Below, piece by piece: positions 1 through 64,000 of a stretch of 64,000 nucleotides of DNA. The first letter of the stretch is position 1. Every line of letters begins with the position of its first letter. A program made the position numbers and the translations under genes. The notes below the pieces were generated by a model. The model ran no database searches, was not told the DNA's origin, and worked only from the letters and a program-made list of their open reading frames with translations. The stretch comes from Vicinamibacteria bacterium (GTDB lineage: Bacteria; Acidobacteriota; Vicinamibacteria; Marinacidobacterales; Marinacidobacteraceae): the NCBI GenBank assembly GCA_965115855.1, contig OZ220470.1:975385-1039384 (forward strand), in the 5' to 3' direction.

Positions 1-10
1 TCTCTTTTGC

Positions 11-259
11 GTGTTTTTAGGCACTTTCGGGGCACATAGGTTCTATATGCGGCAATTTGGTTTGGGGACTGCTTACTTGATCATTTCGACCTTAGGTTTT
101 ATCCTTGTATTCATTCCCACCGTCGTCATGTCCTGCATCGCCTTTGTGGAGATATTCCTGATGACGGGCCGTGTGAAGCAATACAACGCCGAACGCTTGC
201 GTGAAGCCGTCGCAGAAATCAAGCAGATGCGCCAACTCTCAAATGAGCCTGTTGGATAG
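11..259 (+). CDS. TM2 domain-containing membrane protein. It may begin upstream of the window or at the GTG at 11. Lower GC (about 47%) than the rest of the window.
   Basis: The translation MFLGTFGAHRFYMRQFGLGTAYLIISTLGFILVF shows the GxHRFY TM2-domain signature, with two predicted TM helices. No in-frame stop lies between position 2 and 11. Confidence 0.55.
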   Translation: MFLGTFGAHRFYMRQFGLGTAYLIISTLGFILVFIPTVVMSCIAFVEIFLMTGRVKQYNAERLREAVAEIKQMRQLSNEPVG

Positions 260-533
260 CTACAGCGGAATCTGGGTGGATCCGATTGGCGGAAGTCGTT
301 TCCGAGCTCGATCACGGGATTTTCCGCCATTCCGCATGTGCAGTCGCTCGCCCGAAACCGAGACCGCCAGTGCTCAGTGGGCATGCCGACACACGCACTT
401 TTCCGAAGCGATACATCGTGACGCTTGGGGCGTCACCTCCCTCGTGCCGAAGCTGGTGCGTGTGTGTGTGTTGGTCCGGGTCGGCTTTCGACCGGTCGGC
501 GCCAGGGAGGTCGTCCGGTTCGGACTGACCCTT

Positions 534-555
534 CCGTGACCGGCGCCGGTCACGG
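534..555. terminator. Perfect 22-bp palindrome (ccgtgaccggcgccggtcacgg) followed by further GC-rich inverted repeats. It is probably a bidirectional terminator between the convergent TM2 gene and the thiolase gene.
   Basis: Seen directly in the sequence, in a convergent intergenic position (259..650). Confidence 0.35.
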
Positions 556-649
556 GGGGCCGCCCGGCTTCCTCCACCCCGGCGGGGGCGTCACGGCGGA
601 CCAAGCCGCCCCCGCGGGTGGCGATGCCCCCCCGGACGACGGGCGGCGG

Positions 650-1831
650 TCAGGCGCCGAGGTTCTCGAACAACGCCGCGACCCCCATCCCGCCGCTCAC
701 GCACAACGTTGCGATCCCGTAGCGTACCGACCGGCGGTGCATCTCGGCGAGCAGGGTCACCACGATCCGTGCTCCGCTCGCCCCGATGGGATGTCCGAGG
801 GCGATCGCGCCGCCGTTCACGTTGAGGCGCTCCCCATCCAGATCGAGATCCCGCGCGCAAGCGAGCACCTGCGGGGCGAACGCCTCGTTCAGTTCCACGA
901 GCGCCACCTCCCGCAGGGGGACTCCGCTCCGTTGCACCAGGCGCCGCACGGCCGGAACCGGGCCGATTCCCATCACCCGCGGGTCCACTCCGGCGACCGC
1001 GTGCGCCACCAGCCTCGCCGACGGACGAACGCCGCGCGTTCGCGCCGCTTCGCCGGACAGCACCACCATCGCCGCCGCGCCGTCGGTGATGCCGCAGGAA
1101 TTGCCGGCGTGCACCACGCCGCCCTTGCGAAACGACGGAGGGAGCGAAGCCAGCTTCTCCGCCGTAACCCCGTCGCGCGGGTGTTCGTCGCGCACCAGCT
1201 CCGTCCCGCCAACGCGCACCGGAACCAGCTCGGTGTCGAATCGGCCCGCCTGGCGGGCGGCTTCCGCCCGCTGCTGGCTCCGAGCCGCGTACCGGTCGCA
1301 CTCCGGACGCCCGAGGGCATACCGGTCGGCAAGTGTTTCGGCGGTTCCCCCCATGAGCTCATCGGCGAGCGGACAGTGGAATCCGTCCCGAACCATGCCG
1401 TCGAGCAGCTTCCGGCTCCCGAACCCGCCGCCAAAACGAACGTCGGGCAGCAGGTAGGGAGTGTTGCTCATGCTCTCCACCCCTCCCGCGAGCACCACTT
1501 CCGCTTCGCCGAGCCGGATGGAGGCTGCCGCATCAAGGATGGCGCGGAGACCCGAGGCGCAGGCCTGGTTGACCGTCCGCGCCGGAACCTCGTCGGGAGT
1601 TCCGGCCTGTCGTCCGATCTGGCGGGCCGGATTCGGGCCGACTCCGGCCTGACGGGCGTTTCCGAAGATGACCTCGTCCACTTCCCCGGCGCCGATGCCA
1701 GCGGCGTCGAGCGCGGCGCGGCCGGCGATCCCGCCGAGTTCGGGTGCGGTGAGCGGCGCGAGCGCTCCGCCGAAACGGCCGATGGGAGTGCGCCGGGCGC
1801 CGGCGAGCACCACCTCAGGCGCGGCGGACAT
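650..1831 (-). CDS. Acetyl-CoA C-acyltransferase (thiolase II family). It is likely the beta-ketoadipyl-CoA/3-oxoacyl-CoA thiolase of the box pathway.
   Basis: The 393-aa product carries thiolase motifs (NQACASGL, GNSCGITDGAAA, NVNGGAIALGHPIGASG). It lies immediately downstream of boxB on the same strand. Confidence 0.9.
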   Translation of the reverse strand: MSAAPEVVLAGARRTPIGRFGGALAPLTAPELGGIAGRAALDAAGIGAGEVDEVIFGNARQAGVGPNPARQIGRQAGTPDEVPARTVNQACASGLRAILDAAASIRLGEAEVVLAGGVESMSNTPYLLPDVRFGGGFGSRKLLDGMVRDGFHCPLADELMGGTAETLADRYALGRPECDRYAARSQQRAEAARQAGRFDTELVPVRVGGTELVRDEHPRDGVTAEKLASLPPSFRKGGVVHAGNSCGITDGAAAMVVLSGEAARTRGVRPSARLVAHAVAGVDPRVMGIGPVPAVRRLVQRSGVPLREVALVELNEAFAPQVLACARDLDLDGERLNVNGGAIALGHPIGASGARIVVTLLAEMHRRSVRYGIATLCVSGGMGVAALFENLGA

Positions 1832-3242
1832 ACTCGAAGTCCACCGGCTTCCCGTGGACTCCCTGGTTCGGTGCGGCGATCCAGCTCGCCATCTCGCCCG
1901 GCCCGGTCGCCGGAACCATGAGGCGCCTCGTGTACGCGCGGTCCGCCCCGGTGGGCAACCACTCGTTCTGCTTCCGATCCCATTCGGCGGCGGTCAGCAT
2001 CCGGCCGACCGGGTCGAAGGGAACCCCCGCATACACGCCGATCCGGCGATGGAACCGGCGGCTGGGAAGACGAAGCCGATCCGGCAGTCCGGCCTTCTCC
2101 AGGATCCGGTTCCAGCGCGCCACTCCGCGCTCGCAGTCCCGGATGTAGTCGTCGCGGAGCACCTCGTTCATGGCGTTCCAAAGGGGCGTCTCCCGATCCA
2201 CCAGCCGATCCCCCTCCGGCACCGGGATGATGCGAACCCCATCGGCAGCCGCCGGATCGTCGCGGGTGGCCTCCCGCGCCCGCCCCTTCAGCCCGTTCGC
2301 ATGGTAGTTCGCGGCATTCGATGATATTTCGGCGCCGAAGAGGTCGAGCGAGGCACTGAACCAGAAGTTGATGTGCCGCTGCAACAGCTCCAGATCGAAG
2401 GCGCCCGACGCCCGCGGATCCCGCCCCTCGGCGAGCAGGTCCACGATGCGCTGGACGACCCGGGCGATCCCCCGCTCGCCCACCGACATGTGGAACGCCT
2501 CCTCGGTCAGCATGAACCGGGTGGTGCGGGACAGCGGATCGAAGGCGCTCTCGGCCAGCGCCAACAGCTGATACTTCCCGTCGCGGTCGGTGAACATCGT
2601 GAACAGGAAGAAGTTGAGCCAGTCGTCGCACGGCTCGTTGAAAGCCTGCAGGATGCGGGGACGGTCCGGGTCGCCGCTCGTCCGCTCGAGCAGCGCCTCC
2701 GCCTCCTCACGCCCGTCCCGCCCGAAATGGGAGTGGAGCAGGTAGACCATCGCCCACAGGTGCCGGCCCTCCTCGACGTTCACCTGGAACAGGTTGCGGA
2801 GGTCGTACTGGCTGGGCGCGGTCTTCCCGAGCTGGCGCTGCTGCTCGACGCTCGCGGGTTCGGTGTCCCCCTGGGTCACGATCAGCCGCCGGAGGTTGGT
2901 GCGGAACTCCCCGGGGACTTCCTGCCATACCGGCTCGCCGGCGAAGTCGCCGAAGCCGATCCGCCGGTCCGGCTCCGAAGGCGCCAGGAAGATGCCCCAC
3001 CGGTATTCCGGCATCCGCACGAAGTCGAAGTGCGCCCATCCGGAAGGCTCCACCGAGACCGCGGTGCGCAGGTACACGTCGTCGGAGCGGAAGCCGTCCG
3101 GACCCATCTTCCTCCACCAGTCGAGAAAGGCGGGGCGCCAATGCATCAGGGCGCGCTTGAGGCGCCGGTCGGCCGACAGGGCGACGTTGTTGGGGATGCG
3201 CTCGTCGAGTTCGGACACGGGAGACTCCTCAGCAGGTGGCAA
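1815..3242 (-). CDS. boxB: Benzoyl-CoA 2,3-epoxidase (oxygenase) subunit B.
   Basis: The 475-aa diiron-oxygenase-like protein has high apparent similarity to BoxB (e.g. ALMHWRPAFLDWWRKMGPDGF, TEEAFHMSVGERG). It is adjacent to boxC. Confidence 0.8.
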   Translation of the reverse strand: MPPAEESPVSELDERIPNNVALSADRRLKRALMHWRPAFLDWWRKMGPDGFRSDDVYLRTAVSVEPSGWAHFDFVRMPEYRWGIFLAPSEPDRRIGFGDFAGEPVWQEVPGEFRTNLRRLIVTQGDTEPASVEQQRQLGKTAPSQYDLRNLFQVNVEEGRHLWAMVYLLHSHFGRDGREEAEALLERTSGDPDRPRILQAFNEPCDDWLNFFLFTMFTDRDGKYQLLALAESAFDPLSRTTRFMLTEEAFHMSVGERGIARVVQRIVDLLAEGRDPRASGAFDLELLQRHINFWFSASLDLFGAEISSNAANYHANGLKGRAREATRDDPAAADGVRIIPVPEGDRLVDRETPLWNAMNEVLRDDYIRDCERGVARWNRILEKAGLPDRLRLPSRRFHRRIGVYAGVPFDPVGRMLTAAEWDRKQNEWLPTGADRAYTRRLMVPATGPGEMASWIAAPNQGVHGKPVDFEYVRRA

Positions 3243-3248
3243 ACGCCA

Positions 3249-4889
3249 TCAGGTTCTTTCCCAATCGAAGCGCGCGGCAGTCGGCTTTCCATACCCGGTG
3301 AGCGCCCCGCGCTCGCCGGTGGCGTTCGGGCGCTGGAAGATCCAGTTCTGCCACGCGGAGAGTCGTCCGAAGATCTTGGTTTCCAGGGTCTCCGGCCCGA
3401 CAAACCGCAGCGAGGATTCCATCCCGGTGAGGGCGTCGGGAGAGAGGGCCGCCCGCTCCTCGACGGCCACCCGGATCTCCTCCTCCCAGTCCAGATCATC
3501 GGGAGCGAAGGTGGCGAGTCCTTCGCGCTCGGCCTCGCCGGCAACGAGGCGCCCGGTTTTCCGAAGCGCTGCCACCCGCTCCGGCGCCCCGAGGAACCGG
3601 CTGGCCAGCCGACTGAGGCCGTTCCCCATCGGATAGGCGCCGAAGTTGACGCCTGTCAGTTCCACTCCCGCCGGATCGTCGGGGTCGTCGCACAGGTACG
3701 TGCGGTCCGCGGCCAACAGCAACTCGGCGAGCGTGCCGCAAAAGACCGCACCGGAGGCGGCGACGGCGAAAAAACTGCGCGCCGTCTGATCCAGTCGGCG
3801 AAACGTTCGGGCCAGCCTCCACCGGGCCTCGTCCGCAAGCCACGCGCCCTCGAGCGCCGCCAGGCGGGAATCGGCCTCCCGAACCGCATCGGGATCGCCG
3901 GCGGGCTTGACCCGGATGACGCCGATCTCCGGCTGGTGGAAACGCAGGCGCAACAGCGCGTCGTCCAGTTCACGCGCCATGCGCAGATGCCAGAGCCCGG
4001 CGCCGGCGGCGCGGAGCGCCTCCGAAGAATCCGGCTGGGGATCCTCGGGCGCCCGAATGACGAGATCGGCGGTGCGCGCGGTCCGATCCCATTCGAGGTC
4101 CACATGGCGGTAGCGGACGCGCCCCTCGGACTCCTCGGGGTCCAACGGTTCGAGCCGAATGCCGACATCGGCGCGCGCCGGGGACGCCGCGGCCAGCGCC
4201 GCCGCCCGCTCGCCGACGAGACGGTCGAAGGAGCTTCGCGATGCCACGTGGTCCACCAGGCCCCAGCGCAGCGCGCGACGGCCCCGCACCCCCTCGGCGA
4301 GGGTGGCGAACGCGTCCGCCCGATCACGCCGCACCTTCCGCTTGTCCACCAGACGGGTCAGGCCGCCGGTTCCGGGAAGCACGCCGAGGAGCGGCACTTC
4401 GGGGAGCGAGACGCCGGAACTGCCGTCGTCAACCAGCAGGATCTCGTCGGCGGCAAGCGCCAGCTCGTATCCTCCGCCGGCGGTGACCCCGGAGAGGGCG
4501 GCGAGATACCGCTGGCCACTTCGTGCGCTCGCATCCTCGATGCCGAGTCGGGTCTCGTTGGTGAACTTGCAGAAATTGACCTTGAACCCGTGCGAGGCTC
4601 CGGCGAGCATGAAAATGTTGGCGCCCGAAGAGAAGATGCGCGGCATGCGGCTCTTGAGAACGACCGCCCGGACCTTCGGGTGCTCGAAGCGCAGCCGTTC
4701 GACCGCATCCGCGAGTTCGATGTCCACGCCAAGGTCGTAGCTGTTGAGCTTCAGCCGGTAACCGGGACGAAGCCCGCCGTCCTCGTCCACCAGCAACCCC
4801 AGTTCGGCCACCGGCCCCCGAACGTCGAGGGTCCAGTGCCGGTACCGGGAGGGTTCGGTCTCGAACCGGATCGGGGAAAGCGCGGACAT
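3249..4889 (-). CDS. boxC: 2,3-epoxybenzoyl-CoA dihydrolase (benzoyl-CoA-dihydrodiol lyase), crotonase-fold.
   Basis: About 547 aa, starting at MSALSPIRFE. The upstream ORF extension is Arg/Ala-rich junk. The crotonase-family motifs and overall length are typical of BoxC. Confidence 0.75.
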   Translation of the reverse strand: MSALSPIRFETEPSRYRHWTLDVRGPVAELGLLVDEDGGLRPGYRLKLNSYDLGVDIELADAVERLRFEHPKVRAVVLKSRMPRIFSSGANIFMLAGASHGFKVNFCKFTNETRLGIEDASARSGQRYLAALSGVTAGGGYELALAADEILLVDDGSSGVSLPEVPLLGVLPGTGGLTRLVDKRKVRRDRADAFATLAEGVRGRRALRWGLVDHVASRSSFDRLVGERAAALAAASPARADVGIRLEPLDPEESEGRVRYRHVDLEWDRTARTADLVIRAPEDPQPDSSEALRAAGAGLWHLRMARELDDALLRLRFHQPEIGVIRVKPAGDPDAVREADSRLAALEGAWLADEARWRLARTFRRLDQTARSFFAVAASGAVFCGTLAELLLAADRTYLCDDPDDPAGVELTGVNFGAYPMGNGLSRLASRFLGAPERVAALRKTGRLVAGEAEREGLATFAPDDLDWEEEIRVAVEERAALSPDALTGMESSLRFVGPETLETKIFGRLSAWQNWIFQRPNATGERGALTGYGKPTAARFDWERT

Positions 4890-4950
4890 TGCGGAATTAT
4901 GGCGTTTCGGGGTTTCGAGGCCGGCCGGCTCACGGTGGAATAATCGGCGG

Positions 4951-6906
4951 ATGCCGGAAGTCGCGCGGAGACGGACCGGCAACCGGTGGGCGCGCGCCGG
5001 CGCCCTCGCTCTCGCCGCCCTCCTGATTGCCGCACAGCCGCCGAACCAGTTCATCGAGCCCGATGCGCGGCTGGAGCTCGGGACGGCCCTCGCCCTCCCG
5101 CGAACGCTCGACTACGACATCGCGCCGGACGGACGGCGGGTGGTGCTCTCGGTGGCGATGCGGAACCGGGCGGTGCTGTTCCTGACCGCTCCCGGCGCCA
5201 CTCCCGGAATTCTGACCGGAGGGCGGCGGTGGGACACATCTCCCCGCTTCCTGCCCGACGGGACCACGGTGGTGTTCGTCGCCGGACGCCGTCCGCGGGG
5301 AGACGATCCGGCGGTCGGGGCGCTCCATCGGATGCCGCTCGGCGGGACTCCGGAGCGACTGACGCCGGAGGGGCTCGAGGCCCGGGAACCGGCAGTGGCC
5401 CCGGACGGCGAACGGGTGGCGTTTCTCGGCCGCGACCGGGAGACCCGACCCGAAGCCGGGTTCGATGTCTGGATCACGGGCGGGGGAGAGACCCGGCGAC
5501 TCACCGGGGCGCCGGGGGACGAGGGCGCCCCTGTCTGGTCGCCCGACGGGTCCCGCATCGCCACGGCGATGGAGACCGACGAGCACCGGATGCTCGCCGT
5601 GGTTCCGGCGGCGGGCGGCGACCCGGTGTTTCTCGCCGAAGATCCCAGCGGGCCGGCCGCCTGGACCCCGGACGGGAACAGCTTGGTCTGGGCCGGTCCG
5701 TGGGACGGTTTCGACGCTCTCCTCCAACGGGACGCGCAAGCGGTCGGTCCGATCCGGCCGCTGGTCACGGAGGACCGGGACCTCGGACAACCCGCCTTTC
5801 GCCCGACCGGCGCGGAACCGGAGCTGGCCTGGATCGAAGCGGATCGGGGCGACTATCGGATCCACCGTTCCCCGGTCGAACCGCACCCCGACGGCGGATG
5901 GCGAATCACCGGACGCGCCCGCCCCCTGCATCGGGGAGGCGGGGTCCATGACCGCCTCCGGTGGACCAACGACGGCGAGGCCCTGGCGGCGCTCTTCGAG
6001 TCTTCCGCCTTCCCGCGGGACGTGTGGGTGTTTCCCCGGGCCGGCGGACGGGAACGCATGAGTGACACCATCTTTCCCGATCTCGACGTCCGGGCCTTCG
6101 CGCGGCCGGAACGGATCGAGGGGGCGGAGGCCGACGGGTTCCTCCACCGGCCGGTGGGAATGGATGCCGAGGCGCCGCTCGTCGTCTACCTGACCGGAAC
6201 CGACGGCGTGGCCTCCCGGAACGGATTTTCGCCCCTGATCCAGCTACTCGCGGTAGAGGGGTACGCCGTCCTCGCCCCCACCCTCCCCGGCGGCGACGGG
6301 CGCGGGCAGCGGTTCCGCGACCGGAACGACCGGGACTGGGGAGGCGCCGATCGGGATGCGCTGGCAGCGATGACCCGGCTCGTCCTCGAACAGCCCGGAA
6401 TCGCCGACCGCGCCTGCGTGTTCGGCGTTCACTATGGCGGATTCCTCGCGCTCGCGGCGCTTTCCCGCCATCCGGATCTTTTCGCCTGCGGCATCGAGGC
6501 CATGGGATTCGCCGACCTGCCCGAGCTGTACCGCAACCTCGACCCCGGGCGGCGACAACTGCTCGAACGGGAATTGGGGCCGCTCCGGGGGAATCTGGAG
6601 CTCTACCGGCGACTGTCCCTCCGGGGAGGTGGAGAAACGGTCACCGCGCCGCTGTTGTCATTCCACGGAGAGGAAGTCCCCGAAGCACCGCTCGAGGCGA
6701 AACGCGGATTCCTCGAAGAGCTGCGAAGGCGGCCGCAGTATCCCCTGCTCGACATGTTCTTCCGTCACGACCGGGGTCGCGCGCTCTTTCGATTCGAAAC
6801 CGACCGGATCGCGTACCACGCCTTCCTCGACCGGGTTCTGGAATTCCTCTCCCTCCACTTGCCGAAGTCCCCCGGCGCACAGAACCCGGCCGACGCAGTC
6901 CGGTAG
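4951..6906 (+). CDS. Secreted S9 family serine peptidase (acylaminoacyl-peptidase-like) with an N-terminal TolB/WD40-like beta-propeller.
   Basis: Signal peptide ALALAALLIAAQPP. Propeller repeats of the DG..vvF form. C-terminal alpha/beta hydrolase with GVHYGGFLA (GxSxGG nucleophile elbow). Confidence 0.8.
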   Translation: MPEVARRRTGNRWARAGALALAALLIAAQPPNQFIEPDARLELGTALALPRTLDYDIAPDGRRVVLSVAMRNRAVLFLTAPGATPGILTGGRRWDTSPRFLPDGTTVVFVAGRRPRGDDPAVGALHRMPLGGTPERLTPEGLEAREPAVAPDGERVAFLGRDRETRPEAGFDVWITGGGETRRLTGAPGDEGAPVWSPDGSRIATAMETDEHRMLAVVPAAGGDPVFLAEDPSGPAAWTPDGNSLVWAGPWDGFDALLQRDAQAVGPIRPLVTEDRDLGQPAFRPTGAEPELAWIEADRGDYRIHRSPVEPHPDGGWRITGRARPLHRGGGVHDRLRWTNDGEALAALFESSAFPRDVWVFPRAGGRERMSDTIFPDLDVRAFARPERIEGAEADGFLHRPVGMDAEAPLVVYLTGTDGVASRNGFSPLIQLLAVEGYAVLAPTLPGGDGRGQRFRDRNDRDWGGADRDALAAMTRLVLEQPGIADRACVFGVHYGGFLALAALSRHPDLFACGIEAMGFADLPELYRNLDPGRRQLLERELGPLRGNLELYRRLSLRGGGETVTAPLLSFHGEEVPEAPLEAKRGFLEELRRRPQYPLLDMFFRHDRGRALFRFETDRIAYHAFLDRVLEFLSLHLPKSPGAQNPADAVR

Positions 6907-7071
6907 CGGCGCCCGGGCGCCTTCGCGACGGAGTGATGTGTGGATTGGCGGAGGAATGGCAGGAAGGGCCCGAACCGGGCGCGGTTCCGCGATCAGTTCC
7001 GGGTCCCGGCTCACTCATCCGCCGCCGTGACGGCCGACCGTAGCAACGGCGAAACGAGAAGCAGCTCCCGT

Positions 7072-7742
7072 CCGCGGCGGCGCTCCACAGCTTCGGCGCT
7101 CCGCAACTTCGACACTCCACAACGTCGGCACTCCACAACGTCGGCGCTCCATAGCGGCGGCACTCCGCAGCGGCGGTGCTCCACAGCTTCGGCGCTCCGC
7201 AACGGCGGTGCTCCACAGCTTCGGCGCTCCGCAGCGGCGGCGCTCCACAGCGGCGGCACTCCACAGCGGCGGCACTCCACAGCGGCGGCACTCCGCAGCG
7301 GCGGCGCTCCGCAGCGGCGGCGCTCCGCAGCTTCGGCGCTCCGCAGCGGCGGCACTCCACAGCGGCGGCACTCCGCAGCGGCGGCACTCCACAGCGGCGG
7401 CACTCCACAGCGGCGGCACTCCACAGCGGCGGCACTCCACAGCGGCGGCACTCCGCAGCGGCGGCGCTCCGCAGCGGCGGCGCTCCGCAGCTTCGGCGCT
7501 CCGCAGCGGCGGCACTCCACAGCGGCGGCACTCCGCAGCGGCGGCACTCCACAGCGGCGGCACTCCACAGCGGCGGCACTCCACAGCGGCGGCACTCCAC
7601 AGCGGCGGCACTCCGCAGCGGCGGCACTCCGCAGCGGCGGCGCTCCGCAGCTTCGGCGCTCCGCAGCTTCGGCGCTCCGCTGCGGCGGCGCTCCGCTGCG
7701 GCGGCGCTCCGCAGCTTCGGCGCTCCGCTGCGTCGGCGCCAC
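7072..7742. repeat. Tandem array of about 42 copies of a 16-bp unit (consensus CAGCGGCGGCACTCCR). The minority variants are CAGCTTCGGCGCTCCG and CAACGTCGGCACTCCA.
   Basis: Direct reading of the sequence. The array sits in the convergent intergenic region between the S9 peptidase gene and lipA. It is why all six frames stay open across 6.6-8.8 kb. Confidence 0.9.
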
Positions 7743-7811
7743 ACCTCCCACCGATCCGATCGACCCGCCTGCCGGAGGGCGGTCTCCCCGATACGAACGG
7801 CTTCCCGCTCG

Positions 7812-8720
7812 TCAGCCCCCGTCCGCTTGCGCGGGGATCTGGTTCGCGGCGTGGTACGAGCTGCGGACCAGCGGTCCGGCCTCGACATGCCGCAGTCCCA
7901 TCGCCCGACCCCGCCGCGCCAGCGCGTCGAACTCGGGAGGCGGGACGAACCGCGCCACCGGCAGGTGCTTCCGCGTCGGCTGGAGATACTGCCCGGCGGT
8001 CAGGATGTCCACCCGGATGTCCACCAGGTCGCGCATCACCTCGTCGAGCTCGCTCTCGGTCTCTCCGAGGCCCAGCATGACACCGGTCTTGGTGATGACA
8101 CCGGAAGACCGACCCTTGGCCCGCGCCAGCAATTCGAGCGAACGCCGGTAGCGGGCGCCGGGTCGGACCCGACGGTAGAGCCGGGGGACGGTCTCGACGT
8201 TGTGGTTCAGGATCTCCGGAGCCTCGTCCATGACCCGGTCGAGGGCCTCGTCGACGCCCTGGAAGTCCGGGATCAGCACCTCGATGGTGGTTCCCGGACA
8301 CCGGGCCCGCACCGCCCGGATGGTGGCCGCGAAGATTCCCGCGCCTCCGTCGGGGAGGTCGTCGCGGTTCACCGAGGTGATCACGGCGTGGCGGAGACCC
8401 ATGACTTCCACCGCCCGGGCGACACGCTCCGGCTCCCCGTGATCGAGCCCCTCCGGCAGACCGGTGGTGACCGCGCAAAAGCCGCACGCCCGGGTGCAAA
8501 CGTCGCCGAGGATCATGAAGGTGGCAGTCCCCTCCCCCCAACACTCGGCCATGTTGGGACAGCGGGCCTCCTCGCAGACGGTATGGAGTTCCTGCTCCCG
8601 GAGCAGCTGCCGGAGCCGCGACCAGGTACCCCCGGAGGGGAGCCGCACCCGCAGCCAGGGAGGACGACGCTCGCTCCCGGACGGATCGGCCGGGACGACC
8701 GGGAGCGGAAGCTCGCTCAA
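7812..8720 (-). CDS. lipA: Lipoyl synthase.
   Basis: Radical-SAM CxxxCxxC motif (CTRACGFC) plus the N-terminal cysteine motif (CEEARCPNMAEC). Typical length of 302 aa. Confidence 0.9.
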   Translation of the reverse strand: MSELPLPVVPADPSGSERRPPWLRVRLPSGGTWSRLRQLLREQELHTVCEEARCPNMAECWGEGTATFMILGDVCTRACGFCAVTTGLPEGLDHGEPERVARAVEVMGLRHAVITSVNRDDLPDGGAGIFAATIRAVRARCPGTTIEVLIPDFQGVDEALDRVMDEAPEILNHNVETVPRLYRRVRPGARYRRSLELLARAKGRSSGVITKTGVMLGLGETESELDEVMRDLVDIRVDILTAGQYLQPTRKHLPVARFVPPPEFDALARRGRAMGLRHVEAGPLVRSSYHAANQIPAQADGG

Positions 8721-11014
8721 GAGTCCCCGGAAGGCCAGTTCTCCAGGCGTTCCCTGACCCGGCCCATGAACTGGTCGGCGACCGCGCCGTCAATCAGGCG
8801 GTGATCAAAGGAAAGCGCCAAGAAGACCATCGACCGTACCGCAATGGCGTCGGACTCCACCACCACCGCCCGCTTGTGGACCCCGCCGATCCCGAGAATG
8901 GCCGACTGGGGCTGGGCGATGATGGGGGTTCCGAAGAGCGACCCGTACGGACCGGGATTGGTGATGGTGAACGTGCCGCCCTCCAGATCGGAGAGTTCGA
9001 TCTCCCCCTTCCGGGCGCGCCCCGAAAGGTCGGCGATGCCCCGCGCGATCCCCGTGAAGTTGCGTTCGTCGGCGCGCTCCAGGACCGGAACCACCAGGCC
9101 GTCCGGCAGGGCGACCGCGATGCCGAGGTGCACCGAGGAGTGATACACGATCCGGTCGTCCCGGAGCGACGCGTTCAGGATCGGAAACTCGGAAAGGGCC
9201 TCGATGGCGGCCGCGGCGAAATACGGCATCAGGGTGAGCCGGATGCCGTAGCGCCGCTCCATGTCCCCGCGCCGGGCGGCGCGCGCCGCAACCACCCGCG
9301 ACATGTCCACCTCGAACACCGTGGTGACGTGCGCGGAAGTGCGCCGCGAACGGACCATGTGTTCGGCAATGGCGCGGCGCATCGGCGTGAGCGGTTCGGT
9401 GCGGACGCCTTCCGGCAGTGCCGGCGGCGGTTCGGAGGGCGGCGATTCGGCAACCGGATCCGGGGCCTGCGGCTCCGGCTTCCCGGGTTCGGATTCCTTC
9501 CCCGCTGTTTCGATGTAGTCCTGGATGTCCTGTCGGGTAACCCGGCCCCCTTCCCCGGATCCGTGGACATCGGCGAGATCCACCCCGTGCTCGCGCGCGA
9601 TGCGACGGACGAGCGGCGAGCTCCGTGGACGACGGCGATCCTTCGCTCCGGACGAATCGGCGGCCGGGGGCTCGGGTTCCGCCGGGGCTCCCTCCGGCGT
9701 GGCTTCCCCGGACGACGCGCCGTCGCCGGGGGACCAGTCCTCGCCTTCGGCAGCGATCCGGCCCACCACCGTGTTCACTTCCACGGTGTTGCCTTCGGGC
9801 ACGAGGATCTCCACCAGGCGGCCGGACAGGGCGGCCGGAACCTCGGTGTCCACCTTGTCGGTGGCGATGTCGAAGAGGGGATCGTCACGGGCGACCGTCT
9901 CACCGACCGGGATGCGCCACTTGGTGATGGTTCCCTCGGTGATGCTCTCGCCCATCTGCGGCATGACCACGTCTGTTGGCACGGTGCGGGAATAGTACTC
10001 GGAGCGCCTGCGCCGATCGCGCACCAGTTCCCGCGCCGCCGCCAGCACCTCGGCGTGCGAAGGCAGGTGTTCCGCCTCCAGCCGGGGGGCGTAGGGAACC
10101 GGAGTGTCGCGGGCGGCGATCCGGCGGACCGGCGCCACCAGCTGCTTCCACCCATGTTCCGCGACCTGGGCGACGACCTCGCCGCCGAATCCACCGGTCC
10201 GGTTCGCCTCGTGTGCAACCAGCAATCGGCCGGTGCGCTCCACCGAATCGAGAATCGCCTTCAGGTCGAGGGGCGCGAGGCTGCGGAGGTCCAGAACATC
10301 CGCGTTGATCCCCTCGGCGGCCAGATCGACGGCCGCCTGTTCGACGAGCTGCATCGCGCCGCCCCAGGCCACGAGGGAAATGTCGGAGCCGTTCCGCACC
10401 CGCCGCGCCTGCCCGAGCGGTACGCACTCGGGCCCGGCCTCCCACTCCGACTCGGCAAGGCGAAGGCTGCGGTAGAGGCGCTTGTGTTCCAGGTAGAGCA
10501 CCGGATCGTCGTCGCGAATCGCGGTGCGCAGCAGGCCGGCCGCATCCGACACCGTCGCTGGCGCCACCACCCGGAGGCCGGGAGTGTGGAGGAAGAAGGC
10601 CTCGGGATTCGCCGAGTGGAACGGTCCGGCGCCCACCCCGGCGCCCGCCGGGCCGCGCAGCACCATCGGGACCGCCATGCCCGTGCGGTAGCGGCTCTTG
10701 GCGGCGAAGTTGGTGATCATGTTGAAGGCGCTGGCGATGAAGTCCATGAACTGGAACTCCACCACGGGGCGGAAACCCTCGAATGCGAGCCCCACCGCGA
10801 TGCCGGTGAATCCCTCCTCGCTGATCGGGGTGTCCATCACCCGGGACGGACCGAAGTCGGCGAGAAACCCCTCGGTGAGGCGGAAGGCGCCCCCGTAGGC
10901 GCCGATGTCCTCGCCCAGCAGCAACACCCGTTCGTCCCGCTCCATCTCCGACCGGAGCGCCCGCCGAATCGCTTCCAGATAGGTCACTCCCGGGCGTACC
11001 GGCGCGTCAGACAT
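8717..11014 (-). CDS. 2-oxoacid dehydrogenase E1 beta subunit fused in frame to the E2 dihydrolipoyl acyltransferase (lipoyl domain, E3-binding domain and catalytic domain).
   Basis: A single ORF with no stop between them. The E1beta part is residues MSDAPVRPGVTYLEAI..AAARELV. An RRRRSEYYSRT linker follows. Then comes a lipoyl domain (MPQMGESITEGTITKW..DKVD), the PSBD (SSPLVRRIAREHGVDLADVHGSGEGGRVTRQDI), and the catalytic DHRLIDGA motif. A GGAAGGAG Shine-Dalgarno sequence sits 9 nt before the ATG at 11014. The first 63 codons of the tracked ORF are treated as a non-coding extension. Confidence 0.7.
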   Translation of the reverse strand: MSDAPVRPGVTYLEAIRRALRSEMERDERVLLLGEDIGAYGGAFRLTEGFLADFGPSRVMDTPISEEGFTGIAVGLAFEGFRPVVEFQFMDFIASAFNMITNFAAKSRYRTGMAVPMVLRGPAGAGVGAGPFHSANPEAFFLHTPGLRVVAPATVSDAAGLLRTAIRDDDPVLYLEHKRLYRSLRLAESEWEAGPECVPLGQARRVRNGSDISLVAWGGAMQLVEQAAVDLAAEGINADVLDLRSLAPLDLKAILDSVERTGRLLVAHEANRTGGFGGEVVAQVAEHGWKQLVAPVRRIAARDTPVPYAPRLEAEHLPSHAEVLAAARELVRDRRRRSEYYSRTVPTDVVMPQMGESITEGTITKWRIPVGETVARDDPLFDIATDKVDTEVPAALSGRLVEILVPEGNTVEVNTVVGRIAAEGEDWSPGDGASSGEATPEGAPAEPEPPAADSSGAKDRRRPRSSPLVRRIAREHGVDLADVHGSGEGGRVTRQDIQDYIETAGKESEPGKPEPQAPDPVAESPPSEPPPALPEGVRTEPLTPMRRAIAEHMVRSRRTSAHVTTVFEVDMSRVVAARAARRGDMERRYGIRLTLMPYFAAAAIEALSEFPILNASLRDDRIVYHSSVHLGIAVALPDGLVVPVLERADERNFTGIARGIADLSGRARKGEIELSDLEGGTFTITNPGPYGSLFGTPIIAQPQSAILGIGGVHKRAVVVESDAIAVRSMVFLALSFDHRLIDGAVADQFMGRVRERLENWPSGDS

Positions 11015-11735
11015 CGGGCAGCGCTCCTTCCGGGGCGGGGAGCAGCCGACGACCGAACACCCGGGCAATCGAGGCGGCGAGGCGGTCGGTGAACCGGTCG
11101 AGTGACGGGCGGCGCCCGGTCTCCGCTTCCAGCGACGTGATCCGGCAGCCGCTGATACCGCAGGGCACGATCCGGTCGAACCAGCGGAGGTCGCACCCCA
11201 CATTCACCGCGACGCCGTGGCTCGTGACCCACCGCGCCACCCGCACGCCGATCGCCGCCAGCTTGCGGGAATCGGCCTCCGCGCCCCCGCACCAGACCCC
11301 GGTGCATCCGGGCCGGCGCCCGGCAGCAACCCCGTAACCGGACACCGCCTCAATCACCGCCTGCTCGAGGGCCCGGAGATAGGCGCGGACATCCTTCCTC
11401 CAGTGGCGAAGGTCGAGGATCGGATAGGCCACCAGCTGACCGGGGCCATGGAAGGTCACATCCCCGCCCCGGTCGGTCTCGCACACCTCGGCACCCATCC
11501 GTTCCGGAGCAAGGAGCAGATGGCGGGGGTCGGCCACCGTGCCGAGCGTGTATACCGGCGGATGTTCGGTGAGCAGCAGGACATCCGGGATCTCGTCACG
11601 CTGGCGCCGGGCGACCAGCTCGCGCTGGGTCTTCACCCCGTCCCGGTAGGGGAGCGGTTTGCGGTCCAGCCGCCAGAGCGCCGGGCGGGGATCGGTCGCC
11701 CGGCGGGCGCCGTCACCCGAAGCGAACGGGGACAC
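11007..11735 (-). CDS. lipB: Octanoyl-[ACP]:protein N-octanoyltransferase.
   Basis: LipB family motifs (LLLTEHPPVYTLG, KLAAIGVRV, GCDLRWFDRIVPCG). Its stop lies 2 nt before the E1beta-E2 start. Confidence 0.85.
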   Translation of the reverse strand: MSPFASGDGARRATDPRPALWRLDRKPLPYRDGVKTQRELVARRQRDEIPDVLLLTEHPPVYTLGTVADPRHLLLAPERMGAEVCETDRGGDVTFHGPGQLVAYPILDLRHWRKDVRAYLRALEQAVIEAVSGYGVAAGRRPGCTGVWCGGAEADSRKLAAIGVRVARWVTSHGVAVNVGCDLRWFDRIVPCGISGCRITSLEAETGRRPSLDRFTDRLAASIARVFGRRLLPAPEGALPDV

Positions 11736-11746
11736 CTGGACGCCGC

Positions 11747-13171
11747 TTAGGCGTGGAGCGGCGACCCCAGCGCGGCGAGGGCCGCCTCGGCGAGCGCTTC
11801 AGAAAGCGTCGGATGGGCGTGGACACTTCGCGCCAGCGATTCGAGAGTAGCCTCGTGCTCCAGCGCCACCACCGCCTCGGCAATGAGATCGGTGGCGTGC
11901 GGGCCGACGATATGCACCCCCAGAACCTCCCCGTAGCGCGCCTCCGCGACGACCTTCACGAAGCCGGTCAGATCTCCAAGGATGTTGGCCTTGCTGTTCG
12001 CCGCAAAGGGGAACTTCCCGACCTTGATCTCCTGCCCGGTCTCGCGGGCGGCCGCTTCGGTCAGGCCGACCGAACCGACCTCGGGAAAGCAGTAGGTGGC
12101 AGCGGGAATCCGCTCCCGCGCGAGCGGCTCGCCCGGTTCGCCGGCGAGGCAGCGCACCGCCGCTTCCGCCTCGGCGGAGGCGAGGTGGGCGAGCTGTGCG
12201 GTCGCGACCACGTCCCCGATGGCAAGGACTCCGGGAGCGGAAGTCCGGCCGAAGCCGTCCACCGGGATGAAGCCACCCTTGCCGGTGGTGATCCCGACGG
12301 TCTCGAGACCGATGTCCGCCGTCCGGGGCGCCCGGCCCACCGCCACCAGCAACCGGTCGTAGCGGGCGACCGAGGTCGCATCCGCGCCGGCCTCCCGAAC
12401 CCGCACCGAGACGCCCCCCTCCGTCACCTCCACGGATTCCACCGCCGCCCCGGTGCGGACCCCGATCCGCTGCTTGCGGAGGGACTTGCCCACGACGTCG
12501 GAGACTTCCTCGTCCTCGAGCGGGAGAACCCGGGGCATCACCTCGAACAGGTCCACATCGCTGCCGTAGCTCCGAAACATCGTGGCGAACTCGGTTCCCA
12601 CCGCTCCGGCGCCGATGATTCCGAGCCGCCCGGGACATTCGGGCAGACGGAACATCTCGGCGTTGGTCAGGATGCGTTCCCCGTCGAGGGGCAGGAACGG
12701 GCGGGTTCGCGCCGTCGAACCGGTGGCGACGAGCACGCTCCCGGCCTCGTATTCCCGAACGCCTGCCCCGGTGGTGACCGTCACCCTTCCCGGGCCGGCG
12801 AGCCGTCCGTACCCCTTGAGCGCGACCACCCCGTTTCGCTTCAGGAGCAATCCGACCCCGCCCGCCAGCTTGCGAATGACCCGGTCGGCGCGGCGGTTGA
12901 GCGCCTTCCAGTCGAGGACCGGCTCGCCGATCTCGACTCCGTGCCCCTTCGCGGCACGCATGTCGTTGAGCAGGGAGGCGGTATGCAGGTACACCTTGCT
13001 GGGAATGCACCCAACGTGCAAGCAGGTTCCTCCGAAATGCGCATCCTTTTCGATGATCGCGGTGCGGAGCCCCCGGGAAGCCGCCTTGATCGCGGCCACG
13101 TATCCGCCGGGCCCACTCCCGATCACGACAACGTCAAACGTGGAACGGGGCGCCTCCGGCGAATCGGGCAT
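11747..13171 (-). CDS. lpdA: Dihydrolipoyl dehydrogenase (E3).
   Basis: FAD motif GSGPGGYVAAIKAA, redox-active disulfide GTCLHVGCIPSK, and a C-terminal HAHPTLSE interface motif. Confidence 0.9.
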   Translation of the reverse strand: MPDSPEAPRSTFDVVVIGSGPGGYVAAIKAASRGLRTAIIEKDAHFGGTCLHVGCIPSKVYLHTASLLNDMRAAKGHGVEIGEPVLDWKALNRRADRVIRKLAGGVGLLLKRNGVVALKGYGRLAGPGRVTVTTGAGVREYEAGSVLVATGSTARTRPFLPLDGERILTNAEMFRLPECPGRLGIIGAGAVGTEFATMFRSYGSDVDLFEVMPRVLPLEDEEVSDVVGKSLRKQRIGVRTGAAVESVEVTEGGVSVRVREAGADATSVARYDRLLVAVGRAPRTADIGLETVGITTGKGGFIPVDGFGRTSAPGVLAIGDVVATAQLAHLASAEAEAAVRCLAGEPGEPLARERIPAATYCFPEVGSVGLTEAAARETGQEIKVGKFPFAANSKANILGDLTGFVKVVAEARYGEVLGVHIVGPHATDLIAEAVVALEHEATLESLARSVHAHPTLSEALAEAALAALGSPLHA

Positions 13172-13309
13172 GACAGTCGGCGGAGAATGGTATGTCGCCC
13201 GGTGTGCCCGGGATCATGATAGAATGGACAGATTCCGCGTTTCCGCGTCAGGGCGGATTCCAATCAGGGTTATCCCGATCCCGGCCGTCGGTGCGACGGG
13301 GCACCCCAC

Positions 13310-13918
13310 ATGACTGAATCGGAGCGGCGCGAGGCAGCCCGAAGCGGCCTCGGTGGAACCACCCCGGTTCGTCGCGCCGGGCGCAACGAACCGTTTCTGG
13401 CGCATCGGCGGGGCGGCCCGCCAGCAACCCGAACCGAGCGGGAACCCGAGCCGGAGCGCGAATTCGAGACTGTTGCCCTGAAGGAAGGGGGAGACGCGGC
13501 GACGACGCCGTCGACCGATCGCGAAAGCCGGCGGGAGCGAAAGCAGCGGGAACTGGATTCGTTTCCCATCGCGCGCATGCTGGGGCTTCGCCTTGATTAC
13601 GCCGAAAACGGCGTATCGCGTATCCACCTGCCAGCCGGTCGCCAGGACACGACCCACGGACCGATGGAGGGAAGCGTGGCGGGAACGATGGTGGTTGCCG
13701 CCGGACACTTCGCGGCTTCGTCGGTGGCGCCGAACGCGGCGCTGCCGCTCGTCGAGTTCAAGCTGAACCTGCTTTCGGTGGTGCAGGGCGAGCTGTTGGC
13801 GATCGGGGAGGTCGTCCGCAAGGGACGTACGCTCATCAGCTGCCGCATCGAGATCGTCGAGGACAATGACCGCACCATCGCGGTGGGCCTCGCGACCTAC
13901 CTGAACCAGGTCCCCTGA
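13310..13918 (+). CDS. PaaI/YbgC-like hotdog-fold thioesterase with a charged, low-complexity N-terminal extension. The true start may be internal.
   Basis: C-terminal 120 aa (FPIARMLGLRLDYAENGVSRIHLP...GRTLISCRIEIVEDNDRTIAVGLATY) is typical of PaaI-type 4HBT thioesterases. Confidence 0.55.
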   Translation: MTESERREAARSGLGGTTPVRRAGRNEPFLAHRRGGPPATRTEREPEPEREFETVALKEGGDAATTPSTDRESRRERKQRELDSFPIARMLGLRLDYAENGVSRIHLPAGRQDTTHGPMEGSVAGTMVVAAGHFAASSVAPNAALPLVEFKLNLLSVVQGELLAIGEVVRKGRTLISCRIEIVEDNDRTIAVGLATYLNQVP

Positions 13919-14040
13919 GGGACCGGTTCGTCATCCCGCCAGCAACATTCCCACCGGGGCCCGATCAGTCGTCCCCCGGGGAATCCGTCGCCTCGCCCGC
14001 CGAGGGTTTCGGTTCCGCCCTTCCCCCTGCCGGGCGCCGG

Positions 14041-14910
14041 TCACTCCGCCCGCCACCACCGGTCGCCGGGGGTCACCGGTCCGCGACGCTTGTGCTCGGT
14101 ACCCCGATGGAGCCGTTCGATCCGGAGCGCCACCGCTTCCGGCACCGGGCGACCCTCGAGATAGTCGTCGAGCGCGGCATAGGTCACGCCGAGCGCCTCC
14201 TCGTCGGGAAGTCCGGGCCGCAAATCCTCGAGGTCGGCAGTGGGTTCCTTCGCCACGGTTTCCGGCGGGGCGCCGAGATGGGCGGCGAGCGCGCGCACCC
14301 GGCGCTTGGTGAGGCCGAAGAGCGGGATCACATCGGCGGCGCCGTCGCCGAACTTGGTGAAGAAGCCGACGAGCGCCTCGGCGGCATGATCGGTCCCGAC
14401 CACCAGCCCGCCTCCGAGACCGGCGAGGTGGTACTGCACCGCCATCCGCATCCGGGCCTTGGTGTTGCCGCGAACGAAATCGCGGTCGATTTCGGTCCCC
14501 GGCGGCCACTGCGCCGGCACCGCATCGCCGATCGCCCGATCCAGCAGCCGCACGGCCGGCTCGATGTCCACCGTCACCACCGTGGTGGGGCGGATCCATG
14601 CGAGCGCCCGGCAGGCATCCTCCTCGTCCTGCTGGACGCCACACGGCAAGCGGATTGCCACCGCGGCGCAATCGCTGCGGCCGGCCTCCCGGAGACGCTC
14701 CACCGCCAGCACCGCAAGACGACCGGCAAGCGCCGAATCCACCCCGCCGGACACGCCCACCAGCAGCCGTTTCTGTCCGCTGGCGCGGAGATAGTCGGCA
14801 AGGAAGCCCACCCGCCGGCGCGCTTCGGCAGCGGGATCGAACCCGGCTTGAACCTCGAGGAGATCGCGTAGCGCGGGGCTGGACGTCCTTCGGGCCATCG
14901 GCGGCGTCAT
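14041..14910 (-). CDS. nadE: NH3-dependent NAD+ synthetase.
   Basis: SGGVDS P-loop, and motifs close to E. coli NadE (FVRGNTKARMRM, GTDHAAEALVGFFTKFGDG, KEPTADLED, GVTYAALDDYLEG, TEHKR). Start chosen at MTPPMARR. Confidence 0.85.
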   Translation of the reverse strand: MTPPMARRTSSPALRDLLEVQAGFDPAAEARRRVGFLADYLRASGQKRLLVGVSGGVDSALAGRLAVLAVERLREAGRSDCAAVAIRLPCGVQQDEEDACRALAWIRPTTVVTVDIEPAVRLLDRAIGDAVPAQWPPGTEIDRDFVRGNTKARMRMAVQYHLAGLGGGLVVGTDHAAEALVGFFTKFGDGAADVIPLFGLTKRRVRALAAHLGAPPETVAKEPTADLEDLRPGLPDEEALGVTYAALDDYLEGRPVPEAVALRIERLHRGTEHKRRGPVTPGDRWWRAE

Positions 14911-15257
14911 TATGGATTGCCGCCGAATCCGAAGCGGATGCCGCAGTCCGCTCCCACCGCCCGGATTCACCCGTCCGGCGCGGGCCTCCTGCCAGCCACC
15001 GGGGCCGGCTCCATGGAGTTGGGCCGCCCCTCTCCCGCCTTCCCGCGGGTCGGAACGCGGGACCGGACCGGCCTGCAGCGCGAGGGTGTCGAGGCGGCCA
15101 TGGTCACGGCGGGGCGCCGCGGCGACTCCCGGAGTGATCGGGCGGGTCCGGCGGCCACGGACGCGCAGGGACGGCGCGAACTGCTCCCGACGATCAACAG
15201 GGCGCCAAGGCCGGGCCGCCGCGATCCCGCTGGCGACTCCCCCGTCACGCCGGATGA

Positions 15258-17171
15258 CTACCCGCCCCCGGCTTCGTCGTTCTCGGTGACCGTCACCGTC
15301 ACGCTGCCGATCGTCACCGAGTCGTAACCGCCGCCGCTCGCCCCATGCGTCAACACCACATCGGGGTCCGCCGTTGCGTCCTCGTCCTCCGCCGCCGATA
15401 CCGTCACCGTCTGTGGCGTGGCGTAGTTTGCGGGCGTGAAGGTCAGCGGCGAACCCGCCACCGTCACGTCACCCGAAGCGCCACCCACCGTCACCGACAC
15501 GTCCGCCGACGGTTCCGCGTTCAGCGCCACGGTGTACGTGCCGGCACCGCCTTCCACCACGGTCAGCGTGGGCGTCGAGATCGTCACTCCAGCGACAGCG
15601 GCCTCAATGGCCTCGACCGGTGTTGCGGTCACCTCGTCGGAAGCCGCCCCGATGCCGCCCGTCGCATCCGCCCGCGCCCGAATCCGGAAGCCGTGGACCG
15701 TGTCGTTTCCCAGATTCGTGATCGTGTGCGTCGTCGTCGGCGCACCGGACCCGTCGATGACCGTCCACGACCCGTAGCTGCCGCTACCGATTTTCTGCTG
15801 GACCTCCCAGCCCGTGACCTTTTCCACGGCGGCGGCGGCATTCCAGCCCAGGGTGACCGACCCGTCGCCCGCGGTGGCGGCAAGGCCCGTCGGCTTGCCC
15901 GGCGGACCGATCCAGACCCCGGTCGCATCGGACGGCGGGCCGGCCGCATCGCCGTTCAACGCCCGGATGCGCAATTCCCTGAGACCCACGACGGACTCGG
16001 GAAGAACCAGGCTGCCCGGCTGATCCCCGGCTTCGTCAGGGTCGTCGGGACGCGCCGGTATCGGTTCGGTTGGAGCCCACTCCCCATCACCCCATGTCCC
16101 GTCTGCGGTTTTCATCTGGTATTCCAATGCGTCCAGATCCCCGCAGCCGATCGGAATTCCTGCGTGGACTGTCAAGGCCCGGGGGCTGGAATCGGAGGAG
16201 GGGCCGGTGGCGTCCACGATCTCGATCTGGCACGGTGGCACATCCGGGGTCGCCTTCACTTCCACCGAATCCGCGCCCGGAATGGCGCCGTTCCTTGCCC
16301 GCACCTGGAACGCATGGGCCAATCCGTTCGTCAGGCCGGTGACCACATGGCGAGACGTGGACATACCCGATTCGGGGATAACGGTCCAGTCCCCGTAATC
16401 GTCCGCGCCCGTCTGCTGCCGGACCTGCCAGCTGGTGATGCTGGCATTCACCGATTCGTCCCAGGCAAGCGTCACCTGGCGATCTCCCGCAGCGGCAGCG
16501 AGCCCGGCGGGCGCGGCGGGAGCGCCGTCGTCGTCGACAACCGTCACGGTGATCGTTCCCGCGGTCCACGACTCGACCTCGGCCGCGTCGTTCGGAAGGG
16601 CCTTGAACGTCAGCGTCACGTCGCTCCCGTCGTCCGTGTCGCCGAGGATGCCGAAGGTGAACGTCGCGGTTGTCTCGCCAGGGGCAATCGTGACCGTGGT
16701 CCCCTTCGGCCAGCACATGTCGGCGCCCGTCGGATCCGGAGTGTCGCAACCGCCGGCGATCCCGATCACGCCGAATGTTCCCGTGCTGCTTTCCGCGACC
16801 GGTTCCATGTTCACCACCAGGCCACCATCCACCGCTTCCCCGAGCGTGACCGTGATGGCGATCTCGGTCACGCCGGAGTCCCCCTCGGTGAACGACGTCG
16901 TGGAGGCCGACAGCGTGATGGTCTTGCCACCGGCGTCCTGGGCCGCCGCCGTATTCGGCGATTCCGCAGCTGCAACCGGTGCTGGCGCCCGGGCCGGCGC
17001 GCGAGCCGCGGCGGGAACCCTCGGAATGGAGGGCGTGGTGGGACCGGACGACCCGCAGCCCCCCGACCCGAAAAGGCCCACGATGGCAAGCGCCAGGCCA
17101 CCGCGCCCGATCCGCCGTTCCGGCACCCGCGCTCCGCAGCAAAAGAAAGACCGGATGTACCTGTGATTCAT
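15258..17171 (-). CDS. Large surface lipoprotein with a Calx-beta-like N-terminal domain, three fibronectin type III domains and a conserved C-terminal beta-domain (paralog A).
   Basis: Lipobox LALAIVGLFGSGGCGSS at the start MNHRYIRS. FN3 signatures (WQVRQQTG..WTVI..TSRHVVTGLTNG..HAFQVRARN). N- and C-terminal blocks are shared with the 29514..33755 gene. Confidence 0.75.
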   Translation of the reverse strand: MNHRYIRSFFCCGARVPERRIGRGGLALAIVGLFGSGGCGSSGPTTPSIPRVPAAARAPARAPAPVAAAESPNTAAAQDAGGKTITLSASTTSFTEGDSGVTEIAITVTLGEAVDGGLVVNMEPVAESSTGTFGVIGIAGGCDTPDPTGADMCWPKGTTVTIAPGETTATFTFGILGDTDDGSDVTLTFKALPNDAAEVESWTAGTITVTVVDDDGAPAAPAGLAAAAGDRQVTLAWDESVNASITSWQVRQQTGADDYGDWTVIPESGMSTSRHVVTGLTNGLAHAFQVRARNGAIPGADSVEVKATPDVPPCQIEIVDATGPSSDSSPRALTVHAGIPIGCGDLDALEYQMKTADGTWGDGEWAPTEPIPARPDDPDEAGDQPGSLVLPESVVGLRELRIRALNGDAAGPPSDATGVWIGPPGKPTGLAATAGDGSVTLGWNAAAAVEKVTGWEVQQKIGSGSYGSWTVIDGSGAPTTTHTITNLGNDTVHGFRIRARADATGGIGAASDEVTATPVEAIEAAVAGVTISTPTLTVVEGGAGTYTVALNAEPSADVSVTVGGASGDVTVAGSPLTFTPANYATPQTVTVSAAEDEDATADPDVVLTHGASGGGYDSVTIGSVTVTVTENDEAGGG

Positions 17172-17334
17172 GGTTTTCTTTCGCGCCCCCGCAACCCGCA
17201 TCCGAAGGCCCGCCAGACACGAACGGATTCAACGGGGCCATCCGAAATGTATCGCACGACGCAATTTCGAGTGACCGCGACCAGCTGTCTGCAAAGGACG
17301 GCGCAAGAATCGGACGACTCCGATTCGTTCGGAC

Positions 17335-18090
17335 CTACTCCCGCAGCTTGCAACCGTCGGCAGTGCACACCGCTTCCGGATCTCCCGAACAGGCATCAGA
17401 TGTGGACCGAAAGCGGAATTCCAAATCGGGATAGCCCTTCCAACCTGTACCCCATTCAACCTCGAGGTTGTGTCGCACTCCAGTTCCTGTCGGCTCGAAA
17501 GACCAAAGTGACACATCCTGGTGCAGACGGCGTTGCCACACGTACGGACCAAGCCATTCAAGAACAACGTCCGCCGACGTCGCGTCCACTTCGAGAGTCA
17601 GCGATACCATTTCGGTGCCACCACGAATCAAGCTACGAAAGTCATTCGGTATCAGTCTTCCCGACAGAAAGACTCCTTCGCAGGGACGGACTCCCCCGTC
17701 CTCGATAACAATCCGATGAGTTTCATCACCGAAAGAAAGAAGAAGAAATTCGTTGTCTTCGGCGAACTGGGTATCCTCAACCGCATCCACCTCAAAGGTC
17801 ATCTCGCCGGAACCCGCTTCACCCACTGGAATCTTCAGGCTTTTCGTGGAAATTTTGTAGTCATCCTCGCTGACATCGCCTCCCACAGCCAACAACATTT
17901 CCATCGGATAATCCACTCGCCCGGTGACTGAATACGCGACGTTAACGAGCGCGGTATTTCCCTCCCGAACCGTTTGCTCCGCTTCCTGGAAGACCACAGC
18001 GACCAACGGCTGCGACCCGGGAGTGGGTGATACAGACGGGGAATCAGAGCCCCCACAACCGATCTCGACAAGAAGAAAAAACAACAGCAT
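17335..18090 (-). CDS. Small lipoprotein with a Calx-beta domain. Low GC (about 50%).
   Basis: Lipobox LLVEIGCGGS. Calx-beta pattern (VAVVFQEAEQTVREGNTALVNVAYSVTG..DYKISTKSLKIP..EMTFEVDAVEDTQFAEDNEFLLLSF). GC content is atypical. Confidence 0.6.
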   Translation of the reverse strand: MLLFFLLVEIGCGGSDSPSVSPTPGSQPLVAVVFQEAEQTVREGNTALVNVAYSVTGRVDYPMEMLLAVGGDVSEDDYKISTKSLKIPVGEAGSGEMTFEVDAVEDTQFAEDNEFLLLSFGDETHRIVIEDGGVRPCEGVFLSGRLIPNDFRSLIRGGTEMVSLTLEVDATSADVVLEWLGPYVWQRRLHQDVSLWSFEPTGTGVRHNLEVEWGTGWKGYPDLEFRFRSTSDACSGDPEAVCTADGCKLRE

Positions 18091-18491
18091 CGACGCATAT
18101 TTGACGCGTGCGTGGCGGAACAAGGGAATCACGGGTGCTTGAATCGATCTTTGCGTATCTCTATGGACTCGGTTTGGGTTGTCGAGCCCGCCTCCACTCG
18201 CACTGGATAGGGTAGCATTGTCTCCACGACAACCATCGGGCCCAATAAACTGCGCTGACCATAATGTGCGTTTGGCTCGGTAAGTGGAGATACCCAGAGA
18301 ACGTACGCCTCAACTCAATTTCGAGTGGGTACGGGCTGGAAGCTCGCCGGGGGGCCGGGTGTCAAGGGCGGGCGTAGCCCGGCGCAGCGAACCCTTGACG
18401 CTCGGCCCCCCGGCGGGCATGCTCGGTTCCGGGGTCGAAAAGCGGCAGAATGCTGTTTTTCGGCCCCATCCCTGCATTGGAGAAGCATCTC

Positions 18492-19295
18492 ATGACAAAC
18501 ATCCACCAGATCTTCGCAACCGCGCTTGGCCTCATCGAACCATGGTTCGTCGAAAGCGTGAAGTTTGTCGAACCTGACCGCAAGCTGATCATCCGAGTCG
18601 ACTTCCAGCGTGGCGCCCGCTTTCCTCACAAGGACCATGAAGGTACACACCCCATCCATGACACCAGGACCAAGTGCTATCGCCACCTCAACTTCTTCCA
18701 GTATAAATGTGAAGTGGTCGCAAGGGTTCCGAGGGTCCGTCTGCCCGACGGACGGGTCGCGCTGGTCACCACGCCCTGGACGGGTCAGGTCTCCGGATTC
18801 ACTGCACTCTTCGAAGCGTTGGTGATCGTCATGAGTCGGGAAATGCCCTTCGCCGCAGTCGCACGGTTGAACAAGGTTTCCCCACACCGGGTCCAAGCCA
18901 TCTGCAACCACTACGTGGAACTCGCCTCCGCTGAGGACGACCAGGGCGCCGTTCGCGCCGTCACCATCGACGAGACCTCCCGGGCCCGGGGGCACGACTA
19001 TGTCACCGTTGCCGCCGACGCCCGCAAACGCCGGGTGCTGTTTGTCGGAGAGGGCCGGGGGGCCGACACGGTCGGGCAATTCGCCCGGAATCTGGTGATG
19101 CGGGGTGGCGCCCCCGAAGCGATCCAGTTCGTCTCGATCGACATGTCCCCCGCTTTCATAAAGGGGGTTGCGAAGCATTTGCCCCATGCCCGGATCACCT
19201 TCGACAAGTTCCATGTCGTCGCCCATGCCTCGAGGGCCCTCGACGAGACCAGACGCCTCGAGCAGCGAGTGGAGCCGGGGATCAAGGGCATGCGC
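18492..19295 (+). pseudogene. ISL3-family transposase, N-terminal two thirds. It is interrupted by the IS256-family insertion.
   Basis: Zn-finger/HTH N-terminus and DDE core of ISL3 transposases. The reading frame changes to IS256 terminal sequence after ..EPGIKGMRG. Confidence 0.8.
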
Positions 19296-20781
19296 GGCCC
19301 TGTAAGAAATTTTGTGTGTTGAGTGATTTTGACTGGGTTCATGGGATCGGCGCCACTTGGCGTTCTGGGCCGGATGGAGGGAGCGGAGCGACCGGAGGCC
19401 GGACCAGAACGCGCGCCCCGGCGAGCACCCACCTTCCCCTCGCGGGAGCTTCGCAGCGCCTTCGGGGATGGCGTGTCCGTTCATCTTCCTTCCTCAGGCG
19501 GTGGGCGCAAACCGCTCGCCGAACTGGATGGCGAACTGCGCCTTGGCAGCTTGCCACACTTGGGGCGGTCTCTTCCACTTCGCCGTGATGTTGCGCAGTG
19601 CCAAGTACATCAGCTTCGTCGCCGCCTCGTCACTTGGGAAGTGCCCCTTGTTCCGGATCGCCTTCCGAAGCTGGCTGTGCAGGCTCTCGATCGCGTTCGT
19701 CGTGTAGAGAATCCGCCGCACCTCCGGTGAAAACGCCAGAAACGGGATCACCTCATCCCATCGGCGCCGCCAACTCCGCGCCACCGCACCAAAGCGCTTC
19801 CCGTACGGACCCGACTCGAAACGATCCAGTTCCACCCCGGCGGCCTCCGCCGACGGCGCCGTGTAGATCCCTTGCAGCGCCTTCGCCAGCGAACCCCGTT
19901 CCTTCCACGATGCGAACTGCAGGGAATACCGAATGAGATGAACCACGCAGGTTTGCACCACGCACGCCGGATACTCCGCCCGGATCGCCTCCGGGAACCC
20001 CCTCAAACCATCCACCACCGCGATCAGCAAGTCCTTGACACCCCGTGCCTTGAGCTCGTTCATCACCCGTAGCCAGAACTTCGCGCCCTCTGTCTGCTGG
20101 ATCCACAGCCCCAGAACCTCCTTCTGACCGTCGCAGGTGTACCCGATCGCAAGGTATGCCGCCTTGTTCCGCACAAGCCCCTCGTCCCGGATCTTCACCC
20201 GCAGCGCATCAAAGTACACCACCGCGTACGTCGCTTCCAGTGGACGGCTCTGCCACTCCGTCACCTCCTCCAAAACCCCGTCGGTGACCGCCGAGATCAG
20301 CGCCGGGGAAACCCCCATCCCGTACAACTCCTCGATGTGCGCCTGGATGTCCCGCGTGCTCATCCCCCGCGCGTACATCGCAATGATCTTCTCATCAAAC
20401 CCCGGAAGACGACGCTGGTACTTGGCCACCAGAACCGGGTCGAAGCGCCCCTGCCGATCCCGCGGGATGTCCAAAACGATCCGCTCGTCGCCCGTGTCCA
20501 CCGTCTTCCGCGACGTCCCGTTGCGGTGGTTCCCCGTCCGTCGTTCCCCCGAATCCGCCAAGTGGGCCTCCATCTCAGCCAGCAGCATCCGCTCGGCCAA
20601 GGCCTTCTTCAAGTCCCCCGCCAAGGACTCGAAACCCGCAGCCCCGGAGGCGCCCCGCATGGCGATCAGTTCATCCAGCAGCTCGCGTGAGATGCCGTCG
20701 TTGTGCTTCTTGGCCATTTCTTCGACTCCTTCCGAAAAAAGTCATGGTAGGCCTCGAACACACAAAATTCTGAACAGCCTC
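19296..20781. mobile_element. IS256-family insertion sequence (about 1.49 kb). It is flanked by an 8-bp target-site duplication GCATGCGC, at 19288-19295 and 20782-20789.
   Basis: Terminal inverted repeats are GGCCCTGTAAGAAATTTTGTGTGTT and (reverse complement) GAGGCTGTTCAGAATTTTGTGTGTT. Deleting the element and one TSD copy restores the ISL3 transposase motif IKGMRWTLLKNP. Confidence 0.85.
19494..20717 (-). CDS. IS256-family (mutator-type) transposase.
   Basis: 407 aa with IS256/Mutator hallmarks ([46 protein letters not shown]). Confidence 0.9.
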
Positions 20782-20783
20782 GC

Positions 20784-21218
20784 ATGCGCTGGACCTTGCT
20801 CAAGAATCCGGCACACCTCAGCCGCAACCAACGCTCCGCTCTCAACGCACTGATCGCACAGGCCGCGGGCAAGCGCACCACTCGATCCTGGCAGTACCGG
20901 GAGCAACTCCGGGCCATCCTCAACCGCAAACAGGTCCATGTCATGCGGGCCATGCTCCAACAGTGGTGCACCAGTGTGAATCGATCCCGGATCGAACCCA
21001 TGAAAGCCGTAGCCCGGATGATCCGAAGACACTTCGACGGCATCACCGCGTGGGCCCAAACCCGCCAGACCAACGGGTTCATCGAAGCACTCAATGGCCT
21101 CTTCCAATCCGCCAAACGGAAAGCCAGGGGCTATCGTTCCTTCCGTACCATCCGCACCGTTTTCTTTCTCATTGCCGGAAAACTCGACTTCTCCAAGCTC
21201 AACCCTTACCTCGCATAA
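20784..21218 (+). pseudogene. ISL3-family transposase, C-terminal fragment.
   Basis: MRWTLLKNPAHLSRNQ...FIEALNGLFQSAKRKARGYRSFRTIRTVFFLIAGKLDF is the conserved ISL3 C-terminus. Confidence 0.8.
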
Positions 21219-21619
21219 CCCACTCGAAATTCAAAAGAGCCCAAAAAACCGCATCGGAAACTGGTCCGGTGCGCGTTCGTTATGACCCGGTTCTCATGGA
21301 TGGTGCGGTGGCCCACCGACCGGGTCACCACCGGAACGGCGCGTTTCCGCCTGGGGTCTTCCCATCAAAAACCCTCGACTCCCTTGGGCGCAATTCCCGG
21401 CGCGTCGCAAGAATCGGATCATCTCCTTTCCCCTTCCGGGGAGGGTGACCATGCCGGACGCGGCGCCTTGATCGGTCGCGTTGCCGATCAGGGACCGTAT
21501 GTTTCGGGTGGCGCCCATCGAACCATGTGATTCTGCGTGACATTTCCGCTATGAAAGCAGCGGCGACTGTTCCTGATCGCAACAATGAGCGAGCCGGGGC
21601 GTCGGTCTTCGGGGTCGGT

Positions 21620-21913
21620 TCAGGGCCAGCGTCCGCGGGTGGACGGCTTGAGGATCTGCCCCGAGCTGTCCATCACTCCCACGGTCTTGCCCTCGGTGTA
21701 CTCCCGGGCAAGCGGGATGTCCCGGTCGTTGGCGCAGGCGATGTATACCGGCCCGCGATAGCCCCGGAGCCTTCCGGCGGCGGTGTCCATGGTGCGTGCA
21801 GTCTCAACGTTGATCGTCAGCTCACCGGTCCGGATATCGGGACCCCGGAACCGGTTGTACTTGACACCGAGGCGGGCGGCCAGCGCCCGAGCCACCTGAA
21901 CCCTGGTCGCCAC
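21620..21913 (-). CDS. Hypothetical 97-aa protein. It lies 17 nt downstream of the glycosidase-like gene and is probably co-transcribed with it.
   Basis: High GC3 codon bias consistent with genuine coding. No recognised family. Confidence 0.35.
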   Translation of the reverse strand: MATRVQVARALAARLGVKYNRFRGPDIRTGELTINVETARTMDTAAGRLRGYRGPVYIACANDRDIPLAREYTEGKTVGVMDSSGQILKPSTRGRWP

Positions 21914-21930
21914 CTTGGCCGTCCTTCCGG

Positions 21931-24921
21931 TCAGCGGGAGGCCACTCCGGCGGCCGCCATGCGTTCGAGCAGGTCGTCGAGCTGGGCGCGAAGCTCCCCG
22001 TAGCGCTCCCGGGCGTCCGCTCCGGGCGGCTGGTCGGCGGTGTCGAGGTTCCCGGCGAGATAGCGGATCTGGTCGCGGAGCATCGGCCGCGAATACCGGA
22101 TCGGGCGGGTAATGAGCTCCTCGTGCATGGCGCGGACCTCGGCATCACCGCTCCCCAGCGCCGCCTTCAGATGGGCGGCCGCCTCGTTGGCCTCGCTCAG
22201 GGCGTCCCGGGCGAGGAGGGCGAGCGCGACCTGTTCCCGGACCTGCTCGGCGGTAACCCAGCCTTCCCGAGTCACCCTCGGGTCCATCCGCAGACGGAAA
22301 TCACGGGTTGCGCGGAAGTCGCCGGCAGCAACCTCGACCGTATAGCGGCCGGGAGCCGCCAGGACACCACGGCCCGACGGGACGCCACTCTCATCCCGGG
22401 CGCCCTCGTGGCGCATGTCCCAGATAAAGCGGTGGATTCCCGCGCTGGTGGGCACGGTGGGTGTTCCCCGGGTGAAGGGTCCGGGCGCGCGCATCCCCTG
22501 CCCGGTCCCGGAGCGGGTTCCGGCCCCGTCGCTGCGGAAGCTCCGCACCACCTCGCCGGCCTCATCCCGAACCGTGATGGAGGCGTCCTCCACGTCCGCC
22601 GGCACGCGCCAGGTGAAACGGGGTCCGGGCGTCGGGTATTCGGGATCGGCCGGCGAGGCCATGCCACCGAAGCCGCCCGAAGTGCGCAAGCGGATCGCGT
22701 CGCGCACCGGAAACAGATGGGCGCCAGGCCCCGGGCTCTCGTGGAGCGGGGTCAGGTCGTCGAGGATCCAGAACCCCCGTCCCATCGTCGAGAGCACGAG
22801 GTCCTGCCGGATCACCTTGACGTCGGTGATCGGCGTCACCGGCAGGTTCTGCTGGAACGGGGCCCAGCTGGCGCCGTCGTCGAAGGAGACGAACATCCCC
22901 CACTCGCTGCCGAGATAAAGCAGCCCCTCCCGGTCCGGGTCCTCGCGCACCACCCGCACCGGATGGTCGTTCGGCACCCCGTTGGTCCCGTCGGTGATCC
23001 GGGTCCAGGTGGCGCCGTAGTCGGTGGTCTTGTACGCATGGGGGGTGAAGTCGCCGAGCTGGTAACGCAGGATCGCCGCGTAGGCCTTCGCCGGATCGTG
23101 CGGCGAGACCTCGATGTTCTGCACCCGTCCGTAGGGGCCGATCCCCGGCGGGGTCACCTCGGTCCAGCTCTGCCCACCGTCCCGGGTTACATGGATCGGC
23201 CCGTCGTTGGCGCCGGCCCACAGGACACCCTCCTCGTGGGGGGATTCCTGAACGTCGTAGAGCACCGCGAAGTGCTCCTCGCCGGTGACATCGAGCGTGA
23301 TCGGATCTCCGGAAACCACCTGGGTCTCCTCGGTGAAGGCGGTGAGATCGGGAGAGATGGTGCGCCAGGTCCTTCCGCCGTTCTCGGTCACATGCACGTA
23401 TTGTGAGGCGTGGTAGACCCGGTTCGGGTCGTGCGGCGAGACATGGATCGGAACCGTGCGCTGGAAGCGGTACCCAAGGTCCTTCGGGTTGTGCCCGTAG
23501 ATGTTCCAGAATCCGACGTAGTACTGCTCCTCCTGCCCGGTCCGGGTGTTGTAAAGGCCGAAGCGCCCCTTGCAGTTGGCGTAGACCACATCCGGGTCGC
23601 CGGGCTTCGGGACCACCGGGCCGGTCTCGCACCCACCGATCGCCTCCCAGTGCGCGGTGGGCCCGCCGGGACGGTAGTGCGACGGATAGCTCGGCACCGA
23701 GATCGTGGAGTTGTCCTGTTGTCCGGCGTAGAGCCGGTACGGGAAGTCGTCGCTCACGTCCACCTGGTACAGCTCGGCGGTGGGCTGGTTCTCCTGGGTG
23801 GACCAGGTCTCGCCGCCGTCGAGGGTGACGTTCGCGCCACCATCGTTGGCCTGGATCTGGATGTCGGGATTGTCCGGATTGATCCACAGGTCATGGTTGT
23901 CGCCATGGGGAGTGAATTTCCGCTCCCAGTTCACGCCGCCATCGGTGGACTTCCAGTAGCCCTCGGCCATCCCCCAGAGCGTGTCCGGGTCGGTCGGGTG
24001 GGCATGCAGGTTGGTGTAGTAGAAGGGCCGATTCCGGATCGGCTGGAAGTCGGTCACCTGCCGCCAGCTGTCGCCTTCGTCGTCCGAGCGATACACCCCG
24101 CCGTCGTTCCCGGGGGCCTCGATGAGCACATAGACCCGGGAGGGGTCCGCCGCCGAGACGGCGAGGTCGGACTTGCCGCGCAGGCCGGTGGGGAGCCCGT
24201 TCTCCAGCTTCTCCCAGGTCTCCCCGCCGTCCCGGGAACGGTGGACGCCGCCTTCCCTGCCCCCCGACCGAATGGTCCACGGCTTCCGTTCGGCCTCCCA
24301 GCTGGACGCATAGATGGTCTCGGGGTCGCCCGGCTTGAATTCGAGGTCCACGGCTCCGGTCTGCTCGGAAATGAAGAGCACCCGATCCCAGGAACCGCCG
24401 CCGTCGGTGGTCTTGTAGACACCGCGCTCCGGGTTGGCGATGAAGGGGTTGCCGATCGCCGCCACCCAAGCGGTGTCCGGATCCTCCGGATGGATCAGCA
24501 CCGCCCCGCTGTTTCCGGTGTTCCCGAGGCCGAGGTGCCGCCACGACTTCCCGGCATCATCGGAGCGGTACACCCCCTTGCCGATGATGACATTGCTGCG
24601 CAGGCCGTCGGATCCGGTGGAGACGTACACGATGTCGGGGTTGCTCCCGGCAACCGCGATGGCCCCGATCGACGGGCTGGCGAACGTCCCGTCGGAAACC
24701 GGATGCCAATTGTGCCCGTAGTCGGTCGTCTTGAAGACTCCACCCCCGGTCGCCCCCATATAGAAGGTTCCGGGGTGCGCGCGGTGGCCGGCGACCGCGG
24801 TCACCCGGCCGCCGCGCGAGGGACCGACATAGCGGTACCGCATGGCGTCCCGAAGGTCCGATTCCGGCTGGGCGCCCGCCGGAAGGGCGAGCAGGACAAG
24901 AAACGGCAGCAGCTTGCGCAT
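21931..24921 (-). CDS. Secreted BNR/Asp-box repeat protein of the sortilin/VPS10 (GH74-like) beta-propeller type. It is a putative glycoside hydrolase.
   Basis: Signal peptide MRKLLPFLVLLALPAGAQP. Numerous S/T-x-D-x-G-x-T/S-W Asp-box repeats (YRSDDAGKSW, YKTTDGGGSW, HRSRDGGETW, YRSDDEGDSW, WKSTDGGVNW, TLDGGETW, VTENGGRTW, VTRDGGQSW, YKTTDYGATW, VSFDDGASW). Confidence 0.7.
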   Translation of the reverse strand: MRKLLPFLVLLALPAGAQPESDLRDAMRYRYVGPSRGGRVTAVAGHRAHPGTFYMGATGGGVFKTTDYGHNWHPVSDGTFASPSIGAIAVAGSNPDIVYVSTGSDGLRSNVIIGKGVYRSDDAGKSWRHLGLGNTGNSGAVLIHPEDPDTAWVAAIGNPFIANPERGVYKTTDGGGSWDRVLFISEQTGAVDLEFKPGDPETIYASSWEAERKPWTIRSGGREGGVHRSRDGGETWEKLENGLPTGLRGKSDLAVSAADPSRVYVLIEAPGNDGGVYRSDDEGDSWRQVTDFQPIRNRPFYYTNLHAHPTDPDTLWGMAEGYWKSTDGGVNWERKFTPHGDNHDLWINPDNPDIQIQANDGGANVTLDGGETWSTQENQPTAELYQVDVSDDFPYRLYAGQQDNSTISVPSYPSHYRPGGPTAHWEAIGGCETGPVVPKPGDPDVVYANCKGRFGLYNTRTGQEEQYYVGFWNIYGHNPKDLGYRFQRTVPIHVSPHDPNRVYHASQYVHVTENGGRTWRTISPDLTAFTEETQVVSGDPITLDVTGEEHFAVLYDVQESPHEEGVLWAGANDGPIHVTRDGGQSWTEVTPPGIGPYGRVQNIEVSPHDPAKAYAAILRYQLGDFTPHAYKTTDYGATWTRITDGTNGVPNDHPVRVVREDPDREGLLYLGSEWGMFVSFDDGASWAPFQQNLPVTPITDVKVIRQDLVLSTMGRGFWILDDLTPLHESPGPGAHLFPVRDAIRLRTSGGFGGMASPADPEYPTPGPRFTWRVPADVEDASITVRDEAGEVVRSFRSDGAGTRSGTGQGMRAPGPFTRGTPTVPTSAGIHRFIWDMRHEGARDESGVPSGRGVLAAPGRYTVEVAAGDFRATRDFRLRMDPRVTREGWVTAEQVREQVALALLARDALSEANEAAAHLKAALGSGDAEVRAMHEELITRPIRYSRPMLRDQIRYLAGNLDTADQPPGADARERYGELRAQLDDLLERMAAAGVASR

Positions 24922-24982
24922 CAAGGATTCTCCGGACAGGAAGTTGCTTGGGCGGCCACCGGCGGTGGCCGGGCGGGGAATC

Positions 24983-25405
24983 CTACCGGAGCGGCTTTCG
25001 CGGGATGCGAACACGAGCCGGCGGACGGCGCGAAAGGGCCGGGCGGCGCGACCCCGGCCCCCGGGGCCGGACCCCGGCTTCCCGGGGAACGCGCTCCCGG
25101 GCGATCCCCGGCTGCGCCCCCATCCGGGACCCGACCCGCCGGGCAACGCGGCGTTCGAACCGCCGCATGCGGGGCGCCGGAGCGACCAGCCCCGCAACCA
25201 GTGGCGCCAACCGGTATCGGGTGGCGCCGAGATCGCCAGGATCCAGGATCGCCTCGTTCCGGGCGTCCCATCCGGTCAGGAAGTCCAGATGGTCGTCGTC
25301 CAGGTCGGAAACGGTGACCACCAGCACGCGCGGCTGGGAGTTGCCGGAAACGGGGCCGACCGCAACCATCAGGAGAAGGGCGGCAACCGATCCTGATCGC
25401 AGCAT
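24983..25405 (-). CDS. Possible small secreted protein. A signal peptide is followed by about 60 aa and an Arg-rich tail. Existence is uncertain.
   Basis: ORF with MLRSGSVAALLLMVAVGPVSG signal-like N-terminus and good GC3 bias for the first about 75 codons. It sits in the 550-bp divergent intergenic region. The C-terminal half looks like high-GC noise. Confidence 0.25.
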   Translation of the reverse strand: MLRSGSVAALLLMVAVGPVSGNSQPRVLVVTVSDLDDDHLDFLTGWDARNEAILDPGDLGATRYRLAPLVAGLVAPAPRMRRFERRVARRVGSRMGAQPGIARERVPREAGVRPRGPGSRRPALSRRPPARVRIPRKPLR

Positions 25406-25474
25406 GGCTTCACACCCACCATAGCAAACCGCGTTCCGGTCCGACTACGCTTGTGCGCTCCCGGAGGCCGTCCC

Positions 25475-26476
25475 ATGATCCCGAATTTCCACCGATCGCG
25501 CCGAATGGCGGCGCTTTTTCTTGCCATGGCGCCGGTCGCTTCGGCGCAGATCGGTTCCGAGAGTCGTCTCGAAGCCGAATGGGCCCGGATCGAACCGCTG
25601 TCGGGTGGAAAAATGGGCCTCGCCGCCATCCACGTCGAGACCGGTCGGACCGCGTTCCTCAACGCTGACGAACCGTTCCCGATGGCCAGCACCTACAAGG
25701 TGCCGATCGCGGTGGAACTCCTGCGCCGGGTGGACGAAGGCGAGTTCGGGCTCGACCACATGATCGAGCTGGACCGATCGGACCTCTCGCCGGGCAGCGG
25801 CGTCCTGAGTCGGCTCTTCGACGATCCCGGCGTTTCCCTCTCCATCCACAACCTGATGGAACTGATGCTGCTCATCAGCGACAACTCGGCGACCGACCTG
25901 TGCCTGCGGGCTGCTGGCGGCGGGGAGCGGGTCACCGCCCGGATGGCCGAGCTGGGAGTGGAGGGCGTCCGGGTGGCTCGCTCGACCGCGGATCTGATCA
26001 CCGACTGGGTGGGAGCGGAAGGGTTGCCGCCGCGGGGCGAGCGGACCCGCGCCACCTACACCGAGTACTACGATCGCGTCTCCGACGAGGCGCGGGGGCA
26101 GGCGCGGGACGACTTCGAGACGGACGCCCGCGATACCGCCACCCCGCGCGGGATGGCCGACCTGCTGGCAAAGATATGGGCGGGAGAGGGCCTTTCCCGG
26201 AAGAGCCGGGATCTTCTGATCGATGTCATGGAGCGGTGCGAGACCGGGGCGGGAAGGATCAAGGGACGCCTTCCCGAGGGCACGACGGTCGCCCACAAGA
26301 CCGGAACCATCGGGCGCACCACCAACGATGTGGGGATCATCACCCTGCCCGGCGCGGCCGGCCATGTGGTGCTGGTCGCGTTCGTGAAGGAATCGGATGA
26401 CCCGGTTCCGGAGCGGGAACGGGCCATCGCCGAAGCCGCCCGCGCCGCCTACGACTACTTCCTGTTCGTGCCCTGA
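25475..26476 (+). CDS. Class A beta-lactamase-like serine hydrolase. The omega loop is non-canonical: no Glu166 or Asn170 equivalents.
   Basis: GGAGG sits 7 nt upstream of the ATG. The signal peptide is present. SxxK (ASTYK), SDN and KTG motifs are present. Where TEM-1 has RWEPELN, this protein reads ARSTADLIT. Confidence 0.8.
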   Translation: MIPNFHRSRRMAALFLAMAPVASAQIGSESRLEAEWARIEPLSGGKMGLAAIHVETGRTAFLNADEPFPMASTYKVPIAVELLRRVDEGEFGLDHMIELDRSDLSPGSGVLSRLFDDPGVSLSIHNLMELMLLISDNSATDLCLRAAGGGERVTARMAELGVEGVRVARSTADLITDWVGAEGLPPRGERTRATYTEYYDRVSDEARGQARDDFETDARDTATPRGMADLLAKIWAGEGLSRKSRDLLIDVMERCETGAGRIKGRLPEGTTVAHKTGTIGRTTNDVGIITLPGAAGHVVLVAFVKESDDPVPERERAIAEAARAAYDYFLFVP

Positions 26477-26488
26477 GTTCCTCCCGGT

Positions 26489-27142
26489 CTATTCGGGGCG
26501 CTCGGCCAGCCGCTCCTCCAGTTCCCGGAGACGGGTCTCGAGGTCGGCCAGCCGCTCGTCGAGCGCGTCCGTGCCGGCTTCGTCCATGCGCTCGCGCAGA
26601 TGCTCGAAATGGGTCCTCAGGCCGGAGAAATCCAGATCCTCCATGCTCTCGAGCACATTTTCCCGAAGCTCTTCGGGGTCGATCTCGACATGGAAGTCCC
26701 TCCCGGCGTCGTGGGAGAACCACTGGTGACCCTCGCGCTCGCCGATGGTCGCGGTGATCACCGCCGGCGCGCGTTCGCGCACGAAGCCGACCTCGGTCGC
26801 CTCGCCGGGATCGAGGGCCATCACCGCCCGGCGCAGATCGCGGGTGCTCCCGATTTCGTGGTCCCCGATCCGGGTGACCACGTCACCGACCCTCAGCCCG
26901 GCCGCCTCGGCCGGACCGTCTTCGGTCACTTCGCCGATCAGAACCCCCGAGTCCTTCCCGGCGCCATAGAACTCCTGGAGCTCGGCGGTGAGGTTCATCG
27001 CGCTCACCCCGAGGAAACTCCCCCCGGAAAACGCGACCATCACGCGTGGCCGAACCTTCACGGCGCGCTCCGGCGGCTGGGCGGCAACCACCGCCGGCAG
27101 GATCACGAGCGCCAGCGCGGGCGCCATCATCCGTCGGATCAT
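26489..27142 (-). CDS. Periplasmic PDZ domain protein.
   Basis: Signal peptide MMAPALALVILPAVVAAQP. PDZ core (GVLIGEVTEDGPAEAAGLRVGDVVTRIGDHEI). It is the last gene of the sigma/anti-sigma operon. Confidence 0.7.
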   Translation of the reverse strand: MIRRMMAPALALVILPAVVAAQPPERAVKVRPRVMVAFSGGSFLGVSAMNLTAELQEFYGAGKDSGVLIGEVTEDGPAEAAGLRVGDVVTRIGDHEIGSTRDLRRAVMALDPGEATEVGFVRERAPAVITATIGEREGHQWFSHDAGRDFHVEIDPEELRENVLESMEDLDFSGLRTHFEHLRERMDEAGTDALDERLADLETRLRELEERLAERPE

Positions 27143-27166
27143 CTTCTTTCTCCCTGCTTGTCGCAG

Positions 27167-27649
27167 TCAGCGTTCCCGCCGGGAAACCGGGATCACCCGT
27201 TCCCCGGAAAAGGACGGGGGTGGGTGTTCCCAGAGCGACTGGACGTCCAGGAACAGATCAAGATCGTCGTGGACCCCGAAGGGCACCATCGGCTCGTTCG
27301 AGAGCATCCGGGTGCGTTCGAGATCCCGTAGCAGCAGCCGGTATTCCTCCCGGAGCGCCTCCAGCTCCCGGAGATCATCCCGGGCCGGGATCCGGCCTGA
27401 ATCCCCGGCCGGCGCCGATTCACGCGCTACCCGCGGCGCCTCGACTTCCGGAGGAGGAGACCATGCGGCCCGGAGGACGACCGCAGTGACGACCACGGCC
27501 GCGGCCGCCGCCAGCAGCAGCCAGGGCGGACGGCGTCGCTCGCGCCGCACCCGGGCCATCACCTGGTCGGCGAAGCCGGCGGGCAGCTCCCACTCGGTTT
27601 TCTTCATCCCGGCAAGGGCCTTCTTCAGGTCGTCGTCGCCAATCTTCAT
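27167..27649 (-). CDS. Membrane-anchored anti-sigma factor.
   Basis: A short cytoplasmic N-terminus, a single TM helix (WLLLAAAAAVVVTAVVL) and a periplasmic tail. Its start overlaps the sigma factor stop. Confidence 0.6.
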   Translation of the reverse strand: MKIGDDDLKKALAGMKKTEWELPAGFADQVMARVRRERRRPPWLLLAAAAAVVVTAVVLRAAWSPPPEVEAPRVARESAPAGDSGRIPARDDLRELEALREEYRLLLRDLERTRMLSNEPMVPFGVHDDLDLFLDVQSLWEHPPPSFSGERVIPVSRRER

Positions 27650-28284
27650 GGCAGGGCCCCTTCGAAGCGCGGGCCAAGCAGGAGGCGCAACCGCTGGAGT
27701 CCTCGGTGGGCGCGCGACTTGGCGGTGCCCACCTCGATCCCGAGCCGACCGGCGATCTCCCGGTACGACCAGCCTTCGACGTACCGCAACATCACCGCTT
27801 CCCGAAACGCCTGCGGAAGCCGCGGCAGCGCCTCCCGGAGCGCGAGGCGCAGTTCCCCATGGAAAGCCTCCTCGTCAGGCGGCACGGCGTCGTCCCGGAC
27901 GATCTCCCGAACCGCTTCACTGTCCACCGAGGCGGGAATGCCGCGGCGCATCCGCCGACGCAGTTCGCTGCGGACCAGGTTCCCGGCAATCCGGAACAGC
28001 CACGACTCGAAACGCCCGGATTCCCGGTAGCGCGAGGCCGCCCGAAACGCTCGGACGAAGGTCTCCTGGGCCAGATCGGCGGCGGTGTCCGGCTCCCCGA
28101 GCTGGCTCAGGACGAACCCGAACAACCGGCGCTCATACCGCTTGACCAGCGGCGCGAAGGCCTCCACCTCGCCCCCGCGCACCCGTTCCATGAGTTCGGC
28201 GTCGGTGCGCTCGCCGGGAGCGCCCGGGCGTTCCAGCCGGAAGGGGGTCGCGGAGGCGACTTCGGAAACCATCATCGGGCGCAC
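27646..28284 (-). CDS. RNA polymerase sigma-70 factor, ECF subfamily.
   Basis: Sigma-2 region (FAPLVKRYERRLFGFVLSQLG..DLAQETFVRAF) and sigma-4 region (REAVMLRYVEGWSYREIAGRLGIEVGTAKSRAHRGLQRLR). Confidence 0.85.
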   Translation of the reverse strand: MRPMMVSEVASATPFRLERPGAPGERTDAELMERVRGGEVEAFAPLVKRYERRLFGFVLSQLGEPDTAADLAQETFVRAFRAASRYRESGRFESWLFRIAGNLVRSELRRRMRRGIPASVDSEAVREIVRDDAVPPDEEAFHGELRLALREALPRLPQAFREAVMLRYVEGWSYREIAGRLGIEVGTAKSRAHRGLQRLRLLLGPRFEGALP

Positions 28285-28335
28285 CAGGGAAAACGCCGCC
28301 CGGCGCCGATGGTTCCCGCCGAAGCGAACCGGGGG

Positions 28336-28902
28336 TCAGGACCCGAGCGTCGCCTCGTAGGCCACTCCGGCCCAGGAGAAGCGGATCACCCTCGCCGCCA
28401 GCTCGATCGCAAAGACATCCCCGCCGGATGCGCTCCCCGATTCCCGAAGCGGAATGCGGGCGGCCTCGTCCGACTTGATTGCCGCGTACCCGTCGAGCCG
28501 GGGCCACATCGCGGCGCGGCGCGCCTCGGGCGCCTCCGACCAGAGCTCGCCGAGCGGGATGCCCTGGTTTCGGTTGACCAGCAGCGACCACGCCCCCTCC
28601 TCGGGAATGTGGAGGTAGAGGCTGTACCGGCCAGCGGGGATCATCCGGCCGCCGATCAGCAGGTCGGCCGAGGTTTCCAGAATGGTCACCTCGTTTTCAC
28701 CGGCCCGCCACACCCGCTCCTCCGGGAGCATGGCGAAGAGTTCGTCGAGATCCCGGCCGCCGAGGTCGGGGCGGCCGTAGTCCACGCTCACGCTCGCCGA
28801 TCCCACGGCGGTCTTGACGGTTCCGCGCGGCAGCGCGTCCTGCGCGGCGGCGAGGAGGGGAAACCCGAGAAGGGTGGCGGCAAGGAGAATGCGCTTGATC
28901 AT
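28336..28902 (-). CDS. Secreted hypothetical protein (DUF2911-like).
   Basis: Signal peptide MIKRILLAATLLGFPLLAAAQ. About 165-aa mature domain. The family assignment is tentative. Confidence 0.5.
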   Translation of the reverse strand: MIKRILLAATLLGFPLLAAAQDALPRGTVKTAVGSASVSVDYGRPDLGGRDLDELFAMLPEERVWRAGENEVTILETSADLLIGGRMIPAGRYSLYLHIPEEGAWSLLVNRNQGIPLGELWSEAPEARRAAMWPRLDGYAAIKSDEAARIPLRESGSASGGDVFAIELAARVIRFSWAGVAYEATLGS

Positions 28903-28926
28903 GATGAGGCTCCGTGGGAGGGCCGC

Positions 28927-29454
28927 TCAGCCGTGGAGCATGGCGTACACCACAAGTCCGCTGAGCGAGACATAGACCCACACCGGCGCGGCGACCCGCG
29001 CCCAGCGCCGGTGGGTGGAGAACCGCCGGTTCACCGCCAGCAGGGCGGTGGTCAGAACCAGCGGAAGCGCCACCGCCGAGGCGACGATGTGGGTGATGAG
29101 AACGGTGAAGTAGACGGGACGAAGGAGACCTTCGCCGGGGTACGGCGTGTCCCCCTGGAAGTAATGGTAGACCGCGTAGCTCACGAGGAACGAGGCCCCG
29201 ACGGCGAGCGCCGCCCCAAGCAGCCCGATGTGGACGTTCCGCCGCCCGCTCCGGATCGCCAAAACCCCGAGTGAGACGAGGGTGAGAGTGGCCGCATTCA
29301 GCGAAGCGTTCACCCCGGGAAGCGACGCCGTCCACATGGGAACGACCGCCGGAGCCGCCCGCAGGTAGAGCAGCCACATCAGGGCGGCGAACACGACCCC
29401 GCTGACCAGAAAGGCCGAGCGCACCACCCGACGATCCGATTCCGTGCCCGACAT
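28927..29454 (-). CDS. DUF420-family integral membrane protein.
   Basis: Four predicted TM helices and a conserved YHYF motif region, typical of DUF420 proteins of about 170 aa. Confidence 0.55.
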   Translation of the reverse strand: MSGTESDRRVVRSAFLVSGVVFAALMWLLYLRAAPAVVPMWTASLPGVNASLNAATLTLVSLGVLAIRSGRRNVHIGLLGAALAVGASFLVSYAVYHYFQGDTPYPGEGLLRPVYFTVLITHIVASAVALPLVLTTALLAVNRRFSTHRRWARVAAPVWVYVSLSGLVVYAMLHG

Positions 29455-29513
29455 CGACCGGAAGCATAGGCCGGGCGGCCCGGCTTCCCCGGGAGCCCGG
29501 CCGCGCCTCCCTA

Positions 29514-32500
29514 CTATCCGCCGCTCCCGTCGTTTTCGGCGACCGTGACCGTGACGCTGTCAATCGTCACCGAGTCATACCCGCCGCCGCTCGCCCCGTG
29601 CGTCAACACCACGGCTGGATCCGCTGTCGCGTCCTCGTCCTCGTCCGCCGAAACCGTCACCATCTGCGGCGCCCCGTAGTTCGTGCTCGTGAAGGTCAGA
29701 CTCGCCGGAACAACGCGGACGTCGCCGGAGGCCCCAGCCACTGTCACCGTCACATCACCGCCCGCAGGCCGCGAATCCAGATGCACCGTATAACTCCCGC
29801 TGCCGCCTTCGGCCACTGTCAGCGCGGAATCCGAAACCGTCACCCCGGCCGTGTCGTCATCCATGATCGTGCCAGTGGCTTCGAGCCTCTTCTTCCCGCC
29901 CTCGAAGACCACGCGCCTGTCGCTCGTACGGATGTTGTTCAGGCGCAGGGTGAACGTCTCGTCGTCCTCATCCACCTCATCGCCCAGAACCCGCACGGTC
30001 ACCATCTTGGTCAGATCTCGACCGGTAGCATTGGCCGCGAACACCAGATTCTGGTCCCGGAACCCGACAAAGTCCCGCCCAGCGCCTCGCCCCCCCTTGG
30101 CCGTGCCCGGCCGAGCCCACGCCGTCGCCCGAATCTCCACATCGTGGCTCGGGGAACCACTCAACGTAACGGTGAATTCCATGTCGGTCTCGCCCGAATC
30201 CCCCTCGTCAACGGTCACATCCGAAACCGAAATCTCATGGCCGGTCGACTTGGCGGCATCGTCATCCATGATCGTCCCGATGACTTCGAGCCTCTTCCTT
30301 CCGTTCTCGAAGGCCACTAGCGGGTCGCCCGTTCGGATGTTGTTCAAACGCAGGACAAGCGTCTCGTCGTTTTCTTCCACCTCGTCACCCAACACCTTGA
30401 CCGTCACTATTTTGGTCAGGTCCGCCCCGGTCGCATTCGCTGGAAACACCAGATTCCGATCTCGGAACCCGATGAAATCCCGACCGGCCCCTTTGCCACC
30501 CTTGGCGATATCAATGGCGTCCCTGCTCCATGCCGTCGCCCGAATCTCCACATCGTGGCTCGGCGAGTCACTCAGCGTGACCGTGAAGTCCATGTTCGTT
30601 TCGCCCGAATCCCCTTCGTCAACTGTCACATCAGACGCCGATATCAGCGGCCGAATCGGCTCCGGCTCCGGCCCCGGAACCGGCGCGCGAATCAGCACTT
30701 CCAGTGTGTCGGACACCTCACTGTAGCCGTTAGGATTCACGGCGCGGATTTGGATTCCAAGCGTTTCGCCCTGACTTAGTGTGAAATTTCGATAATCGAT
30801 ATAGCACGGGAGTTCGGTGTCAAGGTGCAAAAGATCGGACCAAGGACTCCACTGACCCTGCCAGCTACGATGTCTGATTCGACTTTGCCACTTAGTAATG
30901 CTGGAGTCCTTCGGATCATCCCAATTGACTGTAACACAATCGGGCAAATGTGCATATCCTTGAAACGCTATAAGACCCGTCGGTTTCGCTGGTACAGCAT
31001 TGCCATACTCGATTACCGACACCACAACAGAGTCAATCGTTATCGAGTCATAGCCACCTCCGCTGGCGCTATGCGTCAGCGTCACATCGGGATCCGTAGT
31101 GGTGTCCATGTCGTATTTCGCGAAAACCGTCACAACTTGTTCGGTGGTCCAATTCCCCCGCGTAAAGGTGAGTGATGATTTATCTACTGTCACATCCCCT
31201 GATTCACCACCCACGGTGATCGTCACGGTCCCTGACGGCGCTTGATTCAATTTTATCGTGTAGCTTTCGCTCCCACCCTCGCGCACCGTCAATTCGGACT
31301 CCGAGACCGTCACTCCCGCGGGAGTCGCTCGCGGCGTCGCCATCACTACAACAGAAGGTTCGCTAAATCCATTGGCGTTCACTGCGCGTACTTGATATTT
31401 ATAAGAAGTTCCAGGAGGACCTCCTCTCTCGTTCCAATATGTCTTGAATTGACCTGATGTTTCCACATATATCTCGGACCACTCATCGCATAATTCAAAT
31501 ATCTCATTGAAACACGCTAAGTCATCCCTTTTCTCCCAACGAATAATACTGGAATCCATGGGGTCATCCCAAGTCAGAACGATTCGTCTGCCGTGTACTG
31601 AGGCCTGAACGCCGGTCGGCTTGGCCGGCACAGCGCTCACTATATCGGAGACCGGGCCGCGCCCATTGGCATTTACTGCCCGCACTTGGAATTCGTAATA
31701 TTCTACATTTTGGAGGTCATGACTGTTGATGATCAATATATCTATCTTGCCGCTACTTCGTTGCCAAGACTCCCAATCCGACCCTTGAATTCTGAGCCGA
31801 TACTCCATAGCAACAATGTTCGAATTGTCCATAGAATCATACTTCAATCTGATATGCCATCCCATTATGGTTGCCGTTAGACGTGTTGGCTTTGCCGGCA
31901 CTCCTCCAGATGACTCCATGGGGACCGCAGTCACAACATCGGAAGCCAAACCGGCACCGTGAATATTCACCGCACGTACTTGAAATACGTAGACAATTCC
32001 GTTCGTCAGATCAATAACCGTGTGATTGCCATGGGAACCGGATTCGCGGATGTCCTTCCATCTCTTGTTTGCCAAACCCTCTTCCTGTGGCGCACTCCGC
32101 ACTTGCCATCCAACGATATTGGCATCGAATAAACCCTCGCCGATGATCGGGCCACTCCAGAACAAACCAACGCGCGAATCACCGGCTTCCGCCGTAAAAT
32201 GCAACGGCTTGCCAGGAGTCGGCGTCCGTGTAGGCACTGCCGAGACTACGTCCGACGCCGGACCAACACCGTAAATGTTCCTGGCACGCACTTGAAATAC
32301 ATAGCTTGTTCCGTTCGTCAGGCCGGTAACGTTGTAGTTGCTGGGAGCGTAATCGGTACGATCAAAATTCAAATCTTGCCAGCTTTTGCTTGTCACGCCT
32401 TCCGCTTGAGACGCCATCCGAATCTGCCACGTTGCATCTCTTTCTCTTAAAATGGGGTTCCAGGTCAACACTACCGAACCATCACGTGGCGCGGCGGTAA

Positions 32501-33755
32501 ATCCTGTCGGCTTGGACGGTGGCTTTCCTTCTGACAGAAATGGCGTGGCGGCAACAACATCCGAGGCCACGCCCGCACCGTTGGCGTTCACAGCGCGTAC
32601 CTGAAAAACAAGCAGCATACCGACTTCCCTACTGAAATCGTAGGGGGCTGTGCCGTAAGATGTTATATCGGACCTGACATTCCACCATTCCTGAGAACTC
32701 AAATTTTCGTTCTCCTGAAATGCCCACCTCATCTGCCATCCGGTTATGCTGGGATCCTTTGGGTCGTCCCAAGTCACCACTATAGTTCCACCCCGGCTGG
32801 CGGTAACAGCGACGCCCTTCGGCTTGCCAGGAGTTGGCGCAAGCATCGGGGTCACGATCACTTCGTCCGAAGCGGCACTTGAAGTATTACCTTTCATCGC
32901 CCGAATTTTGAATCCGTATGCCGTACCGTTCGCCAAGTTGGTTATCGTGTGACTGGACGTGGATGCACTCGATCCCGCAATGTCGGTCCAATCGCCGTAA
33001 TTGCTGTTTCCGGACTTCATTTGATACTGCCAACCAGTGATGCTGGCATTTACCGATTCGTCCCAGTTCAGGGTTGTCTGTCGATCTCCTGCGACGGCGA
33101 CGAGACCCATAGGAGCGCCGGGAGCGCCGTCGTCGTCGACGATAGTCAAGGTGATGGTTCCGGCGGTCCACATCGTGGCTTGGACCGAGTTGTTCGGAAT
33201 GGCCTTGAATGTGAGAGTCTCGTCACGTTCGTCTTCCGCGTCACCGAGGACACTGAATTGGAACGTGGCAGTCCTTTCGCCGCTGCTGATCGTGGCAACA
33301 GCGCCATTGGGCCAACACATGTCGGCACCCGAGGGAGCCGGACTGCTGCAGCCACTGGCGGTCATGGTCTCGTTGAATGTTCCCGTGCTCTCAGCAGCAA
33401 CTGGTTCCATCTTGACATCAAAACTGCCGTCTGCCGCGTCGCCAAGCATTACGGTGATGGCGATATCGGTCCTTTCCGAGTCCCCCTCCGTGAACGACGT
33501 TATCCCAGATGAAAGCGTGATGATCTTGCCCGCGATACCCTGAGCCGCGATGGCGACCGGCCCGTCGGGAGATGCTCCCGGTGCAGAAGGAGTGGCCGGA
33601 GCGGGAGTGACACGAGGCGATGACGGCGTAGTGGGATTGGAAGACCCGCAACCGCTCACTCCGAGCAGGACGGCGATGCCAAGCGCAATTCCTACATAGC
33701 CAAGATGCCGATCAAATCGAACGCAAGCGCTAACGGGAGTAGTATGGATTTTCAT
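29514..33755 (-). CDS. Giant surface lipoprotein (about 1413 aa, paralog B). It has a Calx-beta-like N-terminal domain, at least 8 fibronectin type III domains, two Calx-beta domains and a conserved C-terminal beta-domain. Its central third has only about 50% GC.
   Basis: Start at MKIHTTPVSA with lipobox LLGVSGCGSS. Repeated FN3 signatures (W..R.......W......YxFQVRAVN). Calx-beta motifs (VTVDEGDSGETxMxFTVTLS..DETLVLRLNNIRT). N- and C-terminal blocks are near-identical in architecture to the 15258..17171 protein. Confidence 0.8.
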   Translation of the reverse strand: MKIHTTPVSACVRFDRHLGYVGIALGIAVLLGVSGCGSSNPTTPSSPRVTPAPATPSAPGASPDGPVAIAAQGIAGKIITLSSGITSFTEGDSERTDIAITVMLGDAADGSFDVKMEPVAAESTGTFNETMTASGCSSPAPSGADMCWPNGAVATISSGERTATFQFSVLGDAEDERDETLTFKAIPNNSVQATMWTAGTITLTIVDDDGAPGAPMGLVAVAGDRQTTLNWDESVNASITGWQYQMKSGNSNYGDWTDIAGSSASTSSHTITNLANGTAYGFKIRAMKGNTSSAASDEVIVTPMLAPTPGKPKGVAVTASRGGTIVVTWDDPKDPSITGWQMRWAFQENENLSSQEWWNVRSDITSYGTAPYDFSREVGMLLVFQVRAVNANGAGVASDVVAATPFLSEGKPPSKPTGFTAAPRDGSVVLTWNPILRERDATWQIRMASQAEGVTSKSWQDLNFDRTDYAPSNYNVTGLTNGTSYVFQVRARNIYGVGPASDVVSAVPTRTPTPGKPLHFTAEAGDSRVGLFWSGPIIGEGLFDANIVGWQVRSAPQEEGLANKRWKDIRESGSHGNHTVIDLTNGIVYVFQVRAVNIHGAGLASDVVTAVPMESSGGVPAKPTRLTATIMGWHIRLKYDSMDNSNIVAMEYRLRIQGSDWESWQRSSGKIDILIINSHDLQNVEYYEFQVRAVNANGRGPVSDIVSAVPAKPTGVQASVHGRRIVLTWDDPMDSSIIRWEKRDDLACFNEIFELCDEWSEIYVETSGQFKTYWNERGGPPGTSYKYQVRAVNANGFSEPSVVVMATPRATPAGVTVSESELTVREGGSESYTIKLNQAPSGTVTITVGGESGDVTVDKSSLTFTRGNWTTEQVVTVFAKYDMDTTTDPDVTLTHSASGGGYDSITIDSVVVSVIEYGNAVPAKPTGLIAFQGYAHLPDCVTVNWDDPKDSSITKWQSRIRHRSWQGQWSPWSDLLHLDTELPCYIDYRNFTLSQGETLGIQIRAVNPNGYSEVSDTLEVLIRAPVPGPEPEPIRPLISASDVTVDEGDSGETNMDFTVTLSDSPSHDVEIRATAWSRDAIDIAKGGKGAGRDFIGFRDRNLVFPANATGADLTKIVTVKVLGDEVEENDETLVLRLNNIRTGDPLVAFENGRKRLEVIGTIMDDDAAKSTGHEISVSDVTVDEGDSGETDMEFTVTLSGSPSHDVEIRATAWARPGTAKGGRGAGRDFVGFRDQNLVFAANATGRDLTKMVTVRVLGDEVDEDDETFTLRLNNIRTSDRRVVFEGGKKRLEATGTIMDDDTAGVTVSDSALTVAEGGSGSYTVHLDSRPAGGDVTVTVAGASGDVRVVPASLTFTSTNYGAPQMVTVSADEDEDATADPAVVLTHGASGGGYDSVTIDSVTVTVAENDGSGG

Positions 33756-34295
33756 AGATAGAGATGGCCTTTCGGGCGGAACTTCGGGAGGAGAGTGCAG
33801 TATCGGCGAGTGGATTCCGGCGATAAAACCAAGGAATTCCAACGCATTGAGTGTAGTCACCCAGAATGTCAGTTCTGACATTAATCGCATCATTTTTCGG
33901 CGCACGCGCTGCGAACAAAAGGTGACAACCGCTCGATTGGTGGATCGGCGCAGTGGTCGCGCCTGGTCCACGCAGGCGCCAGTGATCGCGGTGTTCACCG
34001 ATTCCGACTTTTCGGTTATCCCAAGTACGACGAACCGTGATCTCCGGAAACTCGGCGCCCGGACGGTCGAGGGGGGCACTACCGGATCGGTTCGACCGAA
34101 CGAGCTCGATTCATGGCTTGCGGACGCGGGCGAAAGCCCCGGTTCCCCCGGGCCGAACACTCTGCTCTTCGGGCGGCGCGGTAGCGGCGATGCGACCTCA
34201 ACTACCGCGGTCCGTCGTTGGGGGTCGCGGAGAGCGCCACCCCAGGGACGGCGGCGCGCTAGCTAACGGTTACCGCTTCCGCTTGGTGTGATAAT

Positions 34296-34772
34296 ATGTC
34301 GCATACTATGCAGAACCGGGGCGGCGGCCATGCGGAGCGGCGGGGGGCGCTGCGGCGGTTGCTGGCGGAGCGGCGGCTGGCGACGCAGGCCGAGGTGATC
34401 GCGGCGCTGGCCGAGGACGGGTTTCCGGTGACGCAGCCGGCGGTGAGCCGGGATCTCCGGGAACTCGGCGCCCGCAAGGTGGAAGGGCGGTACCGGATCG
34501 GACCGACCGAATGGTCGCGGTTTATGGGTCTCGGCGCCCTCGTGGAGGCGCTGGTTCCCGCGGGGCCGAACATCCTCGTCATTCGGACGGCTCCCGGCGG
34601 GGCGCAGCGGGCGGGCCATGCCCTCGACAACGCCGGATGGCAGGAAATCGCCGGCACGGTCGCGGGCGACGACACCGTGTTCGTCGCCAGCCGGAGCGCC
34701 GCCGACCAGAACCGGCTGCTGGAGCGGCTGCGGAAAGCCCTCTCCAGCGAAAGCGAGAAGGTCCCGGCATGA
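34296..34772 (+). CDS. argR: Arginine repressor.
   Basis: N-terminal winged helix (LATQAEVIAALAEDGFPVTQPAVSRDLRELG) and C-terminal oligomerisation domain with GTVAGDDTVFV. Its stop overlaps the argC start (ATGA). Confidence 0.85.
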   Translation: MSHTMQNRGGGHAERRGALRRLLAERRLATQAEVIAALAEDGFPVTQPAVSRDLRELGARKVEGRYRIGPTEWSRFMGLGALVEALVPAGPNILVIRTAPGGAQRAGHALDNAGWQEIAGTVAGDDTVFVASRSAADQNRLLERLRKALSSESEKVPA

Positions 34773-35845
34773 CCGGACGCGAATCCCCTGCCCCTTCCGT
34801 CCTGGCGGTCGTCCTTGGCGCGTCCGGCTATGTGGCGGGAGAGATGCTCCGCTGGATCGCTTTGCACCCCGGCATCGGACTCGGCGCGGCGGTGTCCTCG
34901 AGTCATGCAGGGGGAGCGCTGGCGGACTCCTTCCCCAACCTCGGCGCCGCCTTTCCCGTCGAGCGGTTTCTCGCGCCCGGGGAACTGGCCGGATGGCTTC
35001 GGAACGCATCGGGAGAGGCGGAACGGGTGGTCGCCTTCTCGGCGGCGCCGCATACCCGGTCGGCGCCGCAAATCCGCGACCTACTGGAGATGACCGAGCG
35101 GCTCGGACTCCGGGTTCCGGTGGTGGATCTCTCGGCGGACTTCCGCCACCGGGATCCCGAGGTCTACAAGGCCATCTACGGCGTCCCCCATCCGGCTCCG
35201 GAACTTCTGTCCGGGTTCGTCTGCGGTCTTCCGGAGCGGATTTCCGGGACGCCGTCGGAACGCATCGCCCATCCGGGGTGCTTTGCGACCGCGGTGGCGC
35301 TTGCCGCGTGGCCGCTCCGCCGGGCGGGGGTCATCGGGCCCGAAATCCAGGTCGCCGCGATCACCGGCAGCACCGGATCGGGCGGCGCTCCGAAACCCAC
35401 CACCCACCACCCCGAACGCCACGCCAACCTCTTCGCCTACAAGCCGCTGGCCCATCGGCACGCGCCGGAGATGGAGAACCTGATCGGCGACGCCCGGGAA
35501 CCGGTCCGGGTTCGTTTCGTGCCCCACTCCGGGCCGTTCGCCCGGGGCATCCACGCCACCCTGTTCGCGGAACGACGGGACGGGGCCGACGTGGAGGCGA
35601 CCCTCGCCGCGTGCTACCGCGACCAGCCGCTGATCCGGGTGACCGGCGCTCCGAAGCTGAAGGAAGTCGTGGGTTCGGCCTCCACCGTCGTCGGGGGATG
35701 CGCGGAGGGGAACACCGCAGTGGCCTTCGCCGCACTCGACAACTTGGGAAAGGGCGCCGCCAGCGGCGGGATGCAGTGGATGAACCGCATCCTCGGCCTT
35801 CCCGACGAAACCGGCCTGACCGCACCGGCGGCCTCGTGGCTCTGA
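34769..35845 (+). CDS. argC: N-acetyl-gamma-glutamyl-phosphate reductase.
   Basis: NAD-binding GASGYVAGE. Catalytic Cys motif PGCFATA. Typical ArgC length (358 aa). Confidence 0.9.
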   Translation: MTGRESPAPSVLAVVLGASGYVAGEMLRWIALHPGIGLGAAVSSSHAGGALADSFPNLGAAFPVERFLAPGELAGWLRNASGEAERVVAFSAAPHTRSAPQIRDLLEMTERLGLRVPVVDLSADFRHRDPEVYKAIYGVPHPAPELLSGFVCGLPERISGTPSERIAHPGCFATAVALAAWPLRRAGVIGPEIQVAAITGSTGSGGAPKPTTHHPERHANLFAYKPLAHRHAPEMENLIGDAREPVRVRFVPHSGPFARGIHATLFAERRDGADVEATLAACYRDQPLIRVTGAPKLKEVVGSASTVVGGCAEGNTAVAFAALDNLGKGAASGGMQWMNRILGLPDETGLTAPAASWL

Positions 35846-36586
35846 TCCGCCCGGAGCGGCGCCGGAACACCCTGCGGAAACAGCCGGCCGGCGCCTTGGG
35901 CACGGAAACGGTGCCCACGCTCTTCGAGCCTGCGAAGCCCCGGCGGAAACGGTGGGCCCGCGCCCGGTCCGGCTGGTTGGCCACCGGGAAGGTGTTGTGG
36001 CTCGCGGAGTCGGTGTAATGCATGTTCACGGCGCGGAGATCGAACCGGTTCCGATCGGTGATCGGAAAACGGGCGCCCGCGAACCCGCAGACCGCCCTCA
36101 TGCCGATCCGGAGCATGTTCGGTGCAACCTGGCTCTCGATCCCGCCGAAAGCGGCGGGTTTCCCGGTGGCGACCGCCCGACGGAAAGGGGCGGACACCAC
36201 CGGAAACAGAGATTGCCCGGGAATGGCAGTGCTCCTGGATCCCGCGCTTTCCCCGGTCCCATCGTCTTCGGCGTCGCCTCCGTCGAACCGGGCGCAGGGC
36301 CTACTGGCGGTGACCAGGCGGAACGGACCGTGGTTCTTGAAGTTCGGCCCGGAGCGGCGGCGCCAAACGCCGGAAGCACCGTCAGCACCGCGGCGGGACG
36401 TGGCGCAGCAAGAAACAGGCGGCGGACCGGCTCGGGAGCGGATCGAATCATGAGCGCCATGCCTGGTGGCGTCGCCCTCCGTGAGGGGATCCCGGCGCGC
36501 CGGGCGTTATCCGCCAATCGACAGGCATCCACCGCGGCAAGCGAACCCGCGCCGAAACTCCCGCATCCCGGTCCCGGAGGCACGCC

Positions 36587-37732
36587 TTGACCGCCGAATC
36601 CCCCCATCTGTTTCCGGTCTACGCCCAGCTCCCGGTCCGCATCGCCCGGGGAGACGGCGTGACCCTCACCACCGACACCGGCCGGACCCTGCTGGACTTC
36701 TACGGCGGACACGCGGTTGCCGGTCTCGGATACGGACACCCGGCGGTGCTGGCCGCGCTCCGGGAGTCGGCGGAACAACTCCTCTTCCAGACCAATGCAG
36801 TCCCGAGCGCCCGCCGGGCGGCGGCGGCGGCGGCGCTGGCCGGATTCGCTCCGGACGGACTCGACCGGGTCTTCTTCGTGAACAGCGGCGCCGAAGCCAA
36901 CGAGAACGCCCTCCGACTGGCGTTCCGAAAGCGCCCCGAACGCGACACGGTGGTGGTCGCAAGCGGCGGGTTCCACGGACGCACGGCGGCAGCCGCTGCC
37001 GCCACCGCCGGTTCGGAGCGATGGTACGGGTTCCCGCGGACGCCCTTCGAGACGCGAACGGTGGCGCGCGACGATCCGGGCGCGCTCGCCGAAGCGGTGG
37101 ACGAGCGGGTCGCCGCGGTGCTGCTGGAGCCGGTGCAGGGGATGGCGGGCGCCATCGTGCTCGGCCACGATTTCCTCCGGACGGCGCGCGAGGCATGCGA
37201 CCGGACCGGAGCGCTGCTGATCTTCGACGAGGTGCAGTGCGGCATGGGCCGGAGCGGCAAGCCCTTCGCGTGCGACTGGCCGGGAGTGCGGCCCGACCTG
37301 CTGACGACCGCCAAGGCGGTCGCCGCCGGGTTTCCTGCGGGAGCGGTGCTTGCCACCGAAGCGGTGGCCGGCAACCTTCCGGTGGGGGCGCTCGGCACCA
37401 CGTTCGGAGGAGGCCCGGTCGCCGCGGCGCTGGTGGTCGCGGTGATCGAGACCATCCTGCGCGAACGGCTGCTCCCCGAAGTGGTGCGGCTTTCCGAGCG
37501 GATCCGCGCCGAAGCTCCCGGCGGGGTGGTGGAAGCGGTCCAGGGTCGAGGATTCCTGTTGGGCCTCCGGTGCTCCCGCCCGGCGCGCGAGGTGCGGGAT
37601 TGGCTGCTCGAGCGGGGCATTCTCGCCGGAACCTCGACCGACCCCGCAGTCCTGCGGCTGCTTCCCCCGCTGGTGCTGCGCGACGAACATGTGGACCGAC
37701 TGCTGACCGAACTTCGGGAGATCGAGCGGTGA
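36587..37732 (+). CDS. argD: Acetylornithine aminotransferase (class III PLP).
   Basis: Class-III aminotransferase motifs (FDEVQCGMGRSGKPFA, TTAKAVAAGFP). Non-ATG start as given in the ORF track. Confidence 0.9.
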   Translation: MTAESPHLFPVYAQLPVRIARGDGVTLTTDTGRTLLDFYGGHAVAGLGYGHPAVLAALRESAEQLLFQTNAVPSARRAAAAAALAGFAPDGLDRVFFVNSGAEANENALRLAFRKRPERDTVVVASGGFHGRTAAAAAATAGSERWYGFPRTPFETRTVARDDPGALAEAVDERVAAVLLEPVQGMAGAIVLGHDFLRTAREACDRTGALLIFDEVQCGMGRSGKPFACDWPGVRPDLLTTAKAVAAGFPAGAVLATEAVAGNLPVGALGTTFGGGPVAAALVVAVIETILRERLLPEVVRLSERIRAEAPGGVVEAVQGRGFLLGLRCSRPAREVRDWLLERGILAGTSTDPAVLRLLPPLVLRDEHVDRLLTELREIER

Positions 37733-38771
37733 GTGGTCCGGAAATCCAGCGGACGGGGGATCGGGGCGCCGATGCGTCCCGGCACGGCGCGGGCCCTGCC
37801 CTCCGGCTGCCGATCACGCACCGCAACCGGAACTGCTGGCCGGGCTCTGGGGGATCGCAGCGCATCGTCCCCGAATCCATCGGCCGGGAGGCCCGGGTAC
37901 CGACGGATCCCGTCGCAGCGCGGCCCTTGCCCCCTGGCCGCCGATCACGCGACACGGCCGGCGCTGCCGCGCGGGCTTCAAGAGATCGCGCGGTGAGGCG
38001 TCCCGAAATCCATCAGCTGCAAGACCGGGGCACCGACGGATCCCGGTACGGTGTGGCCCTTCCCCTCCGGCTACCGATCACGCAGCGCGAACGGAACGGC
38101 CGCCCGGCTTCGGGGGATCGGACAGGGCAGGCTCCCGAATTCACCGGCCAGAGGACGGGAGCACCAACAATTCCCGATACAGCGCGGCCTTCCCGCCGGC
38201 ACCCGATCACGCAGTGCGAACGAACGGCCGCCCGGGCTTTGGAGGATCGGACGGGACAGACTCCCCGAATCCGCCAGCGGGCAACCGGCGCCGACGAACC
38301 CGGGTACGGCGCGGCCCTTCCTCTCCGCTACCGATCACACAGCGCGAACGGAACGGCCACCCGGACTTCGGAGGATCGGACGGGACAGACTCCCCGAGTC
38401 CGCCAGCGGGCAACCGGCGCCGACGAACCCGGGTACGGCGCGGCCCTTCCTCTGCGCTACCAATCACACAACGCGAACGGAACGGCCACCCGGACTTCGG
38501 AGGATCGGACGGGACAGACTCCCCGAGTCCGCCAGCGGGCAACCGGCGCCGACGAATCCGGGTACGGCGCGGCCCTTCCTCTCCGCTACCGATCACACAG
38601 CGCGAACGGAACGGCCGCCCGGGCTTCGGGGGATCGGACGGGGCAGACTCCCAAATCCACCGGCCGGAGGACGGGAGCGCCCACAGACCCCGGTACAGCG
38701 CGGCCCTCCCCAACGGCTGCCGATCGCACGGCAAGACCAGCGCTGCCGCGCGGGCTTCGGGAGGTCGGGCG
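37733..38771. repeat. Tandem array of about 8.5 degenerate copies of a 120-125 bp unit. It fills the entire argD-argF' intergenic space. Both terminal copies run into the gene ends.
   Basis: The recurring core is CGATCACACAGCGCGAACGGAACGGCCRCCCGGRCTTCGGRGGATCGGACGGGACAGACTCCCCGAGTCCGCCAGCGGGCAACCGGCGCCGACGAAYCCGGGTACGGCGCGGCCCTTCCTCTCCGCTAC. The first and second copies contain GAGATCGMGCGGTGAGKSGTCCSGAAATCCA. This resembles both the argD stop junction and the argF' GTG start region. Confidence 0.85.
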
Positions 38772-39800
38772 GTGAGGCTTTCCGAAATCCACCAGTTGGA
38801 GGACCTCGGCGCCGACGGGCTCGGCCGGATCGCCTCCCTCGCCCGCCGATTGCGGGAACGACCCGAACCGGATGCCCTGCGCGGGCGGGTGCTGGGCCTG
38901 CTGCTGCTGAACCCGTCGCTCCGGACCCAGGCGTCGTTCCAGGCGGCCATGGCCCGGCTCGGCGGCGCGAGCTTCGTCATCGCCCCCGACCGGTTCATCC
39001 ACCACCTCGAGTTGGACCCCGACGCGATCATGGATGGTGAAGCCGCCGAGAACATCGCCGAGGCGATTCCGGTGCTCGCCAGCTATGTCGACGTCCTCGG
39101 CGTCCGGGCGTTCGGCCGACAACGAAGCCTCGCGGAGGATATGGACGATCCGGTCATCGAGCGCATCCGTGCGCTGACCGGCAAGCCGTTCCTGAACCTG
39201 GAGTCGGCGATGCGGCATCCCTGCCAAGCGATCTCGGACTGGCTCTCGCTGGATGACTTCGGGGTGCGGCCGGGCGCGAAGTTCACGCTGGCGTGGGCGA
39301 ACCATCCGGCCCCCCTGCCCCTCGCGGTGCCGGCGGACACCCTGCGGATGGCCACGATGCGCGGGATGCGGGTGACGGTGCTTCGCCCCCGAGGGTACGC
39401 CCTGCCGCCGGCGGTGATGGAGGAGGCGCGGGCCCTTGCAGCCGCGGCCGGCGGATCGCTTCGGGAAACCGAAGACATCAACGAAGGCATGGACAGAGCG
39501 CGGGTTCTCTACGCGAAGTCCTGGGCTTCAACCGTCCACTACGGGGATCAGAAGGCGGATATCGGTATCCGGCGAATGCTTGGTGACTGGACGGTGGACG
39601 ATCCCTGGTTCGAGGGAGCGGATCCCGCCTGCGACTTCCTTCACTGCCTGCCGGTCCGACGGGGCGTGGTCGCCACCCGGAAGGTTCTGGAAGGCCCCCG
39701 GTCCCGGATCGTGCGCCAGGCGGAAAACCGGATGTGGGCCCAGATGGCGATCCTCCACCGCCTGCTGGCCCGAACCTCGAGCGGAGGGCCGACGGGATGA
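38772..39800 (+). CDS. Ornithine-type carbamoyltransferase. It is likely the N-acetyl/N-succinyl-ornithine carbamoyltransferase type (ArgF').
   Basis: It has the carbamoyltransferase fold with SLRTQ where canonical STRTR occurs. There is a C-terminal HCLP motif. The GTG start is read off the last repeat copy. Its stop overlaps the argB start. Confidence 0.75.
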   Translation: MRLSEIHQLEDLGADGLGRIASLARRLRERPEPDALRGRVLGLLLLNPSLRTQASFQAAMARLGGASFVIAPDRFIHHLELDPDAIMDGEAAENIAEAIPVLASYVDVLGVRAFGRQRSLAEDMDDPVIERIRALTGKPFLNLESAMRHPCQAISDWLSLDDFGVRPGAKFTLAWANHPAPLPLAVPADTLRMATMRGMRVTVLRPRGYALPPAVMEEARALAAAAGGSLRETEDINEGMDRARVLYAKSWASTVHYGDQKADIGIRRMLGDWTVDDPWFEGADPACDFLHCLPVRRGVVATRKVLEGPRSRIVRQAENRMWAQMAILHRLLARTSSGGPTG

Positions 39801-40750
39801 TCGAACGGCTCACCGCCGAAGAACGCGCCACCCGGGTGCGCGCGCTCAAGCATGCGGCGCCCTACCTGAAGCGCTACCGGGGGCGGACCCTGCTCATCAA
39901 GGCCGGGGGCGCCACCCTCGAGAGCGACCGGGGCATCGCCGGCATCGTGGAGCAGATCGCCCTGCTCCACCGGCTGGGTATCCACATCGTCTTCGTCCAC
40001 GGCGGTGGTCCCCAGGGCACCGAACTCGCTCGCGCACTCGGGCGGGAAACCCGGTTCGTCGCCGGGCGGCGGGTCACCGACGCCGACGGGATCCGGGTGA
40101 TGGCGATGGCCATGAACGGCGCGATCAACACCCGGATCCTTGCCGCCTGTCGGGCCTGGGACCTTCCCGCGGTCGGGTTTTCCGGGGTCTCCGCCGGGCT
40201 GATCGAAGCGCACCGGCGGCCGCCGGTCGAGGTGGACGGAACGACGGTGGACTACGGGCTGGTCGGCGACATCCACCGGGTGCGGGCGGAAGTGCTCGCC
40301 GAACAACTCCGCCTGGGAGTCATTCCGGTGATCAGCCCGCTGTCCGCCGACGATGCCGGCCAGCTGCTGAACATCAACGCCGACACGGTGGCGGCCGCCC
40401 TGGCCGCGGCGATCAAGGCCGAAAAACTGATCCTGCTCGGCGAGACCCCGGGGCTGCTCGGCGATCCGGATGACCCCGGAAGCGTCATCTCCTTCCTGGA
40501 TATCGAGGAGCTGGGCCGGATGACCGGATCCGGGGCGATCCGCAGCGGGATGCTCCCGAAGGCCCGCTGCATCCGGGAGGCGCTCGGCGGCGGAGTCGCC
40601 CGGGCGCATCTGATTCCGCTGGGCGTTCCCGACAGCCTGCTCCTCGAGATCTTCACCCCGGAGGGGATCGGCACGCTGGTGGTGCCGAAACTGGATGACC
40701 TGTCGTCCGCCGAGCGGGCGCGGCGCATGAGCGGCGCCGGGGGAAACTGA
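39797..40750 (+). CDS. argB: Acetylglutamate kinase.
   Basis: AAK-family motifs (LIKAGGA, VFVHGGGPQ, NINADTVAAALA). Typical length (317 aa). Confidence 0.9.
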   Translation: MIERLTAEERATRVRALKHAAPYLKRYRGRTLLIKAGGATLESDRGIAGIVEQIALLHRLGIHIVFVHGGGPQGTELARALGRETRFVAGRRVTDADGIRVMAMAMNGAINTRILAACRAWDLPAVGFSGVSAGLIEAHRRPPVEVDGTTVDYGLVGDIHRVRAEVLAEQLRLGVIPVISPLSADDAGQLLNINADTVAAALAAAIKAEKLILLGETPGLLGDPDDPGSVISFLDIEELGRMTGSGAIRSGMLPKARCIREALGGGVARAHLIPLGVPDSLLLEIFTPEGIGTLVVPKLDDLSSAERARRMSGAGGN

Positions 40751-41440
40751 TCAGCGCCCCGGAGCGGACGCAACCCGACGCCGGCACCGGGGGAAACACC
40801 CGAATCGCACGCCGGAAGGACCCGGAAATGGCGCCGGGGGAACCGATCAGCGCCCCGGAGCGGACGCAACCCGACGCCGGCACCGGGGGAAACACCCGAA
40901 TCGCACGCCGGAGGGACCCCGCAACGGCGCCGGGAAAACCGATCAGCGCCCCGGAGCGGACGCAACCCGGCGCCGGCACCGGGGGAAACACCCGAATCGC
41001 ACGCCGGAGGGACCCCGCAACGGCGCCGGGAAAACCGATCAGCGCCCCGGAGCGGACGCAACCCGACGCCGGCACCGGGGGAAACACCCGAATCGCACGC
41101 CGGAGGGACCCCGCAACGGCGCCGGGAAAACCGATCAGCGCCCCGGAGCGGACGCAACCCGGCGCCGGCACCGGGCGAACCACCCGAATCGCACGCCGGA
41201 GGGACCCCGCAACGGCGCCGGGAAAACCGATCAGCGCCCCGGAGCGGACGCAACCCGACGCCGGCACCGGGGGAAACACCCGAATCGCACGCCGGAGGGA
41301 CCCCGCAACGGCGCCGGGAAAACCGATCAGCGCCCCGGAGCGGACGCAACCCGACGCCAGCAACGGGGGAACCACCCGAATCGCCCGCCGGAGGGACCCC
41401 GCAACGGCGCCGGGGGGACCGATCAGCGCCCGCCGAACCG
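40730..41440. repeat. Tandem array of 7 copies of a 96-bp unit, with partial copies at both ends. Each unit carries the palindromic stop-stop junction motif GGCGCCGGGRRAACYGATCAGCGCC.
   Basis: The GATCAGCGCC motif recurs at exact 96-bp spacing, 8 times. The first copy encodes the argB C-terminus and stop (..GGN TGA). The last copy encodes the C-terminus and stop of the convergent minus-strand phosphatase-like gene. Confidence 0.85.
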
Positions 41441-41950
41441 CGCCTCGGCGGCCGCGATGAAACGCGGCCATTGGGCATATTCCGGATCGGCGGCCGGATC
41501 CCAGACCTTCAGAAGATCTTTCCGGGCCTCCGATGCGGGGACCCCCTTATGCAGGGTGCGGTAGAGGTACACGAACACCGAGACCCGCATGTTGGCGAAG
41601 CAGTGCACGTGGACCGAGCGATCCCCGGTGCTGTCCATCACCCGGAAGAACAGGTCGAGATCGTCCAGGGAGGGGTTCTCCCAGTCCACCGGGATCTGGA
41701 AATAGGCCATGCCCGCCTCGGTGACCCGGAAGCCCTCCTCCAGGTTCCGCTCGCGGCGGGCCGGGGCGAGATTCACCACCACATCGAACCCGGCGGCGCC
41801 CACGGCGGCGATTTCCGCGTCGTTGATCTGGCCGGAGGTTGCCAGCCGGTCCGAAATCCGGACGTAATTATGGATGCCGGCGAGATCCGCATCCTGCGCG
41901 AACGCGGTCCCGGCGAGGAGGGCGGCGACCGGCAGGAACGCGAGCCTCAT
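41423..41950 (-). CDS. Secreted DUF442 / dual-specificity-phosphatase-like protein.
   Basis: Signal peptide MRLAFLPVAALLAGTAFAQ. HC(x)nR active-site-like motif VHVHCFANMRVS. The start ATG overlaps the ggt stop. Confidence 0.55.
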   Translation of the reverse strand: MRLAFLPVAALLAGTAFAQDADLAGIHNYVRISDRLATSGQINDAEIAAVGAAGFDVVVNLAPARRERNLEEGFRVTEAGMAYFQIPVDWENPSLDDLDLFFRVMDSTGDRSVHVHCFANMRVSVFVYLYRTLHKGVPASEARKDLLKVWDPAADPEYAQWPRFIAAAEARFGGR

Positions 41951-43716
41951 TGCCGATTCTCCCCGCGCTCGTCGTGGACCCCGGCGCCGCCATCGGGCGC
42001 CCGCCGGTCCACCCCCCCCTCGAGGACCCCCTCGTCCCGCAAGTGGACAATCACCTCGGCCGCCCCCTGGGCTTCCCGGCCGCTCAGCGTGTGGCCCCAG
42101 GACTCGAGCCGGGTGAGGGTGTCCGGGGAGAACTTCTGCTCCTCGTAGGTGATCCGGTCGGGCAGCCACTGATGGTGGATGCGCCCGGCATCCACCGCCT
42201 CCTGGGCGTTCATGCCGTGGTCGATCACATTCAGGATCGTCTGCATCACGGTATTGATGATCGTGCGCCCTCCCGGAGTGCCGGTCACCATGAACAGCTC
42301 GCCGTCCCGGGCGACGATCGTCGGGGTCATGCTCGACAGCATCCGCTTGCCGGGGGCCGCCAGGTTCGGGTCGGTACCGATCAGCCCCTGCTCGTTGGTC
42401 AACCCGGGCGCCGCATTGAAGTCCCCCATCTCGTTGTTCAGGAGGAAGCCGGTCCCGGGCGCGATGATCCCCGATCCGTACCCGAACTCGAGGGTATAGG
42501 TCAGCGAAACTGCGTTCCGGTCCTTGTCCACCACCGAGAAGTGGGTGGTCTCCTCGCTCTGGTTGGTCCATTCGAAGCTCGTCGGACTGGAAACCGAGGC
42601 TCGCCGGTCCTGGATCGTCGTCCGGATTTCGTTGGCGTACTGCTTCGAAGTGAGGCGGGAGATCGGCATGTCCGGGTTGAAGTCGGGATCGCCGAGATAG
42701 CGTGCCCGGTCGGAGTACGCCCGGCGCATGGCCTCCGCCATGTGGTGCAGGTTCTCGGCGGAACCGAAACCGGCGCCGGCGACGTCCCGGGCCTCGAGAA
42801 CGTTGAGCATCTGGACCAGCACAACGCCTCCGGAACTCGGCGGCGGCATCGAGATGATCTCGAATCCCCGATAGGTTCCCCGGATCGGCTCGCGCACGTG
42901 GGCCCGGTAGTTCCTCAAATCCTCGAGCGTGATGAGCCCGCCGTTCTTCTCCATCTCCCGGACGAGCATTTCAGCGGTATCCCCCTCGTAGAAGCCGGCG
43001 GCCCCGTTTTCGAGGATCCGTTCGAGACTCGCTGCGAGGTCCGGCTGGCGCAGGGTGTCCCCGGCCTTGTAGGGCGTTCCGTTCCGGGAGAACTGCGCGA
43101 GGGACGCCGGATACTGCCGCATCCGGTCGAGCACCCGCGCCAGTGAGCCGGCGAGACCGTGCGAGACCTCGAACCCGTCCCGGGCGAGTTCGACCGCGGG
43201 CCGGACCAGGCGTTCCCAGGGCAGCGATCCCTGCTGCTCCCACGCCAACCGGAGGCCAGCGACCGTTCCCGGCACCCCCACCGCCCGGTGGCTCAGGTGG
43301 TGGATCTCGAAGCTGTATTCGCCGTTCCCATCAAGCCACATGTCCGGAGTCGCCGCCGCCGGAGCCATTTCCCGGAAGTCGTAGGCCAGCGGCGCCCCGC
43401 CGCCGGAAGGCCGCCACACCAGGAATCCGCCGCCACCGATGTTTCCGGCGGTGGGATGGGTGACCGCGAGGGCGAAGGCGGTCGCCACTGCGGCATCGAC
43501 CGCGTTTCCGCCCTCGCGCAACACCGCGGCGCCCACCTCGGAAGCGAGCGCGTTCTGCGACACCACCATGCCTTGGCGGGCGCGAACCGCAACGCTTCGC
43601 GCCTCGGCCGGGAGAACGAACGCTAACGTAGATGATGCCGCGAGCGCGGCGGGGAAAACCGCCGCGAGCGCGCGCCGGGCCAACCGGCGCCACACGCCGG
43701 CAAGGGAGAAGAACAT
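41947..43716 (-). CDS. ggt: Gamma-glutamyltranspeptidase.
   Basis: Signal peptide. Catalytic Thr motif (GTDPNLAAPGKRMLSSMTPTIV). Conserved GGG motif (TGTPGG). Typical length of about 589 aa. Confidence 0.9.
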   Translation of the reverse strand: MFFSLAGVWRRLARRALAAVFPAALAASSTLAFVLPAEARSVAVRARQGMVVSQNALASEVGAAVLREGGNAVDAAVATAFALAVTHPTAGNIGGGGFLVWRPSGGGAPLAYDFREMAPAAATPDMWLDGNGEYSFEIHHLSHRAVGVPGTVAGLRLAWEQQGSLPWERLVRPAVELARDGFEVSHGLAGSLARVLDRMRQYPASLAQFSRNGTPYKAGDTLRQPDLAASLERILENGAAGFYEGDTAEMLVREMEKNGGLITLEDLRNYRAHVREPIRGTYRGFEIISMPPPSSGGVVLVQMLNVLEARDVAGAGFGSAENLHHMAEAMRRAYSDRARYLGDPDFNPDMPISRLTSKQYANEIRTTIQDRRASVSSPTSFEWTNQSEETTHFSVVDKDRNAVSLTYTLEFGYGSGIIAPGTGFLLNNEMGDFNAAPGLTNEQGLIGTDPNLAAPGKRMLSSMTPTIVARDGELFMVTGTPGGRTIINTVMQTILNVIDHGMNAQEAVDAGRIHHQWLPDRITYEEQKFSPDTLTRLESWGHTLSGREAQGAAEVIVHLRDEGVLEGGVDRRAPDGGAGVHDERGENRQ

Positions 43717-43813
43717 GGGATCGACCCTCCGGGGAGCCATGGATGCTAGCAGCGGCCGGGACCCGGAACGGGATGGTCGCTTCGGGCGCCGCACGCGGGG
43801 TCGGGGTACCCGC

Positions 43814-45577
43814 ATGCGCCGTTTCCCGCGGCTTGCGGCGGCAGGCGCGCTCCTTGCGGCGCTGACCGCCCTTCCGGCAACGGCCGGCGCCCAGGCGCGC
43901 GTTCCGGTCGAGGAATTCCGGCTGGAAAACGGGATGCGATTCCTCACCGTGGTCCGCGAGGACATGACCACCGTGAGCGCCGGGTGGGTGGCCCACGTCG
44001 GGTCGGCCAACGAGCGACCGGGGATCACCGGATTGAGCCACTTCTTCGAACACATGATGTTCAAGGGCTCGCCGCGGATCGGAACTTCGGCCCCCGAACG
44101 CGACGCGGCGATCATCGAGGAGCAGGAAGCTGTCCAGGAACGGATCCGCGCCATCCACCGCGAGCGGCGCGAGCAATACCGGCTCGGCGTGATCGACGAT
44201 CCGTTCGGCGAAGCGGACCGGCCTCCGGAGCTGATCGAGCTGGAAACGGAGTTCGAGCGGCTGGCCGGGGAACAGCGGGACCTGATCGTCAAGGACGAGT
44301 TCGACCGCATCTACACCGAGGCGGGCGGCACCGGAATGAACGCCTTCACCTCCCATGACAACACGGTGTACTTCATCACGGTCCCGCAAAACCGGCTGGA
44401 ACTATGGTTCTGGATGGAATCGGAGCGGCTGCTGCGACCGGTCTTCCGCGAGTTCTACTCCGAGCGCGACGTGGTGCACGAGGAGCGGCGGCTCCGGACC
44501 GAATCCACCCCCACCGGGGAGTTTGACGAGGCGTTCAACGCCATGTTCTGGCAGTCCCACCCCTACTCGTGGCCGGTCGTGGGCTGGCCCTCGGACCTCC
44601 GGTCCTACAGCCTCGCGCAGGCCAACGAGTACTACGACACTTGGTACGCGCCCGGGAACCTGACCGCCGCGCTGGTGGGAAACTTCGACCCCGCCGAGGC
44701 CAGGACGCTTGCCGAGCGCTACTTCGGCCGGCTGGAGACAGGTGCGGAGGCGCCCGACGTGGTCACGCTGGAGATGGAACAGAACGCCGAGAAGCGGATG
44801 ATCGCGGAGTGCGACTGCCAGCCCCAGGTGAAGGTGCGCCATCACACCGTCCCGTTCCGCCACCGGGACATGTACGCGCTGGATGTGCTGGCCGGACTCC
44901 TCAACGGGCGCACCGGACGGCTCTATCGCTCGATGGTGCTCGGAAGCGAGATCGCAAGCTCCGCAGGCGCCTTCCAGGACAACCGCAAGTTTGCCGGACT
45001 CTTCGAGTTCAACGCGGAAGCGCGCGGGGAAACGACCCCCGCCGAACTCGAGACGGCGATCGAGGCCGAGATCCGGCGGCTTCAGGAGGAACCGATCCCG
45101 GCCGATGAAATCCGGAAGGTCAAGAACCAGATCACCGCAGCCGCCTTCGAGCGGCTGGAGAATCCGCTCTTCCTGCTCATCCAGCTGCTGGTGTTCGATT
45201 CGCTCGGGGACTGGAATTACCTGAACACCTGGACGACGGACGCCCTGGCGGTCACCGAGGAGGACATCCGGAGGGTGGCGGCGCAGTATCTGGTTCCGGA
45301 AAACCGGTCGGTCGCACACTACTTCCGCAAGGCGGGCTCCGCCGCCGAAGCGTTACCCCCCGAACTCGAAGGCCTCCCCGCGGAGATGCGGGGCCCGATC
45401 CAGACCCAGATCCGCCAGATCCGGGCAAGCGACAACCGGGCGGCGCTGGAAGGGGCACTGGCCCAGTTCGAGGGCGGCCTCGCACAGGCGCCGGCGCCCA
45501 TGCGGCCGGCGCTGGAATACGTAATTCGGGTGATCCGGGAGCGGCTCGCCGAACTGGAACCGGGAGGCCCGGCATGA
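43814..45577 (+). CDS. M16 family zinc peptidase (pitrilysin-like), active subunit.
   Basis: Signal peptide MRRFPRLAAAGALLAALTALPATAGAQA. Inverted zinc motif HFFEH (HxxEH) plus the downstream E. Confidence 0.85.
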   Translation: MRRFPRLAAAGALLAALTALPATAGAQARVPVEEFRLENGMRFLTVVREDMTTVSAGWVAHVGSANERPGITGLSHFFEHMMFKGSPRIGTSAPERDAAIIEEQEAVQERIRAIHRERREQYRLGVIDDPFGEADRPPELIELETEFERLAGEQRDLIVKDEFDRIYTEAGGTGMNAFTSHDNTVYFITVPQNRLELWFWMESERLLRPVFREFYSERDVVHEERRLRTESTPTGEFDEAFNAMFWQSHPYSWPVVGWPSDLRSYSLAQANEYYDTWYAPGNLTAALVGNFDPAEARTLAERYFGRLETGAEAPDVVTLEMEQNAEKRMIAECDCQPQVKVRHHTVPFRHRDMYALDVLAGLLNGRTGRLYRSMVLGSEIASSAGAFQDNRKFAGLFEFNAEARGETTPAELETAIEAEIRRLQEEPIPADEIRKVKNQITAAAFERLENPLFLLIQLLVFDSLGDWNYLNTWTTDALAVTEEDIRRVAAQYLVPENRSVAHYFRKAGSAAEALPPELEGLPAEMRGPIQTQIRQIRASDNRAALEGALAQFEGGLAQAPAPMRPALEYVIRVIRERLAELEPGGPA

Positions 45578-47106
45578 GGACACAGATCACCAACCCGCGG
45601 CGAGCGGCGGCTTTCGGCTGCCTTCTCCTCGTCGCCGCCGTTCCGGGCGCGGCGCAGGACGGGATCCCCGATCGGCCGGAGGATCTGACCTTTCCGGAAT
45701 TCGCGTTCGAGGTTCCGGACGGCGCCGAGGCGGTCCACCGGATCCCGCACCCGGATGTCCGGGGCGGCATCCCGGTGGTGGTGGTGGAGGACCATGCCCT
45801 GCCCCTCATCCGCATCGGCATCACGCTCCGGATCGGGTCCTTCCTCGACCCGCGGGACCAAGTGGGTCTCGCATCGCTGACGGCAGGCATGATGCGGACC
45901 GGCGGCGCCGGCACGCGTTCCCCCGACGAACTTGACGAGCGGATCGAATTCCTCGCCGCCTCGATCGGCGTCTCCTCCTCCGGCGCCGAATCGAACGCCT
46001 CGCTGCGGACGATCACGCCGGTTTTCGACGAGAGCCTCGATCTCTTCTTCGACGTGCTGCGGCGGCCCCGTTTCGACGAGGCCCGCCTCGATATCCGCAA
46101 GGGCAACATGCGGGAGGACATGAAGCAACGCAACGATGACGGGGACCAGCTTCTCGGCCGCGAGTGGGACATGCTCCTTTACGGCGACGGGCACCACCGG
46201 GGCCGCAAGATGACCGTCACCCACCTCGACGCGATCGAGTCCGGTGACCTCCGCGAATTCCACCGCAAGTACTGGCGTCCCGAGCACATGGTGATCGCGG
46301 TTTCCGGGGACGTGGAGACCGCGGATATCCTCGAAACGCTCGGCGTCCGGCTGGCGGAGTGGCCAGCGGCCCCGGCCGACGCCGCGGTCTCCTGGCCGCC
46401 GGCGGATGCACCGGCTACCCCGGCACCCGGCATCTACTTCGTGGAGAAGGACATCCCGCAGGGCAAGGTCCGCATCGGGCACCTCGGCCCCCGCTGGACC
46501 AACTGGGAGACCTCCGAGCGCGCCGCCATCCAGGTCATGGACCATATCCTCGGCGCCAGCGGCTTCACCTCCCGCATCATGCAGCGGGTGCGGTCCGACG
46601 AAGGGCTCGCGTACGGCGCCGGCGGCCGGTACCGCATGAATCCCCTCGGCCCGAGCGGCTACTCGCTCGGCTACCAGTCGCAGAGCCCCACGGTGGCGCT
46701 CGCCGCCGCGATTTGCCTCGAGGAGGTGCGCCGGATGCGGGAAGAACTGGTATCCGGCGAAGAACTCGCCGTCGCCAAGCGGGCGCTGGTGGACAGCTTC
46801 CCGCGTCGGTTCGAGAGTGCTTCGGCGCGCAGCGGTCTCTTTTCCACCGACCTCCTGTTCGAGCGGGACCATTCCTACTGGGTCCGCTGGCGCGGGCAGG
46901 TCGAGACCGTCACTGCCGAGGATGTCCGGAACGCAGCCCGCAAATTCCTCCGGCCCGACGACATGGTGATGCTGGTGGTGGGGGTGTTCGACGACATCGC
47001 TCCCGGCGATCCGGAGGGCCGCAGCCGCCTCGATGCACTCCTCGACGGCAGGATCACCCGACTTCCGGCGCGCGACCCGCTCACCCTTGAGCCGGTCCGC
47101 GAGTAG
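45574..47106 (+). CDS. M16 family peptidase, non-catalytic partner subunit.
   Basis: M16 fold without HxxEH. It is translationally coupled (ATGA overlap) to the upstream M16 gene. Signal peptide present. Confidence 0.8.
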   Translation: MRTQITNPRRAAAFGCLLLVAAVPGAAQDGIPDRPEDLTFPEFAFEVPDGAEAVHRIPHPDVRGGIPVVVVEDHALPLIRIGITLRIGSFLDPRDQVGLASLTAGMMRTGGAGTRSPDELDERIEFLAASIGVSSSGAESNASLRTITPVFDESLDLFFDVLRRPRFDEARLDIRKGNMREDMKQRNDDGDQLLGREWDMLLYGDGHHRGRKMTVTHLDAIESGDLREFHRKYWRPEHMVIAVSGDVETADILETLGVRLAEWPAAPADAAVSWPPADAPATPAPGIYFVEKDIPQGKVRIGHLGPRWTNWETSERAAIQVMDHILGASGFTSRIMQRVRSDEGLAYGAGGRYRMNPLGPSGYSLGYQSQSPTVALAAAICLEEVRRMREELVSGEELAVAKRALVDSFPRRFESASARSGLFSTDLLFERDHSYWVRWRGQVETVTAEDVRNAARKFLRPDDMVMLVVGVFDDIAPGDPEGRSRLDALLDGRITRLPARDPLTLEPVRE

Positions 47107-47173
47107 GGCGTTGGGGCGCGCCGGCCAGGGAGCGGAACCGTCCGGCAGCAGACGTGATCCGGGAAGCGGCGCC

Positions 47174-49312
47174 ATGCGGGTCTCGCTCGCGTCGGGGTCG
47201 CTGGCGCTGGCCCTGTTCGCCGGGTGCGACGGTGACGGTCTCGACTATCCATATACGGACAAGGGGGATGTCATCGAGGAAATGCACGGAGTCGCCATCG
47301 AGGACCCGTACCGCTGGCTGGAAGACGACCACGATCCCGCAGTAGCGGACTGGGTGGACGCCCAGAACGAAGTCACCCGGGAATATCTGGACGCGCTTGC
47401 GGGGCGCGACGCGCTGCTCGCCCGGTTGACCGAACTCCATGACCACGCCCGGAAGGGCGCGCCCTTCCGGTGGGGCGGCCACTGGTTCCTTCGCGCCAAC
47501 GACGGCCTCCAGGACCAGGACGTGCTGTATCGGCTGACCGATCCGGACCAGCCGGAGGCCGAATGGCAGGTGCTGCTCGACCCGAACCGGCTCTCGGAGG
47601 ATGGCGCCGTCAGCCTCGAGACCACCGCCTTTGCCGAGGATGGATCGCTGCTCGCCTACGGGCTCGGGACCTCCGGCTCGGACTGGCGCGAATTCCATGT
47701 CATGGACGTCGGCACCGGCGAGACGTTCGACGACCACCTCCGCTGGATCAAGTTCTCCGATGCCGCATGGACCCGGGACAATGCCGGATTCCTGTACAGC
47801 CGGTATCCCGAACCGGACCCGGAAGCCGCCCAGGGAGGGGTGAACCGGAACCAGACGGTCTGGTACCACCGGATCGGCACCCCGCAGGACAGCGACCAGG
47901 TGGTGTACGCCCGCCCCGACCAGCCGGATTGGCTGACCGCGGCCCGGGTCTCCGATGACGGGCGATACGCCATCTTCGACATCCGCGAGGGAACCGACGA
48001 GCGGAGCCGCATCCATGTGATGGACCTCCGCGACCCGATGCATCCGGATTTCGGCGGCGAGGTGATCCGGATGCTTGACGACTTTGATGCCGCCTACGAC
48101 TTCCTCGGCAACGACGGTCCGATCTTCTACCTCCTGACCAACCGGGACGCCCCGCGCTACCGGGTGATCGCGGTGGACCTGCGTCAGCCCCAACCGGAGA
48201 ACTTCCGGGAGGTGATTCCCGAGGGCCGGGACCGGCTGCTGGGCGCCCGACTGCTCGGCAACCGTTTCGTGCTGTCCTACCTGACCGACGCGAGCACCTC
48301 GCTCCGGGTGCATGCCATGGACGGCGCCTTCGAACGGGACATCCCGCTGCCCGGACTCGGCTCGGTGGACCAGATCAGCGGCCGGCGGTCGGACCCGGTG
48401 ATGCACTTCGTCTTTTCCTCCTTCGTGTTCCCGCCGTCCGTCTTTCGCCACGACCTGGAGTCCGGCGAGACGGCGCTGACCTGGGAGCCGGACATCCCCT
48501 TCGACCGGGAGCAATTCGAGACGGTCCAGATCTTCTACGCCTCCGCCGACGGGACCGGGGTGCCGATGTTCCTGACCCACCGGAAGGACATGTCGAGGGA
48601 TGGCGACAACCCCGTCCTGCTCCATGGGTACGGCGGGTTCAACATCAGCCTCACCCCCGGGTTCAACCCGTCAAACCTGGTGTTCCTGGAGCACGGCGGG
48701 GTATACGCCCAGGCCAACCTGCGGGGCGGAGGCGAATACGGCGAGGAGTGGCACGAAGGCGGCCGGCTCGGGAACAAGCAGAACGTCTTCGACGACTTCA
48801 TCGCCGCCGCCGAGTTCCTTATCCACGACTCGGTAACCCAGCCCTCCCGTCTCGCCATCGTCGGCGGCTCGAACGGGGGCCTGCTGGTGGGGGCCGTGCT
48901 GAACCAGCGCCCCGAGCTCTTCGGGACGGCGCTGCCGGCGGTCGGAGTCATGGACATGCTCCGCTTTCACAAGTTCACCATCGGCCGGGCGTGGATCCCG
49001 GATTACGGCGACCCCGACGATCCGGAGATGTTCCCGGTACTGCGGGCGTACTCGCCGTACCACAATATCGCTCCGTCCGAGACGTTCCCGCCCACTCTCG
49101 TGACCACCGCCGACCATGACGACCGGGTGGCTCCCGGGCACTCGTTCAAGTACGCGGCCCGGCTCCAGGAAGTGCACGGCGGCGGGAGGGCGCCGATGCT
49201 GATCCGGATCCAGAAAGGCGCCGGACACGGTGCCGGGATGCCGGTCTCGATGCGGCTGGAATTGGACGCCGACCGGCTCGCGTTCCTGTTCCACCACCTC
49301 CGGATGGAGTGA
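47174..49312 (+). CDS. Prolyl oligopeptidase (S9A).
   Basis: Lipoprotein-type signal (LALALFAGCDG). N-terminal beta-propeller, then catalytic domain with GGSNGGLLVGA (GxSxGG) and a C-terminal His region. Confidence 0.9.
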   Translation: MRVSLASGSLALALFAGCDGDGLDYPYTDKGDVIEEMHGVAIEDPYRWLEDDHDPAVADWVDAQNEVTREYLDALAGRDALLARLTELHDHARKGAPFRWGGHWFLRANDGLQDQDVLYRLTDPDQPEAEWQVLLDPNRLSEDGAVSLETTAFAEDGSLLAYGLGTSGSDWREFHVMDVGTGETFDDHLRWIKFSDAAWTRDNAGFLYSRYPEPDPEAAQGGVNRNQTVWYHRIGTPQDSDQVVYARPDQPDWLTAARVSDDGRYAIFDIREGTDERSRIHVMDLRDPMHPDFGGEVIRMLDDFDAAYDFLGNDGPIFYLLTNRDAPRYRVIAVDLRQPQPENFREVIPEGRDRLLGARLLGNRFVLSYLTDASTSLRVHAMDGAFERDIPLPGLGSVDQISGRRSDPVMHFVFSSFVFPPSVFRHDLESGETALTWEPDIPFDREQFETVQIFYASADGTGVPMFLTHRKDMSRDGDNPVLLHGYGGFNISLTPGFNPSNLVFLEHGGVYAQANLRGGGEYGEEWHEGGRLGNKQNVFDDFIAAAEFLIHDSVTQPSRLAIVGGSNGGLLVGAVLNQRPELFGTALPAVGVMDMLRFHKFTIGRAWIPDYGDPDDPEMFPVLRAYSPYHNIAPSETFPPTLVTTADHDDRVAPGHSFKYAARLQEVHGGGRAPMLIRIQKGAGHGAGMPVSMRLELDADRLAFLFHHLRME

Positions 49313-49496
49313 GGGGCCCCGCGCCGGGAGACCGACCGCCCCAACACCCCGGCACCCGGGGGGATTCCGGCGTCCTCCGGTCGCCGAAGCCGGAAAACCC
49401 GGCTGGCACGGCGTCTTTTTCGACTCAAACATCAATATCTATGTTGACTCGACTCATATAAAGTTAGAAGAGTCGCGCCATATCGTGTTTTTCGGC

Positions 49497-49525
49497 TTGA
49501 CACGGGCAGACAGACGCCTTAATGT
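49497..49525 (+). promoter_or_regulatory. Candidate sigma70-type promoter of groES-groEL: TTGACA, a 17-nt spacer, then TAATGT. It sits in a locally AT-rich region. An inverted repeat CGACTC-N14-GAGTCG at about 49448-49476 may be an operator.
   Basis: Seen directly in the sequence. The 5'UTR would be about 138 nt long. Confidence 0.4.
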
Positions 49526-49669
49526 TCCGGCGTCCGGGGCCCGGGCTTCACCCTCAAGGGTTGAAACGGGCACGCGGCCCTCTCCATCGGAGAGGCCGTT
49601 CCGGACGGTTCGGTTTGACCCCATGTGCGCCGGTGGCGCGCATTTCGAGAAAGAGGAGATCCTTTCCCG

Positions 49670-49957
49670 ATGAAAATCACACCCCTGCGGGACAACGTCG
49701 TGCTCCGCCGCCTCGAGGCGGAAGAGGAGCGCGTCGGTTCGATCATCATCCCCGACTCCGCCAAGGAGAAGCCGATGACCGCCGAGGTCATCGCCGTTGG
49801 CAACGGCAAGGTCCTGAAGGACGGAAGCCGTCAGCCGGTGGAGGTGGAGGCCGGCCAGCGCGTGCTGGTTGGCAAGTACTCCGGCTCCGAGGTCAAGCTC
49901 GAGGGTGACGACTTCCTCATCGTCCGCGAGGACGAGATCCTGGGCATCATCGCGTAG
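49670..49957 (+). CDS. groES: Co-chaperonin GroES.
   Basis: MKITPLRDNVVLRR..GSIIIPDSAKEKP..GKYSG is the canonical Cpn10. Confidence 0.95.
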   Translation: MKITPLRDNVVLRRLEAEEERVGSIIIPDSAKEKPMTAEVIAVGNGKVLKDGSRQPVEVEAGQRVLVGKYSGSEVKLEGDDFLIVREDEILGIIA

Positions 49958-51643
<1,686 letters not shown>

Positions 51644-51663
51644 GTCCGACCGTCACCTCCACG

Positions 51664-51698
51664 GCCCCCCGGGCGGCGACGTCCGGGGGGCTTTTTGC
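51664..51698 (+). terminator. Rho-independent terminator after groEL: a GC-rich hairpin (CCCCCGGG..CCCGGGGGG) followed by a T run.
   Basis: Seen directly in the sequence. Confidence 0.5.
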
Positions 51699-51764
51699 GA
51701 ACGCGCCGCCTACAATTACCGGGGGAGGCGCCCTCCCCGGCTCGACTGCCCAATCGGCGATCCG

Positions 51765-52991
51765 ATGAACAAGCACGCCGTGCTCCGCCATCTCCGGCTC
51801 GGCGAGGATGGACGCGTGGAGTTCAAGGAAGCAAGGGTAAGCGGAACCAGGGTCAAGGCGCCGAAACGCGATGATCTCGCCGACGAACTCGCCGCGTTCG
51901 CCAACGCCGACGGCGGCTTCGTCCTGCTGGGTGTCGAGGACCGGCCGATCAAGGTGGTCGGCGTGCCCCGGCCCGGCCTCGACGCCCTCGAGGAGCTGGT
52001 TCGCGGAATTTGCAACGACGCCATCCAGCCGCCTCTCCCGGCCGACATCCGGCGCATGGAACTCCCTGATGCGGCAGGCGTGGCCCAACCGGTGCTGCTG
52101 GTCGGCGTGCCGCGGAGCCTGTTCGTCCATGCGAGCCGGGGACGCTATCTTCGACGCATCGGAAGCTCGAAGCGGAGGCTCGATCCGATGGCGCTCCAGC
52201 GCCTGATGATGCTTCGCACGCAGTCCGGCGTGATTTCCTTCGATGAATCGCCGGTTCCCAGGACGACTCCGGATGACCTCGACCGGTCCGCCGCCGAGCG
52301 ATGCGTCAGCGGGGAAGCCGACTTCGACCTGGCGGTGCGCAAGCTGGCCCTGATCGTCAAGGACCCTGACGGGGCCGACCGGCTCTCGGTCGCGGGCGCT
52401 CTGATGTGCACGCCGGAACCGCAGCAATGGCTGCCGGCTGCCTATATCCAGGCCGTCTTCTATGTGGGCAACCGCATCGACCGCGACTATCAGACCGATG
52501 CCGCCGACCTCGGCGGACCGCTGGACGTGCAGATCCGGGAGGCGTGCCACTTCGTCCGCCGCAACATGCGAACCGCCGCGGTCAAGGACCTCGGACGCAT
52601 CGACGTGCCGCAATACAGCGAGCGGGCGGTTTTCGAGGCGGTGGTGAACGCGGTGGCGCACCGCGACTACTCGATGGGCAGCAGCCGCATCCGCCTGCAC
52701 CTGTTCGCGGACCGGCTGGAACTGATGGTTCCCGGAGAACTCGCCAACTCGTTGACCCCGGACGCCCTCCATCTGCGCCAGGCATCCCGGAACCAATTGA
52801 TCGCGTCGCTTCTCGCCCGGTTCCCTGGTCCGGGCGCGGTCGGCAGACAGAAGCTCATGGATCAGCGTGGCGACGGCGTTCCCCGCATTCGGGAGGAAAC
52901 CCGGACCCTCAGCGGTCGCCTCCCGGAGTACGCGATCGTGGCGCCCGGCGAGCTGCGCCTCGTGATTCCCGCCGCTAACCCGTTCGGGTAA
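51765..52991 (+). CDS. AlbA_2 (divergent AAA / Schlafen-like) domain fused to a HATPase_c_4 domain. It is a putative ATP-dependent DNA-binding regulator of the class often mis-annotated as RecG-like.
   Basis: N-terminal EFKEA...ELAAFANADGGFVLLGVED pattern, typical of AlbA_2/Schlafen core. C-terminal NAVAHRDY, a HATPase_c_4 hallmark. About 408 aa. Confidence 0.65.
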   Translation: MNKHAVLRHLRLGEDGRVEFKEARVSGTRVKAPKRDDLADELAAFANADGGFVLLGVEDRPIKVVGVPRPGLDALEELVRGICNDAIQPPLPADIRRMELPDAAGVAQPVLLVGVPRSLFVHASRGRYLRRIGSSKRRLDPMALQRLMMLRTQSGVISFDESPVPRTTPDDLDRSAAERCVSGEADFDLAVRKLALIVKDPDGADRLSVAGALMCTPEPQQWLPAAYIQAVFYVGNRIDRDYQTDAADLGGPLDVQIREACHFVRRNMRTAAVKDLGRIDVPQYSERAVFEAVVNAVAHRDYSMGSSRIRLHLFADRLELMVPGELANSLTPDALHLRQASRNQLIASLLARFPGPGAVGRQKLMDQRGDGVPRIREETRTLSGRLPEYAIVAPGELRLVIPAANPFG

Positions 52992-53289
52992 CGATCCAGG
53001 CCCCGAGGCCCGGTCCACCGGACGGGCGCGCTCCGGACGGATGGCGTGTTTGCTTCGGTCGTCCTGTGATCCGAATCCACGCGCTGGGCGCAACGGTCGG
53101 GTCGGAGCATCTCCCGACGGTCATCCACCGGGCCCGCTCGCGCGCGTCGAGGGCGCTAGTTGCCGGACGACGCCGAAACCAATTTCCAAGTCCTCTCGCT
53201 GGCCGGCGAAGCGCCGTCCGCCGGGATCCGTGGTCGGCGCTCCGTTCGGAATAGGCCGCGTTCGGCGCCCCGTGGGGCAGAATGCGCCG

Positions 53290-54630
53290 ATGCGCTTCGA
53301 CGGCGTCGGGAAGACCTTGGACCGACTTCTCGCCTGGGCGGACGAAAACGGGTGGTCCACCCGGCACGCGGAGCTCGCGGAAGCGCACCTGGCGGGATCG
53401 ACCAGGGCGCTCGGACTGTCCCCGGAGGAGATCATGCGCCGCCTCGGCCCGGCCGCGAGGCCGGTTGAACTCTTCGTACTGGATGCGTATCTCGCGGCTC
53501 GGTTCGGCAAGGTCGGAGACAAGAACGTGGTGGATGCCTATCTCGAAAAACGGGCGTGGAGGGAGAAACCGGGGGCCGTGGCGTTCCTCCGCGAGGTCCG
53601 CGACTCCGACCCTGCGCTCTACCAGGTGGAGCGGCGCGCTCCGGGGCGCCTGACCGTGACCGACCTCCTTCACGATCGGGATTCGATCCACGTGCGGGAC
53701 TGGAACGCTTCCGAAGTGTTGCGACCGGGACATTGCTTCGCCGGTCGGATCATCCACATCGGCAAGACGCTCGGCTTCTCGCTCGGCCTGCTGGCGCTTT
53801 CTCCCCGGGCGGTCGGACAATGCGTCGAGCGGATGAAGGGGGCGATCCGGGATGTCCACCGCCATTCCCCTGAATCCGTCCGGTCTCCTGGCGACGCGAT
53901 CGACGATTCGACGTTCATGCAGCTGGTGCTCAGAAGCGGCCTCGGCAGCGTCGCCTTCGTCGATGCGTTCATCCAGCATGCCTTGACCCCGCCGAAGCCC
54001 CCCGAGCTGGTCAACCACGACGGGGAAACCCTCGCTCCGACCACGATCCGTTTTCCCGTCCGGGGAAGCGAGGACGATGTGATCGAAGTGCTCGACGATA
54101 TGAGCGAACTCGAGCGCCACGAGGGACCGCACTGGGTTTGGCCCGGTACCAGCTCCGAGACCGACTACGAAGGGAAGACAGTCGAAACCAGAGTCGTGCT
54201 GGGGCGCGCGGAAATCGTGGACGGGGCGCTGACCCTCCAAGCGAACTCCGCTGAACGCGGCGAGCGCGGGCGGGAGCTGCTGGCCGGACGGCTGGGCAAG
54301 CTGGTGGGCACTCCCCTCACCTCCCACCAGACCCTCGAGGAGACGCGGAAGCAAGTCAAGCAGAAACCTCCTCCGGAGACCTCACCGGAGACCGACGCGC
54401 TCATCCTCGACCAGATCAGGGAGCACTACCGGCGCACGCTCGACGAGTCCGTTCCCGCGCTCGGAAACCGCACTCCCCGGAAGGCGGCGCGGACCCGGCA
54501 GGGGCGCGCCCGGGTAGAGGAGTGGATCCGGGGGATCGAAATCGCGGAAGCGCGGCGCGCCCACGCCGGCGGTCCGCCGGCGATGGACGCCGGCTGGATC
54601 CGCGAGGAGCTGAAGCTCCCGAAGCCGTAG
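53290..54630 (+). CDS. Hypothetical 446-aa protein with no recognisable family. It is the middle gene of the putative defence island.
   Basis: Coding-like GC3 bias and a defined start (MRFDGVGKTL). The upstream part of the tracked ORF is junk. Confidence 0.5.
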   Translation: MRFDGVGKTLDRLLAWADENGWSTRHAELAEAHLAGSTRALGLSPEEIMRRLGPAARPVELFVLDAYLAARFGKVGDKNVVDAYLEKRAWREKPGAVAFLREVRDSDPALYQVERRAPGRLTVTDLLHDRDSIHVRDWNASEVLRPGHCFAGRIIHIGKTLGFSLGLLALSPRAVGQCVERMKGAIRDVHRHSPESVRSPGDAIDDSTFMQLVLRSGLGSVAFVDAFIQHALTPPKPPELVNHDGETLAPTTIRFPVRGSEDDVIEVLDDMSELERHEGPHWVWPGTSSETDYEGKTVETRVVLGRAEIVDGALTLQANSAERGERGRELLAGRLGKLVGTPLTSHQTLEETRKQVKQKPPPETSPETDALILDQIREHYRRTLDESVPALGNRTPRKAARTRQGRARVEEWIRGIEIAEARRAHAGGPPAMDAGWIREELKLPKP

Positions 54631-55586
54631 CTTCCCGAAACCGGGGAGGGAATCAGGCGCGTACTGGTGGACGGCGTCGACAAGGCGACGGCAGATATTT
54701 TCCGGGTGAACCGCCGAACCATCGGGGGAAAATGCCACTTGGAGGCGCCGGCGCGGGCCCTCCGGCGGACGCCCGGAGGAGTCCTCAATCGCCTCGGACC
54801 GGAAGAGGGCCGGACACTCCCACTCATTTCATCCGGAAGACGTTCCTCGCAACCCGTTTCGGCGCGGACAAGCACGACACCGTGGTGAACGCATGCAACC
54901 CGTTCTTGCTGCTTGCCTGCGGTTACGGCGTCCGGGGGGACCTCAAGAAAATCCGCGGCGCAACGCTTTCGCCCTGCCAGGCAAGGGTAACCGACCACGA
55001 AAAACACCTGACGGTGATCGATCTCCTTCGGGGGGACGATCCGATTCGGGCGGAGGACCGCCAACTCGCCAGTTCCGTCCTCGTGGGGGGATTATTTGGC
55101 CGGCCGGCTCTTCCCTTGCGGCGGCTGGCCCGGTTTCGCTTCCACCGTGCTGCCTTTTCCCGGGAACCGGAAGGTGGAGTGCATGGAGCTTGTCTCCGTC
55201 ACCATCGTGCATCGCCGCGACGTCGCGCACCGAACCACCGGAAAGTGGCTCCGCTTGCCGTTTCTGATGAGGCTGCTTCTTTCGAGTGGAATCGGAAGCG
55301 GCATGTTCGCCTGGAAGTCCACCCGGCAGGTTCTGGAGCCGCGGGGAAGGACGGCGTATCGTGGCCCGAGCGGGAGGAGTTCCTGCTCGAGCAGAACGTG
55401 GCGCGCCTCTGCCGCGCTGGGACCGAGTCGCCGCTGGCGCCGGAAGACCGCGCGCGAAGGAAGGAATCGCGGCGGAGACCGTCGCTCCGGGATTCACTGA
55501 AGCCCCGGGGAGACTGATCCGGAGCAGGGAAGCGCGCGGCGCGTCAAGGCGCTGACGCAAGGTATCCTCGACTTGCTGCGCCGCCC

Positions 55587-57311
55587 ATGCTGACCCGCCT
55601 GACCATCCGCAACTTCAAGCGATTCAAGGAAGCCGTCATCGACCTCGACGACCCGGTTCTCCTCATCGGCCCCAACAACTCGGGGAAGACAACGCTTCTC
55701 CAGGCGCTGGCGCTCTGGGACCTCGGCATGCGGCGGTGGCGCGAGAAACGGGAGATCGGCGAAGCTTCGGCCCGGCGCCCCGGCGTGGCGATCGGCCGGG
55801 GCGACCTGATTACGGTCCCCCTCCGGGACGCGAAGCACCTCTGGCGGAATCGGCGCGTTCGGCAAGGCATCCCGGTCGAAGGCCGGATGCGAACCGACAA
55901 CATTCACATCGAGATCGTGGTCGAGGGCCTGTCGCGGGGACAGGACTGGAAGGCCGGGCTGGAGTTCGACTACGCCAACGAGGAATCGTTCCATTGCCGA
56001 CCGCTCCGCACCCGGCCGGACGGAAGCGAACGGATGCCGATCCCCGGGGAAGCGGCCTCGGTGCGGGTGGCGTATCTGCCCCCGATGTCGGGACTCGCGG
56101 CCCACGAGACCCGCCTCGAGCCGGGCGCGATTGCCGTCCGCATGGGAGAGGGACGAACCGCCGAGGTGTTGCGAAACCTGTGCCTTCGGATCAACACCGA
56201 GTTGCCGGAGGAGTGGGAGCGCCTCGAACGCCGGATCAGGGACCGGTTCGGCGTCCGCCTCGATCCTCCGAAGCATGTTGCCGAGCGCGGCGAGATCACC
56301 ATGTCCTACCGGGAGCACAAGGAGCGGCTGGACCTCACTGCCGCCGGCCGGGGCCTCCAGCAGACCATGCTGCTGCTGGCGCACCTCGTTCTGAACCCGC
56401 GGTCGGTCCTGATCCTCGATGAACCGGACGCCCACCTGGAAGTGATCCGCCAGCGGGAGACGTGCCAGCTTCTGCGAGAGACGGCGTCGGAGACCGGCGC
56501 CCAGATCATCGCCGCGAGCCACTCGGAAGTGCTGCTGCATGAGTTCGCAGCCAAGCGGGACGCCATCGTCGCGCTTCTCGGCGATCCCCACCGGGTCGAC
56601 AGCAAGAGCCAGGTCCTCAAGGCCCTCCGGGACATCGGATACGCCGACTACGAGCAAGCCCGCGGCGCGGGCTTCGTTCTCTATCTCGAGGGAACCACCG
56701 ACCTCGACATCCTGAGGGCCTTCGCTCGGCGCCTCGGACACGATGCGGCATCAACGGCGCTTGACGGCGCCTTCTTCAAACCCGTCGGCAACCAGCCCCA
56801 GGAGGCGATCCGGCACTTCCACGGACTGCGCGAAGCCGTCCCGGCGCTGCGGGGATGCGCGCTCTTCGACAAACTCGAAAAGGCACTGCCAGACATGCAC
56901 GGGATTCCGGGAGTGATGTGGAAACGCCGCGAGATCGAGAACTATCTGTGCTCCGACGCCACGCTGCTGGCCTGGGCCGAAGCGCCACGCACGCCCGGAG
57001 AGAAGCGCGACCTCTTCTCGCCGCGTCCGTTCTCTCCGACCGAGCGCCGGGACGCGATGGAAGAGGCGATCCGTAAGGTCCGGGAAGCGGTGAGTTTGCT
57101 CCGGCCCGGTACCGACCCGGCGTTGTCCAGGGTCAAGGCGGGCAACGAATACCTGGAGCCGGTATTCCGCGCTTACTTCGACCGGTTGGGCGAGAAGAAC
57201 CGGATGGGGAAGAACCGCTTTCACGAGCTGGTTCCCCACATCCCGGATGGGGATATGGACCCGGAAGTCGGAGACAAGCTGGACTTCATCACCGCCGCGG
57301 CAAACGACTGA
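55587..57311 (+). CDS. OLD-family ABC-type ATPase fused to a C-terminal TOPRIM/DUF4435-like domain. It resembles class 1 OLD nucleases and fused PARIS AriA-AriB proteins.
   Basis: Walker A LLIGPNNSGKTTLLQAL. A long insertion follows. Walker B is VLILDEPDAHLE and the H-loop is IAASHSEV. C-terminal motif FVLYLEGTTDLDILRAF, which is a TOPRIM-type conserved Glu. Confidence 0.7.
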   Translation: MLTRLTIRNFKRFKEAVIDLDDPVLLIGPNNSGKTTLLQALALWDLGMRRWREKREIGEASARRPGVAIGRGDLITVPLRDAKHLWRNRRVRQGIPVEGRMRTDNIHIEIVVEGLSRGQDWKAGLEFDYANEESFHCRPLRTRPDGSERMPIPGEAASVRVAYLPPMSGLAAHETRLEPGAIAVRMGEGRTAEVLRNLCLRINTELPEEWERLERRIRDRFGVRLDPPKHVAERGEITMSYREHKERLDLTAAGRGLQQTMLLLAHLVLNPRSVLILDEPDAHLEVIRQRETCQLLRETASETGAQIIAASHSEVLLHEFAAKRDAIVALLGDPHRVDSKSQVLKALRDIGYADYEQARGAGFVLYLEGTTDLDILRAFARRLGHDAASTALDGAFFKPVGNQPQEAIRHFHGLREAVPALRGCALFDKLEKALPDMHGIPGVMWKRREIENYLCSDATLLAWAEAPRTPGEKRDLFSPRPFSPTERRDAMEEAIRKVREAVSLLRPGTDPALSRVKAGNEYLEPVFRAYFDRLGEKNRMGKNRFHELVPHIPDGDMDPEVGDKLDFITAAAND

Positions 57312-57560
57312 CACGAGCTCCCGGTCCAATGACATGAGTTCAGCCGGCAATGACATGAGCTCCCGGCCGTTGGGCGTACGAAGCGCGGCATCCCCGGTCA
57401 GAACGGGGAATCCGCCTCGGAATTCCACCAGAAAGACACTGATATTGACCGCTTGGCGCCGGTTCCGGACTGCGCCAATGACACGAGCTCCGGCTCAAGG
57501 AACACGAGCTCGGCCCGGAATTGACACCAGATCGACCGGGCCCCGGGTGGGCTCCTGTCA
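57300..57560. repeat. Five or six direct copies of an about 21-bp motif CAATGACAYGAGCTCCSGGYC. The first copy overlaps the stop of the OLD-family gene.
   Basis: Direct reading of the sequence. It lies in the convergent intergenic region between the OLD-family gene and the PadR-associated membrane protein gene. Confidence 0.5.
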
Positions 57561-57589
57561 TGGCGCCAGCGGGTCGCGGCCGACCCTGA

Positions 57590-58936
57590 CTACCGGAAAC
57601 CGAAGAGCGGCGGGAACGCCGTCACCACCAATGCCGCCCACCCGGCATAGACCAGCAACCAGGACGTCTGCCAGCGCTCCAGGGCGGCGAAGCCGACGCC
57701 AGTATGCAGAAACCGGGCGTAGTGGAACGCCGAACCGGCCAGACTCGTGAGCAGGATGAGGTTCTCCCCGAGAGCCGCCACCCGGTTGGGCGTGAAGCCG
57801 AACTCGCCGATGCGGCCGAGCATCGCCCCGAGCGCAAGAAGGTCCACCACCAGCGCGCTGACCGCGAGCAAAAGCGCCAGTCCGTCGAAGAGACCGGGAG
57901 GCGCTTGCGGATCGCGGGCCGAAACGTTGTAGAGCAGCAGTCCCGCGACCAGCACCAGCAGCAGGTCGAAGAGGATCAGCACTTCGCGCTCGACGTCGAT
58001 CGGGTTTCCGGTCCCGATCATGGCCGCGAGGAAGACCAGCAGGGCTGCCGAGAGCAGCGGCGTGAAGATCCACGCCAGCACCGGCGCCATGTTCTCGATG
58101 ACGCTCTTCTTGAGCTCGACGAGGCCCGACGCCACCACCAGCGCCCCGGCGATCCCGCACGGAACCACGAAGCGCCCGACCACCCATTCGGCGTTGATGC
58201 CGATAGCAGCGAAACTCAGCACGGTGAGCGCGGTCACCACCACGCCGCCGAGTGCAATCAGCACCAGATAGAGGAACAGTTCGCCGGAGAAGCGGACGAA
58301 GTCCATGCGCGCCCCGCCGGCGAACCAGCGCCCGCCGGAATAGGCGAAACCCACCACGAGCCAGGTCGCGATGGGAAGGTGAAGGGCGACCAGCGCCTCG
58401 GTATCGGCGCCCTCGACGAAAGGATGAATGTTGGCCGCCACCGCCGCAGCCGTGAACCCGCCCACGATTCCGAGGAGGGCGACCCGGTCCAGATTCCGCT
58501 TCCAGGCAAAATACGCCGCCACCATGGGAAACGCGAACAGGCTGAAGTTCCGGGCGTAGAACGGTGCGCCGGCGTCGTCGAGACGCATGCCGAAGAGCTC
58601 CGGAATCTTGATCAGGATCGCGCCGGCGACGGCACATCCCAGGACCACCAAGGCCTCCCGGCGCGCCGCCTCCGCCTCCGGAGGCGCCACCAGCTGCTTC
58701 CACAGCCGCTCGGAGTGCTCGCGGGCGAACTCGCGCGAAATCCCGTCGAGACTGCCCATCCGCTTGATCGCCACCAGAAACGCCTCGTCGGATGCGAGCC
58801 CCGACTCCACCAATTCCGCCATCCGATCGCGCAGATGGCCTTCGAGCTCCTCGACATCCGGGCCGTCCACCGCCGGACGGCCCCGAAGGTAGGCGCGCCA
58901 CCGGGCAATGAGGTTCTCGACCGACGCTTCGTTCAT
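57590..58936 (-). CDS. PadR-associated polytopic membrane protein. It has a DUF1700-like cytoplasmic N-terminal domain followed by about 10 TM helices.
   Basis: Start MNEASVENLIARW overlaps the PadR stop (ATGA). The N-terminal approximately 80 aa are not hydrophobic. The remainder is strongly hydrophobic. Confidence 0.6.
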   Translation of the reverse strand: MNEASVENLIARWRAYLRGRPAVDGPDVEELEGHLRDRMAELVESGLASDEAFLVAIKRMGSLDGISREFAREHSERLWKQLVAPPEAEAARREALVVLGCAVAGAILIKIPELFGMRLDDAGAPFYARNFSLFAFPMVAAYFAWKRNLDRVALLGIVGGFTAAAVAANIHPFVEGADTEALVALHLPIATWLVVGFAYSGGRWFAGGARMDFVRFSGELFLYLVLIALGGVVVTALTVLSFAAIGINAEWVVGRFVVPCGIAGALVVASGLVELKKSVIENMAPVLAWIFTPLLSAALLVFLAAMIGTGNPIDVEREVLILFDLLLVLVAGLLLYNVSARDPQAPPGLFDGLALLLAVSALVVDLLALGAMLGRIGEFGFTPNRVAALGENLILLTSLAGSAFHYARFLHTGVGFAALERWQTSWLLVYAGWAALVVTAFPPLFGFR

Positions 58937-59316
58937 GCCGACGCCATGGACATTTCCGACCAGGCGCCGCGCAGGGCATCCGCGACCACCCGCCACTGGC
59001 GCCGCTCGGCGGCGAGCTGCGCCCGGCCCCGGGGGGTGATCCGGTAGTACTTGCGGCGGCGTCCGCTCTCCGCCCGCTCCCACCGCGCCACCACGTGGCC
59101 GAGCCGCTCGAGCCGGTGCAGGATCGGATACAGCATGCCGTCGGTCCACTGAAGCTCGCCGTTCGAAAGCTCGGCCACCCGCTTCAGGATGGCGTAGCCG
59201 TAACTGTCCGCCTCGGCGAGGATGGCGAGCACGAGCGGCGTGGCGGAAGCCGCCACCAGGTCCTTGCCGATCTGCATGCCTTGAGGCATTATGCCTTGAT
59301 CTGCTATGTATGTCAA
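58933..59316 (-). CDS. PadR-family transcriptional regulator. The true start is probably at MPQGMQ (about 59289).
   Basis: Winged-helix pattern LVLAILAEADSYGYAILKRVAELSNGELQWTDGMLYPILHRLERLGHV. Confidence 0.8.
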   Translation of the reverse strand: MTYIADQGIMPQGMQIGKDLVAASATPLVLAILAEADSYGYAILKRVAELSNGELQWTDGMLYPILHRLERLGHVVARWERAESGRRRKYYRITPRGRAQLAAERRQWRVVADALRGAWSEMSMASA

Positions 59317-59371
59317 TTCCGGGTCACCAAACCCGGAGAAGACGCGCGGACTTCCCGGTCCGCGTCCTCGC

Positions 59372-60211
59372 TCAACCCCCCGTTTCGTACTTGACCTGGG
59401 CGGGCACCGGTCGGAGATCCCGGATGAGTCCGAGCCAGCTCATCACCACCAGCACATACCAGGTCACGTCGATCTCCCACCAGAAGAATCCCTGCCGGGT
59501 CGCCGCCGGGTAACGATGATGGTTGTTGTGCCAGCCTTCGCCGAGAGTCAGCAGCGCGAGGAGCAGGCTGTTGCGGCTGTCATCCCGGGTCCGGTAGCGG
59601 CGCCGCCCCATGCGATGGGCAGCCGAATTGATCAGGGAGGTGGCGTGGAAGAGCGCCACCGTGGAGATGAAGAACCCCCACACCAGCATCTGCGGGCCGC
59701 TGGTGTCCACCCCTGCCCCCTGGAGCAGCGTCCCGAGGCCGAAGAGTCCCGTTGCCAGCAGGATCGGCACCACCGTGTCGAAGCGGTCCAGCAGGCGCAG
59801 CTCCGGGTAGCGGGCCAGGTCCGGCACCACGTCGAGCCGGGTGGGGAAGTTGGCCGGGGCGGTGATCCAACCCATATGGCTCCACCAGAAGCCGTGCTGA
59901 AGCGGCGAATGGACATCCCCCGGACCGTCGGAGTGGCGGTGGTGGAGCCGGTGGTGCGCCGCCCACCAGAGCGGCCCCCGCTGGACCGCGGAAGCTCCGC
60001 AGAGGGCGAAGACGAACTGCATCGCCCGCGATGTGCGGTAGGTCCGGTGGGAGAAGTAGCGGTGATAGAACGCAGTGATGGCGAACGCCCGGAGCCAGTA
60101 CAGCGCGAGCGCCACGCCGACCGCAGCCCAGCTCCATCCGACGAGGATCGGCGCCAGGCACATGAGATGGACGGCGAGGAAGGGGGCCACCCGGCCCCAC
60201 TCCACCTGCAT
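59372..60211 (-). CDS. Acyl-CoA (stearoyl-CoA delta-9-type) fatty acid desaturase.
   Basis: Three histidine boxes (HRYFSHR, HRLHHRHSD, HNNHHRYP) and 4 TM segments. Start chosen at MQVEWGRV. Confidence 0.8.
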   Translation of the reverse strand: MQVEWGRVAPFLAVHLMCLAPILVGWSWAAVGVALALYWLRAFAITAFYHRYFSHRTYRTSRAMQFVFALCGASAVQRGPLWWAAHHRLHHRHSDGPGDVHSPLQHGFWWSHMGWITAPANFPTRLDVVPDLARYPELRLLDRFDTVVPILLATGLFGLGTLLQGAGVDTSGPQMLVWGFFISTVALFHATSLINSAAHRMGRRRYRTRDDSRNSLLLALLTLGEGWHNNHHRYPAATRQGFFWWEIDVTWYVLVVMSWLGLIRDLRPVPAQVKYETGG

Positions 60212-61202
60212 CGCGCGGCCATCCGCGACCGGCTGGTAGGACCAGCTGTCCAGCCAGACCAGCACCGTCCGGAGCGGATGGCGTGGCGACCTGGCCCTCG
60301 CGGGCGCTACCGGCACGCGAACGCCCGCCACGATCCGACCAGGGGAAAAGGAGTCATGGGCGCGGGACGGTACAACGGCCGGGCTTCCGAAGCGAGCGGC
60401 GCGAACCGGAACTGCCGTCCGGCCGCCGCCGGGATCCCCTGCCAGCGTTCGCGCCGGGACGCGGACGTCCCTACGGCGGCAACCCCCCGGGGTGGCGTCA
60501 CCTCGTCGGAGACCGGGCCGCGGCCACTGCGAAATTCCCCGCCCGGATGTTGAAGGTGCAGAGCACGCCGTTGGTCGGTCGGCGCGCCGTGGTGGTCGGC
60601 GCGATCCTGCGGTTGCGACTCGGGGCGCCGTCGCTCGCCGCCGGATCGTCCGTCAGGCAGGACGCTGGACGGCGGGGACAGGATTCCCGCGCCGGGTGGC
60701 CGGCTCCCCGAGATGGGGAAGAGTCCGGTCCGCTGGCCTGGTGGACCGAACCAGGCCAGCCACGGATCCGGCGGAGGACCGGGAACGTCTTCGGTCAGGG
60801 CCCGGACCAGGACCGAAAGCGGAACGCCGCCCCGGCCTGATTCCGGACGGGCGTTTTCGAAGGGTTGTCGATCACCTCCCATGCTTCGTCACTCCAGGTC
60901 TCGTCGGGACTCCCGGTCCCGGCCTCGGTGCTCGTTGCCTCCCCGACACACTCTCGGGATCAGGCGACAAGCGCGGCGTCGGGACACTCCGGCGGATTCT
61001 TCGATCTTCCGGGGCGGCTCATGGAGTGTCCGCCGCCTTTCGAACCCGCGCCCCGGCCGCTGCGATACGAGACCGGAGACCAGAACGCGAAGGGGCGCCG
61101 TCATCGCCAAATCCGGAAGCCTCCGTTCGTTCCGTTGATCGGACCGTTCCCCGGGTCGTGGGTGGTGGAGGCTCCTGAACCCTCGATGCGCCACCGGCCG
61201 CT

Positions 61203-61268
61203 GACGACAACATCGCCCGTATTGACGACAACATCGTCCGTATTGACGACAACATCGTCCGTATACAG
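61203..61268. repeat. Three tandem direct repeats of about 21 bp (GACGACAACATCGYCCGTATT) in a 1.3-kb gene-free region.
   Basis: Direct reading. It lies downstream of the threonine dehydratase gene and about 0.9 kb upstream of the desaturase gene. Confidence 0.5.
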
Positions 61269-61626
61269 GTCATACCGTCAGCCGGTGATGCCGGCATCCG
61301 GGAACTCGTCCGGGGGGATTCCCCTGCCGGACGGCTTCGAGGCCGGTGGAACGTTCGATTTCCGGGCGCCCCAGGGCGAAACCGGCGCCGGAACGGAAGG
61401 CATCCTGCGCGCCGAAGGCCTGGCGGGACCGCTCGACCCGAAACGAGGAAAGGGCGCCGATCTCGATTCCGGTGCGGCCCCGTGTTCGAACCGGCGCCTC
61501 CCGGAGGCGCCCTCGACGACGAGACACTCGGGAGATCCACCGTACGGGGAGGGCAACCCCTTCCCCACATCCCGGGGGGCCGGGTCGTCAGGGAAGGTGA
61601 TGCCGGCGGGGATTGCGACCGCTTGC

Positions 61627-62667
61627 TCAGGGACCCGACGCGCCCCGGGGCGGCGGATTCCGCGCCAGCATCCGCAGGCCGGCGGCGGAGATGCCGGCGC
61701 CGCTGAGCACCAGGACCGTCTCGCCAGCGGCCGGCGCCAGATGCGGAAGGGCCGCGATGGGGAGCGCACCCGAACCTTCGACCAGCGCGAAGCGCCGGGC
61801 GAGGAAGAGCCGCATCGCTTCGGCGATCTCCGCCTCCTCGAGCAACACCCACTGGTCCACTCGGCGGCACGGATCGAAGGTGATGGCGCCGGCTTCGACG
61901 CCACCCGCCACGCCGTCGGCGAGGGTCGGCAGGAACGGGACCTCGGTCCCCGAATCGAGGATGCGGCCGGCGGAGACCGAGGCGGCCATCACCGCCGACG
62001 CCCGGGGCTGACACCCGACGATCCGCACTCCGGACCGCACCTCCTGGAGAAACGCCGCGATTCCTCCGATCAAACCGCCACCGCCAACCGGAACCACCAC
62101 CTGGCCGAGTTCGGCGTCGCCCATCGCCTCGTGGATCTCGACGCCGATACTCCCCTGCCCGGCGATGACCTCGGGATCGTTGTAGGGGGAGATGAAGGGG
62201 CGGCCACTCCGCTCCGACTCGGCGCGCGCCGCCGCTTCCGATTCCACCGCGTCCTCCCCGGCCAACCGCACCTCCACCACCTCTCCGTACTGCCGCAGCG
62301 CCTCCCGCTTCGCATCCGCAACCGTTTCGGGGAGATAGACGATGCCCCGGCCGCCCAGCCGCGCCAGCGCCCAGGCGGTCGCCCGTCCGTGGTTTCCGGA
62401 GGAGGCGGTGACCACACCGTCCCGGAGCACCCGCTCCCCGGCCGTTTCCCGAAGGACCAGCAACCGGTTCAAGGCTCCCCGCGCCTTGAACGAGCCGGTG
62501 GCCTGAAAGCACTCCAGTTTCCAGCGCACGCGCGATCCCCCCGGCGCCCGGAAGCCGGCAGCGATTTCGAGGGGGGTCCGATCGAGGAAGGCAGCGATCC
62601 GGGAGGCCGCCCGGCGAATCCGTTCGGCCCCGACCCCGCCGCTGTGCATAGAATTCGTGGCCGCCAT
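61627..62667 (-). CDS. Threonine/serine dehydratase (PLP fold type II).
   Basis: PLP-lysine motif (ATGSFKARGA), glycine-rich loop (VVPVGGGGLIGG). 346 aa, so no ACT regulatory domain. Confidence 0.8.
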   Translation of the reverse strand: MAATNSMHSGGVGAERIRRAASRIAAFLDRTPLEIAAGFRAPGGSRVRWKLECFQATGSFKARGALNRLLVLRETAGERVLRDGVVTASSGNHGRATAWALARLGGRGIVYLPETVADAKREALRQYGEVVEVRLAGEDAVESEAAARAESERSGRPFISPYNDPEVIAGQGSIGVEIHEAMGDAELGQVVVPVGGGGLIGGIAAFLQEVRSGVRIVGCQPRASAVMAASVSAGRILDSGTEVPFLPTLADGVAGGVEAGAITFDPCRRVDQWVLLEEAEIAEAMRLFLARRFALVEGSGALPIAALPHLAPAAGETVLVLSGAGISAAGLRMLARNPPPRGASGP

Positions 62668-62693
62668 TACGTCCGGCGAAAGAGAGTAGCAAC

Positions 62694-64000
62694 ATGGTTC
62701 AAGGCATCGAAGCCGTCCCCCAACCGAAGAATGAACCGGTCCGCGAGTACCTTCCGGGAAGCCCCGAGCGGGCCGTGCTCGAGGCCGAACTGGAGCGCCA
62801 GTCCGACGAAGTCGTGGAGATCCCGATCATCATCGGCGGGAAGGAAATCCGCACCGGCCGCATCGGCGAGGTTCGCTGCCCCCACGACCACCGGAAGGTC
62901 CTGGCCCGGTACCACGAGGCCGGGGAGGAGCAGGTGCGGGATGCGGTCGAGGCGGCGGCAAGCGCCTGGCAGTCCTGGTCCGAGCTCCCAGCCGGGAGCC
63001 GAATCCGGATATATCAGCGGATGGCGAACCTGGTCGCCGGCCCCTGGCGGCAACGGATGAACGCCTCAACCATGCTGGGCCAGTCCAAAACCTGCCATCA
63101 GGCGGAGATCGAGGCCGCCTGCGAGTTCGCCGACATGCTCCGCTTCAATGCCTACTTCCTCGACCAGCTGAGCCGGGACCAGCCCACCATCAACGACGAT
63201 CCTTCCATCTGGAACGGCATCGAGTACCGCGCCCTCGAAGGATTCATCTTCGCGGTGAGCCCATTCAACTTCACGGCGCTCGGCGGCAACCTGGCAACGG
63301 CGCCGGCGATCATGGGCAACACCATCCTGTGGAAACCGGCGGAAACCCAGATGCTGTCCGCCTGGCAATTGATGAACCTGTATCGGGAGGCCGGCCTTCC
63401 CGACGGAGTCATCAACATGCTCCCCGGCTACGGTCCCCCGATCGGAGCCGCTGCCCTCGCCCAGGAAACCCTCGGCGGGGTGCACTTCACCGGCTCCACC
63501 CCCACCTTCCAGCAGCTATGGAAAACGGTGGGCGAAAATATCGCGCACTACCGCAGTTACCCGCGGATCGTCGGCGAGACCGGCGGAAAGAACTTCGTGG
63601 TCGTCCACCAGAGCGCGGACCTGCCTTCCCTCGTCGCCGGGTTGATCCGCGGCGCCTACGAGTATCAGGGCCAGAAGTGTTCGGCGGCTTCCCGGGCCTA
63701 TCTTCCGAACAGCATGCGGGAAGCCTTCCTCGAGCGCTTCCTGGCGGAACACGGGCAGGTCACGATGGGGGACCCGACCGACTTCTCCCATTTCATGGGT
63801 GCGGTGATCGACGAACGGGCCTTCAACAAGATCTCAGGGTATCTGGATTTTGCCAGGGACGACCCGCAACACCGGATCATCGCCGGTGGCAACGCCGACC
63901 GATCGGTGGGATGGTTCGTCGAGCCGACAGCCATCGAGACCGACGACCCGACCAGCAAGCTGATGACCGAGGAGATCTTCGGGCCGGTGCTGACCCTCTA
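62694..64000 (+). CDS. L-glutamate gamma-semialdehyde (1-pyrroline-5-carboxylate) dehydrogenase. It is 3'-truncated by the window edge.
   Basis: ALDH superfamily motifs (FTGSTPTF, GETGGKNF, GQKCSAASR catalytic Cys). The N-terminus is typical of PruA/RocA-type P5CDH. The ORF runs off the window end, so it is absent from the ORF track. Confidence 0.8.
   Translation, partial: MVQGIEAVPQPKNEPVREYLPGSPERAVLEAELERQSDEVVEIPIIIGGKEIRTGRIGEVRCPHDHRKVLARYHEAGEEQVRDAVEAAASAWQSWSELPAGSRIRIYQRMANLVAGPWRQRMNASTMLGQSKTCHQAEIEAACEFADMLRFNAYFLDQLSRDQPTINDDPSIWNGIEYRALEGFIFAVSPFNFTALGGNLATAPAIMGNTILWKPAETQMLSAWQLMNLYREAGLPDGVINMLPGYGPPIGAAALAQETLGGVHFTGSTPTFQQLWKTVGENIAHYRSYPRIVGETGGKNFVVVHQSADLPSLVAGLIRGAYEYQGQKCSAASRAYLPNSMREAFLERFLAEHGQVTMGDPTDFSHFMGAVIDERAFNKISGYLDFARDDPQHRIIAGGNADRSVGWFVEPTAIETDDPTSKLMTEEIFGPVLTL

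What the first reader, a model, noticed from the sequence alone, without database searches (positions are those of the whole stretch)
51765..57311. Candidate defence island directly downstream of groESL: AlbA_2/HATPase_c_4 protein, an unknown 446-aa protein, and a fused OLD-family ATPase-TOPRIM
Three co-directional genes lie between the groEL terminator and a convergent PadR operon. Two of them carry domains that are repeatedly found in antiviral systems: a Schlafen-like AlbA_2 fused to HATPase_c_4, and an OLD-family ABC ATPase fused to a TOPRIM/DUF4435 nuclease-like module. The third gene (53290..54630) has no recognisable family. Nine hundred bp of degenerate, non-coding-looking sequence separates it from the OLD-like gene. 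The combination of AlbA_2/HATPase_c_4, an unknown protein and OLD/PARIS-like ATPase-TOPRIM is not an arrangement I can match to a described system such as Gabija (GajA+GajB), PARIS (AriA+AriB), Septu or Lamassu. It may therefore be a variant or novel multi-gene immunity module. GC content is the same as the surrounding core genes, so it is not an obviously recent import.
Basis: partly seen in the sequence, partly recalled or inferred. Interest (0 to 1): 0.7.

Follow-up and report, generated by a model that had tools for sequence, protein, structure and literature searches.

The report
Three unrelated defence-type genes, not one system
The three genes downstream of groEL are real, and two belong to known anti-phage protein families, but they do not travel together in other genomes, so this is an ordinary patch of independent single-gene defence candidates rather than a new multi-gene immune system.

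Summary
The sequence observation holds. Three co-directional genes lie between a real groEL terminator and a convergent PadR operon.

- **Gene A (51765-52991)** is a prokaryotic Schlafen fused to a GHKL/HisKinase-type ATPase. The Ex4ExK nuclease motif is invariant. This is the commonest published bacterial Schlafen architecture.
- **Gene B (53290-54630)** belongs to a large unannotated family (~4,700 clusters). Only a C-terminal Xre/MbcA/ParS-like domain is recognisable.

The multi-gene-module interpretation fails its own test:
- Gene B is absent from all 80 gene-C loci.
- Gene C is absent from all 85 gene-B loci.
- Gene A appears near gene C once in 80 loci, and there it sits inside a type I R-M operon.
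- Neither B nor C has any conserved neighbour.
- In related genomes gene A lies alone after groEL, or directly against the fatty-acid desaturase. B and C are therefore additions specific to this genome.
- The gaps are 298 and 956 bp, which argues against an operon.

Verdict: a small variable spot holding three autonomous genes, which are new members of known kinds. Interest is low to moderate.

The parts
51663..51696 (+). groEL intrinsic terminator: a 13-bp GC-rich hairpin followed by U5. It separates gene A from groESL transcription.
   Evidence: RNA fold; sequence read directly.
51765..52991 (+). Gene A, 408 aa. A prokaryotic Schlafen (AlbA_2) nuclease domain fused to a GHKL/HisKinase-like ATPase (HATPase_c_4). 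Autonomous, and resident at this position in the lineage.
   Evidence: Pfam. PHROG 12156 E 4.6e-44. Orthologues at 75-78% identity are syntenic with groEL or with the fatty-acid desaturase.
51804..51827 (+). Schlafen catalytic motif Ex4ExK (E14, E19, K21; sequence EDGRVEFK).
   Evidence: Invariant in 21 aligned family members. Coordinates. Motif definition from PMC13056530.
52626..52889 (+). GHKL ATPase motifs of gene A: the N-box EAVVNAVAHRDY (N295 invariant) and the G1 box RGDGVP (D370 and G371 invariant).
   Evidence: Assignment of the boxes rests on general knowledge of the Bergerat fold.
53290..54630 (+). Gene B, 446 aa. Member of a large unannotated family of ~470-aa proteins. Autonomous, function unknown.
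   Evidence: Full HMMER search finds 4,723 cluster representatives at E<=1e-3. No conserved neighbour in 85 loci. No PADLOC hit.
54415..54627 (+). C-terminal Xre/MbcA/ParS-like (DUF2384-type) segment of gene B: HYRRTLDESVPALGNRTPRKAA...WIRGIE.
   Evidence: The window protein is sub-threshold (16.5 bits against a cut-off of 24.5). 10 of 49 relatives hit this family, best E 7e-7.
54631..55586 (.). 956-bp gene-free spacer. Codon-like GC periodicity switches phase along it, which suggests a decayed gene. No homology was found.
55587..56600 (+). Gene C N-terminal ABC ATPase (residues 1-~338). Walker A at 55668-55691, signature-like GRGLQQ at 56340-56366, Walker B at 56406-56429, H-loop at 56511-56528.
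   Evidence: Pfam AAA_15/AAA_21. PDB profile hit to T. scotoductus OLD 6p74, E 1.3e-10. Full-length Foldseek top hits are 6p74 and GajA. Motifs.
56598..57311 (+). Gene C C-terminal TOPRIM-like, AriB-like domain (residues 338-574). Invariant E368-G369 (56688-56693), D428 (56868-56870) and RREIxxY at 447-453, with E451/N452 >=90% (56925-56945).

Best explanation
The interval is a small variable spot that holds three self-contained genes. They have nothing to do with each other mechanistically.

**Gene A** is a bacterial Schlafen fused to a GHKL ATPase.
- Shown: the domains, the intact Ex4ExK motif, and the intact ATPase boxes.
- Inferred from published bacterial and human Schlafens: the GHKL part acts as sensor or regulator, and on activation the Schlafen domain cuts tRNA and stalls translation.
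- Shown: gene A is an old resident of this lineage at this position.

**Gene C** is a one-protein OLD/PARIS-type immune nuclease.
- Shown: an ABC ATPase with intact Walker A/B and H-loop, and a C-terminal domain with a TOPRIM fold closest to PARIS AriB, carrying an invariant Glu, Asp and REIENY-type motif (E451/N452 >=90%).
- Inferred by analogy with PARIS and P2 Old: the ATPase oligomer holds the nuclease inactive. A phage cue (an anti-restriction protein, or aberrant or replicating DNA) then releases or opens the TOPRIM site. The site cleaves tRNA (less likely DNA) and aborts infection.

**Gene B** is a standalone member of a large uncharacterised family.
- Shown: it is found on Tn3-type transposons and in prophage contigs, often near the sampled contig end.
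- Weakly inferred: its C-terminal Xre/MbcA/ParS-like domain is a protein-binding or autoinhibitory module of a toxin-antitoxin-like or defence protein.

B and C, together with the 956-bp remnant-like spacer, are insertions specific to this genome. They lie between gene A and the fatty-acid desaturase gene.
For: **Independence of the three genes.**
- tblastn of A and B against 80 gene-C loci finds B in 0 and A in 1.
- tblastn of A and C against 85 gene-B loci finds C in 0 and one weak A-like hit (26% identity, opposite strand).
- All-against-all clustering of neighbours gives no partner for C. The top clusters are SDR (10 loci), ABC ATPase (9) and HsdM (4). It gives none for B either.

**Synteny.**
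- L089 reads S9 peptidase, groES, groEL (95% identity), A (77%), then a TonB receptor.
- L090/L091 read SIR2_2, A (75%), then a convergent fatty-acid desaturase (80%). Neither carries B or C.
- The closest C orthologues (65-68%) sit alone among PQQ-repeat genes.

**Gene A.** Pfam. Ex4ExK and the GHKL boxes are invariant. Slfn-HisKinase fusions make up 34% of 5,930 bacterial Schlafens, and other Schlafen fusions are phage-activated tRNases (PMC13056530). A homologue is embedded between hsdM and hsdS.

**Gene C.**
- Pfam and PADLOC.
- PDB profile hit to T. scotoductus OLD.
- Foldseek of the full model puts T. scotoductus OLD and GajA on top.
- 26% identity, E 3e-27, over residues 1-456 to a Nostoc protein. 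That protein hits PADLOC AriAB at 2.2e-32 and sits between pglX and pglZ of a BREX-1 system.
- Every family-invariant residue is retained.

**Mechanistic precedents.** PARIS AriB is a tRNase released by AriA on sensing Ocr (PMC11464382). P2 Old is a tRNase opened by destabilisation of its tetramer (bioRxiv 10.64898/2026.07.10.737580).
Against: - No experiment exists. The antiviral role of all three genes is inferred.
- The two HisKinase-type Schlafens tested in E. coli gave no protection against the phage panel used.
- Gene C's TOPRIM is not recognised by any sequence model. Foldseek support is not significant.
- A canonical DxD is not evident. Only D428 is invariant in 'FD(R/K)LE'.
- Gene C homologues mostly sit among housekeeping genes, and they are unusually conserved for a defence gene (>=50% identity across phyla).
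- The co-occurrence survey covers 80 + 85 loci, many on short contigs, not all genomes.
Confidence: 0.75

Rival explanations
1. A, B and C act together as one novel three-gene immune system, for example with the Schlafen and TOPRIM proteins as effectors and B as sensor or adaptor.
For: The genes are co-directional and adjacent, and nothing on the opposite strand interrupts them. Two of them carry defence-type domains. In L025 an A homologue and a C homologue lie within 2 kb of each other.
Against: - B is in 0 of 80 gene-C loci and C in 0 of 85 gene-B loci. A is near C in 1 of 80 loci, and there A belongs to a type I R-M operon.
- Relatives carry A alone at the same locus.
- The gaps are 298 and 956 bp.
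- Each family is widespread as a full-length standalone gene.
Confidence: 0.03
2. Gene C is not an immune gene. It is a DNA-repair or chromosome-maintenance ATPase-nuclease of the RecF/SbcC/Rad50 type, kept for a housekeeping role.
For: - Conservation is very high: 50-70% identity over the full length across more than 10 phyla.
- Neighbours are mostly metabolic or transport genes rather than defence genes.
- The ATPase is of the Rad50/SMC type.
- The family is nearly absent from plasmids.
Against: - The family is patchy and shows no synteny between genomes.
- It is absent from L089, a close relative of this genome.
- It is present in viral contigs.
- The C-terminal fold is closest to the PARIS effector AriB.
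- A homologue is embedded in BREX.
- Published class 1 OLD genes are likewise single genes found away from defence islands (PMC10568477).
Confidence: 0.12
3. B and C form a two-gene module specific to this genome, joined by a regulatory RNA or small gene hidden in the 956-bp spacer.
For: Both are absent from relatives, so they may have arrived together. The spacer shows codon-like GC periodicity.
Against: - The B and C families never co-occur elsewhere.
- The spacer gives no Rfam match at E<=1 and no homology to anything fetched or to plasmids.
- The GC phase switches along the spacer, as in a frameshifted remnant rather than an intact gene.
Confidence: 0.05

Closest known systems
Merged PARIS (single-polypeptide AriAB; AriA ABC ATPase + AriB DUF4435/TOPRIM)
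   Same: - One polypeptide with an N-terminal AAA_15/AAA_21 ABC ATPase and a C-terminal TOPRIM.
- The best PADLOC hit is AriA (1.4e-22). The AriAB model aligns across the ATPase-TOPRIM junction (residues 273-454).
- A 26%-identical relative hits AriAB at 2.2e-32 and is embedded in BREX.
- Merged ariAB clades are published (PMC11464382).
   Different: - Pfam DUF4435 is not detected.
- The AriAB score is only 45.5 bits and the match is partial.
- The isolated C-terminal domain hits no PADLOC model.
- The protein is 574 aa against a ~694-position AriAB profile.
- It forms its own tightly conserved clade.
- Trigger and substrate are unknown.
Class 1 OLD family nucleases (P2 Old, T. scotoductus OLD 6P74, V. 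cholerae Vc OLD)
   Same: - A single gene with no conserved partner.
- ABC ATPase plus TOPRIM architecture.
- T. scotoductus OLD is the top PDB sequence hit (E 1.3e-10) and the top full-length Foldseek hit.
- It typically lies outside defence islands, as described for class 1 (PMC10568477).
   Different: - Sequence similarity is confined to the P-loop and the signature/Walker B segments.
- The OLD-like_TOPRIM Pfam model is essentially not matched (3 of 28 members, faint).
- No clear DxD motif.
HEC-04 / IbfA (validated single-protein ABC ATPase-TOPRIM defences)
   Same: The same two-domain, one-gene design, as described in PMC12111858.
   Different: No specific sequence relationship was shown here. 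HEC-04 is not among the best 25 PADLOC hits of gene C. I did not test it further.
Gabija (GajA + GajB)
   Same: GajA models hit the ATPase (E ~1e-12). GajA structures are among the top Foldseek hits.
   Different: There is no UvrD-like GajB gene next to gene C, either here or in 80 related loci.
Prokaryotic Schlafen-HisKinase fusions (pSlfn; Perez Taboada et al. 2026) - gene A
   Same: - SLFN/AlbA_2 domain with an invariant Ex4ExK motif, plus a HisKinase/GHKL-like ATPase.
- This is the most frequent pSlfn architecture (34%).
- Defence-type neighbours occur in relatives: embedding in a type I R-M operon, and an adjacent SIR2_2 gene.
   Different: No HisKinase-type pSlfn has yet been shown to protect, since the two tested gave no defence. 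Here the gene is a lineage-conserved resident next to groEL rather than a mobile island gene.
Xre/MbcA/ParS antitoxins (DUF2384 C-terminal toxin-binding domain) - gene B
   Same: The C-terminal ~50 residues resemble PF09722 at family level (10 of 49 members, best E 7e-7).
   Different: - Gene B is ~450-480 aa, not ~110-150 aa.
- It has no Xre HTH match.
- No RES or ART toxin gene is adjacent in 85 loci.
- The window protein itself is below the Pfam threshold.

Membership tests
One conserved multi-gene defence system (A+B+C) | The component families co-occur as neighbours across genomes | tested here: not met
   B is in 0 of 80 gene-C loci and A in 1 of 80. C is in 0 of 85 gene-B loci. Relatives carry A alone.
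One conserved multi-gene defence system (A+B+C) | Operon-like spacing | tested here: not met
   The gaps are 298 bp (A-B) and 956 bp (B-C).
OLD family nuclease, class 1 | N-terminal ABC ATPase with Walker A, Walker B and H-loop | tested here: met
   Pfam AAA_15 E 7e-20 and AAA_21 E 2e-18. Motifs GPNNSGKT, VLILDEPD and SHS. PDB profile hit to 6p74.
OLD family nuclease, class 1 | C-terminal TOPRIM domain with a catalytic Glu and an acidic DxD cluster | tested here: inconclusive
OLD family nuclease, class 1 | A single gene without a conserved helicase, retron or AriB partner | tested here: met
   Neighbour clustering over 80 loci. Contexts of the closest orthologues.
OLD family nuclease, class 1 | ATP hydrolysis and metal-dependent nuclease activity | not testable with these tools
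   Needs biochemistry.
PARIS (AriA/AriB or merged AriAB) | DUF4435 (PF14491) TOPRIM effector domain | tested here: not met
   No PF14491 hit for the protein, its C-terminal domain or 28 relatives. The only support is a structural resemblance to AriB.
PARIS (AriA/AriB or merged AriAB) | Match to the system's profile models (PADLOC AriA / AriAB) | tested here: inconclusive
   AriA hits at 1.4e-22 (79 bits), but through the generic ATPase ends. AriAB gives 45.5 bits over residues 273-454 only. The isolated C-terminal domain gives none.
PARIS (AriA/AriB or merged AriAB) | Activation by anti-restriction proteins and tRNA cleavage | not testable with these tools
   Needs phage and tRNA assays.
Gabija | Adjacent GajB UvrD-like helicase | tested here: not met
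   There is no helicase gene next to gene C. The 956-bp spacer lies upstream and a convergent membrane/PadR operon lies downstream. No such cluster appears in 80 loci.
Prokaryotic Schlafen (pSlfn), HisKinase class - gene A | SLFN/AlbA_2 nuclease domain with the Ex4(E/D)xK motif | tested here: met
   Pfam E 2e-13. E14, E19 and K21 are invariant in 21 sequences.
Prokaryotic Schlafen (pSlfn), HisKinase class - gene A | Fused HisKinase/GHKL-type ATPase | tested here: met
   HATPase_c_4 E 2.7e-14. N295, D370 and G371 are invariant.
Prokaryotic Schlafen (pSlfn), HisKinase class - gene A | Phage-triggered tRNA cleavage and protection | not testable with these tools
   Needs experiments. Published tests of two HisKinase-type pSlfns were negative on the panel used.
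Xre/MbcA/ParS-type antitoxin - gene B | C-terminal DUF2384 toxin-binding domain | tested here: inconclusive
   The window protein scores 16.5 bits against a cut-off of 24.5. 10 of 49 relatives match, best E 7e-7.
Xre/MbcA/ParS-type antitoxin - gene B | Adjacent RES/ART toxin gene and a small HTH antitoxin format | tested here: not met
   No conserved neighbour in 85 loci. The protein is 446 aa.

The most novel reading that the evidence does not exclude
Gene C may represent a distinct, so far undescribed clade of one-protein PARIS/OLD-like immune nucleases.
- Current Pfam and PADLOC models cannot see its TOPRIM domain.
- It has spread by horizontal transfer through more than 10 phyla of mostly uncultured bacteria, and one archaeal MAG.
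- It has stayed unusually conserved (>=50% identity).

Separately, gene B's ~4,700-cluster family could be a new standalone defence or toxin-antitoxin-like protein built around a DUF2384-type C-terminal domain.
Probability: 0.3. Interest if true: 0.5.

Novelty: new member of a known kind. Interest (0 to 1): 0.28.

Why it matters
The result removes a false lead: this is not a new three-gene immune system. It also assigns two of the genes to families with recently published mechanisms, namely bacterial Schlafen tRNases and OLD/PARIS ABC-ATPase-TOPRIM abortive nucleases.

Two things remain of modest interest.
- The gene-C clade is abundant in environmental and symbiont MAGs. It is missed by standard TOPRIM/DUF4435 models and is unusually conserved. 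Adding it to defence-finder model sets would improve annotation of uncultured bacteria.
- Gene B belongs to a large family that has no annotation at all.

Tried and rejected
- **Exact look-up of the window's gene B.** No context came back.
- **Word-indexed homology search for B.** It found only 7 relatives and made the family look rare. The full HMMER scan corrected this to thousands.
- **PDB profile search for gene B.** Nothing.
- **The 956-bp spacer.** Rfam at gathering and at E<=1, tblastx/blastn against all fetched loci and the rest of the window, and blastn against plasmids gave only compositional noise.
- **Flanking repeats.** The search found no direct repeats that would mark an insertion.
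- **Resolvase adjacency of gene B.** I considered it as a defence marker. Four of the five cases are copies of one Tn3-type element (96.7-100% nt identity), so it counts as two independent cases only.
- **First metagenome scan.** I repeated it with 15 sequences.

Full report
**What is there**

The window is about 67.5% GC. On the + strand it carries an S9 peptidase gene (47033-49312), groES (49625-49957) and groEL (49997-51643). A 13-bp GC hairpin followed by U5 at 51663-51696 is a convincing intrinsic terminator for groEL.

Three + strand genes follow:
- A: 51765-52991, 408 aa
- B: 53290-54630, 446 aa
- C: 55587-57311, 574 aa

Their frames are confirmed by codon-position GC. Third-position GC is about 0.8-0.9 and second-position GC about 0.4-0.5.

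Downstream, on the opposite strand, lie a membrane-protein gene (57590-59149), a PadR-like gene (58933-59316) and a fatty-acid desaturase gene (59372-60331). GC content of A, B and C (0.676, 0.676, 0.666) equals that of the window (0.675).

**Gene A**

Pfam finds SLFN_AlbA_2 (residues 14-139, E 2e-13) and HATPase_c_4 (307-390, E 2.7e-14), both above threshold. The homology search scored 6,408 relatives at E<=0.001. The 120 best are 396-482 aa long (mostly ~404-420), 58-78% identical, and carry the same two domains.

In an alignment of 21 members:
- the Schlafen catalytic motif Ex4ExK (E14, E19, K21; EDGRVEFK) is invariant;
- the GHKL N-box Asn (N295) is invariant;
- the G1 box (D370, G371) is invariant.

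A 2026 paper catalogued 5,930 prokaryotic Schlafens.
- Fusion to a HisKinase-type domain is the commonest architecture (34%, plus 19% with an added HTH).
- Two other Schlafen fusions protect E. coli.
- One of those two (RorSlfn5) is shown to be a phage-activated tRNase.
- The two HisKinase-type proteins tested gave no protection on that panel (PMC13056530).

The PADLOC hit of gene A to a 1,121-position pAgo model fits the published SLFN-GHKL-Argonaute fusions.

Gene A is therefore a member of a described family. Its role is predicted, not proven.

**Gene C**

*ATPase half.* Pfam gives AAA_15 and AAA_21. Walker A, Walker B and the H-loop are intact. A 28-sequence profile hits the class 1 OLD nuclease of Thermus scotoductus in the PDB (E 1.3e-10), followed by Rad50, GajA and PtuA. 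The full-length AlphaFold model has mean pLDDT 78.6. By Foldseek it matches T. scotoductus OLD best, over its whole length, and then GajA and PtuA.

- No Pfam DUF4435 or TOPRIM family is matched by the protein, by the isolated domain, or (beyond 3 faint OLD-like_TOPRIM hits) by 28 relatives.
- PADLOC and PDB sequence profiles see nothing in the isolated domain.
- A model of residues 338-574 built from 16 sequences is confident (pLDDT 89.8, pTM 0.87). It shows a beta-alpha-beta-alpha-beta core.
- Foldseek puts two AriB chains first, but not significantly (E 0.05-0.1).
- The family-invariant residues fall where a TOPRIM needs them: E368-G369 after the first strand, D428 after the third, and an RREIENY-type motif at 447-453 (R447, R448, E449, I450 and Y453 invariant; E451 and N452 >=90%).

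*An independent bridge.* A 625-aa 'AAA family ATPase' on a Nostoc plasmid aligns with gene C over residues 1-456 (26% identity, E 3e-27), including LEG/LED and EIENYL. It hits the PADLOC merged-PARIS model AriAB at 2.2e-32. It is embedded between pglX and pglZ of a BREX-1 system.

I conclude that gene C is a fused ABC ATPase-TOPRIM of the OLD/PARIS superfamily. Its TOPRIM is nearer to AriB than to OLD, but it is a distinct clade that existing models do not capture.

**Gene B**

The word-indexed search found only seven relatives. The exhaustive HMMER scan found 4,723 cluster representatives at E<=1e-3 and 465 at E<=1e-30. Nearly all are full-length proteins of about 450-480 aa.

No Pfam family passes threshold for the window protein. 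Ten of 49 relatives match the Xre/MbcA/ParS C-terminal toxin-binding domain in the last ~60 residues (best E 7e-7). There are no hits to PADLOC, PHROGs or the PDB.

Its function stays unknown. The best I can offer is a protein-binding or autoinhibitory C-terminal module on a larger uncharacterised body.

**Do the three belong together?**

From gene C's side:
- I fetched 80 loci from different species, each with up to 8 kb on either side.
- tblastn finds gene B in none and gene A in one.
- All-against-all clustering of neighbouring ORFs finds no partner. The largest clusters are short-chain dehydrogenases (10 loci), ABC ATPases (9), MacB-type permeases, histidine kinases and HsdM (4). Their positions and strands vary.
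- In the single locus with both A and C (L025, a Nitrospira MAG), the A homologue overlaps the stop of hsdM by 4 nt and precedes an hsdS fusion. It is an embedded gene of a type I R-M operon, not a partner of C.

From gene B's side:
- In 85 loci, gene C is never present. There is one weak A-like hit, 26% identical and on the opposite strand.
- The only recurring neighbours are a small serine resolvase and Fic. The resolvase is seen in five loci, but four are copies of one Tn3-type element. Fic is seen in 3-4 loci.

**Synteny**

- In one relative (L089), where groEL is 95% and the S9 peptidase 87% identical, gene A (77%) follows groEL exactly as here. A TonB-receptor gene comes next.
- In two others (L090/L091), gene A (75%) is directly followed by the convergent fatty-acid desaturase (80%), and is preceded by a 1,176-aa SIR2_2 protein.
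- None of these carries B or C.
- The closest gene-C orthologues (65-68%) lie alone among PQQ-repeat genes in two other genomes.

So A is a long-standing resident of this position. B, the spacer and C (and perhaps the PadR operon) are additions in this genome. The gaps between the genes are 298 and 956 bp.

**The spacer**

Region 54631-55586 has no ORF with support, no Rfam match even at E<=1, and no similarity to anything fetched or to plasmids. Its codon-like GC periodicity changes phase twice. This is what a frameshifted gene remnant looks like, but I could not identify one.

**How it most likely works**

*Shown:* the domain content, the intact catalytic and nucleotide-binding motifs, and the independence of the three genes.

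*Inferred, for gene C:* by analogy with PARIS, the ATPase part senses a phage cue and the TOPRIM is then freed to cut tRNA.
- In PARIS, AriA holds AriB and releases it on binding the anti-restriction protein Ocr. AriB then cuts tRNA-Lys (PMC11464382).
- In P2 Old, destabilisation of the tetramer opens the TOPRIM site for tRNA cleavage (bioRxiv 10.64898/2026.07.10.737580).
- DNA nicking, as in Vibrio Vc OLD (PMC12392090), is the alternative.

*Inferred, for gene A:* GHKL-controlled tRNA cleavage by the Schlafen domain.

*Gene B:* unknown.

I put about 0.9 on the three genes not being one system. I put about 0.85 on gene C being an OLD/PARIS-type ATPase-nuclease, and about 0.6 on it being antiviral.

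**Comparison with what is known, and novelty**

Single-protein ABC ATPase-TOPRIM defences are already established: P2 Old, Vc OLD, HEC-04/IbfA and merged AriAB. Schlafen-HisKinase fusions are already catalogued. Genes A and C are therefore new members of known kinds.

What is a little unusual about gene C:
- The clade is very widespread.
- Identity stays at or above 50% across Acidobacteriota, Chloroflexota, Proteobacteria, Nitrospirota, Planctomycetota, Poribacteria and a Bathyarchaeota MAG.
- The family is nearly absent from sequenced plasmids.
- Its nuclease domain escapes current profile models.

Gene B's family is large and entirely unannotated.

**Verdict**

The interpretation as a novel multi-gene module is not supported. 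This is an ordinary variable spot with three autonomous genes, two of them of recognised defence types. Interest is 0.28.

Noticed in passing
window 57309-57521: A 16-nt motif, TGACAYGAGCTCC(C/G)G(G/C), occurs three times (57309, 57351, 57479). It lies in the 278-bp convergent intergenic region between the stop of gene C and the end of the membrane-protein gene (families D1/D4).
   Followed up: no
window 54631-55586: The 956-bp spacer has codon-like GC periodicity that switches phase. The third position is in phase 2 at 54780-54960, phase 0 at 55020-55260, and phase 2 again after 55320. This looks like a frameshifted gene remnant. No homology was found by tblastx, Rfam or plasmid blastn.
   Followed up: partly
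L090 6440-11224 and L091 6440-11224: A 1,176-aa SIR2_2 protein ends 31 bp upstream of the 75%-identical orthologue of gene A. This may be a SIR2 + Schlafen-GHKL pair. PADLOC also aligns residues 191-332 of gene A to pAgo-associated SIR2 proteins.
   Followed up: no
L025 8001-15693: In a Nitrospira MAG the gene order is: gene-C homologue, hsdM, AlbA_2/HATPase_c_4 gene (its start overlaps the hsdM stop by 4 nt), hsdS fused to a nucleotidyltransferase. The Schlafen-GHKL gene is thus embedded in a type I R-M operon, with the OLD/PARIS-like gene immediately upstream.
   Followed up: partly
L172 4001-5878 (Nostoc sp. ATCC 53789 plasmid pNsp_c): A 625-aa AriAB-like fused ATPase-TOPRIM is embedded between pglX and pglZ of a BREX-1 system. 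It is annotated only as 'AAA family ATPase'.
   Followed up: partly
L007-L086 (gene C family): The family keeps 50-58% identity across more than 10 bacterial phyla and a Bathyarchaeota MAG. Many hits come from sponge or coral symbiont MAGs (Poribacteria; RHO, APA and SB bins). This is unusually high conservation for a presumed defence gene.
   Followed up: no
window 51627-51764: The database version of gene A is 454 aa (P0129). That implies a start at 51627, which overlaps groEL and lies upstream of the groEL terminator. Relatives are mostly 396-420 aa, so 51765 is the more likely start and the public annotation is probably too long.
   Followed up: partly
L141, L144, L149, L151, L171; L190-L199: Gene-B relatives sit 3-31 bp downstream of a small serine resolvase on Tn3-type elements. 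Four of these five loci are copies of one element. In most of 11 IMG/VR viral contigs the relative lies in the stretch of the contig nearest one end. Both observations point to mobile cargo.
   Followed up: partly

Follow-up and report, generated by a model that had tools for sequence, protein, structure and literature searches.

The gene at positions 55,587–57,311 of the window, a 64,000-nucleotide stretch of a Vicinamibacteria bacterium contig, probably encodes a self-contained OLD-superfamily protein whose single chain carries both an ABC-type ATPase and a Toprim module of the AriB type, with a variant active site and a nuclease that may be gated in cis, and which forms, with its relatives, a distinct and very conserved clade beside fused PARIS and U5. 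The open reading frame lies on the + strand, as do all features described below, and runs from ATG to stop; the ORF list and translation bear out the single polypeptide of 574 aa proposed by the first-pass annotation. Its codon usage is typical of a genuine gene (GC3 0.83 and GC2 0.46, in a host genome of 68% GC), and NCBI/ENA lists an identical protein, encoded on a 3.0-Mb contig (P0001). Length is about 575 aa everywhere in the family, with thousands of full-length homologs spanning 571–603 aa. The Walker A, Walker B, H-loop and C-terminal block quoted by the annotation were all found and their coordinates checked. Its estimate of about 260 aa between Walker A and Walker B was too large, as K34 and D278 are 243 aa apart.

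A complete AAA_15/AAA_21-type ABC ATPase occupies the N-terminal 330 aa. Pfam matched the 574-aa protein with AAA_15 (7e-20) and AAA_21 (2e-18), both above cut-off, and PADLOC, ranked by score, placed AriA (PDLC02979; 1.4e-22, 79 bits) first of 130 matches, followed by NsnB, mad3, AbiLi, AriAB, GajA and Old (44 bits). We counted residue conservation in 56 diverse members of the window protein's family (hereafter the window family; 35–55% identity). The P-loop, LIGPNNSGKTT (aa 26–36; 55,662–55,694), has G28, G33 and K34 in 56/56 members, and Pfam AAA_15, SMC_N and AAA_23 match aa 1–44. An ABC signature-like motif, TAAGRGLQQT (GRGxQQ; 56,337–56,366), keeps G254 in 53/56 and G256 and Q259 in 55/56. 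Walker B, the catalytic Glu and the D-loop lie together in VLILDEPDAHLE (aa 274–285; 56,406–56,441; D278, E279, D281, H283 and E285), where E279, P280 and H283 are invariant (56/56), D278 is kept in 54/56 and Pfam AAA_21 matches aa 236–317. The H-loop, AASHSEV (aa 309–315; 56,511–56,531), has H312 and S313 in all 56. Judged by these motifs, the ATPase carries every catalytic element: Walker A, the signature-like GRGxQQ, Walker B with its catalytic Glu, the D-loop and the H-loop. This is the N-terminal ABC ATPase expected of the OLD superfamily.

An insertion of about 205 aa interrupts the ATPase (aa 45–250; 55,719–56,336); AlphaFold secondary structure gives it a β-rich subdomain (aa 94–140) and a helical hairpin (aa 191–221). 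By analogy, we infer that it is located like the dimerisation domain of OLD and the coiled-coil insert of AriA (PMC7049728, PMC11464382). Within it is an extremely conserved segment, RVAYLPPMSGLAAHETRLEPGAIAVRMGEGRTAEVLRNLCL (aa 160–200; 56,064–56,186), with near-invariant columns at P165–L170, E174 and G187–C199 and an AlphaFold pLDDT of 27–34. This segment is probably a Q-loop or a flexible regulatory element, and a motif resembling it also occurs in the AriAB-like bridge protein introduced below and in U5 proteins.

The C-terminal 235 aa match no sequence model in Pfam, PADLOC, PHROGs or the PDB. Pfam at E values up to 10 gave a chance match to OHCU_decarbox as its sole result, PHROGs gave none, and for 16 C-terminal sequences PADLOC returned only isolated marginal matches (GajA 0.007, AriAB 0.011). 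In PDB HMM searches, none of three C-terminal profiles (A2, A4 and A5) reached AriB, GajA or OLD. A C-terminal profile run against 1.84 billion representatives found only its own family and fragments, with no standalone AriB-like relative among the 150 matches listed. The first-pass annotation had called the protein an OLD-family ATPase fused to a DUF4435/TOPRIM-like C-terminus; the single polypeptide, the ATPase and the Toprim-like C-terminus stand, whereas neither Pfam DUF4435 (PF14491) nor the PADLOC AriB model matches this region.

The fold is nevertheless predicted with confidence. The domain-only AlphaFold model (pLDDT 91.3, pTM 0.88) has a β-α-β-α-β-β core and a helical bundle, so the C-terminal 200 aa, whose predicted structure the annotation had made decisive, do look Toprim-like. 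The putative Toprim core (aa 360–455; 56,664–56,951) runs β1-α-α-β2-α-β3-β4. The bundle (aa 456–574; 56,952–57,308) has helices at aa 484–505, 518–533, 542–551 and 559–573, the last with invariant E560, L565 and D566. In Foldseek searches with the C-terminal model, AriB chains ranked first and second among 350,542 PDB chains with scores below significance, and BFVD gave no significant match. The link to AriB passes instead through a bridge, the BREX-embedded protein WP_114083283.1 of Nostoc sp. ATCC 53789 plasmid pNsp_c (fused PARIS/AriAB, the single-chain form of OLD 'Class 4'). PADLOC scores the bridge as AriAB at 110.6 bits, and its C-terminus alone as AriAB at 7.6e-12 and AriB at 4e-5. In hhalign, the C-terminal profiles of the window and bridge families aligned over about 200 columns with 94% probability (E 8e-8 to 1e-7), whereas the reversed control gave E 0.46 and the best of 30 column shuffles 0.014. 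At full length, the window protein aligned with the Nostoc protein over aa 1–461 with 99.5% probability. By profile–profile comparison, then, the C-terminal module appears homologous to that of a BREX-embedded protein classified by PADLOC as AriAB.

The window family is large and scattered. It has at least 8,000 database matches, its C-terminal module alone forms 980 clusters at 50% identity, and at least 477 relatives occur among 185,579 species-representative genomes (about 0.3% of species). The first-pass description of such genes as rare therefore holds per genome and fails for family size and spread. Members occur in about 20 phyla with no taxonomic signal. Because protein identity is equal within phyla (62.1%) and between phyla (61.6%), ancient vertical inheritance is ruled out as the source of the family's conservation.

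Around the gene lie ordinary metabolic and housekeeping chromosomal genes. All-versus-all clustering of flanking ORFs in 86 loci found no recurrent neighbour, and a bulk Pfam scan of the 133 nearest neighbours returned 162 Pfam families, none in more than four loci; together these rule out a conserved partner gene or operon. No helicase was found in the window flanks or among neighbours of homologs, which agrees with the annotation's remark that a UvrD-like GajB-type partner is missing beside the gene. No reverse transcriptase occurs among neighbours, and Rfam families are missing from the window, which removes a retron or ncRNA association. A mobile cassette was rejected, as conserved sequence is limited to the first 30 coding bases and to the flanks of syntenic close relatives, and there are no convincing inverted repeats around the gene that would mark a cassette with terminal repeats. 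A defence islet with the upstream genes is not supported: the 529-aa ORF there belongs to a rare PF25948/SEC-C family without a PADLOC match. The sole defence-flavoured neighbour is a Schlafen/AlbA_2 protein, whose adjacency to homologs is not conserved. We conclude that this is a lone gene, strongly constrained and spreading horizontally.

A cellular, non-defence role for the same architecture is the alternative that survives best, and we regard it as rather unlikely. The protein would then act on host DNA or RNA, nicking or processing it during replication, repair, chromosome handling or RNA turnover; Cran1, the archaeal Class 5 OLD protein that acts in cell-cycle progression, sets a precedent for a non-defence OLD (PMC12796447). 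The ordinary chromosomal neighbourhoods, free of defence and mobile-element genes, are consistent with such a role, as are synteny within lineages (loci L090/L092 and L002–L005, and L001/L012/L045, which share upstream DNA), the lack of any family copy in 50,697 phage and 72,556 plasmid records, and an unusually high mean column identity of 73% in alignment A1 of the family. Against this, the nearest characterised relatives are defence proteins, the distribution is patchy and the protein tree ignores taxonomy, with cross-phylum pairs up to 79% identical and 78% identity between the copy of a Bathyarchaeota MAG and one from Chloroflexota. A taxonomy-ignoring tree combined with a patchy distribution marks an accessory gene that moves horizontally, and not a core function.

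In the C-terminal module, β1 and the first acidic motif lie together in FVLYLEGTTDL (aa 363–373; 56,673–56,705), with E368 in 54/56 members and D372 in 56/56. By analogy, E368 is a candidate ligand of metal A and D372 (E+4) a candidate ligand of metal B, with the same spacing as E26/D30 of AriB and E377/D381 of TsOLD (PMC11464382, PMC7049728). At β3, in RGCALFDKLE (56,850–56,879), D428 is kept in 53/56 and position 430 is Leu here and L/I/V in most members; in the alignment, D428-x-L430 falls opposite the bridge family's D-x-D, where Toprim domains have their second Asp. The third motif, WKRREIENY after β4 (56,919–56,945), has W445, E449, E451, N452 and Y453 each in 54/56 members, and EIENYL is identical in the bridge family. 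E449 and E451 are further candidates for metal B. E368, D372, D428, E449 and E451 form an acidic cluster at Toprim metal-ligand positions. The annotation had pointed to E and DxD as the acids to check, and all five of these residues are kept, whereas the second Asp of DxD is absent family-wide. The complete two-metal set (E on β1, E/D at +4, DxD on β3 and (S/T/D)xE after β4) is accordingly one acid short, and of the AriB acids E26, D30, D88, E90 and E122 the window family has equivalents for four of five, with a hydrophobic residue (position 430) in place of E90.

Because the DxD is degenerate, catalysis may have been lost from the Toprim-like module, leaving a binding or regulatory domain and the ATPase as effector. 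E. coli YbjD lends this some weight, since its anti-phage phenotypes require the ATPase and its Toprim domain is reported to be dispensable (PMC13261556), as does the family-wide L/I/V in place of the second Asp. We nonetheless judge it improbable: E368, D372, D428, W445, E449, E451, N452 and Y453 are kept in at least 53/56 members, a pattern difficult to account for unless there is a metal or active site, and TsOLD mutants without one metal site still nick DNA (PMC7049728). It is very improbable that the C-terminal 235 aa are an unrelated α/β domain with Toprim likeness in its motifs only. Such a domain would account for the lack of a significant structural match and of any sequence-model match, but not for the controlled profile–profile homology to an AriAB/AriB-classified module, for AriB taking the first two Foldseek places, or for the order of secondary structure and the acids after β1, β3 and β4, which match the OLD-type Toprim (PMC7049728). 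An ordinary housekeeping ABC ATPase (RecF, SbcC, RecN, ABC-F or a transporter subunit) can be dismissed almost entirely: weak NCBIfam and Pfam matches to RecF, SMC_N, ABC_tran and ABC-F exist, but they cover only the P-loop or Walker B/H-loop regions (aa 1–44 or 255–323) far below curated cut-offs (recF 29 bits against 172, ABC-F 35.8 against 380), with none of the end-to-end RecF or SbcC alignment that the annotation had named as its counter-case, there is no conserved transporter partner, and the C-terminal module is foreign to all of these families.

For the reading that we prefer, a Toprim nuclease gated in cis by its own ATPase, OLD, GajA and PARIS suggest how the protein could work. Dimerised ATPase heads would bind or hydrolyse ATP and, with the 205-aa insertion, sense a trigger; ATPase and insertion would gate the nuclease in cis. 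Once freed from inhibition, the nuclease might cut tRNA, as do AriB and P2 Old (PMC12445682), or nick DNA, as do TsOLD and VcOLD, the latter a single-gene OLD known in defence (PMC12392090). Growth of the infected cell would then stop, or the invader would be eliminated. Replacement of the second DxD Asp by a hydrophobic residue is predicted to alter metal geometry, for example towards a single tightly bound metal, and would therefore favour a restricted activity, such as nicking or cleavage of RNA at specific sites, over processive degradation. It is conceivable, if doubtful, that the clade is a separate OLD-family class: a cis-regulated PARIS-like enzyme whose Toprim site has one acidic ligand fewer, under near-housekeeping constraint, carried by a naked single gene that hops among about 20 bacterial phyla and possibly archaea. 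Its role would then be unlike classical abortive infection, for example to survey or process a nucleic acid common to all cells such as tRNA, much as Cran1 showed a non-defence role for archaeal OLDs.

The OLD family is now central to phage-defence research, and its solitary members are the branch understood least: whether a single OLD gene can defend, what trigger it senses and what substrate it cuts are stated open questions (PMC10568477). The clade offers a compact, extremely conserved single-chain version of PARIS logic; as sensor and effector are joined, gating must lie within the molecule and not in subunit release. The number of metal ligands that a Toprim nuclease requires can be tested directly on its naturally occurring DxD-to-DxΦ change, and the clade's cross-phylum transfer and strong constraint, without mobile-element or defence-island association, fit the usual picture of a defence gene poorly. 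The window-family motifs DEPDAHLE, REIENY, PPMSGL and GEGRTAEV are all missing from Dataset EV1 of the published OLD phylogeny (PMC12796447), so the clade itself is unrepresented there. Pfam and PADLOC likewise do not cover its nuclease half, and defence-annotation pipelines therefore probably label it only 'AAA family ATPase'.

Among known systems, Gabija GajA (Class 2) and retron OLD (Class 3) likewise join an ABC ATPase and a Toprim in one chain, and GajA chains rank second and third in full-length Foldseek searches. The window gene differs in having no adjacent GajB UvrD/PcrA-like helicase, as Gabija has, and no reverse transcriptase or msr/msd ncRNA nearby, as retrons have; in the domain model, its Toprim-like core shows no apparent helical insertion. 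Class 1 OLD (P2 Old, 6P74, Vibrio cholerae OLD and E. coli YbjD) shares the solitary gene without a conserved partner. Its Thermus scotoductus member TsOLD (6P74) is the best PDB match of the full-length protein by both sequence and Foldseek, ahead of GajA; the Foldseek alignments to 6P74 and GajA span the whole chain, whereas sequence likeness to 6P74 is confined to the P-loop and Walker B. In Class 1 enzymes the E/DxD/(S,D)xE set is complete and the ABC signature is degenerate (PMC7049728), in contrast to the degenerate DxD and conserved signature-like motif of the window family. The annotation had offered 'class 1 OLD or fused AriAB-like': the PADLOC scores (AriA 79 bits, Old 44) and the C-terminal homology to an AriAB-classified protein favour the second, short of strict AriAB membership, as the DUF4435 and AriB models do not match and the DxD is incomplete.

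Two-gene PARIS (AriA and AriB; PDB 8UX9, 8V46) has the same ATPase/Toprim pairing, and PADLOC's top-scoring model for the window protein is AriA, its ABC ATPase. PARIS responds to anti-restriction proteins such as Ocr and cleaves tRNA. By motif order and spacing, AriB E26/D30/D88/E90/E122 correspond to window E368/D372/D428/–/E449–E451 (PMC11464382). The window protein lacks an E90 equivalent, a Pfam DUF4435 match and a significant structural match to AriB, and it joins sensor and effector covalently, so that the PARIS mode of activation, in which AriB is released from an AriA hexamer, cannot hold here unchanged. The nearest sequences in the sole family-wide OLD phylogeny published so far are those of the uncharacterised clade U5 (Yang et al. 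2025, PMC12796447, Dataset EV1), at 25–28% identity and E 1e-22 to 2e-42 over about 380 aa, a comparison without the C-termini because sequences in that dataset are truncated to about 400 aa. U5 shares the insert motif PxxSGL...E...G...V(L/I)RNL and LDEPDAHLH with the window family. Fused PARIS, represented by the bridge, resembles the window protein in joining an ABC ATPase (AAA_15/AAA_21) and a probable AriB-type Toprim module in one chain. Common to both families are LDEPDAHL, the β1 motif (V/L)(L/F)(Y/F)LE(G/D), EIENYL and a collinear helical tail, with identity at only about 26%. Opposite the DGD of the bridge, the window family reads D-[RK]-[LIV], and its C-terminus, unlike that of the bridge, is not recognised by PADLOC AriB or AriAB. 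None of its members in the sample examined sits inside a BREX, RM, phage or satellite locus, the settings expected of PARIS and, for BREX, that of the bridge. The bridge family has only 15 database matches, and the window family is far more conserved and widespread.

The 574-aa ORF at 55587–57311 (+ strand), called and translated from ATG to stop, has the codon statistics of a real gene (GC3 0.83, GC2 0.46, in surroundings of 66–72% GC); ORFs overlapping it in other frames have codon statistics that are not gene-like. No Shine-Dalgarno sequence lies ahead of its ATG, and an identical protein, from a 3.0-Mb contig, is already recorded in NCBI/ENA. All the motifs named in the first-pass annotation were present and their coordinates verified: Walker A LIGPNNSGKTT (aa 26–36), Walker B/D-loop VLILDEPDAHLE (aa 274–285), H-loop AASHSEV (aa 309–315) and FVLYLEGTTDL (aa 363–373). 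Walker A and Walker B are separated by 243 aa, not by the approximately 260 aa first proposed.

Pfam searches of aa 1–320 identified AAA_15 (7e-20) and AAA_21 (2e-18), and the P-loop also matched SMC_N and AAA_23. The best PADLOC defence-system model for the protein was AriA of PARIS (1.4e-22), followed by NsnB, mad3, AbiLi, AriAB, GajA and Old. NCBIfam models of housekeeping ABC ATPases (RecF, ABC-F and transporter ATPases) matched the P-loop or the Walker B/H-loop only, far under their cut-offs, and these partial matches rule out the end-to-end alignment with RecF or SbcC that would have refuted the first-pass reading. In an alignment of 56 full-length family members, each 35–55% identical to the 574-aa protein, residues G28, G33, K34, E279, P280, H283, H312 and S313 were invariant, and D278, D281, E285 and the signature-like G254/G256/Q259 were nearly so. 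The ATPase half therefore has all the parts required for nucleotide-dependent head engagement and hydrolysis. Walker A is separated from the signature motif by an insertion of ~205 aa, predicted to form a helical hairpin and a subdomain rich in β-strands. It probably occupies the place of the oligomerisation inserts of OLD and AriA (PMC7049728, PMC11464382). Within it, RVAYLPPMSGLAAHETRLEPGAIAVRMGEGRTAEVLRNLCL (56064–56186, aa 160–200) is among the most conserved stretches of the family, yet has an AlphaFold pLDDT of ~30; it is possibly a mobile regulatory or Q-loop element, and a related motif is present in the AriAB-like protein described below and in proteins of U5, an uncharacterised clade of the published OLD phylogeny.

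The C-terminal module (aa 340–574) was not recognised by Pfam, even at E = 10, by PHROGs, by PADLOC run on 16 family C-termini or by PDB profile searches with three different C-terminal profiles. Against 1.84 billion representative proteins, the C-terminal profile retrieved only 980 clusters. Since essentially all of these have the same 550–615-aa architecture or are fragments of it, the module is a closed family and not a domain that has been shuffled widely. Folded alone with AlphaFold2, it was modelled at high confidence (pLDDT 91.3, pTM 0.88) in the order β1 (362–366), two helices, β2 (395–398), a helix, β3 (421–426), β4 (441–443) and a helical bundle. Near-invariant acids follow β1 directly (E368, then D372 at +4), β3 (D428) and β4 (E449 and E451, together with N452, Y453 and W445). 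This order of elements and placement of acids matches the OLD-type Toprim layout: in TsOLD, E377/D431/D433 serve metal A and D381/S478/E480 serve metal B (PMC7049728), and the AriB acids are E26, D30, D88, E90 and E122 (PMC11464382). D428 corresponds to the leading Asp of the Toprim DxD, and throughout the family a hydrophobic residue has replaced the second Asp.

A link to PARIS came from plasmids. Searched by tblastn, 72,556 plasmids contained no family member but did yield a 26%-identical relative, aligned through residue 456. This 625-aa protein (WP_114083283.1, L086:4001-5878), annotated only as 'AAA family ATPase', comes from plasmid pNsp_c of Nostoc sp. ATCC 53789, where its gene is flanked by pglX and pglZ in a BREX-1 operon, the position at which PARIS is embedded in Salmonella BREX (PMC11341690). 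Its best PADLOC model was AriAB, the fused form of PARIS (110.6 bits), and its C-terminal 295 aa alone matched AriAB (7.6e-12) and AriB (4e-5). Its sequence contains FLEDSD, the canonical DxD motif IRDGDG and ERHEIENYLL; Pfam did not recognise its Toprim half, and its own family is tiny (15 database matches). The full-length profile of our family matched this protein with 99.5% probability over aa 1–461. Because the ATPase could carry that score, we compared the C-termini alone. Against the single Nostoc sequence, a 16-sequence profile gave E = 1.1e-3 and a more diverse 34-sequence profile 5.7e-5; profile against profile, the match reached 94.5% probability (E = 8e-8) over 199 columns that stay collinear from β1 through to the final helix, so that support climbed steadily with profile diversity. 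A second tool reproduced the profile–profile match (94.3%, 9.7e-8), whereas controls gave E = 0.46 for the reversed Nostoc alignment and 0.014 for the best of 30 column-shuffled ones. These comparisons indicate that the module is homologous to the AriAB/AriB-type effector module. In the alignment, 'alfD-[RK]-[LIV]' of our family pairs with 'fvrD-x-D' of the Nostoc protein, which retains the canonical DxD, whereas our family has D-[RK]-[LIV] instead.

Such single-gene proteins had been described as rare, but in sequence space this family is common enough to contradict that: at least 8,000 homolog candidates were found, the best 120 of which are all 571–603 aa and 55–70% identical over their full length. 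GTDB, sampled at one genome per species, contained at least 477 relatives. The best 80 of these, all from MAGs, span ~20 phyla, including Acidobacteriota, Chloroflexota, Alpha- and Gammaproteobacteria, Latescibacterota, Gemmatimonadota, Planctomycetota, Verrucomicrobiota, Nitrospirota, Actinomycetota, Poribacteria and a Bathyarchaeota MAG. Mean pairwise identity was 62.1% within phyla versus 61.6% between them, with cross-phylum pairs of up to 79%, which implies extensive horizontal transfer under strong purifying selection. The copy in a Candidatus Bathyarchaeota MAG (L040:6001-7716) is 78% identical to that of an Anaerolineales MAG (Chloroflexota; L055); either it crossed between domains recently or the contig is bacterial and was mis-binned. 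Some inheritance is locally vertical, as shown by the syntenic loci L090/L092 and L002–L005 and by flanks that only close relatives have in common.

The gene travels alone. Clustering all flanking ORFs of 86 loci revealed no recurrent neighbour. The 133 nearest flanking ORFs matched 162 Pfam families, each in at most 4 loci; they encode transporters, dehydrogenases, methyltransferases and sulfatases, and the commonest families include no integrases, restriction–modification enzymes or helicases. We found no conserved non-coding flank or terminal repeat accompanying the gene, and a search of 50,697 phage records yielded no relative. Annotated examples adjoin ftsZ-ftsA-murB-murC, urease genes, PQQ dehydrogenases and transporters; at L091:9037-14675, an example of a non-defence context, a homolog lies directly beside, and convergent with, an ftsZ-ftsA-ftsQ-murB-murC division and cell-wall cluster.

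In the window, genes for a γ-glutamyltranspeptidase, two M16 peptidases, a prolyl oligopeptidase, GroEL and a Schlafen/AlbA_2–HATPase_c_4 protein, then a PF25948-family ORF, lie upstream of the gene; on its other side it meets, in convergent orientation, an unknown ORF, a fatty-acid desaturase and a PLP enzyme. Its vicinity contains no helicase, reverse transcriptase, tRNA or Rfam element, in agreement with the first-pass view that a GajB-type partner is lacking. The Schlafen/AlbA_2 protein (51435–52991, +), right after GroEL, matches a PADLOC pAgo-associated domain model (4e-19) and is the sole defence-flavoured neighbour; it is not conserved beside homologs. The PF25948 ORF (53041–54630, +) belongs to a rare family (11 database matches), some relatives of which have a SEC-C motif; the source annotation uses a later start, giving 446 aa. 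The ~950 bp from 54630 to 55587 contain no confident gene by GC3. In the spacer at 57305–57530, ahead of the convergent minus-strand ORF, AATGACAYGAGCTC(C) is directly repeated in five to six degenerate copies, of which the first overlaps the TGA stop. Allowing up to two mismatches, TGACACGAGCTCCSGG occurs three times, always in this spacer, and 0 of 100 shuffles reached three matches; the copies may represent a binding site for a protein in repeated form, or else a small repeat element. Elsewhere, 30001–34000 and 16001–22000 have clearly lower GC (0.54–0.56 and 0.62, against a background of 0.68–0.72) and may be horizontally acquired.

The protein joins a catalytically complete ABC ATPase to a Toprim-homologous module in which five conserved acids lie at metal-ligand positions and the second DxD acid is missing; its genetics are solitary, horizontally mobile and strongly constrained. 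The architectural assignment, a single-chain ABC ATPase with a Toprim-like module, is very likely correct. An ATP-gated nuclease working in conflict or defence is the reading we favour by a small margin over even chances, by analogy with OLD, GajA and PARIS. The ATPase heads and their insertion would then act as a sensor or gate, and nucleotide state or a trigger would lift inhibition of the nuclease in cis; the subunit release of two-gene PARIS is impossible in a fused protein. It might cut tRNA, the target of AriB and P2 Old (PMC12409363, PMC12445682), or nick DNA in the manner of VcOLD and TsOLD (PMC12392090, PMC7049728). With the second DxD ligand absent, cleavage is predicted to be restricted and not processive; the nickase VcOLD has a substitution at a metal-B ligand (PMC12392090). 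A Cran1-type role in the cell is rather unlikely; in its favour are contexts that are not those of defence genes, the lack of copies in the phage and plasmid records searched, and the strong conservation. That the Toprim module is catalytically dead and the protein functions as an ATPase only, as suggested for YbjD (PMC13261556), seems improbable.

OLD proteins are classified by context as solitary (class 1), Gabija (2), retron (3), PARIS (4) and archaeal Cran1 (5), and a recent phylogeny adds eleven uncharacterised clades, U1–U11 (PMC10568477, PMC12796447). None of the sequences in its Dataset EV1 (PMC12796447) contains the signature motifs of our family. The nearest entries belong to U5 (25–28% identity, E down to 2e-42 over ~380 aa, with a shared insert motif); a U6 member was far more distant. 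The clade thus lies beside U5 and fused PARIS, unrepresented in the published tree, which drew on RefSeq; the family is known almost only from MAGs. Within the OLD superfamily it forms a large, unannotated clade of single-chain proteins that is unusually conserved and whose Toprim active site is a variant one. The first-pass interpretation was largely right in proposing a single-chain ATPase–Toprim protein, but under current models the protein belongs strictly to neither class 1 OLD nor PARIS: by its solitary context it is class 1-like, whereas by sequence it is nearer to the PARIS branch.
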